Positions 1-64,000 of a stretch of DNA of 64,000 nucleotides are shown here, piece by piece. Positions within the stretch are counted from its first letter, which is position 1, and every line of letters begins with the position of its first letter. The notes beneath the pieces were generated by a model. The model had not been told where the DNA came from and did not search any database. It saw nothing but the letters and a program-made list of their open reading frames with translations. Made by a program: the position numbers and the translations under genes. This DNA comes from an uncultured Candidatus Saccharibacteria bacterium (lineage in GTDB: Bacteria; Patescibacteriota; Minisyncoccia; Phycocordibacterales; Zambryskibacteraceae), in NCBI GenBank assembly GCA_964516975.1, contig CAZFAS010000001.1, positions 118,500-182,499 on the forward strand, in the 5' to 3' direction.

Positions 1-10
1 ACCGTATGAA

Positions 11-556
11 GTGATTCCTGAAATCACAGCTGATGAAGCGACAAGCACGCAAGCTACATCTACCCCACCCCAAAAGGTAGATATGGGGGAACCGGAAGTT
101 TCTGATGAAAGTCAAAAGAAAATTATTTTACTTGAAAAGAAAATTCTTTCGCTTGAAAAGCAAATTAAAACTCTTGAAGAGACAAATAAAAGTGTCGCTA
201 CAAAATACAATAGCTGTCAGGATTTCATTACAAGTGTATCAAAAGCCAAAGCATCACATAATCCATCAAATAATCCACAAGTAGAGGAAAAGCTTGAGGC
301 TCTTGATACAAAATTATTTGCACTCACTGATCCTGTTGAAAATTTATTGCAAAGTTACTCTGATTGGCAAAGTGTGCCAGTAAATAGATGGTATGTATTC
401 CCTTCTGCAGATCAAATTAATGTCATTGTCAGAAAATACAAAGAACTAGATCCTAATGTGCCACTTATTACCATGAGTGAAGGTGAGCCAAGTTCATTTG
501 GACCACAACTCATGTTACTAATTTCTCAGGTTAGAATGTATAAACAATACAGGTAA
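11..556 (+). CDS. hypothetical coiled-coil protein (N-terminus may lie upstream of window)
   Basis: 181-aa ORF with K/E/L heptad-like stretch (LEKKILSLEKQIKTLEE); no family recognised. Confidence 0.4.
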   Translation: MIPEITADEATSTQATSTPPQKVDMGEPEVSDESQKKIILLEKKILSLEKQIKTLEETNKSVATKYNSCQDFITSVSKAKASHNPSNNPQVEEKLEALDTKLFALTDPVENLLQSYSDWQSVPVNRWYVFPSADQINVIVRKYKELDPNVPLITMSEGEPSSFGPQLMLLISQVRMYKQYR

Positions 557-644
557 CCTACTCCGGTAAATTGCAAATTAATTGTATTTGTATACACTGC
601 AGAAAGATCATATTGTTCCTATCACTTATCAGTAGGAGGATGCC

Positions 645-914
645 ATGGAAAAGGAAAGGGATGAGATCACCGCATTGCGTAAATTGCTTTACAACAGGCT
701 TAACTACATTGCGGCATCACTAGAATCAACACTGCTACTTGTAGTTAGTTATACCCTTCTCTTTTTTACATACTTATCAGTCACTGAGCATATGTACTAT
801 TTGTCTTTTGTACTTGTACTATTTGTTCTTTGTTCTTTGAGACTCACCTACTACTCGTACAAAAGATTCATTACTCTGTTTATCGATGAATTCAAACAAA
901 AACCACCCAAATAG
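645..914 (+). CDS. small hypothetical membrane protein
   Basis: 89-aa ORF with two hydrophobic segments; stop lies inside downstream terminator hairpin. Confidence 0.3.
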   Translation: MEKERDEITALRKLLYNRLNYIAASLESTLLLVVSYTLLFFTYLSVTEHMYYLSFVLVLFVLCSLRLTYYSYKRFITLFIDEFKQKPPK

Positions 915-926
915 GGTGGTTTTCTA
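896..926 (+). terminator. rho-independent terminator
   Basis: aaaaCCACCCaaataGGGTGGtttt; same stem as terminators at 15.2 and 21.85 kb. Confidence 0.55.
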
Positions 927-1069
927 CTGACACGAATCACATATATACTGCTGACTCGGATCTTCAATATCTGGTAAATCCATAAACTTTGGCTGTGGCT
1001 TCACATCTTGTATTTGTTCTTCTTGCATAATTTATAGTATGAATGAAAAATAAAATAAATACTTGTGGA

Positions 1070-1645
1070 TTAATATTTCCTAATAACTGCTTTTACAATA
1101 GCGGCAACATGGAAGCTCTCTGTTGGAAAAATGTTTCGAAACTTCTTGTTGGCAGGCTCAAGATAGGGTTTGTTACCTTTCTTGCGGTAATATTTCATGG
1201 TCCACCCGCCATCGACCTCTGCTATCACAATATCTCCCTCCTTTGGTGATCCAGAACGCTCCACGAGGACATAGTCACCTTCATTGATATGCGCATCGAT
1301 CATCGACTCCCCTTTCACTTCGAGTAAATAACTCTTCTCTTTATTTTCAACAAGAAAATCTTCAAGACTAATTCTATCCAGCTCATCTACTTCAGCCTCA
1401 CTTGGTATACCTGCTTCGACTAACCCAAGAAGTGGGATTTCCTCATATATTTGATTTGGGATAATCTTGCCTCGTGCATCCTTTGTAACGATACCTTCAT
1501 CGACAAGCCAGGAAATAAGCTTGTGTACAGAGTTCTTTGACTTAAAACCAAGAAGCGTCATGATCTCTTGATACCCAGGCATTCTTTTGTGCCGTTTATA
1601 AAAGGAGATGAGCTTATCTTTTTGTTCTACTTTTTTTGGATTCAT
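1070..1645 (-). CDS. lexA: LexA repressor (SOS regulator, S24 peptidase)
   Basis: N-terminal wHTH (MNPKK...SVHKLISWLVDEGIV) and C-terminal S24 motifs (VKGESM..., ...GGWTMKYYRK); start taken at MNPKK (1645) rather than longest ORF (1708). Confidence 0.85.
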   Translation of the reverse strand: MNPKKVEQKDKLISFYKRHKRMPGYQEIMTLLGFKSKNSVHKLISWLVDEGIVTKDARGKIIPNQIYEEIPLLGLVEAGIPSEAEVDELDRISLEDFLVENKEKSYLLEVKGESMIDAHINEGDYVLVERSGSPKEGDIVIAEVDGGWTMKYYRKKGNKPYLEPANKKFRNIFPTESFHVAAIVKAVIRKY

Positions 1646-1649
1646 ATAA

Positions 1650-1847
1650 TTAGAGTAAAAATGAAAGGAACCGCATTGATGCTTGAGGACGCTGTATCCG
1701 TGTAACATCTTGCAACATATTCATGAGAAGTTTGTGACGCTTTGCTTCCCTCTTGTATGGGATACCACGGATAACTTTTAGATCGATCTCTTCGTTAATG
1801 TGCTGTAATTCCGAAGAGAGAGTATGTATTAGTTTTTGTGTACTCAT
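1650..1847 (-). CDS. small protein co-transcribed upstream of lexA (unknown function, presumably SOS-induced)
   Basis: 65-aa ORF ending 4 nt before lexA start; sits between LexA-box promoter and lexA. Confidence 0.4.
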   Translation of the reverse strand: MSTQKLIHTLSSELQHINEEIDLKVIRGIPYKREAKRHKLLMNMLQDVTRIQRPQASMRFLSFLL

Positions 1848-1877
1848 TTTGGAATTTCAAATAATTTGTATATTCAT

Positions 1878-1906
1878 AGTATAAGTGAACTCTAGTTCAC
1901 CTGCAA
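1878..1906 (-). promoter_or_regulatory. SOS promoter with Cheo-type LexA box in spacer
   Basis: minus strand reads TTGCAG-gtGAACtagaGTTCact-TATACT; palindrome GTGAACTCTAGTTCAC at 1885-1900 matches GAAC-N4-GTTC. Confidence 0.6.
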
Positions 1907-2026
1907 GAAAATTCCTGTGGATAACCATTTAAATTTGTTAATCTTTTAAAAAAATCTAAATTATGTAATCTATAAGTTAGGCAGGCACGCGGTCCACATA
2001 CAGAGAATCCAAGGAGTTACCAAAGG

Positions 2027-2200
2027 ATGAACAAGCATGAAATAAGGCGCGATGCTCGTGTACATTTGAATCGTAAAACTGGACTTCTGTTCAGTCGTGA
2101 GTCGAAGCAGAAACCTCAGCGTAAGAGTGTACGGCAACGCTCATTTACCCAAATTGTTAGCAGCGTTTTTTCTTTATACAAGAAAGTAACGAGAAAATGA
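2027..2200 (+). CDS. very small basic protein (57 aa)
   Basis: AAGGAG 10 nt upstream of ATG; K/R-rich; followed directly by terminator; below ORF-track size cutoff. Confidence 0.3.
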   Translation: MNKHEIRRDARVHLNRKTGLLFSRESKQKPQRKSVRQRSFTQIVSSVFSLYKKVTRK

Positions 2201-2203
2201 TCT

Positions 2204-2240
2204 ATAGGTGCGAGTACAAACTCGCACCTATACTTTTTTT
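2204..2240 (+). terminator. rho-independent terminator
   Basis: ATAGGTGCGAGtacaaaCTCGCACCTAT + T7; followed by extended -10 TGTATAAT. Confidence 0.6.
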
Positions 2241-2293
2241 ATGTATAATGCGAAAAGACAGTACATGACAAATTGAGCGTCTGGAGGAAGCTA

Positions 2294-2430
2294 TGGCTAA
2301 AAAGCACCTGGCGAAACAACTTAACAAGTGCAGAATCCTAGCAAAGTACACAAAAGGAAAGATCACACTCTCAAGGCAAAAAAGAAGCGGCCTGTTGCCA
2401 GAACGGCTTCATAAACCAGCAAAAAAGTGA
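2294..2430 (+). CDS. very small basic protein (45 aa)
   Basis: GGAGGA SD 5 nt before ATG; MAKKHLAKQLNKCRILAKYTKGK...; lysine/arginine-rich. Confidence 0.25.
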
Positions 2431-2540
2431 CACCCGAGTCCAACAATGGGATCACAAAGCGCGACAAGTTCGCGCTTTTTCTTTTTTGCCTTACTATGCT
2501 GTTTATACTAAAATACGTCTATTCACTAACAAAAATAATT

Positions 2541-3206
2541 ATGTCATTTATAAAGAGAAATCTATGGGGTATCGGGTTTGCGGTTATTCTTATAGGAGCT
2601 TTCGGAGCTATGTGGGTAGCAGGAAAAAATACAAATATACCCTCTCCTACTGCAACGGTGACGAATACCACAAACTTTACATTTGCTGATGATGAATATA
2701 TTAAAGGACCTTCCACTGCGAAAGTTACACTCGTAGAATTTGGCGATTTCCAGTGCCCAGCATGTGGTCAGTATTACCCTATCGTTGAGGAGGTTATGAA
2801 AGCTCACCCTGATAACCTCCGAGTGGTTTTTAAACATTTCCCACTTACTCAGATTCATTATCGTGCACAAATTGCTTCACAGGCTGCAGCTGCTGCAGGA
2901 ATGCAGGGAAAGTTTTGGGAAATGTATGATCTTCTCTTTAAAAATCAAAATAGCTGGGTAACAAAAAGTGGTAATACCGAATTTGAAAATTACGCAACAC
3001 AAATCGGCCTTGATCTGAGTAGATTCCGAATCGATATTAGCTCACAAGCTGCAAAGGATCGTGTAGCGCGTGATCTTAAGCAAGGTATTGACCTCGGAAT
3101 AAATGGCACGCCAACATTCTTTTTAAACGGCAAACACATTGATAATCCAAGAAGTGTCGAGGAATTCAATAAGCTTATCGAAGAAGCAACTAAGACCGCA
3201 CAATAA
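2541..3206 (+). CDS. DsbA-family thiol:disulfide oxidoreductase (thioredoxin fold, CPAC active site)
   Basis: N-terminal TM anchor then FGDFQCPACGQYYP...; ORF track gives longer GTG-initiated version from 2427. Confidence 0.8.
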   Translation: MSFIKRNLWGIGFAVILIGAFGAMWVAGKNTNIPSPTATVTNTTNFTFADDEYIKGPSTAKVTLVEFGDFQCPACGQYYPIVEEVMKAHPDNLRVVFKHFPLTQIHYRAQIASQAAAAAGMQGKFWEMYDLLFKNQNSWVTKSGNTEFENYATQIGLDLSRFRIDISSQAAKDRVARDLKQGIDLGINGTPTFFLNGKHIDNPRSVEEFNKLIEEATKTAQ

Positions 3207-3208
3207 CA

Positions 3209-3658
3209 ATGAGTACATCAAAACCACTTTTCTTTGCGTTTATTGTTGTTGCTTTCCTTGGATTTCTAGACGCCTCATATCTTACTGCGCACCATTACAG
3301 TGGAGTCCTTCCACCATGCTTTATAACCCAAGGATGTGATGTAGTAACAACAAGTGCTTACTCAACGATGCTTGGCATTCCTGTTGCACTTCTTGGAACA
3401 CTCTATTACCTCACCGTACTCGTACTCGGATTTATATATATTGATAAGAAAAAGGACTGGGTCATTCTCAAGGCATTACCCGTTGTAAACACACTTGGTC
3501 TCTTGGCTTCCGCATGGTTCGTCTATGCACAAGTCTTTATCATTCATGCACTTTGCATGTATTGTCTTCTCTCCGCAGCATCATCAACGACGCTTTTTAT
3601 TCTCATGATATTTCTAAGAAAAAGAATACTCCAAGCAACAAAAAACCCTCTCGCTTAA
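3209..3658 (+). CDS. VKOR-family (vitamin K epoxide reductase-like) membrane protein, DsbB functional analogue
   Basis: 4-5 TM segments, CxxC (CMYC) and loop Cys pair (PPCFITQGCD); immediately downstream of dsbA-like gene. Confidence 0.75.
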   Translation: MSTSKPLFFAFIVVAFLGFLDASYLTAHHYSGVLPPCFITQGCDVVTTSAYSTMLGIPVALLGTLYYLTVLVLGFIYIDKKKDWVILKALPVVNTLGLLASAWFVYAQVFIIHALCMYCLLSAASSTTLFILMIFLRKRILQATKNPLA

Positions 3659-3676
3659 GGCAGAGGGTTTTTTGTT
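3640..3676. terminator. bidirectional rho-independent terminator
   Basis: aaaaaCCCTCTcgcttaaggcAGAGGGtttttt between convergent genes. Confidence 0.6.
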
Positions 3677-3691
3677 ATAGATAGATAGCGA

Positions 3692-4105
3692 TTATTTCTT
3701 GGCGATATTACTATACTTTGCCCAACAAGGGGACGAGGCAATCCAAGGACGAGCACCTTCCTTCTCATAGAGGTATCTGGCATAGGCCATATTCCCCTCT
3801 GTAGTGTAGATGTCGTAGCCGAGTTTTTTTGATTCCTCAAGGTGATACATTTCATTGATTTGCATCACCCCAACGTCATATCGATTGGCTACACCTCGGA
3901 ATATCTTCCCATTCTTATCAACTTGTCTGAAGTGTGATTCACATCGCGCAATGTCGATCATGATAGGAAGGTCAGAGAAATATTGATTTACTTTCTCCTC
4001 AACCGTAAGTGGAACCGATTCTTCAGTACTCTGGGTACTATCTGTAGAATAACTTAAGTTATCTGCAATCATACCGTTTGTATTGAAGCCTGAAACAACT
4101 GCCAA
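3692..4105 (-). CDS. lytic transglycosylase-like protein (SLT/lysozyme-like domain)
   Basis: motifs IARCESHFRQ ... GVMQIN typical of SLT domain; TTG start in track, hydrophobic signal-like segment just upstream in frame so true start uncertain. Confidence 0.5.
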   Translation of the reverse strand: MAVVSGFNTNGMIADNLSYSTDSTQSTEESVPLTVEEKVNQYFSDLPIMIDIARCESHFRQVDKNGKIFRGVANRYDVGVMQINEMYHLEESKKLGYDIYTTEGNMAYARYLYEKEGARPWIASSPCWAKYSNIAKK

Positions 4106-4380
4106 TAATCCAATAGTCGCAAGATTTAAAATACGTGTTTAGGTTATTGGTAATTCTGTCGTGTTCTGAAGTTGGAAAGATCAATTTTTCATGCTTTTGG
4201 TGTTGACCAAACATCACCAAAGCCTTGAAAAAATAAAACTCAGCTGTTAACTGAGTGATTAGATAATAGCAGATTTAAATGTCAATGTCAAGGATTTTTC
4301 ATGAAAATATAGCTATTATATGGCTCTATAAAGGCCTATATTTCATAATATCATTAGCCAACTTTTTACACTTTTTGTCC

Positions 4381-4413
4381 AAAAAGAAAGCGGGGTCAAT
4401 TCAAAACCCCGCT
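4381..4413 (-). terminator. rho-independent terminator (minus strand)
   Basis: GCGGGGTcaattcaaaACCCCGC followed on minus strand by TTTCTTTTT. Confidence 0.5.
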
Positions 4414-4557
4414 TGGCTTCTTACTTCCCTATTTGAGAGAGCTTTTTTTGCTTTTCAAGGCTCTCTTTTATCTCCTTAATCGATGCGGAAACGACTCGAA
4501 GGGACCTTTCGATCCTCTTAGCAAGAACCATCGCCCGATCTGATGTGCCTCTTACGC

Positions 4558-5046
4558 TCACATTACCTCACTTGATGATGGGGTGAATTTCGTGTGAAGC
4601 ATCCTGTGACGGGACATTTCCCATTCAGGTGTAGTCCCCAAGAATATCTTTGCACACAACTCCAAAGGATTCATGGGCAACCTTCGATTGATCTCTTGCA
4701 GGAATGCAACTCTATTTACTCCGTGGATAATAAAGACAGGCCCCTTAAGCGTGCATACCGGGCCGTTCATTTCAAACAATTCTCCCCGCATACCAAGCTC
4801 AATGTCAGGAAATGGCTCGAATATCGCAGTATCCTCGCTTTCTATTCCTGCCCTTAGAGCTTGCGACACTTTTCGCATCCAAAATACTTCAGGTAAAGCC
4901 TTACTTTGATACTGAGGATCAATTTGCAAAGAAGAAAGCGATCTACGATCAAGGACTCCGTATAGTGTCGCCATGCCATTTGGTGCCACAGCAACCGTTG
5001 GTCGAAACAACTTGACCTCTTCACAAACTGAAGTATCCATACCCAA
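4558..5046 (-). CDS. hypothetical protein, GC-rich island gene 1
   Basis: 162-aa ORF in ~55-60% GC segment; no family recognised. Confidence 0.4.
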   Translation of the reverse strand: MGMDTSVCEEVKLFRPTVAVAPNGMATLYGVLDRRSLSSLQIDPQYQSKALPEVFWMRKVSQALRAGIESEDTAIFEPFPDIELGMRGELFEMNGPVCTLKGPVFIIHGVNRVAFLQEINRRLPMNPLELCAKIFLGTTPEWEMSRHRMLHTKFTPSSSEVM

Positions 5047-5190
5047 TACCTGTTAAATGTTGAAAGAACTTTTACTCAAAAACATAGTACATCCAAGGTA
5101 AATTATTTCAAGCTATAAATATTGAAATATAAAATTGACCCCCAATCCGCCAAAGCAGACTGAGGGTCAAAGGGTCCAAGGGACAAAGGA

Positions 5191-5904
5191 TCAGGCTTGC
5201 GCCGGAGCCGAAGGTTCCGAGGATGAAAGATCTGAATTGCGAGAGAACACCCGGTCGAAATCACCCCACCAGACCGGGCCCTCGACGGAGCTCGCATAGA
5301 CGCCCCAGCCGTCGTCGCAGCAGCGCACGCGGACCACACGAAGCACACCTTTTTGGTCCCTGATGTAGAAGATGTTGGCGTAGCCGTTGTTCAGGAGAAC
5401 ACCGTATTCACCGTTCTTCTGCTTCTCCATCATGGAGAACATCTCCGTCAAAGTGGTTTCGGATTTCTCCTCGCCACCCAGTTCGGTGATTATGGGACCA
5501 TTAACTGAAGACTTCCGCAATTTGTGGTAGCGGAGCGTCTGTTCGCTGATCGGGTCTTCGGTTTTGCCGTCGCCTGAGAGGAACCAGTTTGTGAAATTGT
5601 CGCAGACTTCCAAGATCTTCACCGGATCGTTGCGCTTGGTGCTGACCGCGAACTTGTCTTTGGCGACGAACTTGCTGGTAGTTGCCAAGACCACGACAGT
5701 CGAGACGAGCTCGAGGATCGAGGGTGTGGGTTTCGGCTGCGCCACTTGCGTGACGTTGCCGTTGGTCCAGCACGGCTCCTTGCGGAGGAACTTCTTCAAT
5801 TCCGCTTCCCACTGGTCGCCGTATTGGCCACCGAGGTTCACGATGAGCTGATTAAGCGGTCCGGTCGTGAATTCGCGGAGCGCTCTGCTGAGCATGGTAT
5901 CCAT
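5191..5904 (-). CDS. hypothetical protein, GC-rich island gene 2
   Basis: 237-aa ORF, ~58% GC; antisense ORFs in same span judged spurious. Confidence 0.45.
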   Translation of the reverse strand: MDTMLSRALREFTTGPLNQLIVNLGGQYGDQWEAELKKFLRKEPCWTNGNVTQVAQPKPTPSILELVSTVVVLATTSKFVAKDKFAVSTKRNDPVKILEVCDNFTNWFLSGDGKTEDPISEQTLRYHKLRKSSVNGPIITELGGEEKSETTLTEMFSMMEKQKNGEYGVLLNNGYANIFYIRDQKGVLRVVRVRCCDDGWGVYASSVEGPVWWGDFDRVFSRNSDLSSSEPSAPAQA

Positions 5905-6043
5905 GGTCAGATTTCCTTTCTTTTTGGTTTCCTCTACGCCGAGGAGGCACTATGGGCCGGTGTGGTCATAGCGAGGAGAGGTCCAAGATTGAGCCACTTT
6001 TCGCTATGACCAACTTACAATTCGTATTAAAGAACTACTAATA

Positions 6044-6072
6044 ATTATACAACTATAAGTTAAATTTGTAAA
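6044..6072 (-). promoter_or_regulatory. sigma70-like promoter for GC-rich island genes
   Basis: minus strand TTTACA-17-TATAAT immediately downstream of terminator hairpin; 5'UTR contains GGTCATAGCG...CGCTATGACC stem. Confidence 0.5.
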
Positions 6073-6073
6073 T

Positions 6074-6105
6074 ACAATACAAAAGCCGCAAACGATGTTT
6101 GCGGC
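6074..6105 (-). terminator. rho-independent terminator (minus strand)
   Basis: GCCGCAAACgatGTTTGCGGC followed on minus strand by TTTTGTATT. Confidence 0.45.
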
Positions 6106-6114
6106 TTTGTTCCC

Positions 6115-6288
6115 CTATCGTGGGACAAGGGAACCGACACTAGCAATGTTCTTGGTTGTACCAAGAATTGATTGCAAGGATTCAAAGAACGCGAGGAGGG
6201 TATTCTCGAATCCTGCAAAAACTCGCGGGATTAGGAACTTGAACATGATTATGGCAAGCCCCAAACCAAAGACTCTAAGTATTTTCAT
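6115..6288 (-). CDS. small hydrophobic peptide (57 aa)
   Basis: MKILRVFGLGLAIIMFKFLIPRVFAG...; stop directly followed by terminator at 6074-6105; below ORF-track cutoff. Confidence 0.25.
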   Translation of the reverse strand: MKILRVFGLGLAIIMFKFLIPRVFAGFENTLLAFFESLQSILGTTKNIASVGSLVPR

Positions 6289-6480
6289 ACTTGTATCAAT
6301 GAGGAAAGCTCGGCTGTGACGGACGAGGTCACAACGTGCCCATAATCAGGCTGCCCCCCTCTTTTCAAAATAGAATTAGAATAGAGTATAAAGAATACAG
6401 CAATTCTGTTTCAAAAAGATTGGAGGTTCCGATGATGTTATTTCAAAAAACTATATACTATTTATAACATATAAATTGGA

Positions 6481-7010
6481 AAAAGAAAACCCCGCACGCA
6501 AGCGTGCGGGGGTATGTGACAACTTGACTATAGTCCAATGGACATTCACTTGATCGTCACACACAGTTTCAGTACGAAGCAATCGTGTAATCGTCTTTCG
6601 ACAGTATGGGGATCGCTTCGCACCAAGATATGAGACATTGAGGTCTGCGTCTACACAAACAGAGAATCGTCTCATATCAAAAGAGCAGTTCGGGGGAAAA
6701 CATGAGCTGAAACGCTTTTACAAAGCACGAGAGCTCCCGTTCCAGTGACAAATACTACCTCGTAAATCAACATCTCGAATATCGTCACTTCCCCCTTTCT
6801 AAGTTACAGATATATAACCTAGAAAGGAGGCCCGACAAGCAAAGCTTGTCGGGCTTTGCAGAAAACATCAGTATTCTCGTTGTAAAACATTTTGACAATC
6901 GTCTTCTGCCAAAGCAAAATATCATTCTTTATATATAAGTCAACCCCCATACAAGCAAGCTTGTATGGGGGCGTGTGACAATGATTCGGTCGTCGTAGAG
7001 ACATCAAGTC
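6481..7010. repeat. structured direct-repeat unit A (3' of recombinase gene); similarity decays to ~7250
   Basis: ~80% identical to 8575-9190 with indels; contains three perfect hairpins (6489-6510, 6830-6854, 6944-6971) and terminator-like end on minus strand. Confidence 0.7.
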
Positions 7011-7250
7011 CATCGTCACAAAATGAACTATGTTGTAAGACATGACGAAAGCCGTCAGACACGACAAGCATCAATTCGTCTCACAACATACAAAAGAACT
7101 TGACCTGAGAACATTCATACCGTCTTCACTTAGGAAATGAACTCGATCGTTCTCAGATCAATGAAATGTTGTTTTGAGACATTGGGTGAATCGTCACTAA
7201 GACAAACAGCCTATCGTCTCAAAACAAAGAACTTTAAAGTACTACTCGTT

Positions 7251-8441
7251 TTACACGACACTCCCTGCTTCGATCTTGCTCCACTCCTTGTAGAGCCACT
7301 CAGCAAACTTCGTCGCAGTCCTCCAGATCGCCATCTTGTGGATGTGACCCTTGGAGTATCGCTTCTTTCCATCTACCACTACTGGCTCAGGGTGACGGAC
7401 TGTGATCTGCGCCTTGATCTCTTTGAAACGAATACCCCATGGAGAATCAGGATTCTTGATGAACTGATCCATCAGAAGATACAAGCCCTGACGCACTTCT
7501 GCATTCCAGTTTGCGACCTGACCTCGCGAACGACGAGCAAGGCCGAAATTTCCATCCTTTCCCTTGCGAAGCCCGACGCCACAATACGACTTGAACTTGC
7601 TCTTATTCGGAAAGCGACGGACATCACCGATACCTGAGATGATTCGAGCTGCAATCTTGGGACCACAACCCTTCACCTCGGCAAGCACCTGAGTCCAGAT
7701 TGGAAAAAGGTCAAGTGTCTGTTCGACTGCCTTTGCGCAGCGAGCTTCTTCAGCAATGAGTGACTTCAAGGTAACATCATTTGCTTCCGCATCCTTGAGC
7801 CAAAGCTCAAGCGAACCCGCTTCGTACCAACCTTCACTGCTACAAAATATCTCGCCGATCACTCGTTGCTTCAGTCTCTGCTGACAGGCAATGCGTGCCT
7901 TACGAGCATCGACAAGACTGCGATACTTCCACTGAATCGAGATCAGATCTCGATCAGCAGGAGTCGTCTCAATGAAGTATTCAGGATTAGTAGCAAACAG
8001 ATCAATGAGTAGTCCCGCATCTTCATCCTTACTCCGCTCTTCTCGAGCAGACTTCAGATAAAATGCTGGAATACGCAAAACCTTTGCTCCAATCGATTGA
8101 CCGCGAAGCGAGAGCGCGTATGCGAAGTAATCCCCACTTCCACCAAGAGTCAAAAGCACTCGGTCTCCTGACCGCAAACCATCATACTCGGATGGAATCT
8201 TCCAACCGTTCTTTCCTTCACTGCGATGACTGATTTGAACATCAGAGGGAATACCCTCTTCATTTTCTACAGTCATCCACTTCACAGGAAATCTTCCGAC
8301 AAGAAAATCGTATTCATGAGACTCACTTTCAAGCTCATACACAGTTCGCTCTCCACCATGATCGATTACGATCTGTGTCGGCCTTGCTTCTCCATCTATA
8401 GTCTTCTTGACTCGATGACGAATTCCGATGAGGCGTCCCAC
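7251..8441 (-). CDS. IS110-family-like recombinase/transposase (Transposase_20-type C-terminal domain)
   Basis: C-terminal ...GCGPKIAARIISGIGDVRRFPNKSKFKSYCGVGLRKGKDGNFGLARRSRGQ matches IS110 HhH/Ser domain; GTG start preceded by AAGGAGAG SD; N-terminal domain atypical (IGIRH instead of IGID). Confidence 0.65.
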   Translation of the reverse strand: MGRLIGIRHRVKKTIDGEARPTQIVIDHGGERTVYELESESHEYDFLVGRFPVKWMTVENEEGIPSDVQISHRSEGKNGWKIPSEYDGLRSGDRVLLTLGGSGDYFAYALSLRGQSIGAKVLRIPAFYLKSAREERSKDEDAGLLIDLFATNPEYFIETTPADRDLISIQWKYRSLVDARKARIACQQRLKQRVIGEIFCSSEGWYEAGSLELWLKDAEANDVTLKSLIAEEARCAKAVEQTLDLFPIWTQVLAEVKGCGPKIAARIISGIGDVRRFPNKSKFKSYCGVGLRKGKDGNFGLARRSRGQVANWNAEVRQGLYLLMDQFIKNPDSPWGIRFKEIKAQITVRHPEPVVVDGKKRYSKGHIHKMAIWRTATKFAEWLYKEWSKIEAGSVV

Positions 8442-8574
8442 GTTACTCTCCTTGTAGAGGTTTCGTCCTGAAGGACATGGAAAGAACTGTCAGACAATCG
8501 TATACTCGTATGTAACATACATCAACGAGATAGTCTGACCAAATAAAAATACATACTATATTGAATTTGTCAAT

Positions 8575-18033: not shown

Positions 18034-19422
18034 ATGCTTAGACTCACAAACACGCTTACAAAAACTAAAGAGGACTTCTCTTCTCTTGTGCCAAATACTG
18101 TGCATATGTATAACTGCGGTCCAACAGTGTATGACTATGCGCATATTGGAAACCTTCGTGCATATATCATTGCTGATATTCTCCGAAAAACGCTTGAGGC
18201 TAATAATCTAAATGTAACTCAAGTCATCAATGTGACTGACATAGGCCACCTCTCAAGTGACAGCGACGACGGTGAGGACAAAATGACAAAGGCCTTAAAG
18301 CGAGAAGGAAAACCACTCACACTTTCAGCAATGCGTGAGATCGCAGATTTTTACTTTGAAGCATTTAAAAAAGATCTGCTTTCTCTCAATATTAAGCTTC
18401 CAGAATATTTCCCTTTTGCAAGTGATCATATTGCAGAAGATATTGCGCTCATAGAAACTCTTCATGATAAAGGATTCACCTATACAACGAGTGATGGGAT
18501 ATACTTCGATACAACAAAAGACGAGGATTACGGCAAACTTGGTGGATCCACGCAAGAAACTAACGCTGTGGAAAGAATTGAAATAAATACAGAAAAGAAA
18601 AATTCTCGTGATTTTGCTTTATGGAAATTCAATACTGAGCTCGGATACGATGCACCGTTTGGAAAAGGTTTCCCGGGCTGGCATATAGAGTGCTCAGCAA
18701 TGTCGATGAAATACCTCGGCGAAACATTTGATATTCATACAGGAGGAATCGAACATATTCCTATTCACCATAACAACGAAATTGCTCAATCAGAATCAGC
18801 AACTGGAAAACCATTTGTAAACTATTGGATTCATCATAACCATCTAACTGTTGATGGAGGAAAAATGGCAAAATCAGAAGGTACTGGTTTTACTCTTCAC
18901 GATCTTGAAGAGAAAGGGTTTTCTCCTTCTGCTTATCGATATTTCACCTTACAAGCAAGATACAGTTCCATACTAAATTTCACTTGGGAAGCTATGAGCG
19001 CTGCTCAAAATGCATACGAAAAAATTCTTACAACATACAGTGAACTTCCAGAAGGAGGTAACATTAACGAATCATATAAAATAAAATTCCTAGAATATAT
19101 AAATGATGATCTTGATACCCCAAAAGCGCTTGCGCTCATGTGGGAACTTGTAAAAGATGACTCGGTCTCAAGTTCTGATAAAAAATCTACACTCCTATAT
19201 TTTGATACAGTACTCGGTCTTAATCTAGCACATGCGAAATTACCAAACATGTTTCTCGATATCCAAGCGCTTCCACAGGATATACAAGTATTAATTACAA
19301 AAAGAGAAGAGGCAAGAAAAGAAAAGAATTGGAATGAATCTGATTTGCTCAGAGAACAACTTAGTGCACTTGGGTACACCATTCATGATGCGCCAGAGGG
19401 AGCAAAAGTTACAAAACAATAG
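18034..19422 (+). CDS. cysS: cysteine--tRNA ligase
   Basis: HIGN and KMAKSEG (KMSKS) class I motifs, Cys-binding residues. Confidence 0.9.
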   Translation: MLRLTNTLTKTKEDFSSLVPNTVHMYNCGPTVYDYAHIGNLRAYIIADILRKTLEANNLNVTQVINVTDIGHLSSDSDDGEDKMTKALKREGKPLTLSAMREIADFYFEAFKKDLLSLNIKLPEYFPFASDHIAEDIALIETLHDKGFTYTTSDGIYFDTTKDEDYGKLGGSTQETNAVERIEINTEKKNSRDFALWKFNTELGYDAPFGKGFPGWHIECSAMSMKYLGETFDIHTGGIEHIPIHHNNEIAQSESATGKPFVNYWIHHNHLTVDGGKMAKSEGTGFTLHDLEEKGFSPSAYRYFTLQARYSSILNFTWEAMSAAQNAYEKILTTYSELPEGGNINESYKIKFLEYINDDLDTPKALALMWELVKDDSVSSSDKKSTLLYFDTVLGLNLAHAKLPNMFLDIQALPQDIQVLITKREEARKEKNWNESDLLREQLSALGYTIHDAPEGAKVTKQ

Positions 19423-19480
19423 TATTGACAATGGTATTTTTTTGATTTAATGTAAATAGAGAACCAACAGGAAACTCTCT

Positions 19481-19687
19481 ATGAAAGAGAAGTGGACGAC
19501 TAACCCAGAAACAAGGAAAGAAAACGACTCGCTTATGTTTCACCAGATAAAGAACGCTATCAGTGAGATCCTCAGTAAGCAAATCCGAGGATCAAAACCT
19601 GAAGATGTGAGTGCTGCGGCTTGGATGGTACTTGCGAACCTCGCTACTGAGTTTCGCATGGTTCCAGAGGACTTTCTCGATCTTTAG
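19481..19687 (+). CDS. small hypothetical protein
   Basis: 68-aa ORF followed by strong terminator. Confidence 0.35.
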   Translation: MKEKWTTNPETRKENDSLMFHQIKNAISEILSKQIRGSKPEDVSAAAWMVLANLATEFRMVPEDFLDL

Positions 19688-19692
19688 GCCCC

Positions 19693-19722
19693 GAAATACG
19701 CCGCAATGCGGCGTATTTTTTA
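19693..19722 (+). terminator. rho-independent terminator
   Basis: ATACGCCGCaatGCGGCGTAT + T7, then TTGACA. Confidence 0.65.
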
Positions 19723-19829
19723 TTTGACAAGGTATTATAATATTTCATTTTACTCTCTCCCCATCTTACACACAGCTTGTACAGAAAATTACTTTCTTTG
19801 ATTACTAACTGATATGCTAAAATTCTCAC

Positions 19830-21212
19830 ATGGCAGAAAACTTCGTACGCGACAAAGTAAGAATCCCACCACAAAATATTGAAGCGGAACAAGCACTTCT
19901 TGGTTCTATTATGCTTCGTCCCGACGCTATCTTTGAGGTCTTTGATTTCATTAATGGAAAAGCATTTTATGCAGAGCGGCACTCAATGATATTTGAGACA
20001 ATGCTCGAACTCTTTTCAAAACGAACTCCAATCGATCTTCTTTCTCTCTCATCAAGACTAAAAGAAAAAGGGATTCTCGACCAAATAGGTGGAGCAAGTT
20101 ATCTCACCGAACTCGTAAACACAGTTCCCTCTTCGACAAACATAAAACATTACGCTGAAATCATCCAGAAAAAGTTCATGATGCGCAGACTCATCGAGGC
20201 GTCAGAATACATCGCTTCACTTGGCTTCGATGAAGCAAGTGAACTCGAGGAAATACTCGACAAGGCAGAAAAGCAAGTATACGAAATTACAAACTCTGGT
20301 GGAGTGCATAAATTTGTTCACCTCAAAGACGAGCTAGCGGAAGCATGGGAAAGACTCGATACACTTCATAATTCAAAAGGTGAACTCCGTGGTATCCCAA
20401 CTGGATTTCAAGAAATTGATGGCAAGCTCGCTGGACTCCAAAAAGCAGACCTTATTATTCTGGCAGCAAGACCAAGTATGGGAAAGACTTCCCTCGCTCT
20501 TGATATCGCTCGTCAGGCATCGGTAAATCACAATATCCCTGTTGGAATATTCTCACTGGAAATGAGTTCTCAGCAACTCGTCGACCGTATGCTTGCAGCA
20601 CAGTCAAATGTGGATGCATGGAAGCTTCGCACAGGTAGACTCTCACGAGAAGAAGACTTCGCTTCGATCAGGCAATCACTCGATAAACTCTCTCAAGCAC
20701 CTATCTTTATCGATGATCAGCCAGGAAGTAACATCCTTAAAATGCGATCAGTTGCGAGAAGACTTAAGAGTGAAAAAGGTCTCGGTCTCCTTGTAGTAGA
20801 TTACCTCCAGCTCATCATCCCGACGTCTTCAAAGAATAATGACAACCTCGTGCAACAAATCACTGAAATCTCACGCTCACTCAAGAACCTTGCCCGCGAG
20901 CTCGATATACCAGTTCTAGCCCTTTCACAGCTCTCTCGTGCGGTGGAAAGCCGTGGTGGTAGGCCTCGTCTCTCTGACCTTCGTGACTCAGGATCTATCG
21001 AACAGGATGCCGATGTAGTGATGTTTATTCATCGAGAGGATAAATACAAAGATGAAAGTGAGAAAACAAATATCGCAGAAATCCTTATCGAAAAGCACCG
21101 AAATGGAGAAACTGGTAGAGTAGAGCTCTTCTTCAATGAGAAAAAAGCCACCTTCCAGTCAATTGATAAGAGTAACTATGTTGGTGCTGAAAAAGAATTA
21201 CAAGACTTCTAA
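19830..21212 (+). CDS. dnaB: replicative DNA helicase DnaB
   Basis: N-terminal DnaB domain, Walker A GARPSMGKTSLALDIA, RecA-like C-terminus. Confidence 0.9.
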   Translation: MAENFVRDKVRIPPQNIEAEQALLGSIMLRPDAIFEVFDFINGKAFYAERHSMIFETMLELFSKRTPIDLLSLSSRLKEKGILDQIGGASYLTELVNTVPSSTNIKHYAEIIQKKFMMRRLIEASEYIASLGFDEASELEEILDKAEKQVYEITNSGGVHKFVHLKDELAEAWERLDTLHNSKGELRGIPTGFQEIDGKLAGLQKADLIILAARPSMGKTSLALDIARQASVNHNIPVGIFSLEMSSQQLVDRMLAAQSNVDAWKLRTGRLSREEDFASIRQSLDKLSQAPIFIDDQPGSNILKMRSVARRLKSEKGLGLLVVDYLQLIIPTSSKNNDNLVQQITEISRSLKNLARELDIPVLALSQLSRAVESRGGRPRLSDLRDSGSIEQDADVVMFIHREDKYKDESEKTNIAEILIEKHRNGETGRVELFFNEKKATFQSIDKSNYVGAEKELQDF

Positions 21213-21214
21213 TA

Positions 21215-21844
21215 ATGACCCCTTTGAATACGATTCAGAAATTAGAAAAATTATTTAAAGACTTCCCTGGAATAGGTCCACGCCAAGCAAAACGATTCGT
21301 ATATTTTTTGCTTACTAGAAATGAGGAATTCACTTCTGAGTTTGTTCGTCTTATCTCTGAGCTCAAACATGAAGCAACAGTCTGTTCATCGTGCTTTCGA
21401 TATTTTTCAAAATCGAATCCTCTATCAAATCAGACACTCTGCAGTACCTGCTCAGATACTGAGCGTGACGCCACCCTTCTTATGATCGTTAGCCGTGATG
21501 TAGATTATGAAAATATTGAACGAACCTCCGCATATAAGGGAAAGTATTTTATACTTGGTGGCGTTGTACCAATCCTAGAACAAGAACCAGAAAAAAGAAT
21601 CAAAATAACAAAACTTATAGAAAGAATTAATAATGATTCAAGCACTATTCAAGAGATAATCCTAGCTCTCAATGCAAATCCAGAAGGAGAAAATACTGCC
21701 GATTATATTCGAGAAAAAATTAGCGATCTTGCATCCTCACATAACATAAAAATCTCTACCCTCGGAAGAGGGCTCGCAACTGGAAATGAGCTTGAGTACA
21801 CTGACTCAGAAACACTAAGAAGCGCTTTTAAAAACAGGCAATAA
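21215..21844 (+). CDS. recR: recombination protein RecR
   Basis: HhH FPGIGPRQAKRFVYFLL, C4 zinc finger CSSC...CSTC, Toprim. Confidence 0.9.
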   Translation: MTPLNTIQKLEKLFKDFPGIGPRQAKRFVYFLLTRNEEFTSEFVRLISELKHEATVCSSCFRYFSKSNPLSNQTLCSTCSDTERDATLLMIVSRDVDYENIERTSAYKGKYFILGGVVPILEQEPEKRIKITKLIERINNDSSTIQEIILALNANPEGENTADYIREKISDLASSHNIKISTLGRGLATGNELEYTDSETLRSAFKNRQ

Positions 21845-21845
21845 T

Positions 21846-21875
21846 ACAAAAACCACCCGAGAGGGTGGTTTTTGT
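21846..21875. terminator. bidirectional rho-independent terminator
   Basis: aaaaCCACCCgagaGGGTGGttttt; identical stem to 15.2 kb terminator. Confidence 0.7.
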
Positions 21876-21876
21876 A

Positions 21877-22287
21877 TTATTTGATTGAATCAATTGTAAC
21901 TTCAAAGTATGGCTGTCGGTGACCGTTTTTCTTGTAGTAGCGACTCTTCTGCTTATACTTCATCACAATTACCTTTTGTGCTCTGCCAATCTTCTTTAAA
22001 GTACCTTTTACTTCAGCTCCTGAAACTTCTGGCTCACCAATAGTAGTTTTTGTTCCATCATCGACGAGGAGAACCTTGTCGAAAGTGATAGTGTCACCCT
22101 CAACAAAACCCCCGAGGATCTTTTCGATTTTGACATTATCTCCAACTGCTACTTTATACTGCTTTCCTCCTGTAGCAATAACCGCAAAGGCATTACTTAC
22201 CTCTGCTTTTGGGGCCTTTTTAGCCACCTTTGGTTTAGTTGTTTTTGCTTTTACTGCCATAGATATAGTGGGTACCATTCTATACAA
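21877..22287 (-). CDS. rplU: 50S ribosomal protein L21 (with K/A-rich N-terminal extension)
   Basis: AVIATGGKQYKVAVGD... canonical L21 core; alternative start 22260. Confidence 0.85.
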   Translation of the reverse strand: MYRMVPTISMAVKAKTTKPKVAKKAPKAEVSNAFAVIATGGKQYKVAVGDNVKIEKILGGFVEGDTITFDKVLLVDDGTKTTIGEPEVSGAEVKGTLKKIGRAQKVIVMKYKQKSRYYKKNGHRQPYFEVTIDSIK

Positions 22288-22600
22288 ATCTCGAAAAAAG
22301 ACAAGGCCCCCGGTGAATTGGGGGCCTTTTGGAGCATCCTAGGGGAAGGATTGGCATTTAGATGCAAACCTGCTTCACTTCCCTCTAGGAGAACAGAGAT
22401 CACCTCCCTTATGTGCCAGTAGGTCTCTTGGTGCCTTCAGTTCTGAAATGCGAGGGAGGAGAGTTATTGGGTCTCATAGATCTCCGTACGATGGGGGGTG
22501 GATGAATACCGCGCGAGGACCAGCTCTTTATTTCTTTACGTACATAGCTCCTCCTTTGGTGAACGGTCTTTTTTCAGTATAACAAAAAATATCTTGTATG
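22288..22600 (-). promoter_or_regulatory. structured 5' leader of rplU with terminator/attenuator hairpin (possible ribosomal-protein autoregulatory leader)
   Basis: GC-enriched ~310-nt leader; minus-strand hairpin AGGCCCCCaattcaccGGGGGCCT + TTGTCTTTTTT ends ~30 nt before rplU start; 5-codon uORF (AGGAGG-ATG-TAC-GTA-AAG-AAA-TAA) near 5' end. Confidence 0.4.
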
Positions 22601-23677
22601 CTACTCATCACTTGGCTTCACGAGCTCAAGTGTTTCTATCTCAATCGATGTGCCACTAATCCGCATCACATCTTTATCTATTTTTCCAAGTTCCTTGCGT
22701 GAAGTATTGAAGTGACTCACAGCAGTGCCAAGAGAATTACCGAGTTTTGAATGATATTCCTCAAAACTTTTTATATGTTTTCCAAGATCATTTACTCGCT
22801 TGATAATATCCTGCGCTGTCTCCTCGATCTGAAGCGCCTTGAGTCCCTGCAGTACAGTCTGAAGGTACGCAAGGAATGATGTGGGTGAAACGATGATGAC
22901 ATGCCTCTCTTTAAATGCATACTCTATAAGATCACGAGTATTTACTTTTACAGAACCGACCTGTGCTACGAGTAGGTCATAATAGATTGCCTCGTGGGGG
23001 ATAAACATGAAAGCGAAATCCATCGTCCCCTCCTCAGGTTTTACATATTTTGCTGTTTCATCAATACGATTTTTTAAATCTAGTCTAAATGCTTTTTCAA
23101 ATTTCTCTTTTTCTATAGGGTCTTTTTCTTCCACAAGACGATTATAATTCTCAAGAGAAAACTTCGAGTCAATCGGGATAATCTTTTCTTTTACAAATAC
23201 GACTGCATCAACAATCGTTCCATCAGTAAATGGATACTGCATTTGGAAACTCCCCGGTGGTAATACATTTTTTAAAAGTGTCTCAAGATAATACTCACCA
23301 AGTATTCCTCTTTGCTTTGGATTCTTGAGTACATCTTGAAGAGATTGGAGTTGATCAGCGAAAGAGACAACTTGTTTATTCGTTTCATCAAGACGGGTGA
23401 GTTTTTCGGTTATCTCACGAATTACCTTTATCGACTCGCCTGATTGATACTTGAGAGAATCATTCAGTTGTCTTGAGGAATCAATGAGTTTTTGATCTAT
23501 TGTGGTCGTAAGATTACTCAAATTTCGTGACAAATCATTGAACTGATTTTGGATCAAAAGGAGACCACTATTGTCAGCAGTACTCCCCTTCCCACGCCTT
23601 GAAATCTGCCACAATATAACTGCGTTTAACACGAGAATAACAAAAACAAATACGTAGAATGTTGTATTTCCTGTCAT
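22601..23677 (-). CDS. rmuC: DNA recombination protein RmuC
   Basis: N-terminal TM, long coiled coil, C-terminal RmuC nuclease-like domain. Confidence 0.8.
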   Translation of the reverse strand: MTGNTTFYVFVFVILVLNAVILWQISRRGKGSTADNSGLLLIQNQFNDLSRNLSNLTTTIDQKLIDSSRQLNDSLKYQSGESIKVIREITEKLTRLDETNKQVVSFADQLQSLQDVLKNPKQRGILGEYYLETLLKNVLPPGSFQMQYPFTDGTIVDAVVFVKEKIIPIDSKFSLENYNRLVEEKDPIEKEKFEKAFRLDLKNRIDETAKYVKPEEGTMDFAFMFIPHEAIYYDLLVAQVGSVKVNTRDLIEYAFKERHVIIVSPTSFLAYLQTVLQGLKALQIEETAQDIIKRVNDLGKHIKSFEEYHSKLGNSLGTAVSHFNTSRKELGKIDKDVMRISGTSIEIETLELVKPSDE

Positions 23678-23789
23678 ATGAAACCATTATAACACTCAAA
23701 AAATATTTGCATCTTACTAATTATGTATATTTTGTTACACACAAGACGCTCTGATATAATTCATCCTCTAAACTTTTTATCTATACATT

Positions 23790-24044
23790 ATGCAGTACGT
23801 CTATGTGTTGCAAAGTAAGAAAGATAAGGATTTGTATATTGGTTGTACCACCGACTTAAAAAAGAGATTTGCCCTGCATAATGCGAAAAAAATTACCTCT
23901 ACTAAAAATTGAACACCACTTGTGCTAATATACTACGAAGCCTATCTTGATAAGAGGGACGCGTACCAAAGGGAGATATATATGAAGACACAGTGGGGCA
24001 GAAAACATATACGCAAAGTACTGGGTAATTTTTTTAATAGATAA
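23790..24044 (+). pseudogene. GIY-YIG nuclease family gene interrupted by in-frame TGA (23910-23912)
   Basis: N-half MQYVYVLQSKKDKDLYIGCTTDLKKRFALHN and C-half LIYYEAYLDKRDAYQREIYMKTQWGRK are same frame separated by single TGA. Confidence 0.6.
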
Positions 24045-24062
24045 AAAGTTTTTAGGATACAT

Positions 24063-24518
24063 ATGTCATTACATGAGCAAATAAAAAATGAAGTAAAGCA
24101 AGCCATGTTTGCGAAGGATAGTGTTCGATTAAATACCGTACGAGGACTTATTGCCGCCTTTATGAATGAAGCGGTATCAAAGAAAAAGAAACCAGATACA
24201 GAACTTACTGATGAAGAAGCGCTCGAGGTCATCCGTCGAAGTGTAAAGCAAAGAAAAGACTCTATCGACCAATTCAAAAAAGGTGGCCGTGAAGACCTCG
24301 CAGTGAGTGAAGAGGCTGAGCTTGCAATACTTTCTGCATATCTGCCAGCATCAATGAGTAAAGAGGAAATCGTGAAAGTCGCTGAGGCAAAGAAAAGTGA
24401 ACTCGGTATTACCGACAAATCAAAAATGGGGATGCTCATGGGCATGATCATGAAAGACCTCAAGGGCAAAGCTGAGGGTGACCTAGTCAAGGAAGTTGTG
24501 GAGTCTCTCTTTAATTAA
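24063..24518 (+). CDS. yqeY: GatB/YqeY-domain protein
   Basis: characteristic YqeY layout and conserved ...RLNTVRGLIAAF... / ...ILSAYLP... Confidence 0.8.
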   Translation: MSLHEQIKNEVKQAMFAKDSVRLNTVRGLIAAFMNEAVSKKKKPDTELTDEEALEVIRRSVKQRKDSIDQFKKGGREDLAVSEEAELAILSAYLPASMSKEEIVKVAEAKKSELGITDKSKMGMLMGMIMKDLKGKAEGDLVKEVVESLFN

Positions 24519-24629
24519 CTACTATCTATTTTTACTCTATAGCTCATATACTTATCCACAGTATATTGACTTTTTCTATTTATTGTGATAGTATATAACT
24601 CAGATTGAACCCTTACAAGTGGAGGTAGT

Positions 24630-24971
24630 ATGTCTCTTCCAAGTGACATCCGCGCCTACATGGATGAGGCGTTCAAGGTGTCAAAAAAGGAGAAACTCAG
24701 ACTCTGGTCGGCAATCTTCCGAGTTCTCGATCTTCATGGTGTAAGAGACCATGGAGAACGAATGTCAGTAATCAACCAAATCCGAACAGAGCTGGAAAAT
24801 CGTAAAAAAAAGAAGTCCGCACCTCGGACTGCAAAACCTGTCGAACCGCGAGTTCGACAGGAACCACACCCCCACCCTTCACCACGCGAGCGCACTGATT
24901 GGCTCGCGCAGGTCGAGGAGAGGCACGATGAAATCAGTGCTTCTCTTGAAAACAAAGGGCCCGCTACCTAG
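24630..24971 (+). CDS. hypothetical protein
   Basis: 113-aa ORF, basic/Pro-rich C-terminus. Confidence 0.4.
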   Translation: MSLPSDIRAYMDEAFKVSKKEKLRLWSAIFRVLDLHGVRDHGERMSVINQIRTELENRKKKKSAPRTAKPVEPRVRQEPHPHPSPRERTDWLAQVEERHDEISASLENKGPAT

Positions 24972-24990
24972 CGGGCCCTTTTCTATTTCT
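24953..24990. terminator. bidirectional rho-independent terminator
   Basis: GGGCCCGCTacctaGCGGGCCC + TTTTCTATTTCT between convergent genes. Confidence 0.65.
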
Positions 24991-27709
24991 GATACTTTTT
25001 CATTATCTCACCCTCTATTTCGTACCTATCCCTTCCGAACTCCTGATATGAAAGTCGCTTGATCGTCTCAACATCCACATCAGTCTTCGGCGGTGGTGGC
25101 ATTGCCTTCATATTAAACGGCTTTACCGGTTTTCCATTGGCAAGCATTTTTACAAACGCATTGTAATTATCGATGTTTATTATTTCTGAAACAGAAAATA
25201 CAGGCTCAAACTGTTTTACAAGATATTCTGCATCATCAACCCCTACTCGATATGAAATTATAGTACCCACATTTCCAAACACGGCATTCTTGATATTCTC
25301 ATCGAGCTGTCCGATGAACTGATGTGCGATATAGAGAGATAAACGATATTTTCTCGCCTCCGAAAGGATCGTTGCAATAGATGGAGTGGTAATATTCTGA
25401 AACTCATCTATATAGAGATAAAATGGGGGGAAATCTTTTCCGAGCATATCCACTCGTGAAAGTGACGCCATAAGTATCTTTCCAACCAAGATAAGACCGA
25501 TGAGGTTTGCATTGATGTCTCCGAGTCTTCCCTTCGAAAGATTCACGAGGAGGATTTTCTTATTATCCATAATATCGCGGAAGTTAAACGAAGATTTCTC
25601 CTGCGCGATAATCGGACGCATGATCTCATTTGCGAGGAATACATCGAACTTACTTGTGATATATGGCACGATATTTGCAAGAGCTCCTTCCCCGCCAGCT
25701 TTTTCTGCAACTTCATTCCAAAATTGTACGACGATCGGATTTCGACATCGCGATAATTTGAGCTGTCTAAATTCTTTATTTGCGAGCACACGAGAAACAT
25801 CGAGGAGCGTTGAACCCGACTCAGGGTCCTCGATCACGAGCATCGTCGCGTTTCTAAAATACTGTTCGAACATTGGCCCCATTGATTCTGGTACTGCTCC
25901 ATACAGTTTTTGGAAAATACTAAAAAGCTCATTCACTACAAAAGTTTTTTGCTCCGGAAAACGATAATCATACTCGAGCATATTGAGTGCCATCGGCCTA
26001 TCAATAAATGCTGGATCAAAATAGATAACATCTTTCATTCGCTCTGGTGGGACATGTGCTAATACATCCTGAACATCCGATCCATGCGGATCGATCATAC
26101 ATACACCATTACCACGTTCGATGTCCTGAATAATCATATTCTTAAGGAGTGTGGTCTTACCAGTACCTGTTTGTCCGATCGTGTATACATGGCGAAGTCT
26201 ATCTTCATCAGTCAAATACACCTTTGTATCTTGGCCGCGATATGAGTTCACTCCGATAAGGGTTCCAAGCTCAGGAAGCTCATGCGGTGCTGGGGCATAC
26301 CCACTCTTTGCTACCTTGAGCTGACTTGCTCCCTTGAGGGCACTTGTGTGGAAGTGGATAAGAGTAGTGAGTTCTTTAATATTGAGTGGGATAAAATCTG
26401 CCCAATCAAAAGCTCGAAATGCAAATGATCTTATAAACTTCTTCAGCTTTCCACCATTACTGATTCGTGAAAATCGAATACCATTACCCTGCGTCTCATC
26501 GAACTGATTAAAACTCGATTCAAGATCAGCTAAAATACTTTCCGCTCGGTTCTTATCACCGGCAGAAACTACGATCCGAATATTGATAGCACAAATAGGA
26601 CTGCTTAATTTTTTCTGAATTTTTTCTATTGCCTGAGTATCGACTTTCTTCTCTTCTTTTTTTTCATCTTTCTTAGTAGCGCCAAATATAGATTTAAATG
26701 TCTTACCGAGCTCTGTCACAAAAGAATTTTCAGCAGTTGCTTCCTTAGCAGACATGCCTTTTTCTATCTTTTTTATTGCTGATTCATATTTCTGCTTGTA
26801 CGTATCACCCACAGGTCCCATCATCACCTGAAGACATGCTCCCTCACCTTCCTTTTGAATCTTCGAAAAACTATTGAGGATTACATTGAGCGGATCATGA
26901 TCAAAAGACTCATATGTACGCATTTGAAATGCTGGATTTCCGTTCGAATACCCTACTGAACCAAGTGACACGCCTTCTTGGTTGAAGATATTATGATCAT
27001 CATTTTTCTCTGTAACTCGCGCATCATGAAAAATAGATAGGATTTGTTTTTCAAATAAATCCTTTCGTTCATCTGGTACCGCAACATAAAAAATAAACTC
27101 ATCACTACCATTACTATTTGCGATTTCAAGAGTAATATAATCTCGTTTATTATATTCATCACCAGAAATGGATGTCATACCGGCATAAAACTGCTCCATA
27201 CCAGAGATAAGCTCTTTTAACCCTCTTTGCTGTTCATCAGATCCTTGCGGAAGTACTACTTCATAAAGTGTCATGCGAAGTGCTCGTGAAAGTGGAGCTC
27301 TTGTGGGTAATCCTTTAACTTCAAAACCTTTTTTTACATACTGCACGAGAAATCGATGGAAATCATCTTCGACATGAACATCGCCAAGCTTTTCGATAAT
27401 AGCTAAAGTATTCTTTATCCCCTTTTGATTGAGCAAAATTAAAAGTTCATCCATTTTCTTGTCATGTGGTTCAGGAGAAAGATTGAGCGCAAGCGCATGG
27501 ATTGTGTCTTGTGTAAGCGCATGATGAGCATGCAAGATAGTATGAGGCTGTAAATTGTATTCTTTAAGTTTCTCTCCGATAACCTTATCCCGCGAAACTT
27601 CGTTTCCTGATTCACGGAGGAAACGTTCCTGTTTCAATACTTCATTTTTAATATGAGAAATTTCCTCTTCTTTTGTCCGAAGTGATTCCAATCTTGTTTC
27701 TGGTTCCAT
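24983..27709 (-). CDS. large P-loop ATPase of HerA/FtsK/TraD(VirD4)-like superfamily with ~480-aa N-terminal domain of unknown function
   Basis: Walker A GQTGTGKTT then MIDPHGSDV (HerA/AAA_10-like); Walker B ...YLYIDEFQN; C-terminal TraD/TraG-like region. Confidence 0.7.
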   Translation of the reverse strand: MEPETRLESLRTKEEEISHIKNEVLKQERFLRESGNEVSRDKVIGEKLKEYNLQPHTILHAHHALTQDTIHALALNLSPEPHDKKMDELLILLNQKGIKNTLAIIEKLGDVHVEDDFHRFLVQYVKKGFEVKGLPTRAPLSRALRMTLYEVVLPQGSDEQQRGLKELISGMEQFYAGMTSISGDEYNKRDYITLEIANSNGSDEFIFYVAVPDERKDLFEKQILSIFHDARVTEKNDDHNIFNQEGVSLGSVGYSNGNPAFQMRTYESFDHDPLNVILNSFSKIQKEGEGACLQVMMGPVGDTYKQKYESAIKKIEKGMSAKEATAENSFVTELGKTFKSIFGATKKDEKKEEKKVDTQAIEKIQKKLSSPICAINIRIVVSAGDKNRAESILADLESSFNQFDETQGNGIRFSRISNGGKLKKFIRSFAFRAFDWADFIPLNIKELTTLIHFHTSALKGASQLKVAKSGYAPAPHELPELGTLIGVNSYRGQDTKVYLTDEDRLRHVYTIGQTGTGKTTLLKNMIIQDIERGNGVCMIDPHGSDVQDVLAHVPPERMKDVIYFDPAFIDRPMALNMLEYDYRFPEQKTFVVNELFSIFQKLYGAVPESMGPMFEQYFRNATMLVIEDPESGSTLLDVSRVLANKEFRQLKLSRCRNPIVVQFWNEVAEKAGGEGALANIVPYITSKFDVFLANEIMRPIIAQEKSSFNFRDIMDNKKILLVNLSKGRLGDINANLIGLILVGKILMASLSRVDMLGKDFPPFYLYIDEFQNITTPSIATILSEARKYRLSLYIAHQFIGQLDENIKNAVFGNVGTIISYRVGVDDAEYLVKQFEPVFSVSEIINIDNYNAFVKMLANGKPVKPFNMKAMPPPPKTDVDVETIKRLSYQEFGRDRYEIEGEIMKKYQK

Positions 27710-27749
27710 ATAGGAAAATTATACCACCTTAACCTAGATATATCTGTGC

Positions 27750-27786
27750 AAAAAAACACCCCCGACAAGTCGGGGGTGTTTTTTAA
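27750..27786. terminator. bidirectional rho-independent terminator
   Basis: aaaaaaCACCCCCGACaaGTCGGGGGTGtttttt. Confidence 0.65.
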
Positions 27787-27968
27787 CTTTGGTTTTCCTT
27801 ATAACTTTGTACCTCATCAGTAAGCTCTTCAATTGTCGCGAATTCTCGCAATTCACCACTCGGTGTCACCCATCGAAATGGTTTCATTTCTCCCTCAAAT
27901 TTATTCTGTGTATCCTCTGGATTAAAACCGCTTTGTGAAGACTCTGCTGTTTCAAGATTTTCACTCAT
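27783..27968 (-). CDS. small acidic hypothetical protein
   Basis: 61-aa ORF upstream of ATPase on same strand. Confidence 0.3.
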   Translation of the reverse strand: MSENLETAESSQSGFNPEDTQNKFEGEMKPFRWVTPSGELREFATIEELTDEVQSYKENQS

Positions 27969-28068
27969 ATAATAAATATTGACTTAACTATACTAATGTG
28001 TTAAATTGTAGCGCAGAAAATACCTCAGAGTCAAGCTCATTTATACACTTATCGAAGAGGATACCTCT

Positions 28069-28671
28069 ATGCCCGCAGATTTGAATGCGGGCATGATGCC
28101 CGACTTCATACTACCCAACACATTGCGTGAACTACGCGCAATGATCCCCGAAGATCGCTACCTCTCAATCGTTGAAGATGACCTCTCAGATGAATATTTG
28201 AGAGTAAAACTCAAGGAGCTCGAGTGGCTAGCCGAAGTTAGCAGTGATCCAATTCTGCTAACTATTCACTCTGAAGGTGGTCATCTCGGAAGAGCCAGGG
28301 ATATTTCAAGGTTCCTCAGAACAACAGAAGTACCAGTGATCGGTGTCGCAGCACGACATTGCTACTCAAGTGCCTTACTCATCCTACTTGGGTGCAAGTA
28401 CAGAGTAGCGAGCAGTAGTGCGACATTCCTCGTCCACAATCCTGTTGTGAGATTTGCTTTCGAAATCAATGGAAGTGTTACGAGAGCAAAGCTTCACACC
28501 CTTGTTGACTCTGCGTTTGATCATTTCGAGTCGGAGCAACGGGTAGTTCGTGATCTTGTCTCATCATGCTCGTTTCTTGAGCAAGATAAGGTGTTTGAAA
28601 TCATGAACAAAGGAGAAATACTTAGCGCTCAAACTGCATTTGAGTATGGCTTCCTCGATAAGGTGTACTAG
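28069..28671 (+). CDS. ClpP-family (S14-like) serine peptidase homologue
   Basis: ...ILLTIHSEGGHLG...VIGVAARHCYSSALLILLGCKYRVASSSATFLVHNP... aligns to ClpP Ser/His region; slightly GC-enriched. Confidence 0.6.
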   Translation: MPADLNAGMMPDFILPNTLRELRAMIPEDRYLSIVEDDLSDEYLRVKLKELEWLAEVSSDPILLTIHSEGGHLGRARDISRFLRTTEVPVIGVAARHCYSSALLILLGCKYRVASSSATFLVHNPVVRFAFEINGSVTRAKLHTLVDSAFDHFESEQRVVRDLVSSCSFLEQDKVFEIMNKGEILSAQTAFEYGFLDKVY

Positions 28672-28675
28672 CACG

Positions 28676-28707
28676 CGCCGTCCTGCACAGCAGGACGGCG
28701 TTTTTTT
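28676..28707 (+). terminator. rho-independent terminator
   Basis: CGCCGTCCTGCacaGCAGGACGGCG + T7. Confidence 0.7.
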
Positions 28708-28709
28708 AT

Positions 28710-28737
28710 TTGACAAAACAAAATTTGATGATATAAT
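28710..28737 (+). promoter_or_regulatory. sigma70-like promoter (TTGACA-16-TATAAT)
   Basis: directly abuts terminator T-run; drives lipoprotein gene. Confidence 0.55.
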
Positions 28738-28766
28738 TGCTTCAAACGTTCATTCAAGGAGGTAGT

Positions 28767-29141
28767 ATGAAGACCCTGAAGGCAATCCTGTACCTGATCA
28801 CCATCATCGTTCTCGGTGCATGCGGGAATGTGTGGGAACAAGCTCGGTTTGAGCTTGTGATCATCAATCATAGCTCTGATGAGCTCATGATTACGGTCAA
28901 CGGTCGTGCCGTTGATCCCACAACGAAGGGTAATGAGACCCACCGTTACACTCCACGAGTCATCGTGGAGCAGCAGTACTACTACAACAACGGCTACTCG
29001 CCCGAGCCGCCAAAGTGTGCCACCTACATCGATGTTGTTGCGAAGAATCTTCGCAACAACGTACAGGTGCACAAGACCCTCTCAAGGGTCTGTCAGGACG
29101 AGACTCTCTCGCTCGATTTCTATTCGAACGAGTTCAAGTAG
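28767..29141 (+). CDS. small lipoprotein (lipobox LGAC)
   Basis: MKTLKAILYLITIIVLGAC signal/lipobox with AAGGAGG SD; ~52% GC; start at MKTLK not ORF-track start. Confidence 0.55.
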   Translation: MKTLKAILYLITIIVLGACGNVWEQARFELVIINHSSDELMITVNGRAVDPTTKGNETHRYTPRVIVEQQYYYNNGYSPEPPKCATYIDVVAKNLRNNVQVHKTLSRVCQDETLSLDFYSNEFK

Positions 29142-29149
29142 CCCCCGCC

Positions 29150-29192
29150 CCGCCCCGCAAGCTTTGCTTGCGGGGCTTCTTTTATATTTTTA
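29150..29192. terminator. rho-independent terminator
   Basis: CCCCGCAAGCtttgCTTGCGGGG + CTTCTTTTATATTTTT. Confidence 0.55.
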
Positions 29193-29442
29193 CCCCCTCC
29201 TCTCTTAAAAGTTGCAATTTTGTCTTGCCACGTAGGCTATTATACCCGCCCACTTTTCCATCAGAGCGGATCACTCTATGACATGGGACTTTTGTATCGC
29301 TATTTTTCGACAGGATAGTTCCCACTGCCCGTTGTGCATTGGGCCTTCCTGCGATCAATGCAACTTGTTTGTATGTTAATGTCTTCCCTTTTGGAATTTT
29401 CTTCACTACAGCATATACATGTTCTGCAAAAGTTTTATACAT
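29182..29442 (-). CDS. MGMT-family DNA-binding domain protein (O6-alkylguanine-DNA alkyltransferase C-terminal domain, PCHRV)
   Basis: ...KVPCHRVIRSDGKVGGY... active-site motif; only C-terminal domain present (~86 aa). Confidence 0.75.
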   Translation of the reverse strand: MYKTFAEHVYAVVKKIPKGKTLTYKQVALIAGRPNAQRAVGTILSKNSDTKVPCHRVIRSDGKVGGYNSLRGKTKLQLLREEGVKI

Positions 29443-29460
29443 AAAAAAAGTATAACAAAA

Positions 29461-29482
29461 GGCCAGCATTTCTGCTGGCCCA
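29461..29482 (-). terminator. rho-independent terminator (minus strand)
   Basis: GGCCAGCAtttcTGCTGGCC then TTTTGTTATAC on minus strand. Confidence 0.5.
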
Positions 29483-29486
29483 CATA

Positions 29487-29858
29487 CTACTTTTTCCCTT
29501 TCTTACTGAGTTCATCTGCCCGATGATACAGCGCCTTCGCATAGGTGCGAAGCGCACGAGGATTATCGAGTATTCCCGAATTAAGCTTTCGAATATTCTT
29601 GCTGATGACAACAACCATCTTTCGAATGATCTTGTCACCCTCAAGAGAGGTGTACACATGGAAGTGCAGACTCGCAGTATCCTTACTGCGAACAAAGAAA
29701 TCTCTTCGGTCTGGTGAAACTTCCCACACCTTGATAGATTCTCGACCAATCCGAACCTTTCTCACTTGTGGCGAGAGCTGATCATCAAGTTCTCGAGCAA
29801 ACACTTCGTTCGTGTGTGCATCGAGAGGTTCCAAAAACCACAGTCTCTTTCTGCGCAT
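29487..29858 (-). CDS. hypothetical protein
   Basis: 123-aa basic ORF; no family recognised. Confidence 0.4.
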   Translation of the reverse strand: MRRKRLWFLEPLDAHTNEVFARELDDQLSPQVRKVRIGRESIKVWEVSPDRRDFFVRSKDTASLHFHVYTSLEGDKIIRKMVVVISKNIRKLNSGILDNPRALRTYAKALYHRADELSKKGKK

Positions 29859-29932
29859 ATCTCCTCCGAACTTAAGGGTGAAGTTACGATCTAAAAATAC
29901 AATAACACATTATGTAGAATTGTAAAGTATAA

Positions 29933-30547
29933 TTACTGAATGTAACCTTTCATAGCGCGAAACACTCGGTCAGCAATAATCGCATAACCTGCATCATTTG
30001 GATGAACTTCATCTGACATATATTCTTTATGTGCAAAAAGACCATCAAGCACATCGCTCACATACACTGCTCCTGTTTCTTGTGCAAGCTTTGCATATTC
30101 ATCTTCGTAGTGGTCACTGAGGATTCCTCCACGTACACCAAGGAGCACTACCATCACCCCTCTTAATTGAAGCCTACTTATTATGTTTCTTAAATTTTGA
30201 AATGTCTGTGCCTTTGGAACCTTCTTTAAGTAGTCATTCCCACCAAAAAGCAAAATCACTGTGCCAGGACTCCGATCCAGTATATCTTGCACTCGTGATA
30301 ATCCATCTGATGATGTCTCTCCAGAGACCCCAAGGTTTATAATCGGCTTACCGAGTTTCTCTGCTAGTAGCGATACGAAACCTCTATCTTGAGTTGCACC
30401 ATATCCAACTACAAGACTATCTCCAAATGCAACGATCGTGGCATTTCTTGGTGGGTAATTTTTTATATTTTGTTTTCTTGGTATAAAAAAATATATTCCC
30501 AAAATAAGAGCAAGTACAAAAATAATTACAATATACTTTCTATTCAT
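29933..30547 (-). CDS. SGNH/GDSL-family hydrolase (arylesterase-like), membrane-anchored
   Basis: blocks FGDSL, GGNDY, DxxHP. Confidence 0.75.
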   Translation of the reverse strand: MNRKYIVIIFVLALILGIYFFIPRKQNIKNYPPRNATIVAFGDSLVVGYGATQDRGFVSLLAEKLGKPIINLGVSGETSSDGLSRVQDILDRSPGTVILLFGGNDYLKKVPKAQTFQNLRNIISRLQLRGVMVVLLGVRGGILSDHYEDEYAKLAQETGAVYVSDVLDGLFAHKEYMSDEVHPNDAGYAIIADRVFRAMKGYIQ

Positions 30548-30616
30548 ATCACAATTCTACAGTAAATTTTTGAATACAAAACAGCCCATCTGCGTAGCAG
30601 ATGGGCTGTACAATTT

Positions 30617-31390
30617 CTATACTAAAGACAAAGCGGCTTGTGCCTTGTCGATCTCTTCATAAGTACGCAAGACAGCTTCACGTGGATCCTTCGCTTGTGT
30701 AATGGGTCTTCCCACTACAATACGGTCAGCTCCAGCGAGCATTGCCTGCTCAGGTGTCATAATCCGTGACTTATCTTGATCATCACCCTCAACAATAGAC
30801 CATGCTGGCCGAATTGCAGGAGTGATAATCTCTGTGACAGTCGGAATAAGATCACGAATGAGCCTTGCTTCTTGTGCAGAACACACAAAACCAGTGAGTC
30901 CTGCCTGAGAAGCAGAAAATGCAAGATTTTGCACTGCAGTCTGAATGGTTGCATTATGAATCATCCGCGACTCTCTCTCACCAATTGCAGTGAGCACCGT
31001 CACACCAAGGACAATCGTACTTGGCAATTCATCCTTGAGCGCTTTGATTGAAGCTTGTCCAGCATTACACATCACAGTGACAAAATCTGGAGCAATTGTA
31101 TCGAGCCCCAAGAACCTTGCATCATTTCGAAGTGTCGCAGGGATATCGCACAACTTCAGATCTGCGAAGAATTTATTTCCGCCCTGCTCAACTATTGCAG
31201 ATAACTCTCGAATCATCGCATATCCGAAAAACCTGATGACAGAATTGAATTTCAAAATGACACCAGTTCCATCGAGCGATTCGATGATTCGATTTATGTC
31301 TGAAACAATCTCACCCGTACTGTTGTAATTCGATGGGTCGATGTCAATGGCGACTATGAGTCGCTCATTTGGCTCCAAGACCTTTCGCAT
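30617..31390 (-). CDS. pyrF: orotidine 5'-phosphate decarboxylase
   Basis: IVAIDI..., KLCDIP, GRPIT motifs. Confidence 0.85.
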   Translation of the reverse strand: MRKVLEPNERLIVAIDIDPSNYNSTGEIVSDINRIIESLDGTGVILKFNSVIRFFGYAMIRELSAIVEQGGNKFFADLKLCDIPATLRNDARFLGLDTIAPDFVTVMCNAGQASIKALKDELPSTIVLGVTVLTAIGERESRMIHNATIQTAVQNLAFSASQAGLTGFVCSAQEARLIRDLIPTVTEIITPAIRPAWSIVEGDDQDKSRIMTPEQAMLAGADRIVVGRPITQAKDPREAVLRTYEEIDKAQAALSLV

Positions 31391-31405
31391 ACGCTGTCTC
31401 CTCAG

Positions 31406-32071
31406 TTAGTAGCGCGCGTTTAAGCGCTGCCAGTTGTCGTTGTGCTTCGGACGAAGCGCCTCAGAACCCTGCAAACACAGTGGGCAAATTTCACTCACCC
31501 ATGTCGGCATGGAGCGATCGATAAGAGCAATGATTTTCTTTCCGTTTACTTCAGAAAGTCCTGTCCGATTCACAAGAACGAGAACGAAAGGAAGACACTT
31601 TGCATCAAGGCCTTTTACCGCCTTCACAACAAGGTCAACGCTTCTCCCAGTAGTAAGAACATCTTCCGCAAGGAGAACATTATGTGCATCCTTGATCGAT
31701 GTCTTGTTGAAATACATGCCGCCATCTTCAGTTTTTTCTGTATATGCACGCGAGCAAGGGTATCTACGGCGTTTGCTGATACGTCTTGCGATCTCATGCA
31801 CAAGAGTGATTGCTCCCATGGCAGGTCCGACAACACAATCAACGCTATCTAAATCAAACGATTGATTTTCTAGAGCCTGGACAAGCGCCCCACATGCATC
31901 CTCAAGCAACAGTGGATCACGCATTACTTCTTCACTATTGAAGAACCCCGATGAATGCAGACCTGATCGCAATAGTGCATGTGGCCTGCTCGGATTACCG
32001 TCATGAATCCACAGTGCACCCCTTTTTTCATATGCGTCGATCCACTCGTTCTCAATGTCTTGCAAAATCAT
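31406..32071 (-). CDS. pyrE: orotate phosphoribosyltransferase
   Basis: PRTase motif VLLAEDVLTTG; promoter TTGACC-17-TAATGT and CAGGAGGA SD upstream. Confidence 0.85.
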   Translation of the reverse strand: MILQDIENEWIDAYEKRGALWIHDGNPSRPHALLRSGLHSSGFFNSEEVMRDPLLLEDACGALVQALENQSFDLDSVDCVVGPAMGAITLVHEIARRISKRRRYPCSRAYTEKTEDGGMYFNKTSIKDAHNVLLAEDVLTTGRSVDLVVKAVKGLDAKCLPFVLVLVNRTGLSEVNGKKIIALIDRSMPTWVSEICPLCLQGSEALRPKHNDNWQRLNARY

Positions 32072-32162
32072 GCATCCTCCTGTGTATAGATTTGTACAAC
32101 AATGAACTGCAAACCCCGAAACACATTAGTAGAAATACCCAATTTGGTCAATATAAACAAAA

Positions 32163-32205
32163 ACCCCGTACCATAGAAGCACGGGGCTTGATGGTACGGG
32201 GTAAC
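32163..32205 (-). terminator. rho-independent terminator with alternative stems
   Basis: CCCCGTAC...GTACGGGG with nested CCCCGT/ACGGGG option, T5 on minus strand. Confidence 0.5.
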
Positions 32206-32208
32206 GCA

Positions 32209-32427
32209 CTAACAGTTCGGTGGCGAGAGAGCGAGCTGCTTCTCGGCCAAATCAAAGCCGAGATTGTAGGAAGCACTGCGTCCGTCTTCACGGGCGCAAT
32301 ACGCTGCAGCTATGAAACGCCCTGCGTAATACTCCCGCAGGGCAATCGTGAATGCCAAACCTTTTTCAACGGTCTCGGGACACCCGTTCAGATGCCCGAC
32401 CTCTTCCTCGCAGTACTTGCACTTCAT
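32209..32427 (-). CDS. small Cys-rich (zinc-ribbon-like) protein
   Basis: 72 aa, MKCKYCEEEVGHLNGCPE..., ~58% GC. Confidence 0.4.
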   Translation of the reverse strand: MKCKYCEEEVGHLNGCPETVEKGLAFTIALREYYAGRFIAAAYCAREDGRSASYNLGFDLAEKQLALSPPNC

Positions 32428-32562
32428 GTGCGCTCCAGGTTAAAGAACTGACAATATAGTAGCATATTATATACAAAATGTCAATCTACATTATCGTGGC
32501 TAATTACACTTTATAAAATCAAGTAGATTTTTTGCTATATTTTGCTATTCTTCATTCCACAT

Positions 32563-32610
32563 GGCCCTATCGTCTAACGGTCATGATTGGACTCTCAAGC
32601 GCTTAAGAGG
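32563..32610 (+). pseudogene. degenerate 5' fragment of a tRNA-Glu-like gene
   Basis: first 19 nt identical to tRNA-Glu at 32744, D and anticodon stems no longer pair. Confidence 0.45.
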
Positions 32611-32629
32611 GGTGAGAAGCGAACACTTG

Positions 32630-32720
32630 GAGCTTCGCAAGACCGGAGCGCGACGGCGCGAGGTATGGTCAGGAGCAAAGTCAGCAGACTTTGACTCATG
32701 ACCGATGAACCGGAATCGGG
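32630..32720 (+). repeat. GC-rich structured repeat E1
   Basis: ~80-nt similarity to 32880-32977 incl. CGCG-ACGG-CGCG hairpin and AAAGTC-agca-GACTTT stem. Confidence 0.5.
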
Positions 32721-32743
32721 TTTTAATAATTTATGTTTATATT

Positions 32744-32818
32744 GGCCCTATCGTCTAACGGTTAGGACAAGGCCTTCTCAAGGCTTAAATCGGGGTTCGA
32801 TTCCCCGTAGGGTCACCA
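32744..32818 (+). tRNA. tRNA-Glu (anticodon CUC), CCA encoded
   Basis: cloverleaf: acceptor GGCCCTA/TAGGGTC, D GTCT/GGAC, anticodon loop TTCTCAA, T arm CGGGG-TTCGATT-CCCCG, discriminator A. Confidence 0.85.
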
Positions 32819-32879
32819 AATATTACGAAGTAATATGTGTGATTTTTAAACACGCTGGGAGCTTGTTTAAAAAGAATCG

Positions 32880-32977
32880 AAAGCCGGAGCGCGACGGCGC
32901 GAGGCGGGGTCGCGAGCAAAGTTAGCAAACTTTGACTTGTGACCGAAGCGTACTCGCGTTTCCCCGTAGGGTCACCA
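32880..32977 (+). repeat. GC-rich structured repeat E2
   Basis: partner of E1; stem AAAGTT-agca-AACTTT shows compensatory C>T/G>A change relative to E1. Confidence 0.5.
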
Positions 32978-32995
32978 ATCGAAACCTTTTACATT
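32978..32995 (+). other. duplicated 3' end of tRNA (TTCCCCGTAGGGTCACCA), att-core-like
   Basis: 18 nt identical to 3' end of tRNA-Glu at 32801-32818. Confidence 0.5.
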
Positions 32996-32997
32996 TG

Positions 32998-33807
32998 CTA
33001 CTTCCTCCCCTTCACTATCCGAATAAAATCACGCATTGTTTGAGGGGCAAAATATCCCGGAAGATCATATGAATCTTCCCATGTATATAAAGTTTTATTA
33101 TGTGTGCCTCTCGCTGAAATATACCCCGCTTCATTTACTACCGTCATAATCTCTTTATTCATATCTCCAAAAGGATACGCAAAGCTTGTAACACGTGATC
33201 CGAGCTTTTTCTCAAGCAATTCTTTACTTCTTAAGATTTCCTCTCTCATCTCATCAGTATTCAACCTCGAAAGGAATGGGTGCGAAAGTGAGTGACTCCC
33301 AAACGACATACCTCCTGCCTTCATTTCTCGTATTTCATCCCAAGTTAGAAATCGGTAATCTTTTCCAATAGGATTTGTATATACGTAGAAAGTTGCAACT
33401 TGTCCGTACTGTTTAAGGAGTGGATATACACGTACATATTGATCCTGCCAACCGTCATCAAATGTAAGTGCAACCAATTTCTTTTCTGTAGTTGTGCCAA
33501 ATTGCAAATATTCTTCTAACTCACCCATAGTGATTGTTACATATCCATTATCACGAAGGTACCTTAGCTGTTCTTCAAATATTTCTGGTGGAACATTGTA
33601 TTGTATTTGTTCCTGCGTCTCTCCTTCACGGAGTGGATGTACCGAATGGTATACCAAAACCGGAATATCTAAAGGAAATAATTGACTTGCGGTTCGTGCA
33701 CTAGCTTTAATCTGAACTGGCAAATCAACTAAAAACGGATGCATGAGAAAAAAAGTGATTGCAAGTAATGAGCATTGTATAAGTACTGTAATCCTAGATT
33801 TATCCAT
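32998..33807 (-). CDS. polysaccharide deacetylase (NodB homology domain)
   Basis: signal/TM then ALTFDDGWQD..., HSLSHP motifs. Confidence 0.8.
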   Translation of the reverse strand: MDKSRITVLIQCSLLAITFFLMHPFLVDLPVQIKASARTASQLFPLDIPVLVYHSVHPLREGETQEQIQYNVPPEIFEEQLRYLRDNGYVTITMGELEEYLQFGTTTEKKLVALTFDDGWQDQYVRVYPLLKQYGQVATFYVYTNPIGKDYRFLTWDEIREMKAGGMSFGSHSLSHPFLSRLNTDEMREEILRSKELLEKKLGSRVTSFAYPFGDMNKEIMTVVNEAGYISARGTHNKTLYTWEDSYDLPGYFAPQTMRDFIRIVKGRK

Positions 33808-33918
33808 GTATTTTTAGTCTAACAACTCTCTCCCAAAACATACTGTGCACATCGAATAAAATCCATGTTAGTATAAAAAATATCAGTTTCGTCAAATTAT
33901 CATCATCATTTTCACTCT

Positions 33919-34338
33919 ATGGAAAAACACATTCAGCATCCCCGTATTGAAGAGCGAGCAAAAACCGGCCCTCATCTTACAAAAGATGAACGAGTTGGTT
34001 TCAACGGAAAGCTTGCACTTTATATTACAAATGCTGTTAGTACTATGTGGTGCGCATATATCTTTGCAGCAATCGCACTTATCAGTCTTCCAAACGCTAT
34101 TCAAAGTGGCACATCAGCGATCATCACGTGGATTGCTCAAACCTTTCTCCAACTCGTTCTCCTCTCTGTCATCATGGTGGGACAAAAAGTTGCAGCTACA
34201 GCATCAGATAAGCAAGCTCTCCAAACGTACAAAGATGCTGAAGCACTTCTCAAGATTCAAGACGAAATACACAAGCTTGTAAAAATCAATAACGAGCAGA
34301 CAGAAGAAATCCACGACCTGATTGTAAATAAAAAATAA
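33919..34338 (+). CDS. DUF1003-like membrane protein
   Basis: two TM helices followed by coiled coil. Confidence 0.45.
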   Translation: MEKHIQHPRIEERAKTGPHLTKDERVGFNGKLALYITNAVSTMWCAYIFAAIALISLPNAIQSGTSAIITWIAQTFLQLVLLSVIMVGQKVAATASDKQALQTYKDAEALLKIQDEIHKLVKINNEQTEEIHDLIVNKK

Positions 34339-34345
34339 ATAGTAA

Positions 34346-34375
34346 TAAAAAGTGCCCCAAAAGGGCACTTTTTAT
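34346..34375. terminator. bidirectional rho-independent terminator
   Basis: aaaaAGTGCCCcaaaaGGGCACTttttt. Confidence 0.6.
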
Positions 34376-34389
34376 TACTATCTTAAAAT

Positions 34390-34668
34390 TTATTTCTTCT
34401 TTTCTTCTTCCTGTTTTTTTCTAAGTTCCTCTGCTTCTTTTTCATGAAGCTCTCGCATTTCTACCTCAAGTTCACTAATCTCTCTTTGTATTTTCTCTTC
34501 CTCCCTTTTTGAATCGGCAATTTCTCTTTCCTTGTCCTGAGTTAATTTTTGCACTTCTTGGGTAAATTTGCCTTCAATTTTTTGCACTTCGCCTTGCACT
34601 TTCGTCAATTCGCTACGAAGCTTTGCTATCTTACCTTCGATTTCTCTAATTTTATCTGTTGCGCTCAT
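34390..34668 (-). CDS. hypothetical coiled-coil protein
   Basis: 92-aa K/E-rich ORF. Confidence 0.4.
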   Translation of the reverse strand: MSATDKIREIEGKIAKLRSELTKVQGEVQKIEGKFTQEVQKLTQDKEREIADSKREEEKIQREISELEVEMRELHEKEAEELRKKQEEEKKK

Positions 34669-34692
34669 ATTTTTTTACTATTATTTATAATG

Positions 34693-35985
34693 CTATCTCT
34701 GCTGCCATGCGCTTCCTTGCCTTACAAGCAAACTATCTTTTTTCTCAGGATGCAACATAACTTCCTCAACAGTCTTTTCCATACGAACACCTTGTGAACC
34801 CTTTATAAGTACGACATCACCTGATAGAAGTAATGACTGTAAATGCTTTCCTGCCTCTCGAGGTTTATCAAATTGAAATATATTTTCCTCACTCATCCCA
34901 CTACTAAGAGCACCCTCTGCTATACCTCGAGATCTGATACCTACCGTTATCAAAATCTCCACCACTTGTGCGGCATGTTCACCAGCTTTTTTATGTTCTG
35001 CACTTGAATACATACCAAGCTCTAGCATATCCCCAAGTACTGCAATCTTTCTCCCTTTTGCACGAATTGTTTTGAGTGCCTCAAGAGCTTCATGTAAGGC
35101 AACAGGAGAAGAGTTATATGTATCATCAATAAGTATAGTATCCTTTAATCCCTCAATAATATTCATTCTTCCAGGTGTCGGCTCATGCTTTCGAATAGTA
35201 TCAGCAACTTTCTTGAGTGTAATGCCCTGTGACACCCCTACTGCAATTGCAGCGAGAGCTGGATACATGACTTGTTTTCCAAGCCCGCCTTCGATTGTCA
35301 CTTTTTCAGTATGATCTTCAACTGTCACTTGAAAAGTTACTCCTCGTGGAACATCGCGTTCTTCATAGAGTGCATACTCGGTACCGAGCACATCAGAATT
35401 CTGCATGCCGTAATACATAATCTTCACATCTGATACGAGTGTTGCATAATTCCTCACATCCTCATCATCAGAATTAAGTATAAGTACCCCGTCACGCTTC
35501 AGAGCCTGAACAAGGTATCCTTTTTCTCGAACCACATCTTCTGGTGATGGGAAGAACTCGACATGCACTGGGACTTTTGAAAGTCTCGTTATTACAACAA
35601 CATCTGGTTTAATCCATTCTGTTATCTTTTTTATATCATATGGCCTATCAGCACCGATCTCGAGTACAAGCCAATCAGGATAATTATTTGGTATAAGTAC
35701 AAGAATAAGGCCCTCTATTATAATTTTGAGCCAAGCAAATGGATTATTCCATCCAGTAGGACAACCGAGAATCGTAAGCGGTACACCGAGTTCGCTATTA
35801 AAACTCTTCTCGCTCCTTCGAGTAAAATGAAAATGTGAGAGGGTTGAGAAAATAGCATCTTTCGTTGAAGTCTTCCCCACACTTCCAGTAACCGCAACAA
35901 TCCGCGGGTTATATTTTTTAAGAACAAGCTTTGCCTCCCAAGTAAGAATCGCCACTACAACATCTTTTAAAACCTGCTTTATCAT
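34693..35985 (-). CDS. murF: UDP-N-acetylmuramoyl-tripeptide--D-alanyl-D-alanine ligase
   Basis: ATP-binding ITGSVGKTSTKD, Mur ligase central and C-terminal domains. Confidence 0.85.
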   Translation of the reverse strand: MIKQVLKDVVVAILTWEAKLVLKKYNPRIVAVTGSVGKTSTKDAIFSTLSHFHFTRRSEKSFNSELGVPLTILGCPTGWNNPFAWLKIIIEGLILVLIPNNYPDWLVLEIGADRPYDIKKITEWIKPDVVVITRLSKVPVHVEFFPSPEDVVREKGYLVQALKRDGVLILNSDDEDVRNYATLVSDVKIMYYGMQNSDVLGTEYALYEERDVPRGVTFQVTVEDHTEKVTIEGGLGKQVMYPALAAIAVGVSQGITLKKVADTIRKHEPTPGRMNIIEGLKDTILIDDTYNSSPVALHEALEALKTIRAKGRKIAVLGDMLELGMYSSAEHKKAGEHAAQVVEILITVGIRSRGIAEGALSSGMSEENIFQFDKPREAGKHLQSLLLSGDVVLIKGSQGVRMEKTVEEVMLHPEKKDSLLVRQGSAWQQR

Positions 35986-36130
35986 ATTTTTATTATTAGT
36001 TATCTATCCGGCGGTATTTGGCCCCAAACAAATTATATATACTTTACTATTGCTGAGATACTATCTTCATTCTATCCTATTTTCGATGTATCACAATTTT
36101 CCCAGTAATTTGTAAGGGGTAAATAATAGT

Positions 36131-37837
36131 CTATCTATCTGGTGGTATCTGGTAGTAATTAATAAGAAACTTTGCGATATCCATAAATGGATCAGTAAGT
36201 GTCTCAGAAGCATATTTTACATTCTTTGGATAATAGGTATAGAGAAATACTATAAATTGAGGTTTGTATGCGGGGAAATAACCAAAGAAAGAGTGCAGAT
36301 ATCTATCTTCATAGTACCCGCCCCCACTTCCCTTTGAAATCTGAGCCGTACCTGTCTTAGCAGCAATACTATAATGCTCCTGCTTTACCTCTCCGTGACG
36401 AAGTGCTGTGTCTACAACACCCACAAGCATGCGTGTAATTGTTTCAGAAGTTTCTTTTTTGAGGACCTGCTTATCTGGGCCGAAGCTCATCGTCTTATAT
36501 CCACCGATTTTATAATTTATCCTTGTTGCGATATGTGGAGTTACGAGCTTTCCTCCGTTACCCAAAGTTGCGAGCGCTCGAATAGTCTCCACAGGGGTAA
36601 GAGCTATACCTTGCCCGAATGAAGCGGTTGCATATTCAATATCTCGAGGACTATTGAGGTTCGCTACAAGTCCGTGCGTTTCATTAGGAAGATCAATACC
36701 TGTTTCTTCACCAAGTCCATAATCAAGCATATATTTTGCAAAATTCTTCGTACCCATCTTAAGAGCTACGTATGCAGCGCCTGTGTTCAGTGATTGATTG
36801 AGTACTTCCTGCATACTTACTTGACCTCTACCCTTTCCATCAAAGTTCGAAAGTGTGCTTTTATTGAGTGTTAACTTACCCGCATCATAATATGTTGACT
36901 CTGGTGTAACTGCTCCAGCATCGATACCCGCTGCCATTGTGAGAGGTTTTACGATAGAACCCATTTCATATACATTTTCTACAAATTTATTTGAGAACAC
37001 TGAGGAATTTTTTTCTTCTTGAAGATTATTTGGATCAAATGTTGGGTCAAGTGCTATAGAATATATTTCCCCATTCGATGGATTCATCACGATTGCTCCA
37101 GTATATTCTGAATGATACTGCTCGTTTACTTTTTTGAGTTCCTGCTCTACATATGCTTGCACAGATGGCTCGATCGATGTTACGACGTCACCCTCAAGTT
37201 TGTTCCCTTCTATACCCTGCTTTAAATTTGAAAACACTTCTGCAAAAAAGTTTACAAAAACACTTTCGTTGTTTCTTCCAAGTACATCTTCATAATACCT
37301 TTCAAGCCCATACCTTCCCGCCAATTCATCACCCTTATAGGCAATGAACCCGAGTGTATGAGCCGCCATCGTATTGCCTGGATAGTATCTCCATCTTTGT
37401 TTATATGCAGTAATACCAGCAATCTTTTGCTTACTAATCTGATCAGCATCTGAAGCTGAGATCTTTTTTGCAACTTCTATATAGGTAGTATTTTTGTTTT
37501 CAATTTTCTTAAAGTATTCATCTTTATCAATAGATACAGCAGAACTAAGTGCTGCATAAGTCGCTTGCGGATCACTGATAAGTTTTGGATTTGCAGCAAT
37601 AATAAAACCATTTTTCAGTGTTGCCGCAGAGACAAGATCACCATCCTTAGTAGTAAAATAAATTAAACCACGATTGAAATAATCATACGTTGACTGTAAA
37701 TATTGTCTATCTGCTTTTGATTCAAAATCTTTTCGAGACACAATCTGCACCATGTAGAGCTTTCCAATAAGCAAAAAAGCAAATAGTAAAATTACTATCG
37801 AGAAAAGTCGTATCCTCGAAGAAGAATTCTTTGCCAT
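36131..37837 (-). CDS. ftsI: penicillin-binding protein (FtsI-type transpeptidase)
   Basis: N-terminal TM, SIVKP (SxxK), SxN, KTGTA motifs; between ftsL-like and murF. Confidence 0.85.
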   Translation of the reverse strand: MAKNSSSRIRLFSIVILLFAFLLIGKLYMVQIVSRKDFESKADRQYLQSTYDYFNRGLIYFTTKDGDLVSAATLKNGFIIAANPKLISDPQATYAALSSAVSIDKDEYFKKIENKNTTYIEVAKKISASDADQISKQKIAGITAYKQRWRYYPGNTMAAHTLGFIAYKGDELAGRYGLERYYEDVLGRNNESVFVNFFAEVFSNLKQGIEGNKLEGDVVTSIEPSVQAYVEQELKKVNEQYHSEYTGAIVMNPSNGEIYSIALDPTFDPNNLQEEKNSSVFSNKFVENVYEMGSIVKPLTMAAGIDAGAVTPESTYYDAGKLTLNKSTLSNFDGKGRGQVSMQEVLNQSLNTGAAYVALKMGTKNFAKYMLDYGLGEETGIDLPNETHGLVANLNSPRDIEYATASFGQGIALTPVETIRALATLGNGGKLVTPHIATRINYKIGGYKTMSFGPDKQVLKKETSETITRMLVGVVDTALRHGEVKQEHYSIAAKTGTAQISKGSGGGYYEDRYLHSFFGYFPAYKPQFIVFLYTYYPKNVKYASETLTDPFMDIAKFLINYYQIPPDR

Positions 37838-37894
37838 GTATGAATAGTGTACCCTGTTTACACAAAGTACGAAAGACTAAAAAATATAAAAATA

Positions 37895-38233
37895 CTACCT
37901 AACTTCGAATGCACTATCAGATGCTGGTATCTCAAGCATTGCAACTGAAGTTTTACGAGATACATATTTTGTATCTGACGTTGGAACAAATCCAAGCTTA
38001 AGCGCGTAATCTAATGTAATACTATTTTTTTGTTGTATATATTGAAATTCAAGATCACTAATATGTGAAGAAACCTTAGCGAGCTCAGTCTCGATAGCTT
38101 GGCGCTTCACTATATTACGTACTGTAAGATTTACAGAAAAAATGTATACAAAAATAGACAAAAGACATAGAGCACTCATTACCGTCATCGTGAGCTTTGG
38201 ATTCTGGAATAGTATTGCTTTTGCTTTCGTCAT
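37895..38233 (-). CDS. FtsL-like small bitopic cell-division protein
   Basis: single TM then coiled coil; position between rsmH and ftsI. Confidence 0.45.
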   Translation of the reverse strand: MTKAKAILFQNPKLTMTVMSALCLLSIFVYIFSVNLTVRNIVKRQAIETELAKVSSHISDLEFQYIQQKNSITLDYALKLGFVPTSDTKYVSRKTSVAMLEIPASDSAFEVR

Positions 38234-38245
38234 TATTTTGTAAAA

Positions 38246-39127
38246 TTACTTTTTCTCGATAATTCTTAATTTCGCACTTCTTGATCTTGGGTTTACTGCT
38301 ACTTCTTCGTCACTTGGCACGATCGGCTTCTTCGTTACAAGGACTGCGAGATCTGTATCTGACCAAGCTCTGAACATATGTTTTACAATTCGATCTTCAA
38401 GGCTGTGAAATGAAATTGCTGCTATTCTTCCTTTTGGTCTGAGCGCAGTAAACGCTTTTGTTAGTCCATCTTGTATAGACTCGAGCTCATCATTTACTGT
38501 TATACGTAACGCTTGAAATGTTCGAGTCGCAGGATGGATCTTTCCATGTTTAGATTTGGCAGGCACTGCTCCGACAATAATGTCTACCAGTTGCCCAGTG
38601 GTGCGTATTGGTTTTATTTCTCGAGCTTTTACTATTGCCCTTGAAATCTTCCCCGCAAAACGTTCTTCACCGTACCCACGAATGATATGTCGGATGTTCT
38701 CTTCATCCCACTCATTCACAATCTCCTGCGCGGTGAAACCGGAGTGATTTTTCCCAAATGTCATAAGGAGAGGTTCATCTCTTTGAAATGAAAATCCTCT
38801 TCCTGATTCTTCGAGTTGATTTGACGAGAGGCCAAAATCAAAAATCACTTTATCCACATTCGACAGACGAAGGTTCTCGAGGATTGTATCAAGGTTTCGA
38901 AATGAATCATTTACATACGTGATGTTTGTAAATTCTTTCAGTCTCTCCTTACTCCTTTCGATAGCATCGGGGTCAAGATCAATCCCGATAATGTTAACCT
39001 TCTTTCCAAGACGCGCGATTGATTCGGTATGCCCCCCGTTTCCGAGAGTGCCATCAACCACGGTGTTGTCGTCTTGAATGTCGAGCCCATCTAACACTTC
39101 ATGTAAAAGAACTGATGTGTGCACCAT
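38246..39127 (-). CDS. rsmH: 16S rRNA (cytosine1402-N4)-methyltransferase RsmH (MraW)
   Basis: SAM motif VDGTLGNGGH; start at MVHTSVL (39127) to avoid overlap with mraZ; longest ORF to 39259. Confidence 0.85.
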   Translation of the reverse strand: MVHTSVLLHEVLDGLDIQDDNTVVDGTLGNGGHTESIARLGKKVNIIGIDLDPDAIERSKERLKEFTNITYVNDSFRNLDTILENLRLSNVDKVIFDFGLSSNQLEESGRGFSFQRDEPLLMTFGKNHSGFTAQEIVNEWDEENIRHIIRGYGEERFAGKISRAIVKAREIKPIRTTGQLVDIIVGAVPAKSKHGKIHPATRTFQALRITVNDELESIQDGLTKAFTALRPKGRIAAISFHSLEDRIVKHMFRAWSDTDLAVLVTKKPIVPSDEEVAVNPRSRSAKLRIIEKK

Positions 39128-39131
39128 ACAT

Positions 39132-39590
39132 TTATATAACTCCCATTCCTCCAAGCTTTTCTGCCATTGAATCCGCTTGTTTTTCAATAACAGTGCGCTT
39201 CTCCGACCAATCTTTTTCATTCCATATTTCGATTCGATCGTAGAGTCCTGCAAAAACAACTTTGCTTTTGAGAGAAGCGAAATCTCGGAGAAAATCAGGA
39301 ATAAGAATTCTTCCGATTGTATCTACCTCGACTTCTACTGCTCCAGAAAGCATGAATCGTCCGAAGTCACGATTATCACGGTGCCCCATGGGTAACTTAC
39401 CAAGTGTCTTTGCAATTTCTTCCCACGCTTTTGTCGGATACACAAGAAGACACGCATCAGGACTTTTTGTTATTACAATTTTTTTCCCGAGATCTTTTCT
39501 GAATCGTGAAGGTAATGAGATTCTTTTTTTCTCATCAACCGTATGCGTATATTCTCCAATAAACATTGTTGCGTAGTGAAGAAAAAGCAT
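39132..39590 (-). CDS. mraZ: transcriptional regulator MraZ
   Basis: duplicated DxxxR-type halves (DEKKRISLPSRFRK...). Confidence 0.85.
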   Translation of the reverse strand: MLFLHYATMFIGEYTHTVDEKKRISLPSRFRKDLGKKIVITKSPDACLLVYPTKAWEEIAKTLGKLPMGHRDNRDFGRFMLSGAVEVEVDTIGRILIPDFLRDFASLKSKVVFAGLYDRIEIWNEKDWSEKRTVIEKQADSMAEKLGGMGVI

Positions 39591-39692
39591 ATCCCACTTC
39601 TTCCCACTTGATAGTAAGTATAGAACACTTCATCCCACTTCCCTACAATTTTTATCCACTTTTTTGGTGAACTGTAGTTCTTTTGTATATTT

Positions 39693-39733
39693 TTTTAAAA
39701 AAGAAAATAGCCTCGCGCTTTGCGCGAGGCTAT
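39693..39733 (-). terminator. rho-independent terminator (minus strand)
   Basis: TAGCCTCGCGCtttgCGCGAGGCTA + T-run on minus. Confidence 0.6.
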
Positions 39734-39742
39734 CCAACGGAG

Positions 39743-40390
39743 CTACTTCTTCTTCGGGACCCAAGTGAGTCCCATGTACCACATGTCTGTCCTCTTGTTC
39801 ACGTTGCGTGTCCAAGAAGATGTCACGGAAACTTCTTCCGTCATCGGTACCGTAAGTGCTACTGACGGAAGCGTGTTCCATGGAAGGTCGAGGAAGTTCA
39901 GCTTGGCGTAGCCAAGCGTTACCCATCGATACGAAAGGGAAACATCACCCAGATATCCGATGAGTAACGTCTCCGGATTCTGGACACCATCTTCCCTGAA
40001 TGACTTCGGTTCATAGGCCGGATACCACGCTGGCCACTGCATCGTCGAGACCTTGATCTCGTCACTACCGATCTTCGCGACCGGAACAGTGAGCCTGACG
40101 TACGGCCCAACCCAGGGCGAACCCTGGTAGTGACCGACAGACCATGCGATGAAACCAGTCAGCTTGCGTCCATGAAGATTCTTCCCCATGGCAAGCCACG
40201 CCTGCTCCTGCATGACAGCGAACTCCCCATATTCAGAGGAATCCGCTTTCTCGAAGATTACGATACCGGTGATTCCTGATGCGATGGCGCCTTCGCCAGC
40301 ACCAACGCTGACAGAAGACACACGGCGCTGGGCAGACGCGCCACTCACGCCGACCAAAAGCATCATGACAACCGCAAGAATGGTGCGCAT
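39743..40390 (-). CDS. secreted hypothetical protein (signal peptide), GC-rich island
   Basis: MRTILAVVMMLLVGVSGASAQ signal; W/Y-rich; ~55% GC. Confidence 0.5.
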   Translation of the reverse strand: MRTILAVVMMLLVGVSGASAQRRVSSVSVGAGEGAIASGITGIVIFEKADSSEYGEFAVMQEQAWLAMGKNLHGRKLTGFIAWSVGHYQGSPWVGPYVRLTVPVAKIGSDEIKVSTMQWPAWYPAYEPKSFREDGVQNPETLLIGYLGDVSLSYRWVTLGYAKLNFLDLPWNTLPSVALTVPMTEEVSVTSSWTRNVNKRTDMWYMGLTWVPKKK

Positions 40391-40473
40391 CCCCCTTCCC
40401 CCTTGGATTTGAAGTTAAGATACAAACAAAGAACAGTACTACTTATATATCATAAAATATTTATTAAGTCAAG

Positions 40474-40506
40474 TAAGAAAAAGCCGGTTCATTTCTGAAC
40501 CGGCTC
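40474..40506 (-). terminator. rho-independent terminator (minus strand)
   Basis: AGCCGGTTCAtttcTGAACCGGCT + T-run on minus. Confidence 0.6.
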
Positions 40507-40514
40507 TCCTACAA

Positions 40515-41117
40515 CTAGAAGCTAAGTCGCAATGCAGCGACCGAATTACGCGACCCCTTAACTTCAGGATCAAACGCAACCGGCACTGCCCACAACATCA
40601 CACGCTTCTTTGAGAATACAACTTGGACACGAGGTCCAACACCAGCGAAACGCTGGGCACGAACACCGAGTCCAATGTTGTTGATTCCATTCAAAGTATC
40701 TGAATGGGTCAAAACATTGTTGTTCTGTTCGAGCAAATACCAATAACCCGAACCTCCCAACTCAGTGGCGAGATACAGCGAGTGCACCCCTTTCGCCATG
40801 AAGGCTGACGCCTGCATGCGCAAGGGGTTAACATCGCTCTCCACACCTCCTCCGATACTCAGCTCGATCCATGTAGCGGGAACGTAGGTCATCCCCACGA
40901 TCCCCTCGCTCCATGTATTTGAACTGAGTGACCAGATGAACACCTTCAAGTGTTCATTGATCTTGTGCTCACCAGAGATATCCACCTGAGTGGACATCTT
41001 GTGGGACTTTGCATTATACAAGTTATAGCTCTCTGTCCAGAACGAATTCCGAGACTGAGCTTCAACATTGCATACTGCTCCCAGCATGAGTGCCACAAAG
41101 GCGAAGATTCTCAACAC
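40515..41117 (-). CDS. secreted hypothetical beta-rich protein ending in C-terminal Phe (outer-membrane-barrel-like signature)
   Basis: signal MLRIFAFVALMLGAVCNVEAQ; alternating hydrophobic strands; ...VAALRLSF end. Confidence 0.5.
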   Translation of the reverse strand: MLRIFAFVALMLGAVCNVEAQSRNSFWTESYNLYNAKSHKMSTQVDISGEHKINEHLKVFIWSLSSNTWSEGIVGMTYVPATWIELSIGGGVESDVNPLRMQASAFMAKGVHSLYLATELGGSGYWYLLEQNNNVLTHSDTLNGINNIGLGVRAQRFAGVGPRVQVVFSKKRVMLWAVPVAFDPEVKGSRNSVAALRLSF

Positions 41118-41232
41118 TGTCGTATCCTCTTTGTAAGTGAAAGAACTAACCGTGCTAGTATTATACCATAAATATTACATAATTGTCAAGTATGAAAAAG
41201 ACGTCTTGATATGTACCAAGACGTCTTGTTGC

Positions 41233-41451
41233 CTACCCAGGATTTTCGTTGTAACCACAGTTGTTACACCGATGAGACCTTACATCCAGCAATGACCCAC
41301 ATTTGGGACATGAAACTGGCTCTGGCTTCGGCCTTGGGATTCCATGATGGATTTCCGCTCCGCAATGCGGACATTTTCTCAGATTTCCCTTTTCAAAGTT
41401 TCTCTTGCACGTGCAGTAATACACTGCCATATCTCCCCCCGGAAAGGACAA
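41233..41451 (-). CDS. small zinc-ribbon protein
   Basis: four CxxC pairs in 72 aa. Confidence 0.4.
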   Translation of the reverse strand: MSFPGGDMAVYYCTCKRNFEKGNLRKCPHCGAEIHHGIPRPKPEPVSCPKCGSLLDVRSHRCNNCGYNENPG

Positions 41452-41487
41452 AGCTGATACTAGTGAAAACTGAATATAAAATCAAGT

Positions 41488-41524
41488 CAAAAAAATAGCA
41501 TCGTACAAATTTTGTACGATGCTA
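41488..41524 (-). terminator. rho-independent terminator (minus strand)
   Basis: AGCATCGTACAAAtTTTGTACGATGCT with A/T runs. Confidence 0.55.
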
Positions 41525-41713
41525 CTTACTAACAGTACTTCTCAAGTACTCCTGCAACTCGCGCATCACCTTTTCATGGTTCATGTGAAGAAGGCCTCTC
41601 AGCTGAACCAGCCTCCGCTGGTCTACATCAGGCAATTCATCCTCTCTCACACCATTAACCATGATCTTACCGTATTCAAGGAGGAGTTTCCTCTTGAATT
41701 CCTCGTTTCGCAT
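41522..41713 (-). CDS. small hypothetical protein
   Basis: 63-aa ORF. Confidence 0.3.
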   Translation of the reverse strand: MRNEEFKRKLLLEYGKIMVNGVREDELPDVDQRRLVQLRGLLHMNHEKVMRELQEYLRSTVSK

Positions 41714-41767
41714 GCGACCTCCGAGTTGTCCTCACAGCACAATAACACAAATTCGGATAAACGCAAA

Positions 41768-42202
41768 TTATTGCGTTTCAAGATTGTTTGCCCGCGTCAA
41801 TGTAAGTCTAAGAGCGAATTGGCCACATGCATTCCTAGATTCAGCGTTTGGAAGTACCGCACTCACATCTTCAAGTTTCTTCCCAGCTTTTATGGCATTT
41901 CTTATAAAAATTCGGATAGTATCCTGTGTTGCGGTGTGAGTGATGCTTCTTTGTTCATCTTTTATTGCATGCTCCTCACCTCTACCCTCCGTCTCAAGTG
42001 TAGAAAGATGATCCACTACACTCTTTGTATACCGCAAACACTGATCAAGAAGATCTTCCAATAATTCTTGTAAATTTTCATCACCTTCTGCTAATGCGTT
42101 TAGTTTTTCAAGTGGCACCATCCACGAAGTACTATCCATATCAAATCCTTCACGAAGTGGTTCTATCTCTTTTACTGTTTCATCAGGTAACTCAAAATGC
42201 AT
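41768..42202 (-). CDS. acidic hypothetical protein
   Basis: 144-aa ORF. Confidence 0.4.
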   Translation of the reverse strand: MHFELPDETVKEIEPLREGFDMDSTSWMVPLEKLNALAEGDENLQELLEDLLDQCLRYTKSVVDHLSTLETEGRGEEHAIKDEQRSITHTATQDTIRIFIRNAIKAGKKLEDVSAVLPNAESRNACGQFALRLTLTRANNLETQ

Positions 42203-42207
42203 ATATG

Positions 42208-43686
42208 TTAATTATCTTTAGGTTTTAATGTTGGAAATAGTATCACTTCCTTAATATTCTTCACATCAGTAAGTAACATTGCGAGTCTATCTATTCCGAT
42301 ACCAATCCCTCCATTTGGTGGCATGCCGTATTCCATTGCTTCAAGATATACTTCGTCAGACGGTGATATCTCGGATTCACCTTTTTTACCTTTTTTCTCT
42401 TCCTCAAGATATCGAGCTTTCTGATCAAGAGGATTATTCGTCTCAGAAAAAGCATTTACAAGCTCTACTCCCCCGACGACAAGCTGAAATCTATCGATAA
42501 GTGTAGGATCATCTTCCTTACGCTTTGCGAAAGGATTCATTGCAACAGGATAATCAACAATAAATGTAGGCTGAACAAGCTTAGGGCGAGCTGTCTTTTT
42601 ATAAATGTTATCCATGATTTTTTCGAGTGCCTCCTCTGGTTCAACTTTTACTCCAAGTTGTTGTGCGCGAATTGCAGCGTCTTCACGAGTCAGTGTCTCT
42701 GGATTTGGAATAAGTGCATGCCGGCGTAATAGATCATAAAAAGTAACAACAGCAAATTTTTTGCTAAAATCGATTGTCTGTTCGTCGTACACGATCTTAC
42801 TTTTACCAAACAACTTTTTCACAACATACTTAAAGAGTTCCTCGATAAAGTCTCGCTGATCCTGTGCATCTGCATATGCTTCATTTGACTCAAGCATTGT
42901 GAACTCAGGATTATGTGTTGTATCGATACCTTCGTTTCGAAATCTTCTACCTATTTCATACACCTTGGTAAACCCACCACCAAGCAGTTCTTTCAAATAT
43001 AACTCTTGCGCGATAGGAAGATAAAAGTCCATATCAAGAGCATTATGATGTGTCACAAAAGGTTTAGCTGTTGCTCCTCCAGCTAGCGGTTGGAGTTGTG
43101 GTACTTCGACCTCAAGAAACCCTTTATCATTATAAAAGTTGCGAATTTCTTGAATCATCTTGATTCGAAGAATAAATCTTTGCTTCACTTCTTCGCTCAT
43201 GAGTGTATCGAGATACCGACGCCTGAATCTTTCCTCGACATCTTGAAGTCCGTGCCACTTTTCAGGAAGAGGTCTTAGTCCCTTTGCAAGCATGCGCCAC
43301 TTAGAAACCTGAACGGTCTTCTCATTTCTTTTTGTCACGAACAGTGAGCCTTTTACTTCTACGAAATCCCCGATATCGAGCGTTTCATTGAGCAAGTCAA
43401 AATCTGCATCGCTAATCTTCTCCCCCTTTTTTACAAGTGCTTGAAATTTCTCAGTACCATCTGAAAAATGAAAAAACACGAGACCACCTTGAGGCCGTAG
43501 TGACATGACTCTTCCTACAAGGTAATACTCTTTCTTTTTTGCTTTTGATAGCTTATTAAAATTCTTAACAACCTCTGAAAGTTCAAAATCTCTTTTTGTT
43601 GTGGTTGGGAATGCATTAATACCCTTCTCTTCGAGCTTCTGCAATTTCTCTAGTCGTATATTTCTAATTTCTTCAAGTGAAGACAT
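42208..43686 (-). CDS. lysS: lysine--tRNA ligase (class II)
   Basis: N-terminal OB fold, class II motifs 1-3 (...FRNEGIDTTHNPEFTMLE..., ...GIGIDRLAML...). Confidence 0.9.
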   Translation of the reverse strand: MSSLEEIRNIRLEKLQKLEEKGINAFPTTTKRDFELSEVVKNFNKLSKAKKKEYYLVGRVMSLRPQGGLVFFHFSDGTEKFQALVKKGEKISDADFDLLNETLDIGDFVEVKGSLFVTKRNEKTVQVSKWRMLAKGLRPLPEKWHGLQDVEERFRRRYLDTLMSEEVKQRFILRIKMIQEIRNFYNDKGFLEVEVPQLQPLAGGATAKPFVTHHNALDMDFYLPIAQELYLKELLGGGFTKVYEIGRRFRNEGIDTTHNPEFTMLESNEAYADAQDQRDFIEELFKYVVKKLFGKSKIVYDEQTIDFSKKFAVVTFYDLLRRHALIPNPETLTREDAAIRAQQLGVKVEPEEALEKIMDNIYKKTARPKLVQPTFIVDYPVAMNPFAKRKEDDPTLIDRFQLVVGGVELVNAFSETNNPLDQKARYLEEEKKGKKGESEISPSDEVYLEAMEYGMPPNGGIGIGIDRLAMLLTDVKNIKEVILFPTLKPKDN

Positions 43687-43790
43687 GTTCGGACTCTTAT
43701 CTATTAATACTATATGGTAAATAGTAGCACAAAAAAGCGTGTAGACATGGCTCTACAATAATGGGACCTTAAAGCAAACTTGGAACGAGA

Positions 43791-44258
43791 TTACTTGATT
43801 TCGAGAATCTTGTAGGTCACATTACCGCCCGGAGTTGAGAATGAGAATGACTCCCCCTTCTTTTTTCCCTGAGCGGCAGACCCTAATGGAGATTTGATTG
43901 AGATTTTGCCGAGAGACATATCAGCCTCTTCTGAACCCACGAGTGTAATGACCTTTTTATCCTTGTCACCCTCCTTCTGAATAGTAAGTGCTGAACCCAC
44001 AGACGCAACGCCAGTAGTATGTGCTGAAACGATAGTTGCTGTTTTAAGAATCATTTCAAGTTTTGCAATTCTATCTTCAACAGAAGCCTGCATATCACGT
44101 GCTTCATGGTATTCAGCATTCTCAGAAAGATCACCAAGACCCTTGGCATGCTCAAGGTTTTCTGCAACTTCCTTTCTTCGAACTGTTTTCAAATGATGTA
44201 ACTCATTTTTGAACTCTTCGAACTTTTCTTTGGTCAAATACTCGTGTTCGTCTTTCAT
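43791..44258 (-). CDS. greA: transcription elongation factor GreA
   Basis: N-terminal coiled coil with acidic tip, C-terminal FKBP-like domain. Confidence 0.85.
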   Translation of the reverse strand: MKDEHEYLTKEKFEEFKNELHHLKTVRRKEVAENLEHAKGLGDLSENAEYHEARDMQASVEDRIAKLEMILKTATIVSAHTTGVASVGSALTIQKEGDKDKKVITLVGSEEADMSLGKISIKSPLGSAAQGKKKGESFSFSTPGGNVTYKILEIK

Positions 44259-44273
44259 ATATATTAGCGAGTT

Positions 44274-44301
44274 ATTGTATGCTTTTAGGGGTAAAAGTCA
44301 A
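44274..44301 (-). promoter_or_regulatory. putative greA promoter (TTGACT-16-TACAAT)
   Basis: minus-strand -35/-10 hexamers upstream of greA. Confidence 0.5.
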
Positions 44302-44353
44302 CTTACCTACAAGAGTAATACGTGGGGCAATACAAAAGAAATATAAAAAACGC

Positions 44354-44381
44354 TTGACAATAAAATTGGGCATGCTATAAT
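44354..44381 (+). promoter_or_regulatory. strong sigma70-like promoter TTGACA-16-TATAAT (divergent from greA)
   Basis: cgcTTGACAataaaattgggcatgcTATAATagg. Confidence 0.6.
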
Positions 44382-44389
44382 AGGCGCAG

Positions 44390-44772
44390 AAAAAAGCAGT
44401 ACGTTCGAAACAAAAAGAGCGAAGCGAAAAAGATAAAAGAAGAAGCGAAGCAAGACTCAAGACCCAAGAGCCAAAAAAGTAGTACACGAGCGGGATCAAC
44501 CCGCCCGTGCCGCACTACAAGCAAGTGGGCTTGAAAGCTTGGTTATCCTCCGAATCCGGATTTGGGCCCGCGTTGGCCCAAGACGTGAGTCGGACAAATC
44601 TGCGACCACCGATAGAGGTGAGAGGTGGCGTGAGATCAAAAGGGAGTCTTGGCCAGGCTGCGGGATTTGAGTGCCACCTTTCGCTCGCCAAGTTAGTAAA
44701 GTCACTCGAGCATTTGCTCGTAGTGCACCATTGCCCCGTCACACATCCAGTGTGACGGGGCTCTTTCTTTGT
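44390..44772 (+). ncRNA. candidate structured noncoding RNA (~380 nt, GC-rich), identity undetermined
   Basis: consensus promoter upstream, purine-rich 5' ~100 nt then multiple GC stems, rho-independent terminator CCCCGTCACAcatccagTGTGACGGGG+T at 3' end; ~55-58% GC in low-GC genome; only a weak GTG-start ORF without SD. Confidence 0.4.
44472..44510 (-). terminator. terminator-like hairpin on minus strand
   Basis: CACGGGCGGGttgatCCCGCTCGTG + TACTACTTTTTT on minus strand. Confidence 0.45.
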
Positions 44773-44788
44773 CAAAAACTTTTTATCA

Positions 44789-46498
44789 TTATTTAACGTA
44801 TTGTGGTGTATTAATATACATCCACTCTAGAAGTTGGCGCATTACGTATGTTGCTCCGATAGTGTTTGTTCGATCTCCTCTTTCCATAAGTACAGCAAAA
44901 GCGAAACGTGGATTTTCGTATGGGAAAAATCCTGTGACCCATGAATTCACTTTTTGTTTTGTTACACCAAGCTCTGCTGTTCCAGTTTTGGCAGCGACGG
45001 ATATTCCAGGCATCGAAAGACCTTTCGCTATGCCCTCATCAACTGAAAGTTTCATCCCCTCTTTTACAATTTGGAAATGATCGCCTGAAAGTGCAAGCGA
45101 CACGGTATCTTTACTTTCTCGAGGGTTATTCAAAATCACTGTTGGACGAAGTAGTGTGCCATTATTTGCAAGTGACGCTACTGCGCGCACCGCTTGAATA
45201 GGCGTCACCTGAAAACCATACTGACCGATAGAACTATTATACGTATCACCGATTCTCCACGGATCCCCTTTAAACGTTGCAGCTTTCCATTCTGGACTCG
45301 GAATATTTCCCACCTTTTCGCCCAAAAGGTCTATTCCCGTATTACTACCGAAACCAAACATTCGTATATATTTTTCAATATTTGCTATACCAAGGCCTTT
45401 TTGACCGTTATATCCCCCGCCAATCGTATAAAAATATTCATCAGATGATTCTGCAATTCCTTGTCTCATATCCACCCATCCATGCACCTTCCAGTCTTTA
45501 AATATAGTTTTCTTCGTTGGATCGTATGGATTTGGAATACTAATATAACCAATACTTAAAATCTTCTTGAGTGGATCAATCAAATTCTCTTCAAGAGCAC
45601 CGAGAGCGATATATGGCTTTACGATAGACCCTGGAATATAGAGACCTGAAATCGCTCGATCAATAAACGGATTATTTTTATTGAGCAAGATTTCCTGAAT
45701 CGCTTTCGAATCTGTACCATCTGTCATCACATTGAGATCAAACTCTGGATAACTTGTTATAGCAAGTATTTCACCATTATGAATATCCATAATGACCCCA
45801 GATCCTCCAGAAAAACCTCGATCAATCGCAGTAGATTTGATCGATTCAAACAATTTATTCTGTACACCAGCATCTATAGAGAGTGTGAGGTTGGCACCAT
45901 CTTTCGGAGGTGTCAGTAAACTCTCAGACTGAATATTACCAAGTGCATCTGTTTCTGTAATCTTAAGGCCATTCGTTCCAAGAAGCTCATTATTATAATA
46001 CTCCTCAACCCCACCCTTCGGAGTAAATTTTTCTTCATAATAAAATCCAGATTTATCTTTCGAAGGATATTTCACGAATCCGAGCACATGAGCAAATCCA
46101 GCTTGATTTATATATTTTCGAAAAGAAAAATCGCTTCCCGGATTTAGCTCATTCCATGCAAGCTCTTTTTTATTTCTATCCAGTATAAGTCCACGATCAG
46201 CATATATCGTCGTATGCTTCAAATGGTTCTTGTCACTACGTATTTGAAAAGCTTCACCTTGTTTCACTTGGAGGACCCACATCCTTCCAGTAAAAACAAT
46301 ACCAATTATTAAAAATAAAATACCTGTCAGAAGAAATGTGGTCTTTGAGATTGGCTTTTCGAGCCTTCCCTCAAACTGATGAGTGTCAAAATCTGGTAAG
46401 TTTGAAGAATCAAGAAATATTTCATCGGGATCAATCGTCCCTTTTGTATCAATTACTCCAGAATGAAATATTTTTCTTTTGATTCTCTTAAAGGTCAT
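44789..46498 (-). CDS. mrdA: penicillin-binding protein 2 (elongasome transpeptidase)
   Basis: SIVKP, SxN, KTGTA motifs; follows mreBCD. Confidence 0.85.
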   Translation of the reverse strand: MTFKRIKRKIFHSGVIDTKGTIDPDEIFLDSSNLPDFDTHQFEGRLEKPISKTTFLLTGILFLIIGIVFTGRMWVLQVKQGEAFQIRSDKNHLKHTTIYADRGLILDRNKKELAWNELNPGSDFSFRKYINQAGFAHVLGFVKYPSKDKSGFYYEEKFTPKGGVEEYYNNELLGTNGLKITETDALGNIQSESLLTPPKDGANLTLSIDAGVQNKLFESIKSTAIDRGFSGGSGVIMDIHNGEILAITSYPEFDLNVMTDGTDSKAIQEILLNKNNPFIDRAISGLYIPGSIVKPYIALGALEENLIDPLKKILSIGYISIPNPYDPTKKTIFKDWKVHGWVDMRQGIAESSDEYFYTIGGGYNGQKGLGIANIEKYIRMFGFGSNTGIDLLGEKVGNIPSPEWKAATFKGDPWRIGDTYNSSIGQYGFQVTPIQAVRAVASLANNGTLLRPTVILNNPRESKDTVSLALSGDHFQIVKEGMKLSVDEGIAKGLSMPGISVAAKTGTAELGVTKQKVNSWVTGFFPYENPRFAFAVLMERGDRTNTIGATYVMRQLLEWMYINTPQYVK

Positions 46499-46767
46499 GA
46501 GTGAAAAGTGAAGTGTTCCTTCATATAGAATGAAAGAAGAAACATAGCAGAAAGAATAAGTGTAAATGGCATACCCATAAGAAAACTGAGTTTGCCTGCG
46601 GCATACAGCGTATCAAGGATAAGTGCTACAGGCAATAATTCGTAAAACGAATTAAACATAAACACTAAATACAGACCAAATAGCACACTCACCCACCATG
46701 GAAGGAAGAACAGCGAGCTAAAAAGGATTACGTCACAGATGATACGAATACTATTATTTTTATTCAT
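46495..46767 (-). CDS. mreD: rod shape-determining protein MreD-like
   Basis: 90-aa polytopic membrane protein between mreC and mrdA. Confidence 0.5.
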   Translation of the reverse strand: MNKNNSIRIICDVILFSSLFFLPWWVSVLFGLYLVFMFNSFYELLPVALILDTLYAAGKLSFLMGMPFTLILSAMFLLSFYMKEHFTFHS

Positions 46768-47560
46768 GAATAATTTGTACCCAACTTAATTCAAAAATAT
46801 TTAGTGGATATGACAAATAGAGTGTCTTAAATGAGTCTGCCTCCGTTTCAGATATATGGCCCACGAGCGCAATCACATGAGAATGAAAAGCGGGAATAAT
46901 AACAGTGTCATTTGGATTTACTGTTAAATCTTTTGGTACTACAACAGTAAAATTTCCTCCGCCACTTCCCACAAGTTTGAGCGGAACACTACTCTTTGCA
47001 ATTTCAGCATCTATGGTAAACCCAGGATCAGAGTACATTCGAACTTTTGCAATCTTTCCATATACATCGAGCACTTCACCAAGGATCACACCCCCGACAC
47101 CGAGAACTTTGTCCCCTTTTGCGACAACCTCACCTCCTGTCTCAACATAAAAAAGATCGTATGGTGTTTCAAAAAAACGCGTGAGAATTCGAGCAGGGAT
47201 TGTGCGACCATTTGGTGTGGAAGATGATATACCTTTCAGCACTTCATTTTCTTTTTGCAAATATTCTGACTTTGATGCTTCGAGATTTGCAAGAAGTAAA
47301 TCCTGCTTAAGCTTCTCGTTTTCAGCAATGAGACTTGACTTTGAATAGAGAAAAGAAAACTTAGACTTTGCAGCATTAGAAACCGATTCACGAATCGCCC
47401 AAAGCGGTTTTGAAACTGGTTCAAGAATAGTAAACAAAAAATGTGGGAATAATCGTGAAATGAAAAAAGTTGCCACACAAAAAACAACGACGACTTTAAG
47501 TGCCATCGTAAATGATGCATTCTTTCGAGGTTTAGTTTTGAGCTGGTAATTCATCTTCAT
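46760..47560 (-). CDS. mreC: rod shape-determining protein MreC
   Basis: N-terminal TM, coiled coil, beta-barrel domains; start MKMNYQ overlapping mreB end (longest ORF to 47650). Confidence 0.75.
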   Translation of the reverse strand: MKMNYQLKTKPRKNASFTMALKVVVVFCVATFFISRLFPHFLFTILEPVSKPLWAIRESVSNAAKSKFSFLYSKSSLIAENEKLKQDLLLANLEASKSEYLQKENEVLKGISSSTPNGRTIPARILTRFFETPYDLFYVETGGEVVAKGDKVLGVGGVILGEVLDVYGKIAKVRMYSDPGFTIDAEIAKSSVPLKLVGSGGGNFTVVVPKDLTVNPNDTVIIPAFHSHVIALVGHISETEADSFKTLYLSYPLNIFELSWVQIIHE

Positions 47561-48608
47561 TCTGAATGAGTACTTCCCTAAAGCTATCGATATCTTCAAG
47601 AATAATACCCGTACCACGCGCAACCGCAGTAAGTGGATCAGACGCAACATGAATCGGAATCTTCAGTTCACTTTCTAAAAGCTCGGCGAGTCCTTTGATA
47701 AGTGCACCACCACCTGCAAGGTATATTCCTCTGTTCATAATATCAGAGAGAACTTCTGGTGGTGTAGTCTCGAGAACTTCGCGACTTGCTTCTATTAGGC
47801 TTGCTATCGATAGTGATATTGCTTCTCTAATATCTGAATCAGTAATAACAACCTCACGTGGAAGACCGGTCACAAGATCACGACCTTTAATAGAAGACTC
47901 GAGTGATCCTCCCATTGTAGGGATTACAGCACCAATCGCCATCTTAATATTTTCTGCAGTCTTCTCACCAATCAAGATTTTGAATTCACTGCGAATGTAC
48001 GAAATGATGTCGTTATTAAGCTTGTCACCTGCGATACGAAGATTTTTTGCTTTCACAACGCCGCCGAGTGAAATAACTGCGATATCAGATGTGCCTCCCC
48101 CAATATCAATAACCATACTTCCCACAGGATCATTTACAGGTAGTCGCATGCCGATAGCTGCAGCCATCGGCTCTTCTACAATATGCACCTCACCTGCTCC
48201 AGCATTTCGCGTTGCGTCACGGACTGCACGAATCTCAACATTGGTTATTCCTGATGGAACACCAACAACAACTCGCGGGCCAAACATTTTTTTATTATTT
48301 TTTTGCGCAGTATTGAGTAGGTACGTAATCATTTCTTCTGTCACTTCGAAATCCGAGATAACTCCATCGACAAGTGGTTTTACTGCGACGATGTGTGCTG
48401 GAGTACGTCCAAGCATTTGCTTTGCTTCATTGCCCACGGCTACCACTCTTCCTGTTTTTTGGTTTATCGCTACTACTGATGGCTCATTGATGACAATACC
48501 CGCACCCTTTACATACACAAGAGTATTTGCTGTTCCAAGATCAATACCAATGTCATTTCTGACAAAGTGTTTAAACTTTTCAAATGGTCCTTTTTTTTGC
48601 TTATCCAT
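47532..48608 (-). CDS. mreB: rod shape-determining protein MreB (actin homologue)
   Basis: IGIDLGTANTLVYVKG..., DIGGGTSDIAVIS, GGGALI motifs. Confidence 0.9.
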   Translation of the reverse strand: MDKQKKGPFEKFKHFVRNDIGIDLGTANTLVYVKGAGIVINEPSVVAINQKTGRVVAVGNEAKQMLGRTPAHIVAVKPLVDGVISDFEVTEEMITYLLNTAQKNNKKMFGPRVVVGVPSGITNVEIRAVRDATRNAGAGEVHIVEEPMAAAIGMRLPVNDPVGSMVIDIGGGTSDIAVISLGGVVKAKNLRIAGDKLNNDIISYIRSEFKILIGEKTAENIKMAIGAVIPTMGGSLESSIKGRDLVTGLPREVVITDSDIREAISLSIASLIEASREVLETTPPEVLSDIMNRGIYLAGGGALIKGLAELLESELKIPIHVASDPLTAVARGTGIILEDIDSFREVLIQNEDELPAQN

Positions 48609-48610
48609 AA

Positions 48611-49876
48611 TTATGAAAACAGTGAGCCGATCGTACCAGTAAGCACTCCTTCTTCTTTTACTATTTTTACTTCACCTGTCTTTCGATTTTTAACTTCAAC
48701 TGTTCCTTCCGCATTTCCTCTTTCACTCACAATCACCTGATACGGAATACCGATGAGATCTGCGTCAGCAAACTTCTCTCCTGCACGAGCATCTCGATCA
48801 TCATAGAGAACTTCAATATTTTTTTCTTCAAGGGTTTTATATATTTTCTCTGCACGCTCCTTTACACTTTCATCTTTGCTTCCAATCTCAATAAGGTGCA
48901 CTGCAAATGGTGCGACAGACTCAGGCCAGACTATTCCCTTGTCATCTGCGAGGACTTCTACGATTGTGCCCATAAGTCTACCGAGGCCGATACCATAACT
49001 ACCCATAATAACTGTTTTCTTCTCACCTTGTTCATCTGTATACGATAGACCGATAGGCTCTGAGAACTTTACACCGAGAGAAAATATATTCCCCACTTCA
49101 ATAGCCTTCTCCTCTGTAAAATCTTCTTTTGCATGGCCAAGTTCGGCAAGCACCTCAGGAGTGAATACTTCTTTATTGATAGCTATTCCTGCTTTTTTGT
49201 TGAGATAAATGATATCTTCACCTGCGTCGGTAAGTGTCTGAAATTCATGTGAATATTTACTGAAGCTTCCCCCCGAAGCAAAAGTCATATATGTCACATG
49301 ACCGATTCCCGCACGATTGAAAACATTGGTATATGCTACTTTTGATTTCTCATAAAATTCATTGTGCTCTGCTTCATCTTTTGAAAATGAATACAAGTCT
49401 TTCATGATAAACTCTCTTCCTCGAAGAATTCCGCTCTTTGCACGAAGTTCATTTCGAAACTTTGTTTGAAATTGATAGACGTATTGTGGGAGGTCGCGAT
49501 ACGAATTCACATATTCGGAAAGAATCGCAGTTAATGGTTCTTCATGGGTTGTAGCAAGGCCCACATCAGCACCACTTTTGAGCTGTGGTTTAAACCACAC
49601 ATCGATAACTTCATCACTCCATCTACCAGTCTTTGACCATACTTCACTACCTTGAAGTGCAGTCATTTCAATTTCCTGACCACCAAGCATGTTCATTTCC
49701 TCACGAATGATGTTTTCAATCTTTTTTAGTACACGAAGTCCGAGTGGCAATATGGCATATGCTCCTGCCATTTCCTTATGAATATATCCAGCGCGAATAA
49801 GGAGCTGAGCGTTTTTTGCAACCTCGTCTTTAGGTGCTTCCTTACGTGTTTTTGTGAAGAGTTTCGATTGTTTCAT
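48611..49876 (-). CDS. proS: proline--tRNA ligase
   Basis: class II motifs and anticodon-binding domain; start at MKQSKL (longest ORF 49939). Confidence 0.85.
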   Translation of the reverse strand: MKQSKLFTKTRKEAPKDEVAKNAQLLIRAGYIHKEMAGAYAILPLGLRVLKKIENIIREEMNMLGGQEIEMTALQGSEVWSKTGRWSDEVIDVWFKPQLKSGADVGLATTHEEPLTAILSEYVNSYRDLPQYVYQFQTKFRNELRAKSGILRGREFIMKDLYSFSKDEAEHNEFYEKSKVAYTNVFNRAGIGHVTYMTFASGGSFSKYSHEFQTLTDAGEDIIYLNKKAGIAINKEVFTPEVLAELGHAKEDFTEEKAIEVGNIFSLGVKFSEPIGLSYTDEQGEKKTVIMGSYGIGLGRLMGTIVEVLADDKGIVWPESVAPFAVHLIEIGSKDESVKERAEKIYKTLEEKNIEVLYDDRDARAGEKFADADLIGIPYQVIVSERGNAEGTVEVKNRKTGEVKIVKEEGVLTGTIGSLFS

Positions 49877-49961
49877 GAGGAAATAGTAACGCAATTTATT
49901 ATTCTCAGCAAACACTACTTGACACATGATAAAATACATGATAAATTTTTCTTAGAAAAAC

Positions 49962-50933
49962 TTGTTCGTTCCCACACACGGAGAAAATCTAATGGGAGAA
50001 AAAAAGAAGTCGAAGTCAACTTGGTTACTTGCGCTCGCAAAGTCGACCAAGATTCTCAAAGCAGTCAAGATCTTGAAATCTCTGAAGTTTTTCAAAATGT
50101 TCATCATGCTGTTCAGCATGGTGGCATCTGTCTTTTTCTACTCGTTTCGATTCGGTTGGAAATTCGCAACAGGTTTTGTACTTCTCATCTTTGTACACGA
50201 GATGGGGCACATAATTGCAATGCGAATGAAAAAGATGAACGCATCACTTCCGATGTTCATACCCATGCTTGGTGCAGTTATATTTGCACCTAAAATGGGT
50301 ACTCGTGAAGATGAAGCTTTTGTTGGAATCGGTGGCCCAGTACTTGGGAGTATCGGTGCACTTGCAGTTTTTGGTGCACACTTCTTCACCAATGCACCGG
50401 TATCAGATTTTTTGCTTACCCTATCATTCTTCGGTGTTGCGATTAATCTGTTCAACATGATTCCTATACGTCCACTTGATGGGGGTCGAATTACGCAGGT
50501 TGTCGGAGAATGGTTTCGGTGGGTAGGAGGCATTCTTTTGCTTGCGCTTACGCTGTTTGCAAAAGATCCTTCACTGCTTCTCATTTGGATCATCGTCATT
50601 CAGGATTTCACTTGGAAAAATCTTTGGCACAAATTTAATATCGGAGTTGCACTGCAGCTTTTGATGTTTACATTGATGCTCAGAGATTACGGCGGTATCA
50701 ACTTCCCTCGTTGGCAAATAATTGTCGATATGGTACTTGCTACTCTCCTTAACTTCGGCAGCTATTTATCTGCTTCCAAGGTAGTCGAGGAAACTACTGA
50801 AGATCGCCATGTTCTTCCGGTAGCTACCGCACCAACGCGATTTAAGTGGTTCGCATACTACCTTTTGGTTGTTGGTGGCCTCACGTGGATCATGTACTAC
50901 CAATCTTCACTACTCAGAAACATTGTGAAGTGA
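49962..50933 (+). CDS. M50-family (site-2 protease-like) membrane metallopeptidase
   Basis: HEMGH zinc motif in TM helix, polytopic; TGA stop. Confidence 0.6.
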   Translation: MFVPTHGENLMGEKKKSKSTWLLALAKSTKILKAVKILKSLKFFKMFIMLFSMVASVFFYSFRFGWKFATGFVLLIFVHEMGHIIAMRMKKMNASLPMFIPMLGAVIFAPKMGTREDEAFVGIGGPVLGSIGALAVFGAHFFTNAPVSDFLLTLSFFGVAINLFNMIPIRPLDGGRITQVVGEWFRWVGGILLLALTLFAKDPSLLLIWIIVIQDFTWKNLWHKFNIGVALQLLMFTLMLRDYGGINFPRWQIIVDMVLATLLNFGSYLSASKVVEETTEDRHVLPVATAPTRFKWFAYYLLVVGGLTWIMYYQSSLLRNIVK

Positions 50934-50937
50934 AGAT

Positions 50938-50972
50938 AGAACCCCGACGCTTCGCGTCGGGGGTTTCTTTTT
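50938..50972. terminator. bidirectional rho-independent terminator
   Basis: CCCCGACGCttcGCGTCGGGG + TTTCTTTTT. Confidence 0.65.
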
Positions 50973-50973
50973 A

Positions 50974-52068
50974 TTATCTCCAGAGTTTTATGATGTCATG
51001 AAAAGTCACTACAACCATAAGGAGAATAAGAATCACGAAGCCAACTGCGTTCAATGTATTTGCAACCTTCGGTGATAAAGATTTTCTTCGGATCGCTTCA
51101 ATAAGCAGAAAGAGAAGTCTTCCCCCATCAAGTGCTGGGAATGGGAGCAAGTTAATTACTGCAAGATTGATAGAGATTATCGCAGTAAATGAAAGTAAAT
51201 ATATAAATCCAAGCTTTGAGACATCTCCCACTAAGCCAACAATTCCTACAGGACCTGTAACCTGTGAGAGATCTCCTTTTCCAACAAATGCACTGCCTAT
51301 AAATCCTATAAGTCCAGTAGCGGTTTGCCATGTTGTATTAGCAGTTGTTTTAAGCCCCTCCCAAATTGCCTTATGGATTGGAAGTCGCATTATTCCAATC
51401 TCTTCCATGCGTACTCCGATAGCGATTTTCCCAGGGACTATTCCCTCTTCTGCTTTTACACGTGCTGAAAGCATTTCTTTTCCACGATTGATATCTACAG
51501 TTATCTCATCTCTTCCATGTGCTTCGATAAAATTCGAGATAATCTGCGGTGAAACTTCTTTGATCACATACTTACCTGAACTTGCACTTAGTATCACATC
51601 ACCTGCTTTTATACCTGATTTAAATGCTGGAGAATCTGGCGCAACTGTCGTCACTACTACATGTGGGTTTACCACAGCGCCCGGATTTGCACTATCAACC
51701 GGTGTTGGAAGTCCGATCATATATCCAAGTGTAATGAGAAGCCATGCAAAGAGCGCATTAAATAGTACTCCGCCGATGAGTACCGCTGCCTGGATATATC
51801 TTGGCTTATGAACAAAACTTCTTTCTTTCTCTGGTCCATCGATAGACTCTTCATTTGGTTCTTCACCAAAAATTTTTACAAATCCACCAAATGGAATCGC
51901 ATTTACTGAATACAAAGTCTCACCCTTTTGTTTGCCCCAAATTTTCGGTGGAAAGCCTATACCAAACTCCGTCACTTTGATTTTAGATTTCTTTGCAATA
52001 AGAAAATGTCCGAGTTCATGCACGAGTACAAGCACTGCAAGTATGATTACAAATATAATAAATGACAT
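50974..52068 (-). CDS. rseP: RIP zinc metalloprotease RseP (M50 with PDZ)
   Basis: HELGHFL motif, PDZ domain, C-terminal LDGG. Confidence 0.8.
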   Translation of the reverse strand: MSFIIFVIILAVLVLVHELGHFLIAKKSKIKVTEFGIGFPPKIWGKQKGETLYSVNAIPFGGFVKIFGEEPNEESIDGPEKERSFVHKPRYIQAAVLIGGVLFNALFAWLLITLGYMIGLPTPVDSANPGAVVNPHVVVTTVAPDSPAFKSGIKAGDVILSASSGKYVIKEVSPQIISNFIEAHGRDEITVDINRGKEMLSARVKAEEGIVPGKIAIGVRMEEIGIMRLPIHKAIWEGLKTTANTTWQTATGLIGFIGSAFVGKGDLSQVTGPVGIVGLVGDVSKLGFIYLLSFTAIISINLAVINLLPFPALDGGRLLFLLIEAIRRKSLSPKVANTLNAVGFVILILLMVVVTFHDIIKLWR

Positions 52069-52098
52069 CTGTGTATAAATTAAAATTAGTAGGTAAAC

Positions 52099-52650
52099 CT
52101 AGTTAAGGATCTCCTGCTCTTTCTTTGTAGCAAGTTCATCGAGTTTTTTGTTTGCCTCATCCACGATCTTTTGCATTTCTTCGAGAGCTCTGAATTTATC
52201 ATCCTCTACGATAGCTCCTGACTTTTCTTTTGCATCGATATCATTCTTTGTTTGTTCTCGTTCTTTGCGGAGGGTAATACGAGCTTCTTCGAGTTTTTGT
52301 TTTGAAACTTTCACAAGAGATGTTCTTCGTTCAGCAGTAAGTTCTGGAAAAATAACTCGAAGCCCCTTTCCATCTGACACGACAGAAAGCCCGAGTCCAG
52401 CATCTGTTATGCCCTTTTCGATAGCCTTGAGAAGTGTATTATCCCACGGTACTACACGAAGAGTTTTCGGATCTTCAGTTGTCACACTCGCAACCTGATT
52501 TACCGCCATACGTGATCCGTACGACTCTACTGAGACTGCATCAAGGATGATCGGTGTCGCACGACCTGTGCGAATAGATGAGTACTCTTTTTTGAGCCAC
52601 TCCTCAGTTTCTGATACTCGCTGTTTTAATGTGTTGAAGTTGTATGCCAT
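52099..52650 (-). CDS. frr: ribosome recycling factor
   Basis: canonical RRF sequence (...VDAVSVESYGS...). Confidence 0.9.
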   Translation of the reverse strand: MAYNFNTLKQRVSETEEWLKKEYSSIRTGRATPIILDAVSVESYGSRMAVNQVASVTTEDPKTLRVVPWDNTLLKAIEKGITDAGLGLSVVSDGKGLRVIFPELTAERRTSLVKVSKQKLEEARITLRKEREQTKNDIDAKEKSGAIVEDDKFRALEEMQKIVDEANKKLDELATKKEQEILN

Positions 52651-52683
52651 TTTTTCCTTATTCTATCAGAGCACGACCCAAAA

Positions 52684-53199
52684 TCAATGAAAACGCGTAA
52701 CGAGTGTAATAACCACTATTACAAAAATTATCTGAAGCACGGGGCCTAAAATATTGCGTCCCTTGAGTCGAATATCGGTATGCATGAAATCATGAAATCT
52801 CTGATGAGTAGTGAGTGGTTCCCGCTTTACTTGGTAGTACGTGAATTGCAATAGATCTGGGAGCACAGCGCCAAATGAACCCCATAGCACAGGACTAGTA
52901 AAAAGTGTTGCTACAGAATAAAAATCACGAAAGAAATATATTGTAATCGATAACCCAATAAGAAAATCTATACTGACTTTCACTAGATCAATAGCAAATG
53001 CTTTACCTCGAACGTTTATCGTACCATCGAGAGCATTCTCACTTGAACTCTTTGTACTCGAAAGAAGTGGGTAATCCCAGTGTGGCAATACATCAAGCAT
53101 GTAGTGCGAAAGTAATCCAAATACAAACGATGTCGCTGGATTCGCTTTTGCAAGAACACTGATCGCTCCTCCAGTAATAATGTGTGGCGTAAAAACCAT
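52684..53199 (-). CDS. membrane-bound metal-dependent hydrolase-like protein (DUF457/YdjM-like)
   Basis: polytopic, conserved His residues; TGA stop. Confidence 0.5.
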   Translation of the reverse strand: MVFTPHIITGGAISVLAKANPATSFVFGLLSHYMLDVLPHWDYPLLSSTKSSSENALDGTINVRGKAFAIDLVKVSIDFLIGLSITIYFFRDFYSVATLFTSPVLWGSFGAVLPDLLQFTYYQVKREPLTTHQRFHDFMHTDIRLKGRNILGPVLQIIFVIVVITLVTRFH

Positions 53200-53216
53200 A
53201 GAAAAAGATTATAGCA

Positions 53217-53894
53217 TTATACAACCGGTGTAATATGAGCAATATGCTCGAGAAGCATCTTGAGAGATGGTGACCTATCATCTACATACCCCTTAACAGA
53301 AATAACTTGGTGTAATGTATCCTGTAATTCCTTACTACTATTCTTTTTCATCTGTTCATACAATACAAACTCAATACCATTCAAAAGCATCTTTGCTCCT
53401 GCCTTATCTTTTTTCTCATGAAGTTCCTCTATTTGTTTTACCCTTTCGGCAAGGGTGCTCGAGAGAAACTTCTTTCCAATTTTTTGGATATCAGCAATGG
53501 GTCCTTCATGTTTAGAAAGGAAAAATACTCGTGACTGCAGTGTCGGCAAAAGCCGATCAAATGAATCAACGATAATAAAAAAGTGGGTATGCTCGGTCGG
53601 TTCCTCAAATACTTTAAGAAGTGCATTTTGCGCCTCAACGGTAATGCCTTGAAAACTGATTACAAATATTTTCTTGTTTCCAGATATCGACTTTCTCATC
53701 TGATCGAGTGAAAGCGCACGCGCATCATCAACGCCAAGCGTTTCAAATACTCTATATGTGTAATCTGGATTTCCTTGTAAATCGTAATCAAGAGTCTCCG
53801 TAAGAAAATTTTCAAGCAATGGAAGGACTACATCAGTCGAACCTTGTATTACATACGCATGATGTAAATTTTCAATATTAATATTTTCAAACAT
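53217..53894 (-). CDS. holB: DNA polymerase III delta' subunit-like (clamp loader)
   Basis: QNALLKVFEEP and TLQSR (SRC-like) motifs. Confidence 0.65.
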   Translation of the reverse strand: MFENINIENLHHAYVIQGSTDVVLPLLENFLTETLDYDLQGNPDYTYRVFETLGVDDARALSLDQMRKSISGNKKIFVISFQGITVEAQNALLKVFEEPTEHTHFFIIVDSFDRLLPTLQSRVFFLSKHEGPIADIQKIGKKFLSSTLAERVKQIEELHEKKDKAGAKMLLNGIEFVLYEQMKKNSSKELQDTLHQVISVKGYVDDRSPSLKMLLEHIAHITPVV

Positions 53895-53905
53895 GTATGA
53901 ATTAG

Positions 53906-54919
53906 CTACCTTTTTGCAATAATACTCTTCTTATAAGTATCGAGGTGATCGAGAGCAATACCAGTACCTCGCGCAACACAATACAAAGGATCTTTTGCAA
54001 GTACAGCTTTTACCCCAGTCCTACGAAATACGAGCTCAGCTATATTACGAAGTTGTGATGATCCTCCTGTCATAATGATACCGCGATCAATAATGTCTGA
54101 TGAAAGTTCTGGTGGAGTCTCTTGGAGTACATCCTTAATTGCTTTCACAATCTCTCGAAGTTCCTTTCCTATCGCTTTCACGATTTCATTTGTCTTAATT
54201 TCTACTGATCGAGGAAGACCGAGCACATAGTCACGCCCCTTTATTGTCATAACAAGCTCTTCATCGAGTGGAATTGCTGACCCAATTTTTATCTTAATTT
54301 CTTCTGCTGTTCTATCTCCAATAGCGAGGTTAAATGTCTTCTTAATATAGTCTGCGATTGCAGCATCGATTCTATTTCCAGCACACTTTACTGATGTTGA
54401 TGAGACGATACCTCCAAGAGAGATAACTGCAACGTCAGTAGTACCTCCACCTATGTCTACGATCATATGTCCAACCGGTTCATGAATAGGAATACCTGCG
54501 CCAATAGCAGCGAGGATTGGCTCTTTCACGACATATGCATTCTTAGCCCCTGCCTTTACTGCTGCTTCTACCACCGCTCTTCTTTCTGTAGATGTAACAC
54601 CTGCAGGAACAGAAATGAGAACTTCGGGTTTTGCAATATTCCATTTACCAAGCGCTTTTGTAATGTAGTACCTGAGCATCGCCTCCGTCACACGATAATC
54701 TGCGATAACACCATCTTTCATTGGTCTGTATGCAACAATCGAATCTGGAGTTTTGCCGATCATTTTTTTTGCCTCAAGACCGATAGCAAGAATCTTATTA
54801 TCTTCCTCTGAAATCGCTACAACAGATGGCTCATTCAATGCTATGCCTTTTCCAGGAACAAATACGAGAACACTTGTTGTCCCCAAATCAATACCAAGCT
54901 TTTTTGAGAAAAATGCCAT
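53906..54919 (-). CDS. second MreB/Mbl-family actin homologue
   Basis: IGIDLGTTSVLVFVPG..., DIGGGTTDVAVIS; paralogue of mreB at 47.5 kb. Confidence 0.8.
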   Translation of the reverse strand: MAFFSKKLGIDLGTTSVLVFVPGKGIALNEPSVVAISEEDNKILAIGLEAKKMIGKTPDSIVAYRPMKDGVIADYRVTEAMLRYYITKALGKWNIAKPEVLISVPAGVTSTERRAVVEAAVKAGAKNAYVVKEPILAAIGAGIPIHEPVGHMIVDIGGGTTDVAVISLGGIVSSTSVKCAGNRIDAAIADYIKKTFNLAIGDRTAEEIKIKIGSAIPLDEELVMTIKGRDYVLGLPRSVEIKTNEIVKAIGKELREIVKAIKDVLQETPPELSSDIIDRGIIMTGGSSQLRNIAELVFRRTGVKAVLAKDPLYCVARGTGIALDHLDTYKKSIIAKR

Positions 54920-55034
54920 AGTGCTTCTAGCATAGGGCTTTCAACACCAAAAGACAAGAATAATCCGAATTTAAGCATTATTTGTGTTTTAAAGGATTAT
55001 CTGCAAAAATGGGCAGAAATAAAATTAAAAAATA

Positions 55035-55823
55035 ATGAAAAAAGAAACAATCTGGAAAATAAAACTTACTACTATTGTCATCGTGATTCTCGGGCTCGCC
55101 TTCTTTTTTCGTTCTGGATGGAAACCAAGTGGTCATTTCAATCTAAATGGTGGCACCATTGAGATCACTGTTGAAGAACCAAACACGAAGATCTATATCG
55201 ATAACATCGAAGAATACGAAACGAAAAGCGTAAATGAAACCTACACCGCAAGTAGTGTTTCCGCACAGAACCATTCAGTAGCAATATCAAAAAAAGGATA
55301 CTGGCCATGGCTAAAAAATGTTGATGTTAAAAAAGATGAAACAGTTAAACTTCGTCCATTTTCTCTGTCTCAAACACCGATGGCAAAGGAAATTGACACA
55401 ACTGATCCTGCATACACCAAAGTTCGCACGGATTTCTACAGCCACAGCACTCCGAGCGAGTGGAATAAACTACCATCCCCACACGCTATCTACAAAGTAT
55501 GGGTGGATAACAATACAATATTCGCCGAGCTAGCAGATGGAAATAAAAACCCACCACCATTTTTTTGCCCTAACACAGTTTGTGCAACACGTGTTGAGGT
55601 GTTAACCAGTACAAAAAATATTGATGATGTTTCTTTCTATAAGGACTTCGACGACGTACTCATTTTCTCAAATGAAGATGGGGTATACGCTCTCGACCTT
55701 AATAAAAATGGCACTCAAAACTTCCAACCATACTTTCCTTTCCCCCATGCACAGTTTCTTAGATATGAGGATACTCTCTACATCCTCGTAGGTGACTCCA
55801 TAAAGGCAGTCTCACTAAAATAA
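55035..55823 (+). CDS. hypothetical membrane-anchored extracytoplasmic protein
   Basis: N-terminal TM then 230-aa beta-rich domain. Confidence 0.4.
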   Translation: MKKETIWKIKLTTIVIVILGLAFFFRSGWKPSGHFNLNGGTIEITVEEPNTKIYIDNIEEYETKSVNETYTASSVSAQNHSVAISKKGYWPWLKNVDVKKDETVKLRPFSLSQTPMAKEIDTTDPAYTKVRTDFYSHSTPSEWNKLPSPHAIYKVWVDNNTIFAELADGNKNPPPFFCPNTVCATRVEVLTSTKNIDDVSFYKDFDDVLIFSNEDGVYALDLNKNGTQNFQPYFPFPHAQFLRYEDTLYILVGDSIKAVSLK

Positions 55824-55865
55824 CCCTGTTTTTCACTCCATGCGAGAACATAGTATTATGGGAGA

Positions 55866-57752
55866 ATGAAATTATATGAGGTCATCCCCATAGCGAAGGT
55901 ACTCGGCAAGGAGACACTCTCCTATTTTGGACAAGACTCAATAGAGCTTGGTGCACTCGTTAGTGTGCCACTCAGAAAAAAGACATCTTTTGCTATTGTT
56001 ATTGGGAAAAAAGATATAAGCACTGAAAAAGCTTCAATCAAATCTTCGGATTTTATTTTGAAAAAAATTATTGGAGTGAAGTCGCCACACTTCCTTTCGC
56101 AAGCATTTCTTGAAGCAACCCGTGACACAGCACATTACTTCGGTACAAATACCGGAAGTATCCTTCGCACAATTCTTCCCGAACTCATACTTACTCAAAC
56201 CATAAAAAACAAAGCTCCCATCGTTCATAAAAAATCTGAAGCCAGACGAGAAAACCTCGTACTTCAATCAGAAGATGAAGAGCGCATAGCAAACTATAAA
56301 GCCTTCATTCGAGGAGAATTCGCAAAGAAATCTTCGGTATATTTTTGTCTCCCTACTATGGAAGATATTCGCTATACCAAAGATCAACTCGAAAAAGGTA
56401 TTGAACAATATACAGCTGTACTTCACAGCGGCCTTTCAAAAAAAGAATTCCAAGCAGAACTCAAAAAAATAGAGAACGTATCTCACCCCATCCTCATCGT
56501 CGGCACAGTTCCATTTCTTTCAATCGAGCGTGACGACCTTCGAAGTATTATTCTCGACAGAGAAAATTCTCGTTCATACAAAACACAAGCAAGGCCGTAT
56601 TTTGATCTACGTATTTTTGTAGAAAAACTTGCCGAGCACACAAACAAAAAACTTATCATTGGAGACATGTTACTTTCGACCGAGACAATGTGGAAATGCA
56701 AAAATGATGAATATGCAGAATTCTCTCCAATCAAATCACGCATCCTTTCCCCCGCACAAAGCTTACTAGTAGATATGAAGCTTAAAAAAGGAGTGTATGA
56801 GGAGGAATTTCGGGTACTCTCTCGAGAGCTTGAGGCGCTCATAGATAAATCAAAAGAAGACAACGAAAGACTCCTCATTTTTTCATCACGAAAAGGACTC
56901 TCGCCTTCCACAGTATGTGGTGACTGTGGCCTTGTGGTAACCTGCAATAACTGCAAAGCTCCCGTGGTTCTCTATACACGTGGTGGAAATAATTTTTTCA
57001 AATGTAATAAATGCGGTGAAGAGAGAGACGCGATGGAGCGGTGTAGAAACTGTGATAGCTGGAAGCTCGAAACGCTTGGAATCGGAATCGAACGAGTAGA
57101 ACAAGAAATCAGAAAGTTATTCCCTGACCTCAAACTCTTCAGGCTTGATAAAGAAAGCGTAAAGAGTGAAAAAAGAGCGCTTGAGATCGTAAACAAATTC
57201 CAAGAATCACCGGGGAGTGTACTCCTTGGCACAGAACTTTCACTCTTTTATCTTAAAAAACCTATTGAAAATGTAGCGATTGCCTCAATAGATTCACTTT
57301 TTGCATTACCGGATTTTCGAATAAATGAAAAAATATTTTATACCCTTCTTACACTCAGGTCACGTGCAGAGAAAGTATTTATTATTCAGACAAGAAATGC
57401 TGACGAAACTGTATTTGATTACGCTCTCAAAGGAAGCCTCGCAGACTTCTATCGTGAGGAAATCGAAGATAGAAAGAAGTTCCTCTATCCTCCATATTCA
57501 GTTTTTATTAAACTTTCTATCGAAGGCAAGAAGCCGGCCATATTAGAAGATGCACAGACACTCGCAAAACTTCTTGATGAGTATAATCCAAATATATATC
57601 CATCATTTTCACCATCACGCAGAGGAAACACAATCATGAACGTTATCCTAAAACTCCAAAGTGAATCGTGGCCGGACGACAAACTTATGAAAAAAATCAT
57701 GTCACTTCCCCCACAAGTAGCTGTGCGTGTGGATCCTGAAAGCCTCATTTGA
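55866..57752 (+). CDS. priA: primosomal protein N' (PriA)-like with degenerate Walker A
   Basis: N-terminal 3'-DNA-binding domain, C4-C4 Cys cluster (CGDCG...CNNC...CNKCG...CRNC), helicase-like motifs VLHSGLS / VLLGTEL / LPDFR but P-loop replaced by GEFAKKSS. Confidence 0.65.
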   Translation: MKLYEVIPIAKVLGKETLSYFGQDSIELGALVSVPLRKKTSFAIVIGKKDISTEKASIKSSDFILKKIIGVKSPHFLSQAFLEATRDTAHYFGTNTGSILRTILPELILTQTIKNKAPIVHKKSEARRENLVLQSEDEERIANYKAFIRGEFAKKSSVYFCLPTMEDIRYTKDQLEKGIEQYTAVLHSGLSKKEFQAELKKIENVSHPILIVGTVPFLSIERDDLRSIILDRENSRSYKTQARPYFDLRIFVEKLAEHTNKKLIIGDMLLSTETMWKCKNDEYAEFSPIKSRILSPAQSLLVDMKLKKGVYEEEFRVLSRELEALIDKSKEDNERLLIFSSRKGLSPSTVCGDCGLVVTCNNCKAPVVLYTRGGNNFFKCNKCGEERDAMERCRNCDSWKLETLGIGIERVEQEIRKLFPDLKLFRLDKESVKSEKRALEIVNKFQESPGSVLLGTELSLFYLKKPIENVAIASIDSLFALPDFRINEKIFYTLLTLRSRAEKVFIIQTRNADETVFDYALKGSLADFYREEIEDRKKFLYPPYSVFIKLSIEGKKPAILEDAQTLAKLLDEYNPNIYPSFSPSRRGNTIMNVILKLQSESWPDDKLMKKIMSLPPQVAVRVDPESLI

Positions 57753-57819
57753 CATTTTTTTTGTTTATTATATACTTGTTAGGTAACTGCTCATTCTAAA
57801 CCCCAGAGAAGGAGGCACC

Positions 57820-58050
57820 GTGCTCGACATTTTGTTGATCATTATCGATTCATCACTCCGCATTCTGCTGTTCGGCATCCTTGAGCTCGTCATCGCCTTC
57901 ACTGGATATGGTGAAGAAAACGAAGACAAGTTCTCACGGACACACTGCGTCCTGCGTGCGCGTTACAACGGCATGCGCATCACCTCCTATTCTACCTATC
58001 TTGAGTGGCTCAGCCACTACAAGGAGGCATGGAAGGAGGAGAGGGTGTAA
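57820..58050 (+). CDS. small hypothetical protein
   Basis: 76-aa ORF with hydrophobic N-terminus, followed by terminator. Confidence 0.3.
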   Translation: MLDILLIIIDSSLRILLFGILELVIAFTGYGEENEDKFSRTHCVLRARYNGMRITSYSTYLEWLSHYKEAWKEERV

Positions 58051-58063
58051 TACCCTCTCACTG

Positions 58064-58100
58064 GTCCGCCCGACACGAAGTGTCGGGCGGTTTCTTTTTG
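58064..58100 (+). terminator. rho-independent terminator
   Basis: CCGCCCGACACgaagTGTCGGGCGG + TTTCTTTTT. Confidence 0.6.
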
Positions 58101-58128
58101 TATTTTATATGCTAGAGTCTTTTTATAT

Positions 58129-58689
58129 ATGAAAGTTCATATAGTTCAAAAAAATGATCCGGTACTGCGAGCAATCGCGAAAGAAGTCCCGAAAAAGGAT
58201 ATTGATTCTCCGAAGATCCATAAAATTATAGAGGATATGAAAATCGCACTTGCATCACAAGATGATGGTGTTGCGATCGCAGCTCCACAAATAGGACACT
58301 CTCTCCGCATGTTTGTTGTATCAGGAAAAGTTATTGGATATATCAAAGATGGTGATTCTGAAGATGATGGAATGACCAAATATCCTGACCAAGTATTCAT
58401 TAACCCGGTTATTACGAAATCTTCTCGTGAAAAAGAAACAATGGAGGAAGGTTGTCTCTCAGTGCGATACTTTTATGGTAAAGTTCGAAGATCAAAAAAA
58501 GTTACTCTCGTTGCATACAATGAGAATGGCGAAAAAATACAAAGAGGAGTAACTGGTCTCATGGCACAAATATTTCAGCATGAGACAGATCATCTAAATG
58601 GAGTACTATTTACGGATACTGCAGAAGACCTTGTAGATATGCCTCCTGAAGATTTTGAACACACTTCAAAGAAAAAGAATGAAAAATAA
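58129..58689 (+). CDS. def: peptide deformylase
   Basis: GVAIAAPQIG, EGCLS, QHETDHLNG motifs. Confidence 0.9.
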   Translation: MKVHIVQKNDPVLRAIAKEVPKKDIDSPKIHKIIEDMKIALASQDDGVAIAAPQIGHSLRMFVVSGKVIGYIKDGDSEDDGMTKYPDQVFINPVITKSSREKETMEEGCLSVRYFYGKVRRSKKVTLVAYNENGEKIQRGVTGLMAQIFQHETDHLNGVLFTDTAEDLVDMPPEDFEHTSKKKNEK

Positions 58690-59542
58690 CATACCATTTG
58701 TTTTTTTTGGATCACCGGAATTTGCTGTAAAAATTCTAGATGTGCTGAAATCACACGATTATTTTCCAGTATGTATAGTGACCCAAGAAGACAAACCAAA
58801 AGGTCGTAAGCTCATCATCACGCCCCCACCCGTAAAAATATGGGCGCAAGAACATTCAATCCCCTTTATTCAACCAAAAACACTTCGAAGTTCAGAAATT
58901 GTCGAGGAACTAGCAAAATGGAATGCGGAAGTTTTTATCGTAGCTTCGTATGGGAAAATAATTCCTCAAGCAGTACTTGATATACCTAAAAAAGGGACAC
59001 TCAATGTCCACCCCTCTCTTCTTCCCAAGCTCCGCGGTGCTTCACCTATTCCAGGCGCAATACTGCAAGAAGAAAAAACGGGAGTATCTATTATGCTTCT
59101 TGATGCTGATATGGATCATGGTCCAATACTTGCCCAAGAGGTCGCTAATATTGCGAACTGGCCTCCATACGCAGATGAACTCGAAAATATCCTCGCAAAC
59201 ATAGGTGGCAACTTACTTGTACGCACACTCCCAGAATGGGTGCAAGGCAACATTACCGCTGTCGAACAAGAACACGATAAAGCAACGTTTGTTAAGAAAA
59301 TTGAAAAAGAAGATGCTCTTATAGATCTATCAGCACCTGCGGAAGAAAATTTGAGAAAAATAAAAGCGTACGCAGAGAAACCAAATGCGTATACTTTTCT
59401 AAATATTAATGGAAAGCAAACTCGAATTATTATCAAAAAAGCCCACATCGATAATGGGCTCCTAGTACTAGATAGAATAATTCCTGAAGGTAAAAGAGAA
59501 ATGTCGTTTGAAGAATTCAAACGAGGTCATATCAAAAACTAA
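58679..59542 (+). CDS. fmt: methionyl-tRNA formyltransferase
   Basis: formyltransferase core ...NVHPSLLPKLRGASPI...; start MKNNIPFVFFGSP overlapping def end. Confidence 0.85.
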   Translation: MKNNIPFVFFGSPEFAVKILDVLKSHDYFPVCIVTQEDKPKGRKLIITPPPVKIWAQEHSIPFIQPKTLRSSEIVEELAKWNAEVFIVASYGKIIPQAVLDIPKKGTLNVHPSLLPKLRGASPIPGAILQEEKTGVSIMLLDADMDHGPILAQEVANIANWPPYADELENILANIGGNLLVRTLPEWVQGNITAVEQEHDKATFVKKIEKEDALIDLSAPAEENLRKIKAYAEKPNAYTFLNINGKQTRIIIKKAHIDNGLLVLDRIIPEGKREMSFEEFKRGHIKN

Positions 59543-59700
59543 AACGGTTCAAAATACCCGATTGAAGCATTATATTCATAATACGCTGTCTCTTGTTGTT
59601 GCTGGTAACTAAGTGTCCATAGCAACATAGCAATAAAGAGACCTCCAGCAAGGACACCATACGAAACCTGCTTCCCTATTTCTTTTTCAATATTCAGCAT
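59539..59700 (-). CDS. small membrane protein (53 aa) translationally coupled to hpf
   Basis: ATG overlaps hpf stop (TAATG); MLNIEKEIGKQVSYGVLAGGLFIAMLLWTL...; below ORF-track cutoff. Confidence 0.3.
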   Translation of the reverse strand: MLNIEKEIGKQVSYGVLAGGLFIAMLLWTLSYQQQQETAYYEYNASIGYFEPF

Positions 59701-60086
59701 TATTTTTTAAATTTATTTCGAAAATCTCCCAAACCTTTTAATAAATTTTTTACCTGAAGCGCACCTCTTCTATACAATGTTTGTGATTTATCTTTTTGAG
59801 TCGTGATCTGTTGAACAATTTCATCCTTCACTTCATCGATTGCGGCATAGAGATCATCTTTCTCAGATACTGCATAAAAATTCCTTCCAGAAAAACGAAG
59901 ATTCACTTCAGCTCGAAAAAAATCTCCTGACTTATGATGTCGCGATGTCTTCCCCACCTCGACTTCACAGAAAGCACTATCAAGTTCACCTTGAATAAAT
60001 CTGTCGAATGCTGAAAAACGCTTGTCGATATAATCACTAATAGCTGGAGTAATCTCAATATTTGTTGCTTTAATATTTTTATTCAT
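59700..60086 (-). CDS. hpf: ribosome hibernation promoting factor / RaiA (S30AE family)
   Basis: MNKNIKATNIEITPAISDYIDKRF... beta-alpha-beta-beta-beta-alpha fold signature. Confidence 0.8.
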   Translation of the reverse strand: MNKNIKATNIEITPAISDYIDKRFSAFDRFIQGELDSAFCEVEVGKTSRHHKSGDFFRAEVNLRFSGRNFYAVSEKDDLYAAIDEVKDEIVQQITTQKDKSQTLYRRGALQVKNLLKGLGDFRNKFKK

Positions 60087-60104
60087 GTGTTCATTATATC
60101 AAGT

Positions 60105-60335
60105 CTACTGTTCTTGAACATCCACCGACAACATTTTACTGCCTGAGTGATGACCTGAAATTATCCTCACTTTACCCAAGGGGACGCCAAGCTCATGGGC
60201 AACAAGCTCTCGAATACGGGTATTGGCCATATTGCGCTCAGCAGGCTCTCGTACCGAAATGTCATAGTGGTCAAAACTCACCTTCTCCACGAGCTCTCGC
60301 TTAGCTCCTGCTGTTACTCGTACCTTTATATACAT
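60105..60335 (-). CDS. DUF167 (YggU-like) protein
   Basis: MYIKVRVTAGAKRELVEK...VREPAERNMANTRIRELVA... ; longer ORF to 60506 would run through tRNA exon. Confidence 0.55.
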   Translation of the reverse strand: MYIKVRVTAGAKRELVEKVSFDHYDISVREPAERNMANTRIRELVAHELGVPLGKVRIISGHHSGSKMLSVDVQEQ

Positions 60336-60467
60336 ACCCCCTATCATACGCGATACCGTACTGTGCTCAACAGTACTTTTGATTTTCAAAAGATATCTGA
60401 TATTATCTTTCTGTTCTGCTAAAACAGAACCATTCCGGAGTAGCTCAGTGGTAGAGCGATCGCCTGT

Positions 60468-61027
60468 GTCGGAAAGTTCGTGGTATAATTGCTTGGTGTA
60501 TACCAAGAAAAAAAGATTAGAAAAATGAACTTACGCCGACCGTCGAGCATATATGGTAATGGCAGTAACAAGGAGAAGAAGAAAACTCCGTGAGATGGCC
60601 AGAGAACAAGCCGGCGGAAAATGTGCATTATGTGGCTACAAAAAATGTCAGAGGGCTTTAAGCTTTCATCACGTAAACCCTAAAAATAAGGATTTTGATC
60701 TTTCTTCAAGGGGTTTAACGAGATCGTGGGAACGTATTAAAAAGGAAATCGAAAAATGCGTTCTCTTGTGTGCAAATTGTCACATGGAAGTACATGAAGG
60801 CATTACGCAGCTTTCTATCAAAAGATAGATTGAAAAACGAGGTGAATTCGGGGAAACCCAATTATTGGGCAATCCCGAGCCAAGCTCTAATGAAAGTTGG
60901 AGAAGGTGTAGAGACTATCCTTTATGGAGTAGTGTCAAAAACTTGATACGAAGCGCCTCGATCCTAAGTTCCAGATTGGAATATGGATATGATATAGTCC
61001 ACGCTTCTAGCAATAGAAGAATCAGTG
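60468..61027 (+). mobile_element. group I intron (560 nt) with internal HNH homing-endonuclease ORF
   Basis: 5' exon ends in U, intron ends in G; conserved core elements P (AATTCGGGGAAA), Q (AATCCCGAGC), R (GTAGAGACTATCC), S (GATATAGTCCAC). Confidence 0.7.
60553..60828 (+). CDS. HNH endonuclease (intron-encoded)
   Basis: CxxC...HH..N...CxxCH zinc/HNH motif (CALCGY...SFHHVNPKNK...CANCHMEVH); extended -10 TGGTATAAT at 60477. Confidence 0.75.
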   Translation: MVMAVTRRRRKLREMAREQAGGKCALCGYKKCQRALSFHHVNPKNKDFDLSSRGLTRSWERIKKEIEKCVLLCANCHMEVHEGITQLSIKR

Positions 61028-61079
61028 TAAGCGATTGGTCGTAGGTTCGATCCCTACCTCCGGAGCATGCAAAAATCTT

Positions 61080-61112
61080 AGGCCGTCAGAAATGACGGTC
61101 TTTGATTTTTTA
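61080..61112 (+). terminator. rho-independent terminator after tRNA-Asn
   Basis: GGCCGTCAgaaaTGACGGTC + TTTGATTTTTT. Confidence 0.6.
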
Positions 61113-61294
61113 TGCTCAGGAGAGCAAAGCCTGCGCGCTTTGTGTGCAGGGATCGAACGGCGGAATGTGAAATTTTCAGTAGAAAATTTCCATGAGCCTG
61201 TGCCCAGACTTTTTTTGTATTGACTATTTGTATATTTTGTGATAGTAATTATCCAGTACTGTTCAATCAACTAAACAAGAGAGCGAGGTAACAA

Positions 61295-61612
61295 ATGGCG
61301 ACGAGCAAGACACAGGATATCAAGACTTTCAAGAATCAAACCGGATACTGGGAGCATGATGGAGCATTTTCCGTCGAACTGACACCCAGTGCCGACAAGA
61401 GCATCGTACCGCCAAACGCAGAGATCCGAGTCGACACAGTTCATGTGAGACACGGACGCATCAAACAAACGATTGGTGGTATCCAGCTCTACTCGGAAGG
61501 TAGCCCCCTTTCTACTGGGGCTACGCACACATCAAGATCATTCGCGACGGAAGCGGCAATCTCCTGTGGGTCAACCATAACTACAGATAAGTTTCACCTC
61601 TCCACCGCCTGA
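61295..61612 (+). CDS. hypothetical protein (moron-like array gene 1)
   Basis: promoter TTGACT-17-TAGTAAT, GAGG SD; 105 aa; TGA stop. Confidence 0.4.
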   Translation: MATSKTQDIKTFKNQTGYWEHDGAFSVELTPSADKSIVPPNAEIRVDTVHVRHGRIKQTIGGIQLYSEGSPLSTGATHTSRSFATEAAISCGSTITTDKFHLSTA

Positions 61613-61650
61613 CAGAAGCCGTTCGCTTCTGTGGGCGGTTTTCTTTTGTT
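61603..61650 (+). terminator. terminator (variant of repeated CCGCC...GGCGG cassette)
   Basis: CCGCC-tgaCAGAAGCcgttcGCTTCTGtg-GGCGG + TTTTCTTTTG. Confidence 0.55.
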
Positions 61651-61677
61651 TGACAAATTATATAAATGTGTTAATAT
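61650..61677 (+). promoter_or_regulatory. promoter TTGACA-16-TAATAT fused to terminator T-run
   Basis: repeated cassette. Confidence 0.5.
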
Positions 61678-61709
61678 GTTAACAGTACCTTCAAACAATC
61701 GAGGTGATC

Positions 61710-61997
61710 ATGTCGAAGAAGCAAGGTATGAAAAAACCTCTTCGGTCTTGGACCATTCTGCTCAATGAGCAGAACATCCGAGCTCGAATCGAGAAGGAAG
61801 AACCAGGAATGCTGAAATTCCTGGACTTCCTTGCGAGTAAGGAAAAGGTTCCGATGCAAGCTGGTCTTGTTGGATGGTCAGTGTTCACACACTGGCTCTC
61901 TTGTGCTTACAAGTACCTGAAGCACAGACCATCTGATGTTCCCTACTACAGCGACAATGCTGTGCTCGATGTGGTTTTCCCCGCAAGTAAGAGGTAA
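61710..61997 (+). CDS. hypothetical protein (array gene 2)
   Basis: GAGGTGAT SD; start MSKKQGMKK (track start 61704). Confidence 0.4.
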   Translation: MSKKQGMKKPLRSWTILLNEQNIRARIEKEEPGMLKFLDFLASKEKVPMQAGLVGWSVFTHWLSCAYKYLKHRPSDVPYYSDNAVLDVVFPASKR

Positions 61998-61998
61998 A

Positions 61999-62211
61999 AT
62001 GAAAATCCAGTGCGTATTGTTTAGTGGAACGGTCTCTGATGTCGAGTTGTTCAACAACGGCACATCTGCAAGTGTGACCGTAACCACACCACTTTCGACT
62101 CCCTGTGGAACTCTATACTTTCCAGTCGGCCAAAGGATTCAGTTCAGCAGAGTCCTAATCGAAGGAGACACGATTGTTCCTCAGAGCGGAGGAAGTATCT
62201 CCGTTCTCTAG
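61999..62211 (+). CDS. hypothetical protein (array gene 3, 70 aa)
   Basis: AAGAGG SD, start MKIQCVLFSG abutting previous stop (track gives longer 61936 start). Confidence 0.4.
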   Translation: MKIQCVLFSGTVSDVELFNNGTSASVTVTTPLSTPCGTLYFPVGQRIQFSRVLIEGDTIVPQSGGSISVL

Positions 62212-62222
62212 AAAGTTCACCG

Positions 62223-62252
62223 CCGCCCACACTGTGGGCGGTTTTCTTTTGT
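62223..62252 (+). terminator. terminator of repeated cassette
   Basis: CCGCCCACAcTGTGGGCGG + TTTTCTTTTG then TTGACA. Confidence 0.6.
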
Positions 62253-62320
62253 TTGACAGTTTTATATATATGTGATATTTTTTCAACAGATTATCGTTCC
62301 CTTCTCACCCATGAGGACTC

Positions 62321-62698
62321 ATGCCAGAAGATATATTTGCTGAAGTTCCTGAATTTCTCGCAGCATTTCAGAACATTCGAGAAAATGGCTTCTTTGAGAG
62401 CATGGATTTCAAAGTGGGCGGTGAGCAATTAGAAGGAAAGGTTGCGCATTTCTATATCCGCGCTGTAGGGTGTATTCCAAATAATCCAGACTTCATGGCT
62501 ATTGGTTGTGACGAAATCATCGATCCAGACAGAATCATCAATTCATGTCGAGCTCTTGTAAAACTGAGGAAAGTAAAGTCTGTACAGGTTAAAGTTGAAA
62601 CAGATGAATGGCCAAAATGGAACCGATCCGGCACGGAGATAACTGGAAGTAAAGGTAGACGCACAATTCTTTCGCTTTCAGTTCAGTTTAAGATATAG
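62321..62698 (+). CDS. hypothetical protein (array gene 4)
   Basis: 125-aa ORF. Confidence 0.4.
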   Translation: MPEDIFAEVPEFLAAFQNIRENGFFESMDFKVGGEQLEGKVAHFYIRAVGCIPNNPDFMAIGCDEIIDPDRIINSCRALVKLRKVKSVQVKVETDEWPKWNRSGTEITGSKGRRTILSLSVQFKI

Positions 62699-62708
62699 AA
62701 TAATCACA

Positions 62709-62739
62709 CCGCCCACACTGTGGGCGGTTTTCTTTTGTT
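62709..62739 (+). terminator. terminator of repeated cassette
   Basis: CCGCCCACAcTGTGGGCGG + TTTTCTTTTG then TTGACA-16-TAATGT. Confidence 0.6.
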
Positions 62740-62793
62740 TGACAAAAACATGAATTATTCTAATGTTATCGCAGAACTTTCACCAAGGTAACC

Positions 62794-63081
62794 GTGCAGA
62801 AAGATACCAGCACGAATCATCCTGAACAGAAAGATGGAGAAGTGTTCATTGGAAACTTCTTGAATAAGTCACCAGAAATCCCAACTGAGGGGATACTCAT
62901 CGACCCCTTCGACAGAGTTGGTTGGAAAACAAAGCGAGCTGGAATGGTTGCGTATGACCACAATGGCAACACCCTTCCGGACTGCTTCCCTGTTTTTGTA
63001 CTGAGGTCAGAAATGAGAGAATCAGGAATGGATCCCGATTCATTGTGGTTAAAAAAACCAGAGGAGAACCGCGATGTCTGA
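62794..63081 (+). CDS. hypothetical protein (array gene 5)
   Basis: 95-aa ORF; TGA stop. Confidence 0.4.
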   Translation: MQKDTSTNHPEQKDGEVFIGNFLNKSPEIPTEGILIDPFDRVGWKTKRAGMVAYDHNGNTLPDCFPVFVLRSEMRESGMDPDSLWLKKPEENRDV

Positions 63082-63328
63082 GATTGTGACTCAAGCTGAA
63101 TTGAGGTTTGAAGATCGAACTGAATGCAACCATTTTTTCAAATGGGATCCAGAATCAAAACATTGGAAGACCACTCGTGGGCAAACTATTTTCGTTTGCC
63201 CACCAAGTAGCATATGTAAAAGATGGGTAGTCATCTGGCCTAGCAACAACAAAAGAAAGGAAATCCACAGCCAAAATCCGGAATTCGCAGCATTTAGCGA
63301 AGCGGATCTCTGGTCAAGAAGAAAGTAA
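63074..63328 (+). CDS. hypothetical protein (array gene 6)
   Basis: 84 aa, start overlaps previous stop (ATGTCTGA). Confidence 0.4.
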   Translation: MSEIVTQAELRFEDRTECNHFFKWDPESKHWKTTRGQTIFVCPPSSICKRWVVIWPSNNKRKEIHSQNPEFAAFSEADLWSRRK

Positions 63329-63345
63329 GTATACAAACCGCCAAG

Positions 63346-63372
63346 TAGCAAATAGCGAACGGCGGTTTTTCA
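63346..63372 (+). terminator. rho-independent terminator
   Basis: ACCGCC-(18 nt loop)-GGCGGT + TTTTT. Confidence 0.45.
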
Positions 63373-63428
63373 TTGATATTCATTAAATAATGAAGTGATG
63401 TATACTATTTATATTAATCAAAAACACT

Positions 63429-63776
63429 ATGCCATTCGAAAAACCAACGCAAGTATTTGAAAAATATGAGGAAGAAGCAAATGCGCTATTACCTGAAATT
63501 ACAGATCGTATCAAGGATGCGCTCATTGGAAAAAGGGTGACACTCATGGACTATTCTAGAAATAAGGAAGAAACAGTGACGGTAAGGCAGGCTGACCCTG
63601 AGAGTTCGAATTGGATGTACATACGTGAGGATGGTCTCAACCATTCATTCACTACTACATTTCGTAGTATTGTACTCAGCACAGAAGGAAGAAAAATTAT
63701 GAATGAAATCGTCGATGGTCTATCTGTACATAACGAAGTAAAAAAAATATTAAAAGAAAAAATTACAGCTCGATAG
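63429..63776 (+). CDS. hypothetical protein (array gene 7)
   Basis: 115-aa ORF. Confidence 0.4.
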   Translation: MPFEKPTQVFEKYEEEANALLPEITDRIKDALIGKRVTLMDYSRNKEETVTVRQADPESSNWMYIREDGLNHSFTTTFRSIVLSTEGRKIMNEIVDGLSVHNEVKKILKEKITAR

Positions 63777-63777
63777 C

Positions 63778-64000
63778 ATGAAAATAATAAAACTCTTTGA
63801 TCGATTAGAGGATCGTGTCCGTGGTTGGCTCAGTAAACGCCCTATTCTGTATGCACTCATTGGTGGATTTGCTATTGTCCTCTTTTGGAGAGGAGTCTGG
63901 GATTTCGCAGATGAATTCGCATTTCTCACGCCAGTAGTATCAATCGTAATCAGTGTCCTTATAATGATGGCAACTGGTACATTCGTATCATTCTTCATTG
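63778..64000 (+). CDS. hypothetical membrane protein (3' partial, runs off window)
   Basis: MKIIKLFDRLEDRVRGWLSKRPILYALIGGFAIVLFW... two TM segments, no stop before window end. Confidence 0.4.
   Translation, partial: MKIIKLFDRLEDRVRGWLSKRPILYALIGGFAIVLFWRGVWDFADEFAFLTPVVSIVISVLIMMATGTFVSFFI

Follow-up and report, generated by a model that had tools for sequence, protein, structure and literature searches.

We report that a 237-residue protein, encoded in the 64,000-nucleotide stretch of DNA analyzed here (the whole of which is termed the window), is very probably the hypervariable, C-type-lectin-like target of a diversity-generating retroelement (DGR) of a Patescibacteria-specific kind. Its gene lies in a segment that the initial annotation had described as a GC-rich island of two genes, recently acquired and wired into host regulation. 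The compositional island is real, and it corresponds to a portable promoter-to-terminator unit that occurs in unrelated genomic contexts of many Patescibacteria. What appeared to be a foreign island becomes an interpretable gene, whose hypervariable product would serve an episymbiotic bacterium in binding a ligand. The features of the locus are collected in Table 1.

Table 1. Features of the locus, given in nucleotide positions of the window or in residues of the 237-residue protein
Feature	Location	Strand	Attributes
DGR variable (target) protein gene, 237 aa	5191..5904	minus	homology to DGR targets
N-terminal three-helix module	aa 1-47		motif FLRKEPCW
Disordered linker	aa 48-59
Putative C-type-lectin-like domain	aa 60-225
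Variable region (VR), 113 nt, aa 186-222	5237..5349	minus	invariant scaffold codons alternating with diversified codons
Sigma-70-like promoter	6044..6072 (-35 TTTACA 6072-6067; 17-nt spacer; -10 TATAAT 6049-6044)	minus	11/12 consensus matches
5' leader RNA hairpin, ~59 nt	5958..6016	minus	covariation
GC-rich inverted repeat, 16 pairs, with T-tract	5125..5170 (hairpin 5170-5135)	minus	3' end of conserved module
ORF162 (160 aa in public annotations)	4558..5046	minus	outside DGR module
Terminator hairpin just upstream of promoter	6108-6082
Two terminator-like hairpins	4414-4388 and 4256-4238

The target protein, its variable region and related cassettes

Searches of Pfam, PHROGs and PADLOC returned no match to the 237-residue protein, and to that extent the earlier statement that it belongs to no recognized family holds; the protein is nonetheless one of a large group. 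Its close homologues number 633, at 65-84% identity, none of them with a Pfam domain, and a profile search with the family retrieved 3,385 clusters at 50% identity (E-values of 1e-3 or better), with 723 clusters at 1e-30 or better. A family of more than 3,000 such clusters is therefore still without a Pfam model. Members with a named source come from Patescibacteria, among them Paceibacteria, Taylorbacteria, Vogelbacteria and Kaiserbacteria, and all 73 genome loci of the family come from Patescibacteria or related uncultured bacteria, with G+C contents of 34-54%. The AlphaFold2 model of the protein is confident, and the sequence is devoid of a signal peptide. We infer that a ligand is bound through the face of the protein formed by the VR, and that the protein probably has a role in recognizing host or particles.

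The signature of a DGR variable region is evident in residues 186-222, where hypervariable and invariant columns alternate in the family alignment and where a single homologue carries Asn in all of the variable columns. The VR motif of the target reads VxVxWxxDGWxVxAxSVExPxRWxDGxQVFSRN. Comparison of the window VR with a family consensus template repeat (TR; an orthologous sequence, 100% identical in four genomes, at loci L001, L009, L019 and L022, and not one from the window's own genome) revealed differences at 25 of 113 positions, 20 of them at TR adenines. The other five lie off adenines, and two of these (W195C and G216F) alter residues that 97% or more of family members retain, a circumstance that could reflect decay or merely the divergence of an unseen TR. 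At their 3' ends, VR (...CTCTCGCAA) and TR (...CTCTCGAAA) are one base apart, a difference that sets all VRs against all TRs and that, to judge from the sequences, is as expected of a homing-initiation distinction of the IMH/IMH* type.

According to the mechanism proposed, TR RNA would be reverse-transcribed by the reverse transcriptase (RT) with errors at adenines, and the cDNA would then replace the VR, the final 113 nt of the lectin-like domain, changing about 12-15 ligand-contacting codons. The window copy bears the adenine-specific footprint of such rewriting, with the TR and RT not nearby.

Complete cassettes are present in relatives. In L001, the closest genomic relative (83% identical to the window target in amino acids and 89% in nucleotides), the 3' end of the gene is repeated over 114 nt at a distance of 476 nt downstream, and all 15 differences between the VR and this downstream copy (the TR) fall on adenines of the latter. 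The downstream protein, of 344 residues, is an RVT_1 protein carrying the sequences LGNLTSQ and YADD; RTs of DGRs have the motif [I/L]GxxxSQ, which LGNLTSQ fits. The same order of target gene, 113-nt TR and DGR-type RT recurs in 19 of 51 species-level loci bearing the VR domain, the TR lying ~320 nt and the RT ~800 nt downstream of the target in complete cassettes. Pairs of TR and VR in these relatives show 11-26 mismatches at adenines and mostly 0-3 at other bases.

Eighteen species-level loci with flanks of 2.5 kb or more on each side are RT-less, and their downstream boundary falls, as it does in the window, just beyond the terminator. The VR of one of them (L016) bears a private non-adenine variant, TCCGCCCTG, of the TR found in L044, a locus on another contig of the same MAG (JBBABX01); this VR and this TR differ by 19 adenine mismatches and one other. 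Since L016 carries the private marker of the L044 TR, trans diversification of RT-less copies does occur in this family. The sequences of these loci document that RT-less DGR target copies are frequent in Patescibacteria and that at least one is rewritten in trans; the high RT-less frequency and the trans targeting within a CPR genome are modestly new side results.

Composition and origin of the GC-rich segment

The G+C content of the target gene is 56.4%, versus a mean of 40.9% for the window, with values of 0.53/0.42/0.75 at codon positions 1/2/3. The gene heads the GC ranking of all 714-nt windows of the stretch (z = 4.3), and a sliding profile displays a single sharp peak at ~5100-6000, reaching 52-58% GC. 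Of the two-gene island of ~58% GC originally described, the part concerning the target gene stands; that concerning ORF162 does not, the G+C content of this ORF being 45.4% (z = 1.3). Treatment of the two ORFs as one unit is contradicted by the strong terminator at 5170-5135, which separates them and ends the conserved module. Nor can the pair be regarded as a two-gene cargo, since ORF162 lies outside the conserved unit and has no homologues beyond its own 100%-identical population cluster. This ORF has no family in Pfam, PHROGs or PADLOC, and its region has no nucleotide homology to any related locus. It fills the position that complete cassettes use for the TR and RT; the possibility that it is a degenerate RT/Avd remnant was rejected on finding no RT similarity, no family matches and no homologues. 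The island is one of a single gene, occupying ~0.95 kb (5121-6075). Long spurious ORFs are present on either strand of the segment, as had been reported, and an antisense overlapping gene was discounted by reasoning from the sequence, long antisense ORFs being expected automatically once codons ending in A or T are avoided.

A chimeric assembly had been raised at the outset as an alternative explanation, and DNA from a GC-rich contaminant is considered together with it. The change in GC is indeed abrupt, many short population contigs end near the VR, and one contig of 1.5 kb (L086) is a mosaic; yet three independently assembled contigs from three other samples (L077, L081 and L083) are 100% identical to the window over 1.8-2.0 kb spanning both island boundaries, and an artifact of this sort is effectively excluded. 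GC-rich islands in AT-rich genomes are often structured non-coding RNAs, and the combination here of high GC against an AT-rich background, ORFs in both orientations, and a leader and terminator that are genuinely structured might be read as such an RNA in place of a protein gene. Conservation at the level of protein, the GC values at the three codon positions and the confident AlphaFold2 model all argue for a coding sequence, the segment has no Rfam match, and the CDS folds no better than shuffled sequences (z = -1.8, 20 shuffles); we give a non-coding RNA almost no credence for the CDS, the leader hairpin being an RNA element apart from it. The same folding value, which is not significant, led us to reject selection on mRNA structure as a cause of the high GC.

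A recently acquired foreign island, derived from a GC-rich donor and placed under a host-type promoter, would be consistent with the strong compositional contrast (z = 4.3), with the occurrence of the module in unrelated genomic contexts, with a synonymous divergence of targets below that of RTs, such as recent exchange could produce, and with the lower GC (0.40-0.49) of the most divergent target copies, which amelioration predicts. We nevertheless consider this origin distinctly unlikely, in view of the remainder of the family. No GC-rich donor is seen among the 73 loci, all from hosts of 34-54% GC; target genes have GC values of 0.55-0.60 while their host flanks have 0.34-0.54; and the RT genes of cassettes are host-like (0.28-0.52), the RT of the same cassette being AT-rich and saturated at synonymous sites. 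Recent acquisition from a GC-rich donor is difficult to reconcile with these values. Moreover, a GC3 of ~75% is maintained in the target family down to ~40% amino-acid identity, and the promoter and leader are conserved together with the gene across genomes, contrary to the notion of a host promoter wired onto cargo.

Because target GC is high across hosts of 34-54% GC and RT GC is host-like, we interpret GC-richness (GC3 ~75%) as a property of the target genes: on the evidence of these sequences, it is a conserved intrinsic trait of the family and carries no donor signature. At 4-fold degenerate sites, target genes contain A at 0.02-0.12, C at ~0.5, G at ~0.27 and T at ~0.17; the corresponding sites of host genes have A and T each at ~0.35. 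Identity at 4-fold sites is 0.5-0.87 among targets versus 0.25-0.44 among RTs, whose synonymous sites are essentially saturated, and targets keep this higher identity at similar or lower amino-acid identity. Targets that have only the N-terminal 47-residue module in common are likewise GC-rich, with third codon positions poor in A. Adenine is frequent at the first two codon positions of target genes, and the bias is therefore a GC3 preference rather than an avoidance of adenine. Gene-wide adenine mutagenesis was rejected as a source of the A-poor synonymous sites, since columns with a majority of A outside the VR vary no more than others.

Recombination or exchange of target modules is indicated by three observations: contig L086 is a mosaic, target and RT have histories that disagree (as in L001 versus L009), and cassettes with an RT identity of 62% can have a TR identity of 100%. 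Our best guess is that the GC3 bias results from homogenization through frequent recombination or exchange of this kind, to which GC-biased conversion may contribute. A compositional anomaly need not signal horizontal transfer, and here it is best described as a codon signature specific to a family.

Regulatory anatomy of the conserved module

Several elements recognized in the initial annotation were recovered at the locus: the promoter-like sequence TTTACA-17-TATAAT, the terminator hairpin upstream of it and the two terminator-like hairpins downstream (Table 1). The window promoter aligns with a TTGACA-17-TATAAT consensus located upstream of homologues in other genomes. Nucleotide homology to related loci begins at 6057-6075, at the promoter, and does not extend past 5115-5131, where the terminator ends; the interval ~5121-6075 of the minus strand holds a full transcription unit for a single gene, with promoter, structured leader, ORF and terminator. 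The hairpin at 5170-5135, likely the intrinsic terminator of the 237-residue protein gene, is conserved in 22 loci, with changes mainly between G-U and G-C. A GC-rich inverted repeat is known to occur 3' of DGR VRs (PMC5758913), and the repeat at 5170-5135, from its sequence and its place downstream of the VR, may double as an element of this type.

The 10-bp stem described earlier (GGTCATAGCG...CGCTATGACC) is present and forms the base of a longer hairpin in the 5' leader. This structure has a basal stem of 12 bp (GGUCAUAGCG.../...CGCUAUGACC), above which come an internal loop (AA/CC) and an apical stem, and compensatory changes were seen in 11 of 22 pairs in the first alignment. A covariance model of the leader (R1), built from 12 sequences, scores 78 bits on the window leader and detects the hairpin ahead of the target gene at 45 loci (42 unique), including targets with different VR domains. 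Covariation is exemplified by one pair that occurs as GC (n = 15), CG (n = 14), UG (n = 5) and AU (n = 4); on the sense strand there are G-U pairs, the AA/CC loop is kept and the apical insert varies. Matches to R1 lie upstream of targets only, save one marginal match (L058), and no second copy of the motif was found within the 64-kb window. Interrogation of Rfam with the leader and the GC-rich region gave none at the gathering score and only chance-level matches (E-values up to 5). From its pattern of covariation, the hairpin looks like an undescribed cis-acting RNA motif of target genes, and it supplies a candidate new cis-regulatory RNA motif with 42 unique covarying examples.

A covarying leader found only at targets, the shared 47-residue module, and a gene-wide GC3 of ~75% that is independent of the host, not shared by the RT and accompanied by unusually low synonymous divergence together point to control exerted at the nucleotide level. 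That target genes are subject to a hitherto undescribed control of this kind, amounting to a system that is dedicated to target modules and serves their regulation or homing competence, is a tentative proposal, and one we hold to be rather unlikely. If it were true, the leader could bind a DGR or host factor, and conversion among dispersed copies could maintain the GC-rich body of the gene; were such conversion among target copies to take place, promoter-to-terminator modules could spread and be served in trans.

The window copy and its relation to known systems

Neither a TR (repeat search; blastn, word size 7) nor an RT (tblastn; unfiltered six-frame profile HMM) was found in the 64-kb window or in the 5.4-kb extension provided by L077, a 50-kb contig of the same population that reaches past the window start; the searches covered ~69 kb, from ~10.5 kb downstream to 58 kb upstream of the target, the window itself being 64 kb of a contig that is at least 186 kb long. 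With an adenine footprint present and no TR or RT nearby, the window gene appears to be a non-adjacent or orphan DGR target.

All members of the 90%-identity cluster (from NCBI, nine JGI contigs, Logan and ENA, representing at least five samples) have one and the same VR, and no VR polymorphism within the population was observed among contigs and cluster members from several samples. This identity, taken with W195C and G216F, the two changes at strongly conserved residues, inclines us toward inactivity: the window copy is probably a frozen orphan that is currently undiversified. That it is instead an active remote target, its VR still rewritten in trans by a TR-RT cassette elsewhere in the genome, we hold to be a genuine possibility that falls short of probable. 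Such activity has a precedent in the trans diversification shown by L016 and L044, and the window copy retains an intact promoter, leader and ORF, with an IMH-like end and an inverted repeat downstream that are intact as well. Several contigs of the population break within or beside the VR (six short ones terminate within it or just past it), and these ends could reflect VR microdiversity rather than repeats; the mosaic L086, having another target allele, hints at more copies of the family in the community. Against continued rewriting are the sameness of the VR in every contig and cluster member across the four sources, the five non-adenine differences, including those at the two conserved residues, and a scan of metagenome contigs with the consensus TR, in which a strict pattern yielded 22 contigs, none from the samples of the window population. 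A frozen, undiversified orphan is the reading we prefer.

Classical genomic islands and IS-borne cargo resemble the segment in their compositional contrast, variable context and, in the window, an adjacent IS110-like gene. The window module differs from genomic islands in having no integrase, tRNA or direct-repeat boundaries, and in a composition that is specific to the gene and not common to its cassette partner, the RT. An IS110-like neighbor was not seen beside homologues, and the suggested association with this gene or with the transglycosylase gene finds no counterpart in the loci of relatives. Among DGR targets of solved structure, TvpA of Treponema denticola and Mtd of a Bordetella phage have a C-type-lectin fold and no detectable sequence similarity to the window protein; the latter differs from them in having no lipoprotein or signal sequence, in its VR motif, and in an N-terminal three-helix module that is common to other Patescibacteria targets.

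The closest likeness is to DGRs of Patescibacteria/CPR, described as DGR clade 2 (Roux et al. 2021, PMC8144416) and in a CPR set (Wu et al. 2018, PMC5758913). Clade 2 is restricted to Patescibacteria and has targets without transmembrane or known domains (PMC8144416), an absence of transmembrane or recognizable domains that the window target shares; many VRs of the Patescibacteria DGR class are still unclassified (PMC5758913). Relatives of the window locus have the same order, with a target bearing a 3' VR followed by TR and RT, and the same adenine-specific mismatches and RT motif [I/L]GxxxSQ, with the VR placed in what is probably a C-type-lectin-like domain; the single-base IMH/IMH* end difference and the downstream GC-rich inverted repeat likewise have counterparts in the CPR set (PMC5758913). 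The window copy differs from these systems in having no TR or RT within 69 kb and a VR that is invariant in the population, and in the present family about half of the species-level loci are RT-less, one of them served in trans. The window gene is a DGR target of an already known Patescibacteria clade, in an orphan or non-adjacent configuration. The N-terminal 47-residue module common to Patescibacteria targets is a modestly new side result, as are the RNA motif of the leader and a GC3 bias that runs through the family without extending to the RT.

Template repeats and target-protein types

Four related genomes (L001, the closest genomic relative, with L009, L019 and L022) carry 113-nt template repeats (TRs) that are 100% identical. 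Identity among their reverse transcriptases (RTs) is as low as 62%, and their target scaffolds share 73-83% of residues with the protein of the window. Such a pattern implies either that the TR is under extreme constraint or that it has been exchanged between cassettes.

Among loci L060-L076 we found at least three further types of target protein, which have in common only the leader hairpin (the conserved 5' RNA element upstream of target genes) and an N-terminal 47-aa module with the motif LGGxDGxxWxxELKxFLRKEPCW; their C-terminal variable domains differ, and a DGR RT lies downstream of most. In one member of the target-protein family, the 926-aa P0122, the lectin-like domain is present five times in tandem.

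Contigs differing from the window at the target gene

Two contigs depart from the window at the target gene. Downstream of 5240, the 3' end (IMH) of the variable region (VR), the first (L084, compared over 1-125; Logan SRR23702518; same population as the window) agrees with the window base for base. Upstream of that point it has an unrelated stretch of 113 nt with no match in the window or in any fetched locus; this contig is either an assembly artefact or the product of a rearrangement with its breakpoint exactly at the homing-initiation site. The second (L086, a 1.5-kb JGI contig) shows 29 mismatches to the window, all within one 200-nt tract (5687-5885), and is identical elsewhere. This tract, which falls inside the first third of the target gene (5' side), matches the L001-type allele and reflects either recombination or conversion, or a cross-genome assembly mosaic.

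Other elements of the window

The window's second GC-rich spot, with 55% GC across ~700 nt, lies at a 215-aa ORF; neither this ORF nor its 200-aa neighbour has a Pfam match, and both are unrelated to the profile of the DGR targets. A 65-nt unit (CTGTGGGCGGTTTTCTTTTGTTTGACA...), present in three copies, looks like a terminator tail joined to a -35 box.

Features of the window and of related loci (window coordinates unless a locus is named)
Feature	Position	Strand	Remarks
215-aa ORF	39743-40390	-	signal-peptide-like N-terminal segment
200-aa ORF	40515-41117		~50% GC
tRNA-Glu(CTC)	32744-32818		sole tRNA gene of window
63-nt direct repeats	32643-32705, 32884-32946		GC-rich; 86% identical; either side of tRNA-Glu(CTC)
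Group I catalytic intron match	60768-61020	+	Rfam, 64 bits (gathering score 50)
65-nt unit	61629-61693, 62232-62296, 62718-62782		precedes successive small ORFs
IS110-like gene, 396 aa	7251-8441		domain detected: C-terminal Transposase_20 only
Direct repeats around IS110-like gene	6473-6993, 8564-9184		~520-620 nt
113-nt TRs	L001:11032-11144, L009:7034-7146, L019:5375-5487, L022:6874-6986
Further target types (examples)	L060:6001-6561, L067:6001-6630, L073:6001-6639

Repeats bracketing the IS110-like gene

The direct repeats on either side of the IS110-like gene are 79-96% identical across aligned blocks, are spaced by ~2,190 nt, and each contain three GC-rich hairpins (e.g. CCCCGCACGCAAGCGTGCGGGG). 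No convincing ORF occurs in the ~1.1 kb between 6110 and 7250. These flanking segments are candidates for duplicated ends or for non-coding elements, possibly bridge-RNA-like.

Follow-up and report, generated by a model that had tools for sequence, protein, structure and literature searches.

What kind of motor is encoded by the 908-aa gene at this locus, and what might such a motor do in a patescibacterial cell? Much of bacterial diversity lies in the Patescibacteria, ultrasmall bacteria that depend on hosts to supply nucleotides and further building blocks. Their type IV secretion system (T4SS) is chromosomal and relaxase-less, and in the sole species tested it is essential. The window analyzed here is the whole 64-kb stretch of DNA (64,000 nucleotides), and an earlier note on it had left the function of the gene open, naming DNA translocation and HerA-coupled defence as candidate settings. 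We find that the gene product is a cytoplasmic motor, a P-loop ATPase from the coupling-protein (T4CP) lineage of VirD4, TraD and TrwB. The family is a catalogued, uncharacterised one, of which the gene is an ordinary member, and the neighbours of the gene in the window are not its partners.

Gene structure and transcription

The gene is complete and occupies positions 24983..27709 on the minus strand, with an ATG start and a product of 908 aa, as the earlier note had read it. From the N terminus, the protein consists of a helical extension, a DUF8128 domain that is predicted to resemble the N-terminal domain of VirB4, and a T4CP-type ATPase. The extended -10 promoter proposed for it can be read directly as TGGTATAAT at 27726-27718 (27718..27726, minus strand). 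Because 8 nt separate this element from the ATG, and no Shine-Dalgarno sequence lies ahead of the ATG of the 908-aa gene, we infer a leaderless or near-leaderless, monocistronic mRNA. In many relatives, (G/A)TATAAT ends approximately 6-10 nt ahead of the ATG. The bidirectional terminators said to bracket the gene were recovered as hairpins with A/T runs on either side at both gene ends. The upstream hairpin (27751..27784, 15-bp stem) insulates the gene from a 61-aa ORF, and the downstream one (24954..24981, 12-bp stem) is common to the gene and a convergent 113-aa ORF.

The C-terminal half is a coupling-protein ATPase

Residues 481-908 (24983..26269, minus strand) constitute a P-loop ATPase domain of the VirD4/TraD/TrwB type, as seen with Pfam, NCBIfam, PDB and Foldseek. 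Four Pfam models matched above their gathering thresholds: T4SS-DNA_transf (PF02534; aa 493-831, 26.0 bits, cut-off 20.1), TrwB_AAD_bind (PF10412; 23.9 bits, cut-off 20.5), TraG-D_C (PF12696; aa 762-826, 26.1 bits, cut-off 22) and DUF87/HerA-central (aa 481-543, 28.2 bits, cut-off 23.2). Best matches in NCBIfam were TraD and VirD4-like models (SXT_TraD, 2.3e-14), none of them a T4CP match at the equivalog level (TIGR03743, 52.8 bits vs a cut-off of 366; NF045973, 32 vs 250). TrwB was the sole match in a sequence search of PDB, and Foldseek comparison of the C-terminal half with TrwB gave target-normalised TM-scores of 0.54-0.62. The initial assignment to the FtsK/HerA superfamily with a TraD/TraG-like C-terminal half was therefore correct and can be made more precise as TraD/TraG/VirD4-like. 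Among the Pfam families suggested for checking, TraG-D_C and the HerA-related DUF87 exceeded their cut-offs, and AAA_10 (PF12846) remained unmatched at E<0.01.

The catalytic motifs that had been recognized by eye are all in place (all on the minus strand): Walker A GQTGTGKT at aa 512-519 (26153..26176), DPHG at aa 540-543 (26081..26092), following the strand that succeeds Walker A, and Walker B YLYIDE at aa 764-769 (25403..25420). An alignment of 45 sequences shows seven of the eight Walker A residues as invariant, the final T not being among the conserved positions, together with D540, P541 and G543 of the second motif and D768 and E769 of Walker B. The DPHG motif aligns with DPNG of TrwB. 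Between Walker A and Walker B, the full-length model contains an all-helical insertion (aa 587-715; 25565..25951, minus strand), running from helix 587-603 through helix 710-715 at a pLDDT of only ~49-72. Its predicted place is where coupling proteins have their all-alpha domain, and in relatives matches to TrwB_AAD_bind span this region. The order Walker A, DP.G, Walker B, with a helical insertion (predicted in the 908-aa protein) ahead of the last, is common to this protein and to the coupling proteins TrwB of R388, TraD and VirD4. Unlike these, however, the 908-aa protein has no N-terminal transmembrane domain and carries about 480 extra N-terminal residues, which include the predicted VirB4-like domain.

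The N-terminal half belongs to a known family

The N-terminal half had been described as unique and as a coiled coil, and neither description survived. PF26449 (DUF8128) is precomputed on an identical protein (P0001), which is already present in public assemblies, and on 120 of the 120 listed homologues; a search initiated with the N-terminal half alone retrieved 924 cluster representatives. The assignment is that of the precomputed annotation, a PF26449 match not being reported in our local Pfam scan of the protein. Overall, there are more than 2,195 homologues, of which the best 120 listed share 58-71% identity along their whole length. The structure model is purely helical only in aa 1-127, whereas aa 128-480 form an alpha/beta domain. 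When 28 N-domain sequences were scanned against Pfam (E<=5), only noise came back; a profile search against PDB sequences with this domain produced no credible match (the best, at E 0.08, was uS19), and searches of the literature for PF26449 and DUF8128 returned no papers.

According to the AF2 model (pLDDT ~55-76) and hydropathy, aa 1-127 (27329..27709, minus strand) are a soluble helical extension. It is the least conserved region, with a median identity of 38%, and its conserved motifs include F.SPEEEL.YLR and EDDFHRFLVQY. The DUF8128 core (aa 128-480; 26270..27328, minus strand) terminates in a conserved linker, HF.....P.LK...A..AP.P..LP. Residues E195, D238, Q294, K367, R432, E446 and H452 of this domain are invariant. 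Hydrophobic segments are absent from aa 1-480, where the maximum 19-aa Kyte-Doolittle mean is 0.87; the corresponding N-terminal maxima are 2.6-3.1 in a class of paralogues of ~800 residues (790-840 aa) with a transmembrane helix, the position of which is occupied by the aa 1-127 extension in the soluble class. The transmembrane anchor of coupling proteins is replaced here by ~127 aa of soluble helices and a 350-aa DUF8128 domain. A 413-aa protein that consists of DUF8128 only has two transmembrane helices and a C-terminal end located exactly at the linker; it shares a contig with a soluble full-length member. The 64-kb window contains no second copy of either DUF8128 or the T4CP detectable by tblastn.

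The DUF8128 core is predicted to fold like the VirB4 N-terminal domain, and VirB4 ranks first among structural matches to the full-length model. By predicted structure the N-terminal domain is of the VirB4 type; by sequence the C-terminal ATPase is not: the models PF12846 (AAA_10) and PF03135 (CagE_TrbE_VirB) are unmatched, and VirB4 models reach the P-loop only (TIGR00929, aa 505-527, E 7e-5, 21 bits vs a cut-off of 643). Identity with VirB4 (TrwK of R388; PDB 7o42, 8rtd) is only 9-11%, and no VirB3-, VirB6- or VirB8-type genes adjoin the gene in the related loci examined. When the DUF8128 profile was compared by hhalign with VirB4 N-domains of Firmicutes, represented by single sequences and one 6-sequence alignment, the E-values of 0.37, 0.11 and 0.063 were not significant; the aligned segment was co-linear and lay directly ahead of the ATPase. 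A search for homologues of the VirB4 N-domain gave only four proteins, so a deep profile could not be built. The literature that we searched makes no mention of a VirB4-like fold of DUF8128.

Relatives on Firmicutes plasmids

Searches with tblastn identified Bacillus and Shouchella plasmid proteins with 21-23% identity over approximately 700 aa, among them WP_213380696.1 (B. subtilis plasmid NZ_OX419568.1) and WP_248290882.1 (S. clausii plasmid NZ_CP012476.1). These proteins (883-913 aa) have the same layout of DUF8128 followed by the ATPase, and no experimental characterisation of them was found. For the Bacillus protein, PF26449 is precomputed, and hhalign with the DUF8128 profile gave a probability of 98.8% (E 4e-17). 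Like the 908-aa protein, it has no evident N-terminal transmembrane helix, as judged by eye; unlike it, it carries a long acidic C-terminal tail. A counterpart of the aa 1-127 extension is missing from the Firmicutes proteins. In contrast to the 908-aa gene, their genes are plasmid-borne and stand at the head of a conjugation operon: the next gene downstream carries a replication-relaxation family annotation, and TcpC, TcpE and VirB4 (AAA_10) come after it. The bona fide VirB4 of these modules is a separate protein encoded downstream of the homologue (AAA_10 E 4e-83 and 1e-115). We considered a pLS20-type label for the Bacillus plasmids and dropped it, since VirD4 of pLS20 is a 786-aa protein with two transmembrane helices and a MobL relaxase partner. 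Judging from sequence, a plasmid coupling protein of this kind is the most likely ancestor of the patescibacterial gene, which would have been fixed in the chromosome as a core gene transcribed on its own.

Genomic context and conservation

Relatives are encoded in at least 595 species genomes, and the 80 listed matches with taxon-bearing titles are from Patescibacteria. The 908-aa gene is a lineage-wide core gene of this phylum and recurs in two gene orders made up of housekeeping genes: L15-SecY-Adk-Map-[gene]-NDK-DUF2238-RNase J-like-L20-IF3 and MraZ-RsmH-FtsL-PBP-MurE-MGMT-like-[gene]-YqeY-RmuC-L21-RecR-DnaB, the latter adjoining the dcw cell-division cluster. The earlier note had considered that profile searches might place the protein in a housekeeping family, FtsK for example, with conserved synteny; FtsK is not the family, but the housekeeping syntenies exist. 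Median identity of the ATPase domain is 71% (87 loci), and its range across loci, 71-82% vs 59-87% for DnaB, makes it about as conserved as the replicative helicase. Neither T4SS nor relaxase genes were found in the 64-kb window or within 6 kb of the gene at 84 related loci; thus, a T4SS link is unsupported by the neighbourhood. Such linkage is seen only in the distant Firmicutes plasmid homologues, and both its absence and the DnaB-level conservation set the 908-aa gene apart from coupling-protein genes.

The immediate neighbours named in the earlier note are real: a 61-aa acidic ORF (27783..27968; 14 D/E and 5 K/R), a ClpP-like gene (28069..28671; Pfam CLP_protease, 8.5e-11) and a lipoprotein gene (28737..29141; lipobox LGAC). 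As functional context for the ATPase, however, the ClpP-like and lipoprotein genes fail, having no counterpart in 87 related loci. We tried these two, the 61-aa ORF and the 113-aa ORF as candidate partners and rejected all four, as tblastn found no homologues of them in 7 and then in 87 related loci. The segment with these neighbours has a GC content of 45.9% vs 40.9% for the window; the ClpP-like, lipoprotein and 61-aa ORFs belong to a lineage-specific insert of higher GC content and are no partners of the ATPase.

The same class of genes was counted by Quinonero-Coronel et al. 2025 (PMC12102498), whose T4CP homologues are near-universal and mostly distant from virB4. The passages of that paper devoted to them report 5,713 VirD4-type T4CP homologues in 2,918 of 3,035 Patescibacteria genomes, only 148 of them near virB4, and VirB4 in 2,417 genomes. 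They also describe the patescibacterial T4SS as a monoderm MPF-FATA class, mostly without relaxases, suggest a possible exaptation of the T4CP homologues, and state that in Southlakia epibionticum the T4SS genes are essential and a T4CP homologue (DUF8128 or other) is non-essential (PMC12102498). The passages searched say nothing of the N-terminal domain, of a division into soluble and membrane-anchored proteins or of the synteny around the gene.

Discussion

We propose, as a reading that could well go either way, that the 908-aa protein is a T4SS-coupled motor, namely a ring ATPase that feeds substrate to the lineage's own T4SS via its VirB4-like N-domain. The protein would assemble into a ring, like TrwB, VirB4 and HerA, and, powered by ATP hydrolysis, would thread or deliver its substrate to a membrane channel; single-stranded nucleic acid or nucleoprotein is the most plausible cargo. 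The most plausible channel would be the chromosomal relaxase-less T4SS encoded elsewhere in the genome. Having no membrane helices of its own, the motor might dock through the VirB4-like N-domain, with VirB4/VirB3/VirB8-type proteins or membrane-anchored DUF8128 paralogues as candidate partners. A hint at the substrate comes from a single WWE3 relative, to which a C-terminal S1 domain has been added (E 3e-17). Against this reading count the lack of T4SS genes around the gene in the window and at 84 related loci, the T4CP homologues reported in more genomes than VirB4 and the non-essential T4CP homologue (DUF8128 or other) of S. epibionticum, with its essential T4SS genes, in the relevant part of PMC12102498, and the nature of the VirB4 link, which comes from predicted structure, sequence profiles giving no significant match to VirB4 of Firmicutes.

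For a protein derived from conjugation, DnaB-level conservation is unusual, and a housekeeping role independent of the T4SS would explain it equally well. An exapted housekeeping translocase, working alone or with non-T4SS partners in DNA or RNA import with the type IV pilus/ComEC/ComFC competence machinery, in chromosome handling or in nucleic-acid turnover, is possible, if somewhat doubtful. It would account for a gene that at 84 loci is never beside T4SS genes and instead keeps two housekeeping syntenies, although these may reflect merely an old, stable gene order. Consistent with it are also the S1 fusion and a membrane-anchored paralogue whose gene closely precedes a ComFC-like gene and a PilM/O/B/T/C pilus cluster, an adjacency seen in one lineage only. 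The greater frequency of T4CP homologues relative to VirB4 points in the same direction, as does the exaptation raised in the passages cited above (PMC12102498). Yet the closest characterisable relatives are found in conjugation modules beside VirB4. In the T4SS structures of R388, the part of VirB4 that the N-domain resembles contacts other inner-membrane components of the T4SS, which also speaks against a role apart from the T4SS. That very resemblance, together with the two-domain layout and the first rank of VirB4 for the full-length model, could alternatively indicate a divergent VirB4 paralogue, an ATPase for assembly or pilus biogenesis that couples no substrate; the membrane-anchored paralogues, which presumably resemble VirB3-VirB4 fusions, would count toward it. 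We consider this improbable, because the C-terminal domain matches T4CP models and the VirB4 families either go unmatched or, as with TIGR00929, extend over the P-loop only, because the Firmicutes modules have a separate VirB4 downstream, and because hhalign against VirB4 N-domains was not significant.

Two readings from the wider superfamily fare worse. HerA has the FtsK/HerA ATPase core in common with the 908-aa protein, as reflected in the DUF87/HerA-central match, in HerA complexes among the structural matches (E 1e-9 to 1e-12) and in PADLOC matches (mad8, 6e-14; HerA models, 3e-5 to 3e-3), and HerA-coupled anti-phage defence (Sir2-HerA, DUF4297-HerA, MADS) had been suggested before. This interpretation is largely refuted and hardly credible: the PADLOC matches are confined to the shared core, PADLOC on 4-5 neighbouring proteins was empty, and nuclease, Sir2 and DUF4297 partners are absent from the window and from 84 loci. 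Moreover, the N-domain is predicted to be VirB4-like and is no HAS-barrel as in HerA, and the gene is a near-universal, vertically conserved core gene outside any patchy defence island. Very unlikely, too, is a chromosome translocase of the FtsK/SpoIIIE type. The superfamily is the same, one of the synteny classes lies beside the dcw cluster, and the Bacillus plasmid homologue weakly matches FtsK_SpoIIIE (2e-5), in the P-loop region only; however, the 908-aa protein matches neither PF01580 nor Ftsk_gamma, has no N-terminal membrane domain and is better fitted by TraD/VirD4 models.

Whether T4SS-coupled, as we prefer, or not, the DUF8128-T4CP family supplies the coupling-protein homologue that nearly all of the phylum encodes, and its motor domain is as conserved as a replication helicase. 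Should it feed the T4SS, it would be the missing substrate receptor; should it act alone, it would be a conjugation motor domesticated for a new core function. The T4CP homologue counts and the idea of exaptation are already published (PMC12102498, in the passages on these homologues), and a VirB4-like fold of DUF8128 did not come up in our search of the literature. This predicted fold offers a concrete docking hypothesis and bears on the relationship between the VirB4 and VirD4 ATPases. More speculatively, and rather unlikely in our estimate, DUF8128-T4CP may be a previously unrecognised third branch of T4SS ATPases that bridges VirB4 and VirD4, keeping a VirB4-like N-domain on a VirD4-like motor, and may serve Patescibacteria as a near-essential, T4SS-independent nucleic-acid motor. 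In one version, these nucleotide-auxotrophic epibionts would use it to draw in RNA or DNA from the host, with membrane-anchored DUF8128 paralogues or the pilus/ComEC/ComFC apparatus as its docking site. Relatives of the protein are currently named 'type IV secretory system conjugative DNA transfer family protein' and 'TraM recognition domain-containing protein' at NCBI.

N-terminal domain

The open reading frame at 24983-27709 (-) is real and encodes 908 residues. Contrary to the earlier note, its N-terminal half is not unique, and coiled coil is not its main structure. All 120 best-listed homologues, including P0001, which is identical to the query, bear the Pfam domain PF26449 (DUF8128); this assignment is a precomputed annotation, and our local Pfam copy reported no match to the model. 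Searched by itself, the N-terminal half matched 924 cluster representatives (clustering at 50% identity), of which 143 reached E<=1e-30. Its conserved core corresponds to residues ~136-480. Eight polar or aromatic residues (E195, D238, F242, Q294, K367, R432, E446 and H452) are invariant in both family alignments. The literature searched contained no mention of DUF8128 or PF26449; the family is catalogued and counted, its N-terminal domain and function being undescribed in that literature.

The core was modelled separately from an alignment of 28 sequences (27-63% identity to the query), giving a pLDDT of 82.9 and a pTM of 0.83. All 14 Foldseek matches to this model at E<=3e-5 were TrwK/VirB4 chains (TrwK is the VirB4 of plasmid R388), and no other fold passed 1e-3 in the same search. 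VirB4 also ranked first for the full-length model, with ~880 aligned columns covering both halves of the protein. The predicted fold of DUF8128 is therefore VirB4-like. Profile comparison by hhalign with Firmicutes VirB4 gave no confirmation (E 0.06-0.37; the matched segment is co-linear and lies immediately ahead of the ATPase), so that the link rests on the predicted fold. The AlphaFold2 weights are older than the TrwK structures (2022 release), and the model is thus unlikely to be a memorised copy of TrwK.

Motor domain

The ATPase motifs quoted in the earlier note were all read in the query (minus strand): Walker A GQTGTGKT at residues 512-519, DPHG at 540-543 and Walker B YLYIDE at 764-769, with nearly all of their residues invariant in a 45-sequence family alignment. 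Four Pfam families match the C-terminal half above gathering thresholds, namely T4SS-DNA_transf (VirD4/TraG, residues 493-831), TrwB_AAD_bind, TraG-D_C and DUF87; AAA_10, named in the earlier note, did not match the query in Pfam. In NCBIfam, TraD and VirD4-like models match best, SXT_TraD first (2.3e-14); all are far below the equivalog cut-offs, and overlap with the VirB4 NCBIfam model is confined to the P-loop. TrwB was the sole solved protein detected by sequence, whether with the single query or with the family profile. In the full-length AlphaFold2 model (pLDDT 73) the C-terminal half superposes on TrwB with target-normalised TM-scores of 0.54-0.62, and residues 587-715 form a predicted all-helical insertion of modest confidence, at a position equivalent to that of the all-alpha domain of type IV coupling proteins (T4CPs). 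Taken together, the family matches and the TrwB superposition, with all NCBIfam scores below equivalog cut-offs, establish the motor as T4CP-like and as the equivalog of no named T4CP.

Relatives in conjugation modules and other lineages

A tblastn search against plasmids returned 366 records. Among these, several proteins from Bacillus and Shouchella plasmids, labelled "DUF87 domain-containing protein", align with query residues 188-886 at 21-23% identity. The Bacillus protein bears PF26449 by precomputed annotation, and hhalign matches it to the DUF8128 profile with 98.8% probability (E 4e-17, 254 columns). On two such plasmids the DUF8128-DUF87 gene comes first in the conjugation module, which is the classical position of the coupling protein, and directly downstream of it is a gene labelled "replication-relaxation family protein" in the plasmid record's own annotation (Pfam gave no match for that protein). 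Further downstream in both modules come TcpC-like genes, genes for TcpE or small conjugal-transfer proteins, and one for a VirB4 matching AAA_10 (E 4e-83 and 1e-115). The Patescibacterial gene is thus homologous to conjugation-module proteins. A pLS20-type label for these plasmids was considered and rejected; the VirD4 of pLS20 has two transmembrane helices. MOB-suite types the B. subtilis and S. clausii plasmids (L088:6111-15743 and L089:8845-18043) as non-mobilizable despite an apparently complete conjugation module, and their mobility may be under-called owing to the atypical coupling protein and relaxase.

Bacillus phage G gp156 is a two-domain relative as well, and proteins from the candidate phyla Jacksonbacteria, WS5 and WWE3 share the architecture. 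The WWE3 protein P0307 (L093:8001-10829), encoded in a housekeeping context, carries an additional C-terminal S1 RNA-binding domain (residues 854-925, E 3e-17); this fusion, a single case, points tentatively to single-stranded nucleic acid as substrate.

Soluble, anchored and stand-alone forms

With no hydrophobic segment in its N-terminal half (highest 19-residue hydropathy 0.87), the query is by sequence a protein devoid of a transmembrane anchor. In a class of paralogues of about 790-840 residues, the first ~135 residues are replaced by one N-terminal transmembrane helix followed by basic residues, the DUF8128 and ATPase layout being otherwise kept. A 413-residue protein (L094:20385-21626), whose gene shares a contig with that of the soluble full-length member P0018 and is flanked by a sigma-factor-like gene and yceG, consists of two N-terminal transmembrane helices and DUF8128 only, and stops exactly at the linker preceding the ATPase (hhalign 99.5%, E 8e-23). 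DUF8128 therefore behaves as a module capable of membrane tethering on its own. The 413-residue protein may serve as a dock in the membrane; alternatively, it may correspond to TrsD, which in MPF-FATA systems is a stand-alone protein resembling the N-terminal part of VirB4.

In a single lineage (L091:9001-20379, L092:4145-15523), the anchored paralogue P0270 is followed ~0.9 kb downstream by a ComFC-like gene (Pribosyltran and DZR domains) and a type IV pilus cluster (PilM, PilO, PilB, PilT, PilC and pilin). Two soluble full-length copies (L013 and L025, 60% and 58% identity to the query) occur in one metagenome-assembled genome, CALRBL01 of Candidatus Nomurabacteria MsH-01oct19-81, reflecting either family duplication or a mixed bin; single-copy status should not be assumed.

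Genomic context and conservation

Homologues number more than 2,195, the best 120 showing 58-71% full-length identity. In one-genome-per-species data, a relative is present in at least 595 genomes. Of the best 80, those whose titles give a taxon are all Patescibacterial (Parcubacteria/Paceibacteria, Nomura-, Taylor- and Zambryskibacteria, Minisyncoccia). We called open reading frames in 88 loci, 84 of which contain the gene, and clustered the neighbours. Two arrangements recur: L15-SecY-Adk-Map-[gene]-NDK-DUF2238-RNase J-like-L20-IF3, whose NDK cluster is found in 33 of the 84 loci, and MraZ-RsmH-FtsL-PBP-MurE-MGMT-like-[gene]-YqeY-RmuC-L21-RecR-DnaB, found in roughly 10-15 loci including the window. 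The clustered loci showed no gene for a T4SS component, a relaxase, a nuclease or Sir2 near the ATPase gene. In related loci the ATPase domain (residues 481-908) is 71-82% identical to the window's copy, the corresponding values in the same loci being 59-87% for DnaB, 58-67% for L21 and 50-62% for RecR; median identity is 45% for the DUF8128 core (87 loci) and 38% for the N-extension (84 loci). These data show a core, vertically conserved gene in housekeeping synteny.

Apart from one IS110-family transposase (7251-8441, (-)), the 64-kb window consists of housekeeping genes, with no T4SS or pilus genes. It includes two MreB paralogues (47532-48608 and 53906-54919, both (-)), two PBP2-type transpeptidases (36131-37837 and 44789-46498, both (-)) and an adjacent pair of DsbA-like thioredoxin and VKOR genes (2427-3658, (+)).

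The transcription signals reported earlier are borne out. The extended -10 element TGGTATAAT, read with the gene start at 27707-27726 (-), ends 8 nt 5' of an ATG that no Shine-Dalgarno sequence precedes, and hairpins bracket the gene on both sides (upstream, 15 bp with A/T runs on both sides, 27751-27784; downstream, 12 bp, 24954-24981). Many relatives (L003, L005, L007, L019, L021, L023, L031 and other loci) likewise have a TATAAT whose end lies about 6-10 nt ahead of the ATG, and lack a Shine-Dalgarno sequence. This shared spacing implies a conserved leaderless, monocistronic mRNA, an arrangement that seems typical of the gene family.

Possible functions

In their survey of 3,035 Patescibacteria genomes, Quinonero-Coronel et al. 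(2025, PMC12102498) counted 5,713 VirD4-type T4CP homologues, spread over 2,918 genomes and only 148 of them near virB4, and VirB4 in 2,417 genomes. The survey places the Patescibacterial T4SS within the monoderm MPF-FATA class, mostly without relaxases, and names as its most abundant component TrsD, a protein with remote similarity to the N-terminal region of VirB4. It also reports a non-essential t4cp homologue in Southlakia epibionticum and on that ground raises exaptation as a possibility. The essential T4SS cluster of Southlakia has no recognisable coupling or relaxase proteins (Wang et al. 2023, PMC10633639).

We give about even odds to an ATPase coupled to a T4SS. It would assemble as a ring and act on a nucleic acid or nucleoprotein, its N-terminal domain docking to the T4SS of the lineage, which is not linked to the gene, or else to DUF8128 paralogues in the membrane. 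The main rival, less probable, is an exapted translocase working independently of any T4SS; it agrees with the housekeeping synteny, with conservation of the ATPase domain at the level of DnaB, with the S1 fusion in P0307, with the paralogue beside a ComFC-like gene and type IV pilus cluster, and with the greater frequency of T4CP homologues than of VirB4 across genomes. The predicted fold of DUF8128 might suggest a divergent VirB4 paralogue, but the Firmicutes modules encode a true VirB4 in a separate gene and the motor profile is T4CP-like, which makes that reading improbable. An FtsK and, lower still, a HerA-type defence ATPase are essentially excluded. The earlier note is thereby partly confirmed in observation and partly supported in interpretation.

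This locus belongs, as an ordinary member, to a very large family that is catalogued but experimentally uncharacterised. Added here are the predicted VirB4-like fold of DUF8128, its soluble, anchored and stand-alone forms, the conjugation-module relatives and the housekeeping-grade conservation; these points are modestly interesting and confer no novelty on the individual locus.

Probable insert beside the gene

The neighbours named earlier exist, as a 1.4-kb segment (27783-29180) encoding a 61-residue acidic protein (-), a 200-residue ClpP-like protein (+) and a 134-residue lipoprotein (+) with lipobox LGAC. They are not partners of the ATPase: neither they nor a convergent 113-residue open reading frame have homologues in any of 87 related loci. 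The ClpP-like gene has a Pfam match (8.5e-11); its top NCBIfam match, below cut-off, is a ClpP-related phage head-maturation protease (1.6e-9), and visual inspection gave an ambiguous position for the catalytic serine. The closest relatives have the MGMT-like gene directly beside the ATPase gene, or separated from it by one small unmatched open reading frame. Flanked by strong terminators and with a GC content of 45.9% (40.9% for the window), the segment appears to be a lineage-specific insertion, perhaps what is left of a mobile element.

What the first reader, a model, noticed from the sequence alone, without database searches (positions are those of the whole stretch)
32560..33000. tRNA-Glu locus with partial tRNA duplicates and two covarying GC-rich structured repeats
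An intact tRNA-Glu(CUC) lies at 32744-32818. About 180 nt upstream is a decayed copy of its 5' two-thirds (32563-32610); the first 19 nt are identical and the stems are broken. About 160 nt downstream is an exact copy of its last 18 nt, TTCCCCGTAGGGTCACCA (32978-32995), which is the classic att-core footprint of integrase-mediated insertion into a tRNA 3' end. Each partial copy is accompanied by one copy of a ~80-90-nt GC-rich element. E1 (32630-32720) and E2 (32880-32977) share CCGGAGCGCGACGGCGCGAGG and a stem that shows compensatory change: AAAGTC-agca-GACTTT in E1 versus AAAGTT-agca-AACTTT in E2. This points to a conserved RNA structure. Either these are scars of repeated integration and excision of a small mobile element at tRNA-Glu, or E1/E2 are a small structured RNA family associated with tRNA fragments.
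Basis: seen in the sequence. Interest (0 to 1): 0.6.

Follow-up and report, generated by a model that had tools for sequence, protein, structure and literature searches.

The report
Structured repeat marking tRNA insertion junctions
The two GC-rich repeats beside this tRNA-Glu gene belong to an apparently undescribed family of about 110-base folded elements, found in many Patescibacteria (candidate phyla radiation, CPR) genomes, that sit exactly where small pieces of foreign DNA have been spliced into tRNA genes.

Summary
E1 and E2 are not a local oddity. Their shared 21-mer occurs exactly in at least 119 GTDB species genomes, and about 117 of these are Patescibacteria or unlabelled MAGs. Each copy folds as a hairpin (hpX), then a short hairpin P1 with a tandem G.A motif and a GACG loop, then a 16-bp hairpin P2 with a bulged A. 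Covariation is very strong. Rfam has no match, IMG/VR has no copy, and I found no paper describing it. The element abuts tRNA-derived fragments at fixed points: T-loop 55/56, with the repeat running to the tRNA 3' end, or about position 25, with the repeat starting at tRNA +1. E2 plus the 18-mer is a 159-bp insertion at the tRNA-Glu 3' end, and E-free "empty" tRNA-Glu sites exist. Near-identical strains carry different cargo at this junction: a PD-T7-like defence gene, a 4.8-kb island and a 550-bp insert. E1 lies in a displaced, decaying 5' copy of the tRNA. No integrase lies nearby, and removing E never restores a tRNA. Best reading: the cis-acting folded module of a gene-less integrative element family that targets stable-RNA genes. 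The catalyst and the role of the fold are unknown.

The parts
32563..32613 (+). Displaced, decayed 5' copy of tRNA-Glu (positions 1 to about 54, ending in the T-stem 5' strand GGGGT). The D and anticodon stems are broken and 2 nt are deleted.
   Evidence: (D2, D4). It starts at tRNA position -1/+1, like other upstream copies in the family. In-silico removal of E does not restore a tRNA.
32614..32642 (+). E1 hpX: GAGAAGC-(11-nt loop GAACACTTGGA)-GCTTCGC, followed by the linker AAGA.
   Evidence: Fold. The same hairpin, with a covarying stem, is seen in L026, L028, L078, L082, L098, L049 and L013.
32643..32663 (+). E1 P1: the conserved 21-mer CCGGAGCGCGACGGCGCGAGG. It has a base helix, a bulged G, tandem G.A/A.G, a 4-bp stem and a GACG loop.
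   Evidence: The base helix and the stem covary in diverged copies.
32667..32703 (+). E1 P2: a 16-bp hairpin with an AGCA loop and a bulged A on the 3' strand.
   Evidence: Covariance-model (CM) hit of 77.8 bits.
32703..32724 (+). E1 tail: CGAT (a T-loop remnant) followed by the small hairpin CCGgaatCGG and GTTTT, which looks like a terminator.
   Evidence: It aligns with the hairpin GCGtactCGC after E2.
32744..32818 (+). Intact tRNA-Glu(CTC) with an encoded CCA.
32819..32883 (+). E2 module, left part: a terminator-like hairpin (ATATTACgaaGTAATAT), then the hpX equivalent (arms 32843-32856 and 32860-32873), then the linker GAATCGAAAG, which is complementary to the tRNA T-loop.
   Evidence: inverted repeats I3, I6, I14; direct repeat D5. 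Homologous arrangements occur in L014, L038 and L114.
32884..32904 (+). E2 P1: the conserved 21-mer.
32908..32944 (+). E2 P2 hairpin (AGCA loop, bulged A).
   Evidence: CM hit of 84.9 bits.
32945..32959 (+). Small extra hairpin GCGtactCGC, lying between P2 and the tRNA fragment.
   Evidence: It is present unchanged in strain L137.
32960..32977 (+). Displaced tRNA-Glu 3' fragment (T-stem 3' strand to CCA). It is an exact 18-mer; the wider repeat spans 32957-32978. It is the right boundary of the 159-bp E2 insertion and an active junction for strain-specific cargo.
   Evidence: (D3).

Best explanation
E1 and E2 are two copies of a Patescibacteria-wide family of gene-less elements of about 110 nt, each built as hpX, then P1, then P2. 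They form the cis-acting core of small integrative modules that target stable-RNA genes (tRNA, tmRNA, 5S).

A module carries E directly next to a short tRNA segment. That segment is either T-loop position 56 through the 3' end (placed after P2), or position +1 to about 25 or 54 (placed before hpX). Recombination between that segment and the chromosomal tRNA gene inserts the module. The result is one intact tRNA plus a displaced partial copy that abuts E.

In this window:
- One such event at the 3' end produced tRNA, terminator, E2, then the 18-mer: a 159-bp insertion.
- A mirror-image event at the 5' side left the decaying 5' copy fused to E1.
- The tRNA fragment next to E2 still acts as a landing site. 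Sister strains carry different cargo there.

Shown: the family and its fold, the fixed junction positions, filled versus empty sites, strain polymorphism, and the absence of a recombinase in cis.

Inferred:
- Recombination is catalysed in trans, by a site-specific recombinase or by homology-driven, Campbell-type integration of incoming DNA.
- The conserved fold on the tRNA-sense strand (as single-stranded DNA or as RNA) is what that machinery recognises.
- The stretch complementary to the fragment serves to present the tRNA segment as a duplex.
For: Family and fold:
About 117 of these are Patescibacteria or unlabelled MAGs.
- Several copies occur per genome and per 8-kb locus.
- P2 has 15 of 16 pairs with double changes, and a conserved G.U in 87 of 103 copies. 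Diverged copies also covary in P1, and 19 of the 21 predicted P1 and P2 pairs show compensatory changes.

Link to tRNAs:
- 68 of 117 copies lie within 200 nt of a tRNA or tmRNA gene on the same strand; 1 lies on the opposite strand.
- In 24 of 28 downstream copies the tRNA repeat starts at the last base of P2 (T-loop 55/56). In 20 of 28 it ends 0 to +3 nt from the tRNA 3' end.
- The cleanest upstream repeats start at tRNA -2 to -1 (6 of 13) and end at positions 24-25 (5 of 13).

Insertion status:
- E-free tRNA-Glu genes are followed directly by ATCGAAAC.
- L123 has a different P2 followed by about 1 kb that carries a PD-T7-1/5-like gene.
- L131 has 550 extra bp after the fragment.
- L137 (97% identical over the part of the contig that aligns with the window) has a 4.8-kb island after the fragment, and its copy of E2 is truncated inside P1.
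- E modules are also found nested inside other E copies.

No protein in cis.
Against: - No recombinase is identified anywhere, so the catalytic step is entirely inferred.
- A 159-bp double-stranded circle is an awkward recombination substrate. The mini-modules may instead be immobile remnants left after loss of cargo.
- Exact conservation of a 21-mer across class-level lineages is unusual for selfish repeats. It would fit a cellular RNA with a conserved partner.
- The strand asymmetry of the closing stem is only modest: the tRNA-sense strand pairs better in 62 copies, the opposite strand in 36.
- Copies between housekeeping genes, with long closing stems unrelated to tRNA (L003, L007, L021, L035), do not fit a purely tRNA-directed mechanism.
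- Next to 5S rRNA the element is antisense to the gene.
- No copy is found on viral contigs, and no free or autonomous form has been seen.
Confidence: 0.5

Rival explanations
1. E is a functional non-coding RNA module of Patescibacteria, co-transcribed with or processed from tRNA transcripts. P1, a k-turn-like tandem G.A hairpin, would bind a conserved protein. The closing stem made with the tRNA 3' fragment would mimic an acceptor/T-arm minihelix that RNase P, RNase Z or the CCA-adding enzyme could act on. Under this reading the association with insertion junctions is secondary: the RNA rides on the modules or is selected there.
For: - P1 sequence is extremely conserved across classes.
- Conserved G.U pairs and covariation lie on the tRNA-sense strand only.
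- Orientation relative to tRNAs is 68 to 1.
- The closing stems pair the fragment with a complementary strand, forming a minihelix-like stack.
- E1 folds far better than shuffled controls, z = -4.2.
Against: - In most downstream copies an intrinsic-terminator-like hairpin with a T-run lies between the tRNA and P1/P2, so co-transcription would need read-through.
- No promoter is predicted on the + strand anywhere in 32380-33060.
- The shared orientation follows automatically from the fixed order of E and the fragment, so it is not independent evidence for RNA.
- Copy number is variable, copies are nested and truncated, and strain breakpoints fall inside E.
- Next to 5S rRNA the element is antisense.
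Confidence: 0.27
2. E is a folded single-strand transposon end, like the non-autonomous hairpin-only derivatives of IS200/IS605 (PATEs), or a folded attachment site like integron attC or the CTX phage attP. It would be moved by a Y1/HUH or tyrosine enzyme encoded elsewhere, acting on single-stranded DNA made during replication or DNA uptake.
For: - The hairpins have conserved extrahelical bases: a bulged A in P2 and a bulged G in P1.
- The structure is conserved on one strand only.
- The left flank of precise insertions always ends in GT.
- The stretch complementary to the adjacent fragment would rebuild a duplex site from a single strand.
- No gene lies in cis.
- The modules are too small for easy double-strand circularisation.
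Against: - No Y1/HUH transposase or integron integrase was found near any copy.
- IS200/IS605 elements do not duplicate 20-50 nt of their target.
- The attC core motifs were not looked for systematically, and none were seen by eye.
- This rival largely overlaps the best explanation and differs only in the catalyst.
Confidence: 0.12
3. E is a miniature self-splicing or self-cleaving ribozyme or intron that inserts into exposed tRNA loops. Several features recall group II domains 5 and 6: a 5' GUGAG, an AGC within a short hairpin, a 3-nt linker, and a bulged A 8 nt from the 3' end.
For: - The resemblance in layout, seen by eye.
- Insertion points lie in the T-loop at 55/56 and in the D-loop after G19/U20 in L029.
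- Conserved junction nucleotides flanked by covarying helices are typical of small ribozymes.
Against: - There is no hit to Rfam Intron_gpII (RF00029) or to any ribozyme family, even at E <= 10.
- In-silico excision never restores a tRNA from an interrupted copy, and an intact tRNA always sits beside it.
- Next to 5S rRNA the element is antisense to the gene.
- Group II introns are reported absent from Patescibacteria (PMC13011429).
- The element lacks any counterpart of domain 1.
Confidence: 0.06
4. The pattern is only a local tandem duplication of a tRNA-plus-spacer unit that later decayed, with no wider meaning.
For: The upstream unit (5' tRNA copy plus E1) and the downstream unit (tRNA plus E2) align along their length at 75% column identity.
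Against: - The same element occurs in at least 119 other species next to many different tRNAs, with fixed junction positions.
- Filled and empty sites and strain polymorphism exist.
Confidence: 0.03

Closest known systems
Genomic islands integrated in tRNA and tmRNA genes by tyrosine integrases (the Islander-type pattern; T-loop sublocation; tycheposons of Prochlorococcus, bioRxiv 10.1101/2020.12.28.424599)
   Same: - An intact tRNA plus a displaced partial copy act as direct repeats bounding the insert.
- The identity block runs from the crossover to the end of the tRNA.
- tmRNA is also a target.
- Inserts accrete in tandem, and cargo differs between strains and includes a defence gene.
- The insert supplies the terminator.
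   Different: - No integrase lies in or near the inserts.
- The inserts can be as small as 159 bp with no gene.
- A conserved, covarying folded element sits exactly at the junction.
- Some events displace the 5' part of the tRNA (junction near position 25 or 54).
- A stretch complementary to the fragment precedes the element.
Small structured selfish repeats: Rickettsia palindromic elements, REP/REPIN, Correia and other MITEs, and the GC clusters and double-hairpin elements of fungal mitochondria
   Same: - Short (about 100 nt), GC-rich in an AT-rich genome, and multi-copy.
- Strongly folded and gene-less.
- Found nested and inside RNA genes.
- Presumably mobilised in trans.
   Different: - There are no fixed terminal inverted repeats and no short target-site duplication.
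- The closing stem differs from copy to copy and matches the local tRNA.
- The core sequence is conserved across class-level lineages rather than being species-specific.
- There is a strong preference for tRNA ends.
Folded single-strand recombination sites: integron attC and the CTX phage attP
   Same: - Structure rather than sequence is conserved in one hairpin.
- There are conserved extrahelical bases.
- Only one strand is the relevant one.
- The recombination site is presented as an intramolecular duplex.
- Gene-less or single-gene cassettes sit next to a platform.
   Different: - No integron integrase and no attI.
- No R/L core motifs recognised.
- The target is a tRNA gene rather than attI or dif.
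- P1 is conserved in sequence.
- None of this has been tested biochemically.
Group II intron domains 5 and 6
   Same: A short AGC-containing hairpin, a 3-nt linker, then a hairpin with a bulged A 8 nt from its 3' end; many copies begin with GUGAG.
   Different: - No Rfam RF00029 match.
- No domain 1.
- Only about 110 nt long.
- Excision does not restore the host gene.
- Found antisense to 5S rRNA.

Membership tests
tRNA (tRNA-Glu, anticodon CUC) | A cloverleaf called by independent tRNA detectors, with a CTC anticodon. | tested here: met
   ARAGORN; Rfam RF00005 at 60.4 bits against a gathering score of 29.
Integrase-type island in a tRNA gene | An intact tRNA and a displaced fragment act as direct repeats bounding the insert, and the identity runs to the end of the tRNA. 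| tested here: met
   for the window. Across the family, the repeat ends 0 to +3 nt from the tRNA 3' end in 20 of 28 cases.
Integrase-type island in a tRNA gene | Filled and empty sites, or variable content at the junction, between related genomes. | tested here: met
   Empty sites in L138-L140. Strain variants L123, L131 and L137.
Integrase-type island in a tRNA gene | A tyrosine (or serine) integrase gene inside the insert, next to the att site. | tested here: not met
   - The inserts of 159 bp have no ORF.
- Cargo proteins have no significant Pfam or PHROG hit and none to a recombinase family.
- No recurrent neighbour family.
- A Xer-like gene lies nearby in only 2 of about 140 loci searched and not in the window.
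MITE / REP / RPE-type selfish repeat | Short, gene-less, multi-copy and dispersed within genomes. | tested here: met
   up to 5 copies in 8 kb, and at least 4 contigs of one MAG.
MITE / REP / RPE-type selfish repeat | Element-intrinsic terminal inverted repeats and a short fixed-length target-site duplication. | tested here: not met
   The closing stem varies in length and sequence and matches the local tRNA. The duplicated flanks are 10-44 nt tRNA segments.
Group II intron (domains 5/6; Rfam RF00029) | A match to the D5/D6 covariance model. | tested here: not met
   cmscan of 32430-33010 at E <= 10 lists no RF00029 hit.
Intron of any kind in a tRNA gene | Removing the element restores a complete, foldable tRNA. 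| tested here: not met
   91,181 in-silico excisions were tried. tRNAs were restored only trivially, from the adjacent intact gene, and never from an interrupted copy. L029 could not be tested because its contig ends.
Any Rfam 15 family | A match at or near the gathering score. | tested here: not met
   Only the tRNA itself matches.
Kink-turn (for P1) | A canonical stem, a 3-nt bulge, tandem sheared G.A/A.G pairs, then a non-canonical stem. | tested here: inconclusive
   The tandem G.A/A.G positions and both stems are conserved or covary, but the bulge is a single G. Whether the G.A pairs are sheared cannot be tested here.
Guide-RNA mobile systems (IS110 bridge RNA; IS200/IS605 TnpB omega RNA) | The RNA is encoded at the end of an element that also encodes its recombinase or nuclease. 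| tested here: not met
   No such gene lies next to any copy.
Integron attC | R''/L''-L'/R' core motifs (RYYYAAC .. GTTRRRY), and an integron integrase in the genome. | not tested
   No systematic search was made. None was noticed by eye.

The most novel reading that the evidence does not exclude
E is the recognition fold of a new kind of integration system in Patescibacteria. A single-stranded nucleic acid (incoming single-stranded DNA, or an RNA) folds so that a tRNA-derived segment is presented next to a conserved three-hairpin scaffold. This fold directs recombinase-in-trans, or even RNA-catalysed or RNA-guided, insertion at the tRNA elbow: T-loop 55/56 and the D-loop/D-stem. The tRNA fragment next to E would then serve as a reusable landing pad for gene cassettes, including defence genes. 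In function this would be an integron-like platform built on tRNA genes.
Probability: 0.25. Interest if true: 0.9.

Novelty: new variant of a known kind. Interest (0 to 1): 0.72.

Why it matters
Patescibacteria make up a large share of bacterial diversity. They have tiny genomes, and how they exchange genes is poorly understood.

- **A new structured family.** About 110 nt, with a 21-nt invariant core and textbook covariation, it occurs in well over a hundred species, has no Rfam family, and sits precisely at tRNA insertion junctions. It is a new target for RNA and mobile-DNA biology.
- **A practical annotation marker.** It flags integration hotspots and strain-variable cargo, including defence genes, in metagenome-assembled genomes that usually lack recognisable integrases.
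- **A possible new mechanism.** If the fold itself directs integration, this would be a new mechanism for site-specific insertion into tRNA genes.
- **A possible new RNA.** If it is instead a cellular RNA, it is a new conserved RNA linked to tRNA genes in a lineage with unusual RNA biology (introns in tRNA and rRNA genes).

Tried and rejected
- **Phage origin of the window.** blastn against phage records matched only the tRNA. The neighbours are dcw-cluster and pyrimidine genes of a Patescibacteria-like chromosome.
- **Known RNA family.** Rfam gave nothing for E, either at gathering scores or at E <= 10.
- **Virus-borne element.** The exact 21-mer and a relaxed pattern were both absent from IMG/VR.
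- **An associated protein.** All-against-all clustering of 1,210 ORFs around 119 loci gave only housekeeping families such as EF-Tu, PilM, RecG and Mur ligase. Neighbours of the non-tRNA copies are housekeeping genes too. tblastn with a Xer-like integrase hit only 2 loci.
- **Intron hypothesis.** Exhaustive in-silico excision followed by ARAGORN restored no interrupted tRNA.
- **Group II D5/D6 resemblance.** Kept only as a lead, since there is no model match.
- **Strand test on the closing stem.** The tRNA-sense strand pairs better in 62 copies and the opposite strand in 36. This is too weak to be decisive.
- **Identity of the cargo.** The 841-, 363-, 178-, 114- and 98-aa proteins had no significant hit in Pfam, PADLOC or PHROGs. 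Only the 316-aa protein matched, to PD-T7-1 and PD-T7-5 and to one PHROG family of unknown function.
- **Literature.** Six searches found no description of the element. The nearest paper concerns group I introns in Patescibacteria tRNA genes (PMC13011429) and does not cover this element.
Full report
**1. What is in the window**

The window is a chromosome segment of a Patescibacteria-like (CPR) bacterium. Around the feature lie mraW, a PBP transpeptidase, a Mur ligase, pyrE and pyrF. GC content is about 40%.

ARAGORN and Rfam find a single tRNA in 64 kb, tRNA-Glu(CTC) at 32744-32818 on the + strand.
- A decayed 5' copy of this tRNA lies at 32563-32613. Its first 19 bases are identical; after a 2-nt deletion the match resumes and runs to the T-stem strand GGGGT.
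- An exact copy of the last 18 bases lies at 32960-32977.
- Two GC-rich elements share the 21-mer CCGGAGCGCGACGGCGCGAGG, at 32643-32663 and 32884-32904.

None of these repeats is expected by chance: shuffles gave zero.

**2. E1 and E2 belong to a large family**

By record title these are Saccharibacteria, Paceibacterota/Parcubacteria, Nomura-, Kaiser-, Yonath-, Taylor-, Vogel-, Zambryskii- and Tagabacteria, Minisyncoccia, and unlabelled MAGs. The exceptions are one MAG labelled Gammaproteobacteria that carries a full element (L021) and one GC-rich chance match in a Gemmatimonadales MAG (L097).

A covariance model built from 103 copies finds about 170 copies in these loci. Up to 5 copies occur in one 8-kb stretch (L048), and copies lie on at least 4 contigs of one MAG. 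It finds only E1 and E2 in the window.

The element is absent from IMG/VR viral contigs, both as the exact 21-mer and as a relaxed pattern. It has no Rfam match even at E <= 10. Six literature searches found no description. The closest paper, on group I introns in Patescibacteria tRNA genes (PMC13011429), concerns something else.

**3. Anatomy and evidence for the fold**

The element has three parts in order.
- **hpX**: a variable hairpin. In one subfamily, which includes E1, it reads GUGAG-stem-GAAUACUUGGA-stem-GCAAGR. In copies downstream of a tRNA it is usually an intrinsic-terminator-like hairpin.
- **P1**: a 3-bp base helix, a bulged G, tandem G.A/A.G, a 4-5-bp stem and a GACG loop.
- **P2**: reached after a 3-nt linker (YGG). 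It is a 16-bp hairpin with an AGCA-type loop and a bulged A on the 3' strand, 8 nt from the end.

On 103 copies, 15 of the 16 P2 pairs show changes on both sides, and 97% of cells are paired against 80% in shuffles and below 51% when the partner is slid. One G.U pair is conserved in 87 of 103 copies.

In copies that lack the exact 21-mer, P1 covaries as well. The pair at alignment columns 7-29 takes all four Watson-Crick forms. RNAalifold independently recovers P1 and P2, with 19 of 21 pairs showing compensatory changes.

The conserved G.U pairs mean the fold belongs to the strand that is sense to the tRNA. That strand could fold as RNA or as single-stranded DNA; the sequence data cannot distinguish these. 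E1 folds better than its shuffles, z = -4.2, and E2 at z = -2.4.

**4. Relation to tRNAs**

Of 117 exact-core copies, 68 lie within 200 nt of a tRNA or tmRNA gene on the same strand: 52 downstream and 16 upstream. One lies on the opposite strand. The tRNAs cover most identities, and tmRNA is included.

Three arrangements recur.
- **Downstream type (like E2):** intact tRNA, terminator-like hairpin, a stretch complementary to the tRNA T-loop and 3' end (6-28 nt), RAAG, P1, P2, then a sense copy of the tRNA from T-loop position 56 to the 3' end.
- **Upstream type:** tRNA positions 1 to about 25, hpX-P1-P2, a piece of the anticodon arm, a spacer, then the intact tRNA.
- **T-loop type (like E1, L098 and L049):** a partial tRNA copy ending at T54, hpX-P1-P2, then CGAxTCC and onward.

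The junctions are fixed:
- In 24 of 28 downstream cases the repeat begins at the last base of P2.
- In 20 of 28 it ends 0 to +3 nt from the tRNA 3' end.
- The cleanest upstream repeats start at -2 to -1 (6 of 13) and end at positions 24-25 (5 of 13).

Identity blocks that run from a fixed internal point exactly to the end of the tRNA are the signature of an inserted DNA that carries its own partial tRNA copy to rebuild the gene. A random tandem duplication would not produce them.

The stretch that pairs with the fragment is its perfect reverse complement. It is not a copy of the tRNA's own 5' strands: in L031 it pairs A with the U of the tRNA's G.U wobble pairs.

**5. The element is an insertion and the locus is a hotspot**

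*Empty sites.* tRNA-Glu genes of other organisms (L138, L139, L140) are followed directly by ATCGAAAC, the sequence that follows the 18-mer in the window. These loci carry no E at all. E2 with one copy of the repeat is therefore a 159-bp insertion at the tRNA 3' end; the repeat spacing is 159 nt.

*Strain variants.* Contigs encoding proteins identical or 99% identical to the window's neighbours show four versions of this intergenic region.
- The window type, 570 nt, is the commonest.
- L123 is identical up to P1. It then has a different P2, a degenerate fragment, about 1 kb carrying a 316-aa PD-T7-1/PD-T7-5-like gene, a second degenerate fragment, and the same right flank.
- L131 is window-like through the 18-mer, then has 550 extra bp with a 114-aa ORF.
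- L137 is 97% identical over 3.8 kb. It has tRNA-Glu, a different terminator, a variant E, and then E2 truncated exactly inside P1 (...atttc|GAGGCGGGGTCGCGAG). Next come the same P2, small hairpin and 18-mer, followed by a 4.8-kb island of four unknown proteins ending ...GCTCCCA|ATCGAAAC.

All breakpoints fall at the tRNA fragment or inside the E core.

**6. What it is not**

- *Not an intron.* Exhaustive in-silico excision never restores a tRNA from an interrupted copy, and an intact gene is always adjacent. Next to 5S rRNA (L002, L028) the element lies in a partial 5S copy in antisense orientation.
- *Not a classical integrase island.* No integrase or other recombinase lies in the window region, in the cargo, or recurrently near copies.
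- *Not a classical MITE.* There are no fixed terminal inverted repeats and no short target duplication.
- *Not shown to be group II-like.* The resemblance to domains 5/6 (GUGAG start, AGC hairpin, 3-nt linker, bulged A 8 nt from the end) comes from reading the sequences and is not supported by the RF00029 model.

**7. Most likely mechanism**

*Shown.* This is a conserved, folded, gene-less element family. It sits at fixed positions between tRNA-derived segments. It is inserted relative to empty sites. It is associated with ongoing gain and loss of cargo at the window's locus.

*Inferred.* A module consisting of E plus a tRNA segment recombines with the chromosomal tRNA gene through that segment.
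- Exchange through a 3' segment gives the downstream type (E2).
- Exchange through a 5' segment gives the upstream or T-loop type (E1), where the module must also bring the promoter-proximal part.
- The catalyst acts in trans.
- The fold, including the stem that presents the tRNA segment as a duplex, is the recognition feature. The nearest analogies are integron attC and the CTX phage attP.
- The fragment next to E then serves as a landing site for further cassettes.

I put about 0.5 on this reading. I put about 0.27 on E being primarily a cellular, tRNA-linked RNA with a conserved protein partner, which would better explain the cross-class conservation of P1. The rest is split between a transposon end or attachment site acting as folded single-stranded DNA, a ribozyme or intron, and plain duplication.

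**8. Unexplained**

- The native flank CCAATCGAAAC after E-less tRNA-Glu genes resembles the linker GAATCGAAAG in front of P1 and is complementary to the T-loop (repeat I13).
- Copies between housekeeping genes have long closing stems unrelated to tRNA (L003, L007, L021, L035).
- Modules of hpX plus a P1-like hairpin are nested between P1 and P2 (L043, L089, L107, L111, L119).
- Why is the 21-mer invariant across such deep lineages?

**9. Verdict**

The element is best filed as a new variant of tRNA-targeting integrative DNA that carries a novel structured module. There is a real chance that the module embodies a new mechanism or a new RNA class.

Noticed in passing
window 60768-61060: A group I intron (Rfam RF00028, 64 bits) is followed directly by what looks like the 3' half of a tRNA (..GGTCGTAGGTTCGATCCCTACCTCCGGAGCA). 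ARAGORN did not call this tRNA. The sequence just upstream reads like the end of an HNH-type endonuclease ORF. This matches the intron-split tRNA genes reported for Patescibacteria (PMC13011429).
   Followed up: partly
window 24983-27709 (-) and 28069-28671 (+): A 908-aa protein with type IV secretion coupling-protein domains (TraG/VirD4/TrwB-like) lies next to a ClpP-like protease, about 5 kb from the tRNA locus. This may be part of a conjugative or DNA-transfer apparatus.
   Followed up: no
window 32977-32986; L138 4158-4168; L139 826-836: The flank AATCGAAAC that follows the tRNA-Glu 3' end in E-free genomes, and follows the 18-mer in the window, nearly repeats the linker GAATCGAAAG in front of P1 of E2. 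It is complementary to the T-loop GGTTCGATT. I have no explanation for this.
   Followed up: partly
L002 838-1047; L028 999-1201: The element also lies beside 5S rRNA genes, inside a partial duplicate of the 5S gene, but antisense to the 5S gene.
   Followed up: partly
L123 1512-2462: The strain-specific cargo next to E2 is a 316-aa protein matching the PADLOC candidate defence families PD-T7-1 and PD-T7-5 (E about 1e-10) and PHROG 8571.
   Followed up: partly
L137 8221-13000: A 4.8-kb strain-specific island of four proteins (178, 841, 363 and 98 aa) has no significant Pfam, PADLOC or PHROG match. It is inserted at the CCA of the displaced tRNA fragment.
   Followed up: partly
L027, L034, L045, L070, L109, L111, L112 (near their E copies): A second short repeated hairpin, CUCC-UGUAA-GGAG (or its reverse complement), recurs near or inside E copies. 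These genomes may carry several modular structured repeats.
   Followed up: no
L029 2480-2602: Here the element sits precisely inside the D-loop of a tRNA-Glu copy (..AACGGT|E|TAGGACACGG), with no base lost or gained. The contig ends before the rest can be seen. Its P2 is nearly identical to that of E1.
   Followed up: partly
window 32209-32427 (-): The divergent neighbour is a 72-aa cysteine-rich ORF with no Pfam hit. It is conserved with identical sequence in at least 23 contigs read (the index lists it in 37 blocks of the assembly collection).
   Followed up: no

Follow-up and report, generated by a model that had tools for sequence, protein, structure and literature searches.

Among described systems, the closest comparison for the two proteins discussed here is with the small KdgM/NanC porins (Pfam PF06178; PDB 4pr7, 2wjr, 8xua), whose antiparallel barrels of 12 strands and about 200 residues have the shape predicted for orfA and orfB. 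The KdgM/NanC porins are outer-membrane channels for acidic oligosaccharides in diderm bacteria, with a basic lumen that binds the substrate. Barrels of 12 strands assembled by BAM in diderm bacteria also include autotransporter beta-domains, FapF, intimin and the COG4313 channels.

Patescibacteria are described as monoderms that have lost their porins (PMC12857230; bioRxiv 10.1101/2021.05.31.446380), and they live on nucleotides, lipids and amino acids supplied by hosts (PMC12857230). No BamA/Omp85 has been reported for CPR, where it is described as lost (bioRxiv 10.1101/2021.05.31.446380). Since the literature describes these bacteria as monoderm and porin-less, neither a membrane for barrels nor a machinery to insert them is known in the phylum. 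In the Terrabacteria, the clade that contains CPR, beta-barrels are found in unconventional outer layers: Omp-beta in the toga of Thermotoga, and OmpM in diderm Firmicutes (bioRxiv 10.1101/2022.09.22.508938; 10.1101/2021.05.31.446380). Accounts of envelope evolution hold CPR/Patescibacteria to be monoderm and porin-losing, yet concede that most members have an envelope nobody has described. The predicted barrels that we report are unexpected in a phylum regarded as single-membraned.

The genes lie in a window of 64,000 nucleotides, by which we mean the whole stretch of DNA that was analysed. They are called orfA and orfB, or together the barrel genes, after the predicted fold of their products.

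Genes between lysS and mraZ

The interval is bounded by lysS (42208..43686) and mraZ (39132..39590), both on the minus strand, as are all genes described below. The first is conserved as the gene that limits the barrel cassette upstream. The second, assigned by synteny and by Pfam MraZ on its orthologues, is likewise conserved as the next gene downstream of the cassette, and heads the dcw cluster mraZ-rsmH-ftsL-ftsI-murE. An earlier note on this DNA had proposed three minus-strand open reading frames in between, here orfA, orfB and orfC, each with its own terminator. The three frames were confirmed, and so were the intrinsic terminators: four stems, ranging from -17.4 to -23.4 kcal/mol.

The gene orfA (39743..40390) belongs to family A and encodes 215 amino acids, a signal peptide followed by a predicted 12-stranded beta-barrel; the mature protein has 194 residues, weighs 21.6 kDa and contains no Cys. 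Its terminator (39697..39735) is a stem of 13 pairs in the MFE fold, 14 in a separate scan, followed by a U-tract, at -23.4 kcal/mol. Upstream, the segment 40388..40472, as read from the sequence, holds a promoter-like site TTGACT...TATATA (40472-40442), which was spotted by eye and was not called by the automated promoter scan, and a strong Shine-Dalgarno, AAGGGGGAAGGGGG-ATG (40404-40388).

The gene orfB (40515..41117), of family B, starts with GTG and encodes 200 amino acids, again a signal peptide and a predicted 12-stranded beta-barrel, with a conserved motif E-x-GGSGYWY and the C-terminal end ...VAALRLSF that had been read earlier. The 13-pair stem of its terminator (40475..40508; MFE fold, -20.5 kcal/mol), 10 pairs of which are perfect, closes on a GAAA loop and precedes a U-tract. 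Its control region (41115..41189) contains a perfect TTGACA-18-TATAAT promoter with TG (41189-41160), a 12/12 match to the consensus and the sole such site found by the scan within 39000-42400, and the Shine-Dalgarno AAAGAGGA (41132-41125).

The gene orfC (41233..41451) encodes a small double zinc-ribbon protein of 65 amino acids from the ATG at 41430, or 72 from the TTG at 41451; the ATG, which lies behind the Shine-Dalgarno GGGGGGAG, is the more likely start. The stem of its terminator (41192..41230; 13 pairs, then a U-tract, -17.4 kcal/mol) is made of two copies of the palindromic CAAGACGTCTT. It had been credited with four CxxC pairs: three are indeed CxxC, and the fourth is CxC, the motifs CTC, CPHC, CPKC and CNNC giving two Cys4-type knuckle pairs. 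Like known zinc ribbons of the Zn_ribbon_3/DZR type, orfC has these knuckles and scores above the cut-off of Zn_ribbon_3 (PF13248; 30.2 bits, cut-off 27); it differs in falling just under that of DZR (PF12773; 25.8 bits, cut-off 27.3). Homologues occupy the same position in locus L001 (41% identity) and in loci L006/L007 (37 amino acids, second ribbon only), which places a zinc-ribbon gene beside the barrel genes in 3 of the 6 lineages that share the lysS-mraZ arrangement, the window included. It is a frequent neighbour, with no functional link to the barrels demonstrated.

The remaining two frames belong to no family. A protein of 63 amino acids is encoded by orfD (41522..41713; terminator 41527-41488, -20.1 kcal/mol), a gene call that recurs in JGI assemblies of this organism, and no homologue was seen in diverged relatives; orfE (41768..42202) encodes an acidic protein of 144 amino acids with a host-like GC of 39.8%. 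The two share one frame, with two stop codons between them. The idea that they form one split gene, homologous to a 234-amino-acid gene of L006, was rejected, as the similarity was not found.

Predicted fold and location of the products

The signal peptides attributed to both proteins were confirmed: orfA starts with MRTILAVVMMLLVGVSGASA, followed by Q, and orfB with MLRIFAFVALMLGAVCNVEA, followed by Q, which places the cleavage sites between ASA and Q, and between VEA and Q. Scored with a simple heuristic rule, not a dedicated predictor, signal peptides are found in 42/45 members of the orfA family and 15/17 of the orfB family. The two proteins are also W-rich, as claimed, with 3.9% Trp against 0.8% in housekeeping genes, and in their mature form both are basic (pI 8.8 for orfA and 9.2 for orfB).

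AF2 models of both proteins contain 12 strands, 7-17 residues long and joined by short turns. The alignments behind them are shallow, with 18 sequences for orfB and 7 for orfA. The orfB model reaches a pLDDT of 89.0, and its five models range over 85.8-89.0; orfA reaches 79.4, with two of five models poor (pLDDT 55 and 35). In the orfB model, strands cover about 134 of the 180 mature residues (~75%), and extramembrane domains are absent. The alternation of hydrophobicity within strands, averaged over each family on the Kyte-Doolittle scale, is reached by 0 of 2000 shuffles for orfB and by 63 of 2000 for orfA; from the single orfA sequence, amphipathicity is not significant. The C-termini of the families differ: F, Y or W closes 10/17 orfB-family proteins, 8/17 having Phi-x-Phi-x-[FYW], and only 3/45 of the core orfA family, most members of which carry a short polar tail (e.g. 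xPxxK) past the last aromatic Trp. In the distant tail set of the orfA family, the C-terminal residue is aromatic in 14/43.

The two families have no detectable sequence similarity and the same predicted 12-strand topology. Nor is any paralogy detectable: BLASTP gives nothing, hhalign aligns just the signal peptides, at a probability of 12%, and not one protein matches both HMMs. Searches with orfA and orfB gave no Pfam match at E <= 1 and no match in NCBIfam, in PHROGs or in profile searches of PDB; the 62 members of the two families (18 + 44) gave no Pfam match at E <= 0.01. An enzymatic barrel of the OMPLA, LpxR or PagP type found no support, the invariant residues of orfA in a 44-sequence alignment being Gly, Pro and Trp, with His87 not conserved. 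Each protein is predicted, on the strength of its models, to fold as a 12-stranded porin-like barrel of outer-membrane type.

It seems fairly probable that the two products are native, Sec-exported 12-stranded barrels of the OMP type, small and monomeric, residing in a layer that contains lipid and surrounds the cytoplasmic membrane. The proteins would be exported by Sec, cut by signal peptidase I, and would each form a compact, almost loop-free antiparallel barrel of 12 strands, acting as a diffusion channel or an envelope anchor in a layer that may be the cell's own or that of an attached host. Their genes immediately precede the cell-division (dcw) cluster, and each is a transcription unit of its own, in which a sigma-70 promoter close to the consensus is combined with a strong ribosome-binding site and a terminator that is strong too; judging from these sequence signals only, they are probably strongly expressed.

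An unlikely alternative is that, after export, the barrels become inserted in a membrane of an attached host, either the outer or the cytoplasmic one, where they would provide a channel for metabolite uptake by the epibiont. Such minimal barrels, nearly all strand and free of extramembrane domains, would suit this role; the cell itself has no known membrane that could hold barrels, and the dependence of Patescibacteria on host-derived nucleotides, lipids and amino acids is in line with it (PMC12857230). Between close strains, moreover, divergence is 3-5 times faster in the barrel genes than in their flanks, a pattern often found for interface proteins. However, nothing indicates that the proteins leave the cell, no features typical of toxins or of oligomerisation were seen, and no delivery of monomeric OMP-type barrels from one cell to another is known. 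A housekeeping role in the envelope would account at least as well for the broad conservation and for the location of the genes at the head of the dcw cluster.

Slightly less credible still are soluble lipid-binding barrels of the wall or periplasm (LolA-, LppX- or FABP-like) that would scavenge host lipids. The hydrophobic face of the strands would then lie inside; which face points outward in orfA and orfB is something that we infer.

Composition, mRNA folding and ancestry

All three genes had been put at ~55% GC, against a host background of ~38%. The figure holds for orfA (54.8%) and is too high for orfB (49.8%) and orfC (47.9%); the background is closer to 41% (window, 40.9%). Likewise, the span 39600-41500, described as a GC-rich island, is indeed richer than the remainder (47.9% vs 40.7%), but its internal intergenic spacers are AT-rich, at 34-38% GC, and the island is therefore not one GC-rich block. 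The peak GC over 600 bp is 0.557, or 3.9 SD above the window mean, a value equalled in one other region, 5150-5900.

The excess is located at synonymous sites. The barrel genes have a GC3 of 0.57-0.64, against about 0.30 in the window, and G- or C-ending codons are favoured in nearly all codon families. At fourfold-degenerate sites, GC is 0.50 in the barrel genes, whereas housekeeping genes have 0.26, and the pooled ribosomal-protein, RRF and GreA genes that serve as a proxy for high expression have 0.255. Ordinary translational selection for high GC3 was rejected as the source of the excess, because these proxy genes resemble bulk genes in their codon usage. Every one of 31 barrel genes (31/31) is richer in GC than its own locus, by 11.7 points on average (Wilcoxon p 9e-10), and the GC of barrel genes is correlated with that of their background (r 0.47).

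The messages also fold unusually well. Compared with synonymous-codon shuffles, the z-score of the MFE is -7.9 for orfA and -8.4 for orfB, with 0.1 and 0.7 for two controls; when shuffles are confined to blocks of 25 codons it is -2.7 and -6.4, and homologues score from -1.0 to -5.2. The positions of the pairings are not conserved across homologues, and no support was found for an RNA element conserved within the coding sequence, as the alifold consensus attains only -25 to -51 kcal/mol, with z-scores no better than those of the greA control. That the locus holds a structured non-coding RNA instead of genes was rejected: no Rfam family reaches its gathering score, the ORFs keep their lengths, and dN/dS is 0.09-0.25. 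Synonymous G/C choices build an unusually base-paired mRNA, which may in turn give a stable, strongly expressed message. High GC is a property intrinsic to these genes and maintained over time.

These results bear on another possibility, which we regard as improbable: that AlphaFold over-interprets secreted proteins of the wall that are rich in beta structure, for instance sandwiches or open sheets, and that the real content of the locus is its GC and RNA features, for example a structured RNA over the ORF. The shallow alignments, the two poor orfA models, and RNA folding that is exceptionally strong for a coding region would agree with it. Yet two dissimilar families independently reach one 12-strand topology, the scores of the orfB models are uniformly high (five out of five), and selection acts on the protein, while the RNA has neither conserved pairing positions nor an Rfam assignment.

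Besides the window, five further diverged lineages have barrel genes between lysS and mraZ, in the conserved arrangement lysS-(Zn)-B/A-mraZ. The gene orfA is directly upstream of mraZ in the window and in loci L001, L011, L012 and L016; in L006/L007, orfB comes in between. Across these loci, identity of FtsI to that of the window is 56-68%. Synonymous divergence dS is saturated with respect to L001 and L006, where GC3 is still 0.59-0.69, and a dN/dS of 0.085-0.25 for orfA and orfB indicates purifying selection on the protein. Independent NCBI, JGI and Logan assemblies have the same junctions, and the exact orfA sequence is present on 8 contigs, one of 186,651 bp.

All named homologue matches are from Patescibacteria; one distant member of the orfA family sits on a small contig labelled Aenigmarchaeota. 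No homologue of orfA or orfB was found in the phages and plasmids of IMG/VR, INPHARED and PLSDB. A phage origin found no support: these collections hold no sequence relatives, and fold matches in BFVD are only to generic phage-borne OMP barrels, with a TM-score <= 0.55.

The earlier note had favoured horizontal acquisition or a mis-binned contig, and had named GC bias in homologues as an observation that would speak against it; homologues in all relatives do share this bias, 31/31, and the proposal is not supported. Recent foreign DNA or a chimeric contig, with barrels from a Gram-negative donor, is very improbable: composition is strongly atypical, both in GC3 and at fourfold sites, and barrels of such a fold are normally found in diderm bacteria, but the site and the GC excess recur in all five further lineages, barrel GC follows the host background instead of one donor value, the AT-rich spacers carry native-type promoters and terminators, homologues keep to Patescibacteria contigs, the junctions were assembled independently, and no mobility genes, tRNA or direct repeats occur within 39000-43700. 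The genes orfA and orfB are native, conserved and vertically inherited Patescibacteria genes. In these genomes, a native gene that maintains its own regime of codon choice and RNA structure can look like a GC-rich "island", which compositional tests for horizontal transfer would wrongly flag.

Implications and comparison with known barrels

A bolder proposal, which we hold to be doubtful, is that at least one large clade of Patescibacteria is not plainly monoderm: it would build, or borrow from its host, an outer layer containing lipid, with abundant 12-stranded OMP-type barrels that assemble independently of the canonical BAM, encoded beside the division and wall cluster in genes whose synonymous sites are tuned for base-paired, long-lived mRNAs. 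If this were true, the families of orfA and orfB would be the first CPR envelope beta-barrels, and would bear on how the outer membranes of Terrabacteria were lost or partly kept. The two genes offer a conserved, sequence-orphan and clonable handle on an outer lipid layer or host-membrane interface in CPR, and on whether OMP-type barrels can assemble without BAM.

With regard to envelope genes, DsbA and VKOR are within the window, as the earlier note had it; the PBPs match genes of relatives annotated with Pfam PBP/transpeptidase, and MreB is so named by the sources. Pfam gave no Omp85 or POTRA match among 25 scanned ORFs of the window. Like the OMPs that are BAM substrates, orfA and orfB combine a cleavable Sec signal peptide, as judged by the heuristic rule, with strands that are amphipathic on family averages, one face being aliphatic or aromatic. 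Unlike the 12-stranded barrels assembled by BAM in diderms, they have neither passenger nor plug domain, and the orfA family has its polar tail past the last aromatic residue.

The likeness to KdgM/NanC is one of shape: structural alignments to orfA and orfB have a sequence identity of 6-13%, none of the 18 + 44 family members match the KdgM profile, and the hosts are Proteobacteria in one case and Patescibacteria in the other. There are no sugar-acid catabolic genes next to the barrel genes. Of the barrels in unconventional outer layers, the Omp-beta and OmpM proteins are larger, with SLH or coiled-coil tethers, where orfA and orfB have no SLH domain. Omp-beta and OmpM set a precedent for barrels that do without an outer membrane of the classical LPS type.

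Genes and signals between lysS and mraZ

The locus lies entirely on the minus strand and is bordered upstream by lysS (42208-43686) and downstream by mraZ (39132-39590). Between them come the small orfE (41768-42202) and orfD (41522-41713), the zinc-ribbon gene orfC (41233-41451), and the two secreted, predicted barrel genes, orfB (40515-41117) and orfA (39743-40390). Their GC contents are, in this order, 39.8%, which is host-like, 46.4%, 47.9%, 49.8% (GC3 0.58) and 54.8% (GC3 0.64), the mean of the window being 40.9%. The span 39600-41500 has 47.9% GC versus 40.7% in the remainder of the window, and the 600-bp maximum at the locus, 3.9 SD over the window mean, is equalled only at 5150-5900. 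The earlier note, which saw a GC-rich island of about 55% against a host background of about 38%, was largely right but overstated the GC: the first figure fits orfA, and fits neither orfB nor orfC, while the second does not fit the background. Nor is the island one block: it is a row of GC-rich coding sequences with AT-rich spacers (29-38% GC) between them. The genes orfE and orfD, whose matches are confined to assemblies of the window's own organism, share a reading frame with two stop codons within 18 codons between them, and may be one decayed gene or two small genes.

The promoter of orfB, at 41189-41160, is a perfect extended sigma-70 promoter, TTGACA-18-TATAAT, the sole 12/12 consensus match within 39000-42400, and the ribosome-binding site of the gene is AAAGAGGA. 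Upstream of orfA are a promoter-like TTGACT...TATATA and the ribosome-binding site GGGGGAAGGGGG. The earlier note gave each gene its own terminator, correctly: downstream of each of orfA, orfB, orfC and orfD stand a hairpin, with a folding energy between -17 and -23 kcal/mol, and a U-tract. Judged by these motifs, the genes look like separate transcription units with strong signals.

Both orfA and orfB are real, protein-coding genes: measured against the close strain L002, orfA has a dN/dS of 0.085 and orfB one of 0.10, the values against diverged relatives are 0.16-0.25, and signal peptides and ORF lengths are kept throughout both families. The mature proteins, of 21.6 kDa (orfA) and 19.9 kDa (orfB), are basic and have no Cys. 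Together with 62 aligned relatives, they have no meaningful match in Pfam, NCBIfam, PHROG or PDB sequences, and no sequence relationship was detected between the two families. Rfam finds no RNA family at the barrel locus. Elsewhere in the window, it finds a group I intron at 60768-61020 (RF00028, 64 bits), with no rRNA match anywhere in the window and no tRNA match nearby; a small Cys-rich ORF (60553-60828) runs into the 5' end of the intron.

Distribution and origin of the barrel genes

Among 1.84 billion proteins, the orfA family comprises about 100 representative clusters, 60 of them at E <= 1e-10. Searching by profile with the orfB family gave 18 clusters, some of whose proteins bear the names Candidatus Pacebacteria and Candidatus Yanofskybacteria. 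All five matches in genome collections are Patescibacteria MAGs, labeled Saccharibacteria, Paceibacterota or Minisyncoccia (Minisyncoccota is a name in present use for the phylum; PMC13293708), and several metagenome matches come from Hainich groundwater samples with the label '01um'. Some 50 more distant orfA-family clusters (P0076-P0126), of roughly 190-210 aa, have signal peptides in the style of AT-rich genomes (MKK...FAQ), and many end in the manner of classical OMPs (...YKF, ...YTF, ...YNF); they may or may not be linked to true diderm OMP families.

The gene orfA is directly upstream of mraZ in the window and in the relatives' loci L001, L011, L012 and L016; in L006/L007, orfB lies between the two. 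Upstream neighbours, where visible, are greA/lysS (L001, L006, L012) or uvrB (L011), and downstream of mraZ all these loci continue with rsmH-ftsL-ftsI-murE, their FtsI being 56-68% identical to that of the window. The gene orfB adjoins orfA in the window, L001, L006/L007 and L028, and as a divergent copy in L012; L001 also has a zinc ribbon of the orfC type, and L006/L007 have half of one, a protein of 37 aa. In the remaining loci the barrel genes stand amid other housekeeping genes, and a second recurrent site is downstream of dnaG-rpoD, in L028 (region 4563-9337) and L039 (region 888-6914). At this site, the orfA and orfB pair of L028 has 60% GC versus a background of 38%, and the distant orfA-family member of L039 has nearly no excess (35.7% versus 34.1%) and is followed by an 80-aa Cys-rich ORF.

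The earlier note took outer-membrane-like barrels beside envelope genes of a simple type as a sign of horizontal acquisition or a mis-binned contig, and both readings are refuted. The exact orfA protein is found on eight contigs, which stem from NCBI, JGI and Logan assemblies and include one of 186,651 bp; the gene order recurs on four of the JGI contigs and on one from Logan. The finding that the note itself named as counter-evidence, the same GC bias in relatives, was made: where a locus offers 2.5 kb or more of background, all 31 barrel genes are richer in GC than their surroundings (by +11.7 points on average, with a range of +3.6 to +21.8; Wilcoxon p 9e-10). The GC of the barrel genes also rises with background GC (r 0.47), unlike what is expected of a single donor composition. 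Moreover, when the window is compared with L001 or L006, dS is saturated (> 1.3 or incalculable) and barrel GC3 is still 0.59-0.69: the bias is thus maintained, and not the remnant of a transfer. No relatives of the barrel proteins were found in phage and plasmid collections, and nothing at the locus borders indicates mobility.

In contrast to the barrel locus, a second GC-rich patch, at 4558-8441, has the look of an island that is mobile or was acquired. It contains an IS110-family transposase-like gene (7251-8441; Transposase_20, E 2.6e-8) and the ORF 5191-5904, with 56.5% GC and a GC3 of 0.75, the window maximum; this ORF and its neighbour 4558-5046 have no match in Pfam, NCBIfam or PHROG.

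Codon usage and folding of the messages

The barrel genes depart from the usual codon choice in nearly all codon families (fourfold-site GC 0.50 versus 0.26, A-ending codons 14% versus 33%), with AAG, CAG, ATC and TTC making up 0.86-0.92 of their own families. The ribosomal-protein, RRF and GreA genes have a fourfold-site GC of 0.255, as in the genome bulk, so the shift does not follow the codon choice of highly expressed genes in this genome.

The messages are also over-folded. Compared with dinucleotide shuffles, the transcripts of orfA and orfB have z-scores of -6.2 and -11.5; with synonymous-codon shuffles, the coding sequences have -7.9 and -8.4 (two control genes, +0.1 and +0.7); with shuffles in 25-codon blocks, which alter only 10-12% of the bases, -2.7 and -6.4 (controls +0.2 and +1.1). 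Homologues from eight other lineages range from -1.0 to -5.2. In a set of 57 window genes, the folding z-score is correlated with GC3 (Spearman -0.53, p 2e-5), the median z being -4.1 at GC3 >= 0.44 versus -0.5 in the others. The genes with high GC3 and much base-pairing thus look like a class that extends through the genome. Extremes of the set are the lipoprotein gene 28737-29141 (-6.3), orfB (-6.25) and 24630-24971 (-5.6). The gene mraZ has host-like GC yet is strongly over-folded, with a z of -6.1, or -4.2 when shuffled in blocks; its counterparts in the four relatives L001, L011, L012 and L016 have -2.2 to -5.7.

Pairings in the barrel mRNAs show no positional conservation among homologues, and the maintained feature seems to be general base-pairing, not a defined RNA element. 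Selection for stable messages may lie behind the GC excess; such messages would suit cells that need abundant envelope proteins. Alternatively, the excess could stem from a mutational or recombinational process, for example GC-biased gene conversion. In the comparison with L002, the barrel coding sequences are just 90-95% identical, the flanks 98-99%, and barrel dS is 0.19-0.28 versus 0.05-0.11 in the flanks, or 2-5 times as high. Barrel dN is 0.016-0.028, and 0-0.003 in the flanks. Between these close strains there is locally accelerated evolution or recombination, limited to orfA and orfB.

Elsewhere in the window, near position 33100 and just past a tRNA-Glu (32744-32818), nucleotide identity to L002 falls from about 98% to some 50%. 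In the strain-specific block 28069-32818 (compare L002 7300-11384), GC3 is raised in several genes: a ClpP-like gene (28069-28671), the lipoprotein gene (GC3 0.66), an ORF at 29487-29858, and a Cys-rich ORF of 72 aa (32209-32427, GC3 0.62).

Predicted barrels and the envelope

The barrels proposed by the earlier note are supported at the level of confident structure prediction. AlphaFold gives orfB a pLDDT of 89.0 and a pTM of 0.79 (85.8-89.0 over all five models), and orfA a pLDDT of 79.4. Each model has a signal helix and then 12 antiparallel strands, joined by turns mostly of 2-7 residues, with one longer loop of low confidence at residues 124-142 of orfA; the two agree in topology despite sharing no sequence similarity. 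Hydrophobicity alternates along the strands: the family average was equalled in none of 2000 shuffles for orfB, and in 63 of 2000 for orfA. One strand face is rich in V/L/I, the other in G/S/T/N with few charges. The former would face outward by geometry, not by model coordinates, since a plug-less 12-strand barrel cannot pack aliphatic side chains into its lumen. In the orfB family, the turn E-x-GGSGYWY is invariant, the lumen-type charges E93, R100 and E119 are conserved, and the C-terminus is F/Y/W in 10 of 17 members, 8 of which end in Phi-x-Phi-x-[FYW]; the core orfA family ends in ...G-x-T-W-x-P-x-x-K instead. Both are probably native, conserved OMP-fold proteins.

What is unusual is the context: membrane-type barrels of 12 strands are predicted in an organism thought to be single-membraned. 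Patescibacteria are called monoderm, and CPR are counted among clades without porins and outer-membrane tethers by loss (PMC12857230; bioRxiv 10.1101/2021.05.31.446380; 10.1101/2022.09.22.508938). CPR envelope architecture is essentially undescribed (PMC8871954), an 'outer layer' is labeled in cryo-ET of one Saccharibacterium (PMC11880426), and S-layers are reported for some species (PMC13293708). Full-text searches on the envelopes of CPR, Patescibacteria and Saccharibacteria turned up no paper on such barrel proteins. For the place of orfA and orfB there are three candidates: an unrecognised outer layer, the membrane of the host, or a soluble state as lipid carriers. That they sit in a lipid layer which belongs to the envelope of the cell itself is a tentative reading. 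The window also encodes a MacB-type ABC exporter together with a membrane-fusion protein of the HlyD family, 510 aa long (10193-13751), and a type IV coupling protein of 908 aa that resembles VirD4/TraG (24983-27709). Adaptors of the HlyD type connect, in diderm bacteria, to an outer-membrane barrel.

We file orfA and orfB as two new families of a known fold. In predicted structure, but not in sequence, they resemble small porins of the KdgM/NanC type and other 12-stranded BAM substrates; further likenesses of fold are with FapF, the beta-domains of autotransporters and intimin, a channel of COG4313, and a transmembrane barrel of 12 strands made by design.

Follow-up and report, generated by a model that had tools for sequence, protein, structure and literature searches.

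A putative structured non-coding RNA gene with a conserved core and a variable 5' arm in the mrdA-greA spacer of a Paceibacteria lineage

The 530 bp spacer between mrdA and greA in the DNA analysed here (a stretch of 64,000 nucleotides, called the window throughout) is best explained as the site of an independent non-coding RNA gene, belonging to a new, clade-restricted family, whose product would bind a partner and whose alleles would behave as a recombining cassette. We put the probability of this reading as a whole at about 0.6, with expression and mechanism being its predicted parts. The RNA is new in that it is the first recognised member of a family outside the Rfam families tested. The sequence-only reading that preceded this work had proposed an independent, structured, plus-strand RNA of ~380 nt at this place; the proposal is supported by the unit's own transcription signals, a conserved fold and the lack of a shared ORF, with the predicted length now ~385 nt. 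If the reading holds, the locus offers a clear case of a structured RNA gene specific to one lineage in a reduced CPR genome, together with an alignment, a model of the secondary structure and the covariance model R1. Its most notable traits are a selected core next to a free-running arm that keeps a repeated motif, and the apparent replacement of alleles by recombination within a species.

The relatives of its GreA protein place the host lineage, as far as protein sequence goes, in the Paceibacteria/Parcubacteria (CPR), near Zambryskibacteria-like MAGs. The locus comprises lysS, greA, mrdA, mreD and mreC, the last two preceding mrdA (MreC by Pfam), and no gene for an RNA partner is linked to it. 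On the minus strand and divergent from the RNA gene lies greA (43791-44258; 155 aa; Pfam GreA_GreB_N and GreA_GreB, from an identical protein), for which a motif scan gives a promoter-like site at 44301-44274. On the other side, also on the minus strand and thus convergent with the RNA gene, mrdA (44789-46498) encodes a PBP2-type transpeptidase of 569 aa with the Pfam domains PBP_dimer and Transpeptidase. The GC-rich patch that had been claimed between the two genes is real, with a GC content of 0.54-0.57 across 44475-44774 (150-nt windows) versus 0.33-0.43 in the surroundings and 0.41 for the 64-kb window overall.

Five distinct alleles of the spacer are present in metagenome contigs, i.e., that of the window and four further ones that were obtained by way of protein neighbours. 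The allele of the L091 group is 97% identical to the window over the spacer, that of L093/L095 is 81% identical, and that of L097, whose GreA is 90% identical, is 73% identical; the route to the L166 allele was a C-terminal fragment of PBP2 at 94%. Ten contigs with an identical GreA carry an identical spacer in which no gene is called, and L162 and L169 repeat the window allele.

Transcription signals and coding potential

The first indication of a separate transcription unit is a sigma-70 promoter on the plus strand at 44354-44381, made up of the -35 hexamer TTGACA (44354-44359), a 16-nt spacer and the extended -10 element TGcTATAAT (44373-44381). The sequence-only reading had named it as a TTGACA-16-TATAAT promoter diverging from that of greA, and it indeed agrees with the consensus at 12 of 12 positions, with the extended -10 in addition. 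Perfect TTGACA-N16-18-TATAAT sites occur three times in the 64 kb, where 0.07 would be expected, so this promoter is not a chance match. Among the window, L091, L093 and L097, neither the two hexamers nor the TG show any change, though neighbouring bases vary; in L166, the -10 and TG are likewise unchanged. Judging by the position of the -10, transcription would start at ~44388, and the ~385-nt transcript would end at an intrinsic terminator at 44733-44772; expression, start site, 3' end and abundance are all predicted from sequence.

The terminator, on the plus strand, has a 12-bp stem with nine G-C pairs, a 5-nt loop and a T-rich tail (GCCCCGTCACAC-ATCCA-GTGTGACGGGGC, then TCTTTCTTTG). The strong hairpin and T-tract described in the sequence-only reading are thus present, and they are also conserved, with two compensatory pairs: one G-C pair is replaced by A-U in L097 and L166, and one A-U pair by G-C in L097. 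Promoter and terminator are kept in every allele that covers them. The stop codon of the convergent mrdA is 17-28 nt away from the terminator, which probably serves both directions, ending the transcripts of the RNA gene and of mrdA alike.

The predicted transcript contains no ATG. Its one ORF, a GTG-initiated frame of 82 aa (44507-44755, plus strand), had already been judged unlike a protein, and we reject it as a protein-coding gene since its frame is not preserved in relatives, being broken in L097 and L166, and since it extends across the terminator hairpin. A search of both strands for a shared stop-to-stop frame found none common to the five alleles. On the contigs that cover the whole spacer (L081-L096), the source pipelines annotate it as gene-free; on L169, a 62-aa fragment was called where the contig is cut off, and this is the sole gene call within the RNA region. 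Four translated frames were also joined into a chimeric query, aimed at miscalled ORFs lying over homologous RNA genes, which found no match among 5.8 billion protein clusters.

Searches against known RNA families were likewise negative. With Rfam gathering scores, cmscan detected only a tRNA-Glu and a group I intron in the whole window, and at E <= 10 the interval 44250-44850 returned only a chance miRNA match on the terminator. Nothing relevant was found for the L093, L097 and L166 alleles at E <= 1, and the loci of twelve relatives gave no Rfam match. ARAGORN found no tmRNA in the window, and the sequence is without a T-arm or acceptor stem. RNase P RNA, SRP RNA and 6S RNA are rejected for want of a covariance-model match, and the earlier statement that the RNA is none of these nor a tmRNA is borne out by cmscan and ARAGORN together. 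A literature search on non-coding RNAs of CPR/Patescibacteria returned rRNA and tRNA introns and nothing beyond them that is relevant here. We would like to note that the window does contain a tRNA-Asn(GUU) gene (60434-61068, plus strand) that is split by a ~550-nt group I intron and was missed by ARAGORN; its exons span 60434-~60470 (5') and ~61023-61068 (3'), the Rfam Intron_gpI core lies at 60768-61020, and an ORF for an HNH-type endonuclease lies inside the intron at ~60530-60805. This split gene agrees with the group I introns described in Patescibacteria tRNA genes (PMC13011429).

Several other classes of element were considered and rejected. A riboswitch or cis-regulatory leader does not suit the arrangement, in which what comes after the terminator is the mrdA 3' end, in convergent orientation, and not a gene on the same strand. 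A DGR template, a retron, a type III antitoxin and a guide RNA (omega, bridge or TIGR) are rejected, as the locus has no neighbouring gene for a reverse transcriptase, toxin or nuclease and no array-like repeats. A MITE or other small mobile element is likewise rejected: the 31-nt imperfect inverted repeat (44335-44365 / 44764-44794, 71% complementary) is not kept in L097, and neither the window nor any of 85 other loci contains a second copy of the element.

Conserved core and variable arm

When the five alleles are folded together with RNAalifold, a conserved core of 215 nt emerges on the plus strand (44512-44726), in which a long interrupted closing helix surrounds four hairpins. The closing helix consists of P1 (44512-44527 / 44711-44726), P2 (44528-44532 / 44699-44703) and P3 (44536-44542 / 44688-44694), and the hairpins are P4 (44549-44594), P5 (44598-44636), P6 (44644-44659) and P7 (44669-44686). 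Two single-stranded stretches of the core, CAAAAGGGAG (44637-44646) and CCTTTCGCTC (44677-44686), are invariant, as is CCUUUCGCUC. The individual stems named from the window alone fared unevenly against this model. The GGTGGC...GCCACC stem is broken in two of the five alleles (L093 and L166), and its GGTGG instead pairs with an upstream CCACC, as part of P5, in all five. The CCG-gatt-CGG hairpin turned out to be the two lower strands of the longer hairpin P4.

Between lineages the core is 84-91% identical, where fourfold-degenerate sites are only 42-63% identical. For the window and L097, the core identity of 86.8% stands against 59-63% at the fourfold sites of greA and lysS; for the window and L166, 85.4% stands against 42% at those of mrdA. 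Since the core is conserved well beyond neutral sites, it is, on this comparison of alleles, under purifying selection.

The substitutions that do occur tend to respect the fold. Across the 68 pairs of the core, 95.9% of pair cells are paired, versus 28-40% when partners are slid, and 29 of 136 paired columns are variable (21%) versus 43 of 89 unpaired ones (48%). Three pairs are compensatory on both sides. Of 500 shuffles, 17 reached the covariation score and 25 the number of compensatory pairs; with only five alleles to draw on, we take these controls as suggestive and not decisive. The check for structural covariation at related loci that the sequence-only reading had put forward has yielded three compensatory pairs in the core and two in the terminator, a modest support from five alleles. 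Possible pseudoknots or alternative pairings join GAGCGAA of the arm to UUUCGCUC of the core, and AAAGGG to the P7 loop CC(A/C)CCUUU, all partners being invariant. A switch in which GCACUAC pairs with an upstream GUAGUAC is rejected, as it is not conserved in L097.

The strand had been called uncertain because of a terminator-like hairpin on the minus strand. That hairpin is present at 44510-44472, but the core folds better on the plus strand (-92.5 kcal/mol, z = -5.1) than on the minus strand (-74.4 kcal/mol, z = -2.8), and 13 pair columns contain a G.U pair somewhere, with 34 G.U cells versus 8 A.C. This excess favours the plus strand, although the count is biased in that the structure was derived on the plus strand.

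Upstream of the core lies a 5' arm of ~95 nt (44388-44483, plus strand), which is purine-rich (47% A, 7% U), predicted to be unstructured and fast-evolving. The earlier description of a purine-rich, unstructured 5' ~100 nt holds up, as the predicted folds of three alleles leave the arm unpaired. It carries AAAAAAGCAGTAC (44390-44402) and AAAAAAGTAGTAC (44473-44485), and in the window allele a 21-nt stretch is duplicated in tandem (44408-44449) and AGCGAA occurs three times. Between lineages, arm identity is only 55-68%, near saturation, yet every arm keeps GCAGTAC near +10, AGCGAA(G/A) motifs and an A-run ahead of the next element. In all five alleles the arm has three or four copies of AGCGAA, or three to five when the variants AGCG[A/G/C]A[A/G] are included, against an expectation of ~0.1 per arm as estimated from base composition. 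This enrichment could stem in part from tandem duplication and slippage in the arm and not from selection of a binding site. A search of the window for targets of the arm found no enriched complementary sites.

Between arm and core is a hairpin (44484-44510, plus strand; ACACGAGCGGG-ATCAA-CCCGCCCGTG). Read on the minus strand together with its U-run (44510-44472), it resembles a terminator for transcripts arriving from mrdA. L093 and L097 have a hairpin of unrelated sequence in the same position, and L166 has a weak hairpin only.

The abundance of stable stems in this GC-rich patch, from which a non-coding RNA had been argued, does not in itself discriminate. The other two perfect promoters of the window (28710 on the plus strand and 41160 on the minus strand) drive GC-rich, terminator-ended genes with good Shine-Dalgarno sites and signal peptides. 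Of the single-gene cassettes of this kind, one lies at 28710-29185 (plus strand, 124 aa), one at 41189-40490 (minus strand, promoter at 41160, 200 aa) and one, with a consensus promoter, at 40480-39700 (minus strand, 215 aa). All three have strong Shine-Dalgarno sites and intrinsic terminators, and the N-termini of their proteins, which match no Pfam family, resemble signal peptides or those of lipoproteins. The mRNA 28745-29140 is so rich in hairpins that its fold z-score is -7.1, versus -7.3 for the RNA candidate; as a coding cassette and the candidate score alike, the z-score is not diagnostic. GC-rich islands with a consensus promoter and a very low fold z-score are here mostly small secreted-protein genes, and these criteria alone do not identify non-coding RNAs. 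What sets the candidate apart from the coding cassettes is the lack of a reading frame, the selected core and the pairing-preserving changes. A further GC-rich ORF of 76 aa was seen at 57820-58050 (plus strand), with a GTG start after GAAGGAGG, a strong terminator at ~58068-58095 and no Pfam match.

Distribution and exchange of alleles

Of the 80 species-representative loci, the majority have mrdA ahead of greA in the same orientation, with 60-100 bp between the mrdA stop codon and greA. As the spacer of these relatives is 60-100 bp versus 530 bp here, the RNA unit is an insert in the spacer. Among the closer lineages (GreA 77-79% identical), L099, L175, L176 and L177 have short spacers and no RNA, and L098 has a 153-aa ORF in its spacer (L098:1915-2376) and no RNA. 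The spacers of a few other Paceibacteria lineages hold unrelated single-gene cassettes divergent from greA: that of L028 contains a divergent cspA-like gene (L028:3346-4000), and those of L027 and L058 contain small ORFs. On this comparison of loci, the RNA unit is a clade-specific accessory cassette in the mrdA-greA spacer. In L004 the spacer holds a 433-nt promoter-plus-terminator unit divergent from greA, which at L004:3440-3872 (minus strand; fold z = -5.1, no Rfam match) may represent another non-coding RNA.

Searches for more distant homologues returned none. Neither blastn nor nhmmer nor the covariance model R1 found a homologue beside greA in the 80 species-representative genomes, and the same three approaches found no relatives over 85 loci and the window. 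A metagenome scan with a two-block core pattern gave 61 matches, all of them chance by nhmmer, in a collection apparently without samples of this organism. Five scans of viral contigs with words from core and arm gave only chance matches, which lay in a GroES-like CDS, an RdRp-like fragment and unrelated phage DNA, and blastn against phages and plasmids gave no match. In one IMG/VR contig, which is RdRp-like, GTGAGATCAAAAGGGAG...GGCTTACAGAGCGCCTTTGC (L168:86-164) resembles the core from P5 to P7 with an nhmmer E of 0.08; the likeness is probably due to chance, as the contig was picked by a 17-mer and has no Rfam match. From these searches the RNA appears to be of narrow range, found in one clade only.

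Within this clade, L093 differs from the window in the RNA but hardly in the flanks. In the flanks, fourfold sites are 98.5% identical in greA and 90.8% in mrdA, and the terminator and the last ~90 nt of the core are 100% identical. From about -45 of the promoter to ~44686, in contrast, the arm is unalignable (~55%) and the core differs by ~9% plus indels. The L093 RNA is thus more diverged than the neutral sites that flank it, and we therefore take it to be a foreign allele imported by recombination; the pattern of sequence identity indicates an allele replacement between strains. Two contigs break within the promoter or arm, as expected for a polymorphic site.

An insert of 180 bp, which the window lacks, lies between the mrdA stop codon and the RNA terminator at L091:720-899, L093:1787-1966 and L169:1133-1312. 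Its limits are marked by a duplicated 32-bp stretch from the 3' end of mrdA, it contains the internal repeat AAATTTGAACGGGC twice, and it has the appearance of a small integrating element with the 3' end of mrdA as its target. As it is found with three different RNA alleles, the population is mosaic. On the 1.6-kb contig L169, the 178-aa PBP2 C-terminal fragment (L169:115-1131) is preceded by a gene of the Lip_A_acyltrans family and not by the rest of mrdA, which reflects either a rearrangement or a chimeric assembly.

Interpretation, rival explanations and known RNA systems

As an independent gene, the RNA would act by binding a partner, and not through translation or the control of a downstream gene. 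The 215-nt core would be a folded domain for recognition, scaffolding or stability, and the arm a multivalent single-stranded platform that titrates, as a sponge or decoy, either a complementary RNA or an RNA-binding protein. The sequence of the arm drifts freely, yet three to five copies of AGCGAA(G/A) are always kept. Alleles of the cassette are exchanged between strains by recombination. The repeated AGCGAA in an unstructured arm resembles, by analogy, the logic of protein-titrating sRNAs. A bolder version, which we consider a long shot, is that of a conflict-driven, diversifying RNA with a conserved scaffold and a hypervariable motif arm, its alleles being swapped between coexisting strains. 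If true, the RNA could set specificity or serve as a decoy, either in defence against phages or in the interaction of a CPR symbiont with its host, and would represent a new class of RNA-based accessory system without a linked protein gene.

Four rival explanations were weighed, and each fits the data less well than an independent non-coding RNA gene. Given its convergence with mrdA and a terminator 17-28 nt from the mrdA stop codon, the unit might be a cis-acting module that insulates the convergent mreBCD-mrdA transcript and shields the greA promoter, or an antisense RNA to a long mrdA 3' UTR through which RNase III tunes mRNA stability; the minus-strand hairpin and U-run, kept in position with unrelated sequence in L093 and L097, suit this idea, and mrdA read-through beyond the first hairpin would be fully complementary to the core. 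Yet relatives without the cassette manage with 60-100 bp, the minus-strand terminator is weak in L166, and neither the conserved four-hairpin fold with its plus-strand-only G.U pairs nor a motif-bearing arm would be needed, so we hold such a module to be rather unlikely. The same minus-strand hairpin, whose form becomes canonical once the stem is extended by GUAGU/ACUAC, could alternatively end a functional RNA of the minus strand, i.e., a structured mrdA 3' UTR or an sRNA derived from it, and the minus strand of 44466-44790 does beat its shuffles (z = -5.6). This we regard as very improbable, given the far worse fold of the core on that strand, the 34 G.U cells that would become C.A mismatches (a count biased by deriving the structure on the plus strand), and the perfect, conserved promoter and U-tailed terminator, which define a plus-strand unit.

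A highly diverged housekeeping RNA lying beyond the reach of the Rfam models in CPR, for example a 6S/Ms1-like RNA that binds RNA polymerase and is processed from an A-rich leader, would account for the strong consensus promoter, for a ~215-nt core closed by a long 5'/3' helix behind a dispensable-looking leader, and for the proximity of greA, whose product binds RNA polymerase; the poor coverage of CPR non-coding RNAs in the searchable literature leaves room for it. It is nevertheless unlikely. Four alleles gave no Rfam match to 6S, RNase P, SRP or tmRNA (E <= 10 for the window allele), the comparative fold is a multi-branch junction and not a rod with a central bubble, the RNA is absent at this locus in lineages with GreA at 77-79% identity, and polymorphism within a species is unusual for an essential RNA; the linkage to greA looks incidental, because the spacers of other lineages hold unrelated cargo. 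Narrow range and polymorphism within the species would also fit a dispensable or decaying element, and the unit might be the remnant of a GC-rich accessory protein cassette that has kept its promoter and terminator, amounting to transcribed junk or a pseudogene. The window's other two perfect promoters do drive GC-rich, terminator-ended signal-peptide genes without a Pfam match, and with z = -7.1 for one of their mRNAs, richness in hairpins is typical of such cassettes. However, identity is 85-87% in the core against 42-63% at neutral sites, hence the purifying selection; substitutions keep the pairing through compensatory changes and G.U transitions; a reading frame, a Shine-Dalgarno site and an ATG survive in no allele; and the translated frames are without a match among the 5.8 billion protein clusters. 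We thus think decay quite unlikely.

Among known systems, the independent RNA gene that we prefer may be compared with four groups. Like convergent cis-antisense RNAs, it converges with its neighbour, mrdA, and has one strong hairpin between both genes, but it does not overlap the mrdA coding region and its conserved fold is strand-specific. With 6S and Ms1 RNA it shares a promoter of the abundant type, a length of ~200 nt once a possible leader is discounted, and a long irregular helix that brings the two ends together. In contrast to these, it is without a central bubble, its interior being a junction of four hairpins; it has no Rfam 6S match, is confined to one clade and is polymorphic within a species. 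CsrB and RsmZ are likewise stand-alone, promoter-to-terminator non-coding genes with several copies of a motif (here three to five of AGCGAA(G/A)) on a fast-evolving scaffold, and the number of motifs differs between strains. The motif here is not GGA, however, and sits in an unstructured arm instead of in hairpin loops; the conserved folded core of 215 nt has no counterpart in CsrB, and there is neither a CsrA-like partner known for this organism nor an Rfam Csr/Rsm match. Unlike raiA, OLE, ROOL and GOLLD, to none of which it has a sequence or structure match in Rfam 15, the RNA has a much narrower distribution, and it is smaller than OLE, ROOL or GOLLD; similar to all four, it was detected as a GC-rich intergenic island of conserved structure in an AT-rich genome. 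By analogy, its working principle would come closest to that of sponge-type sRNAs and of these other orphan GC-rich structured RNAs.
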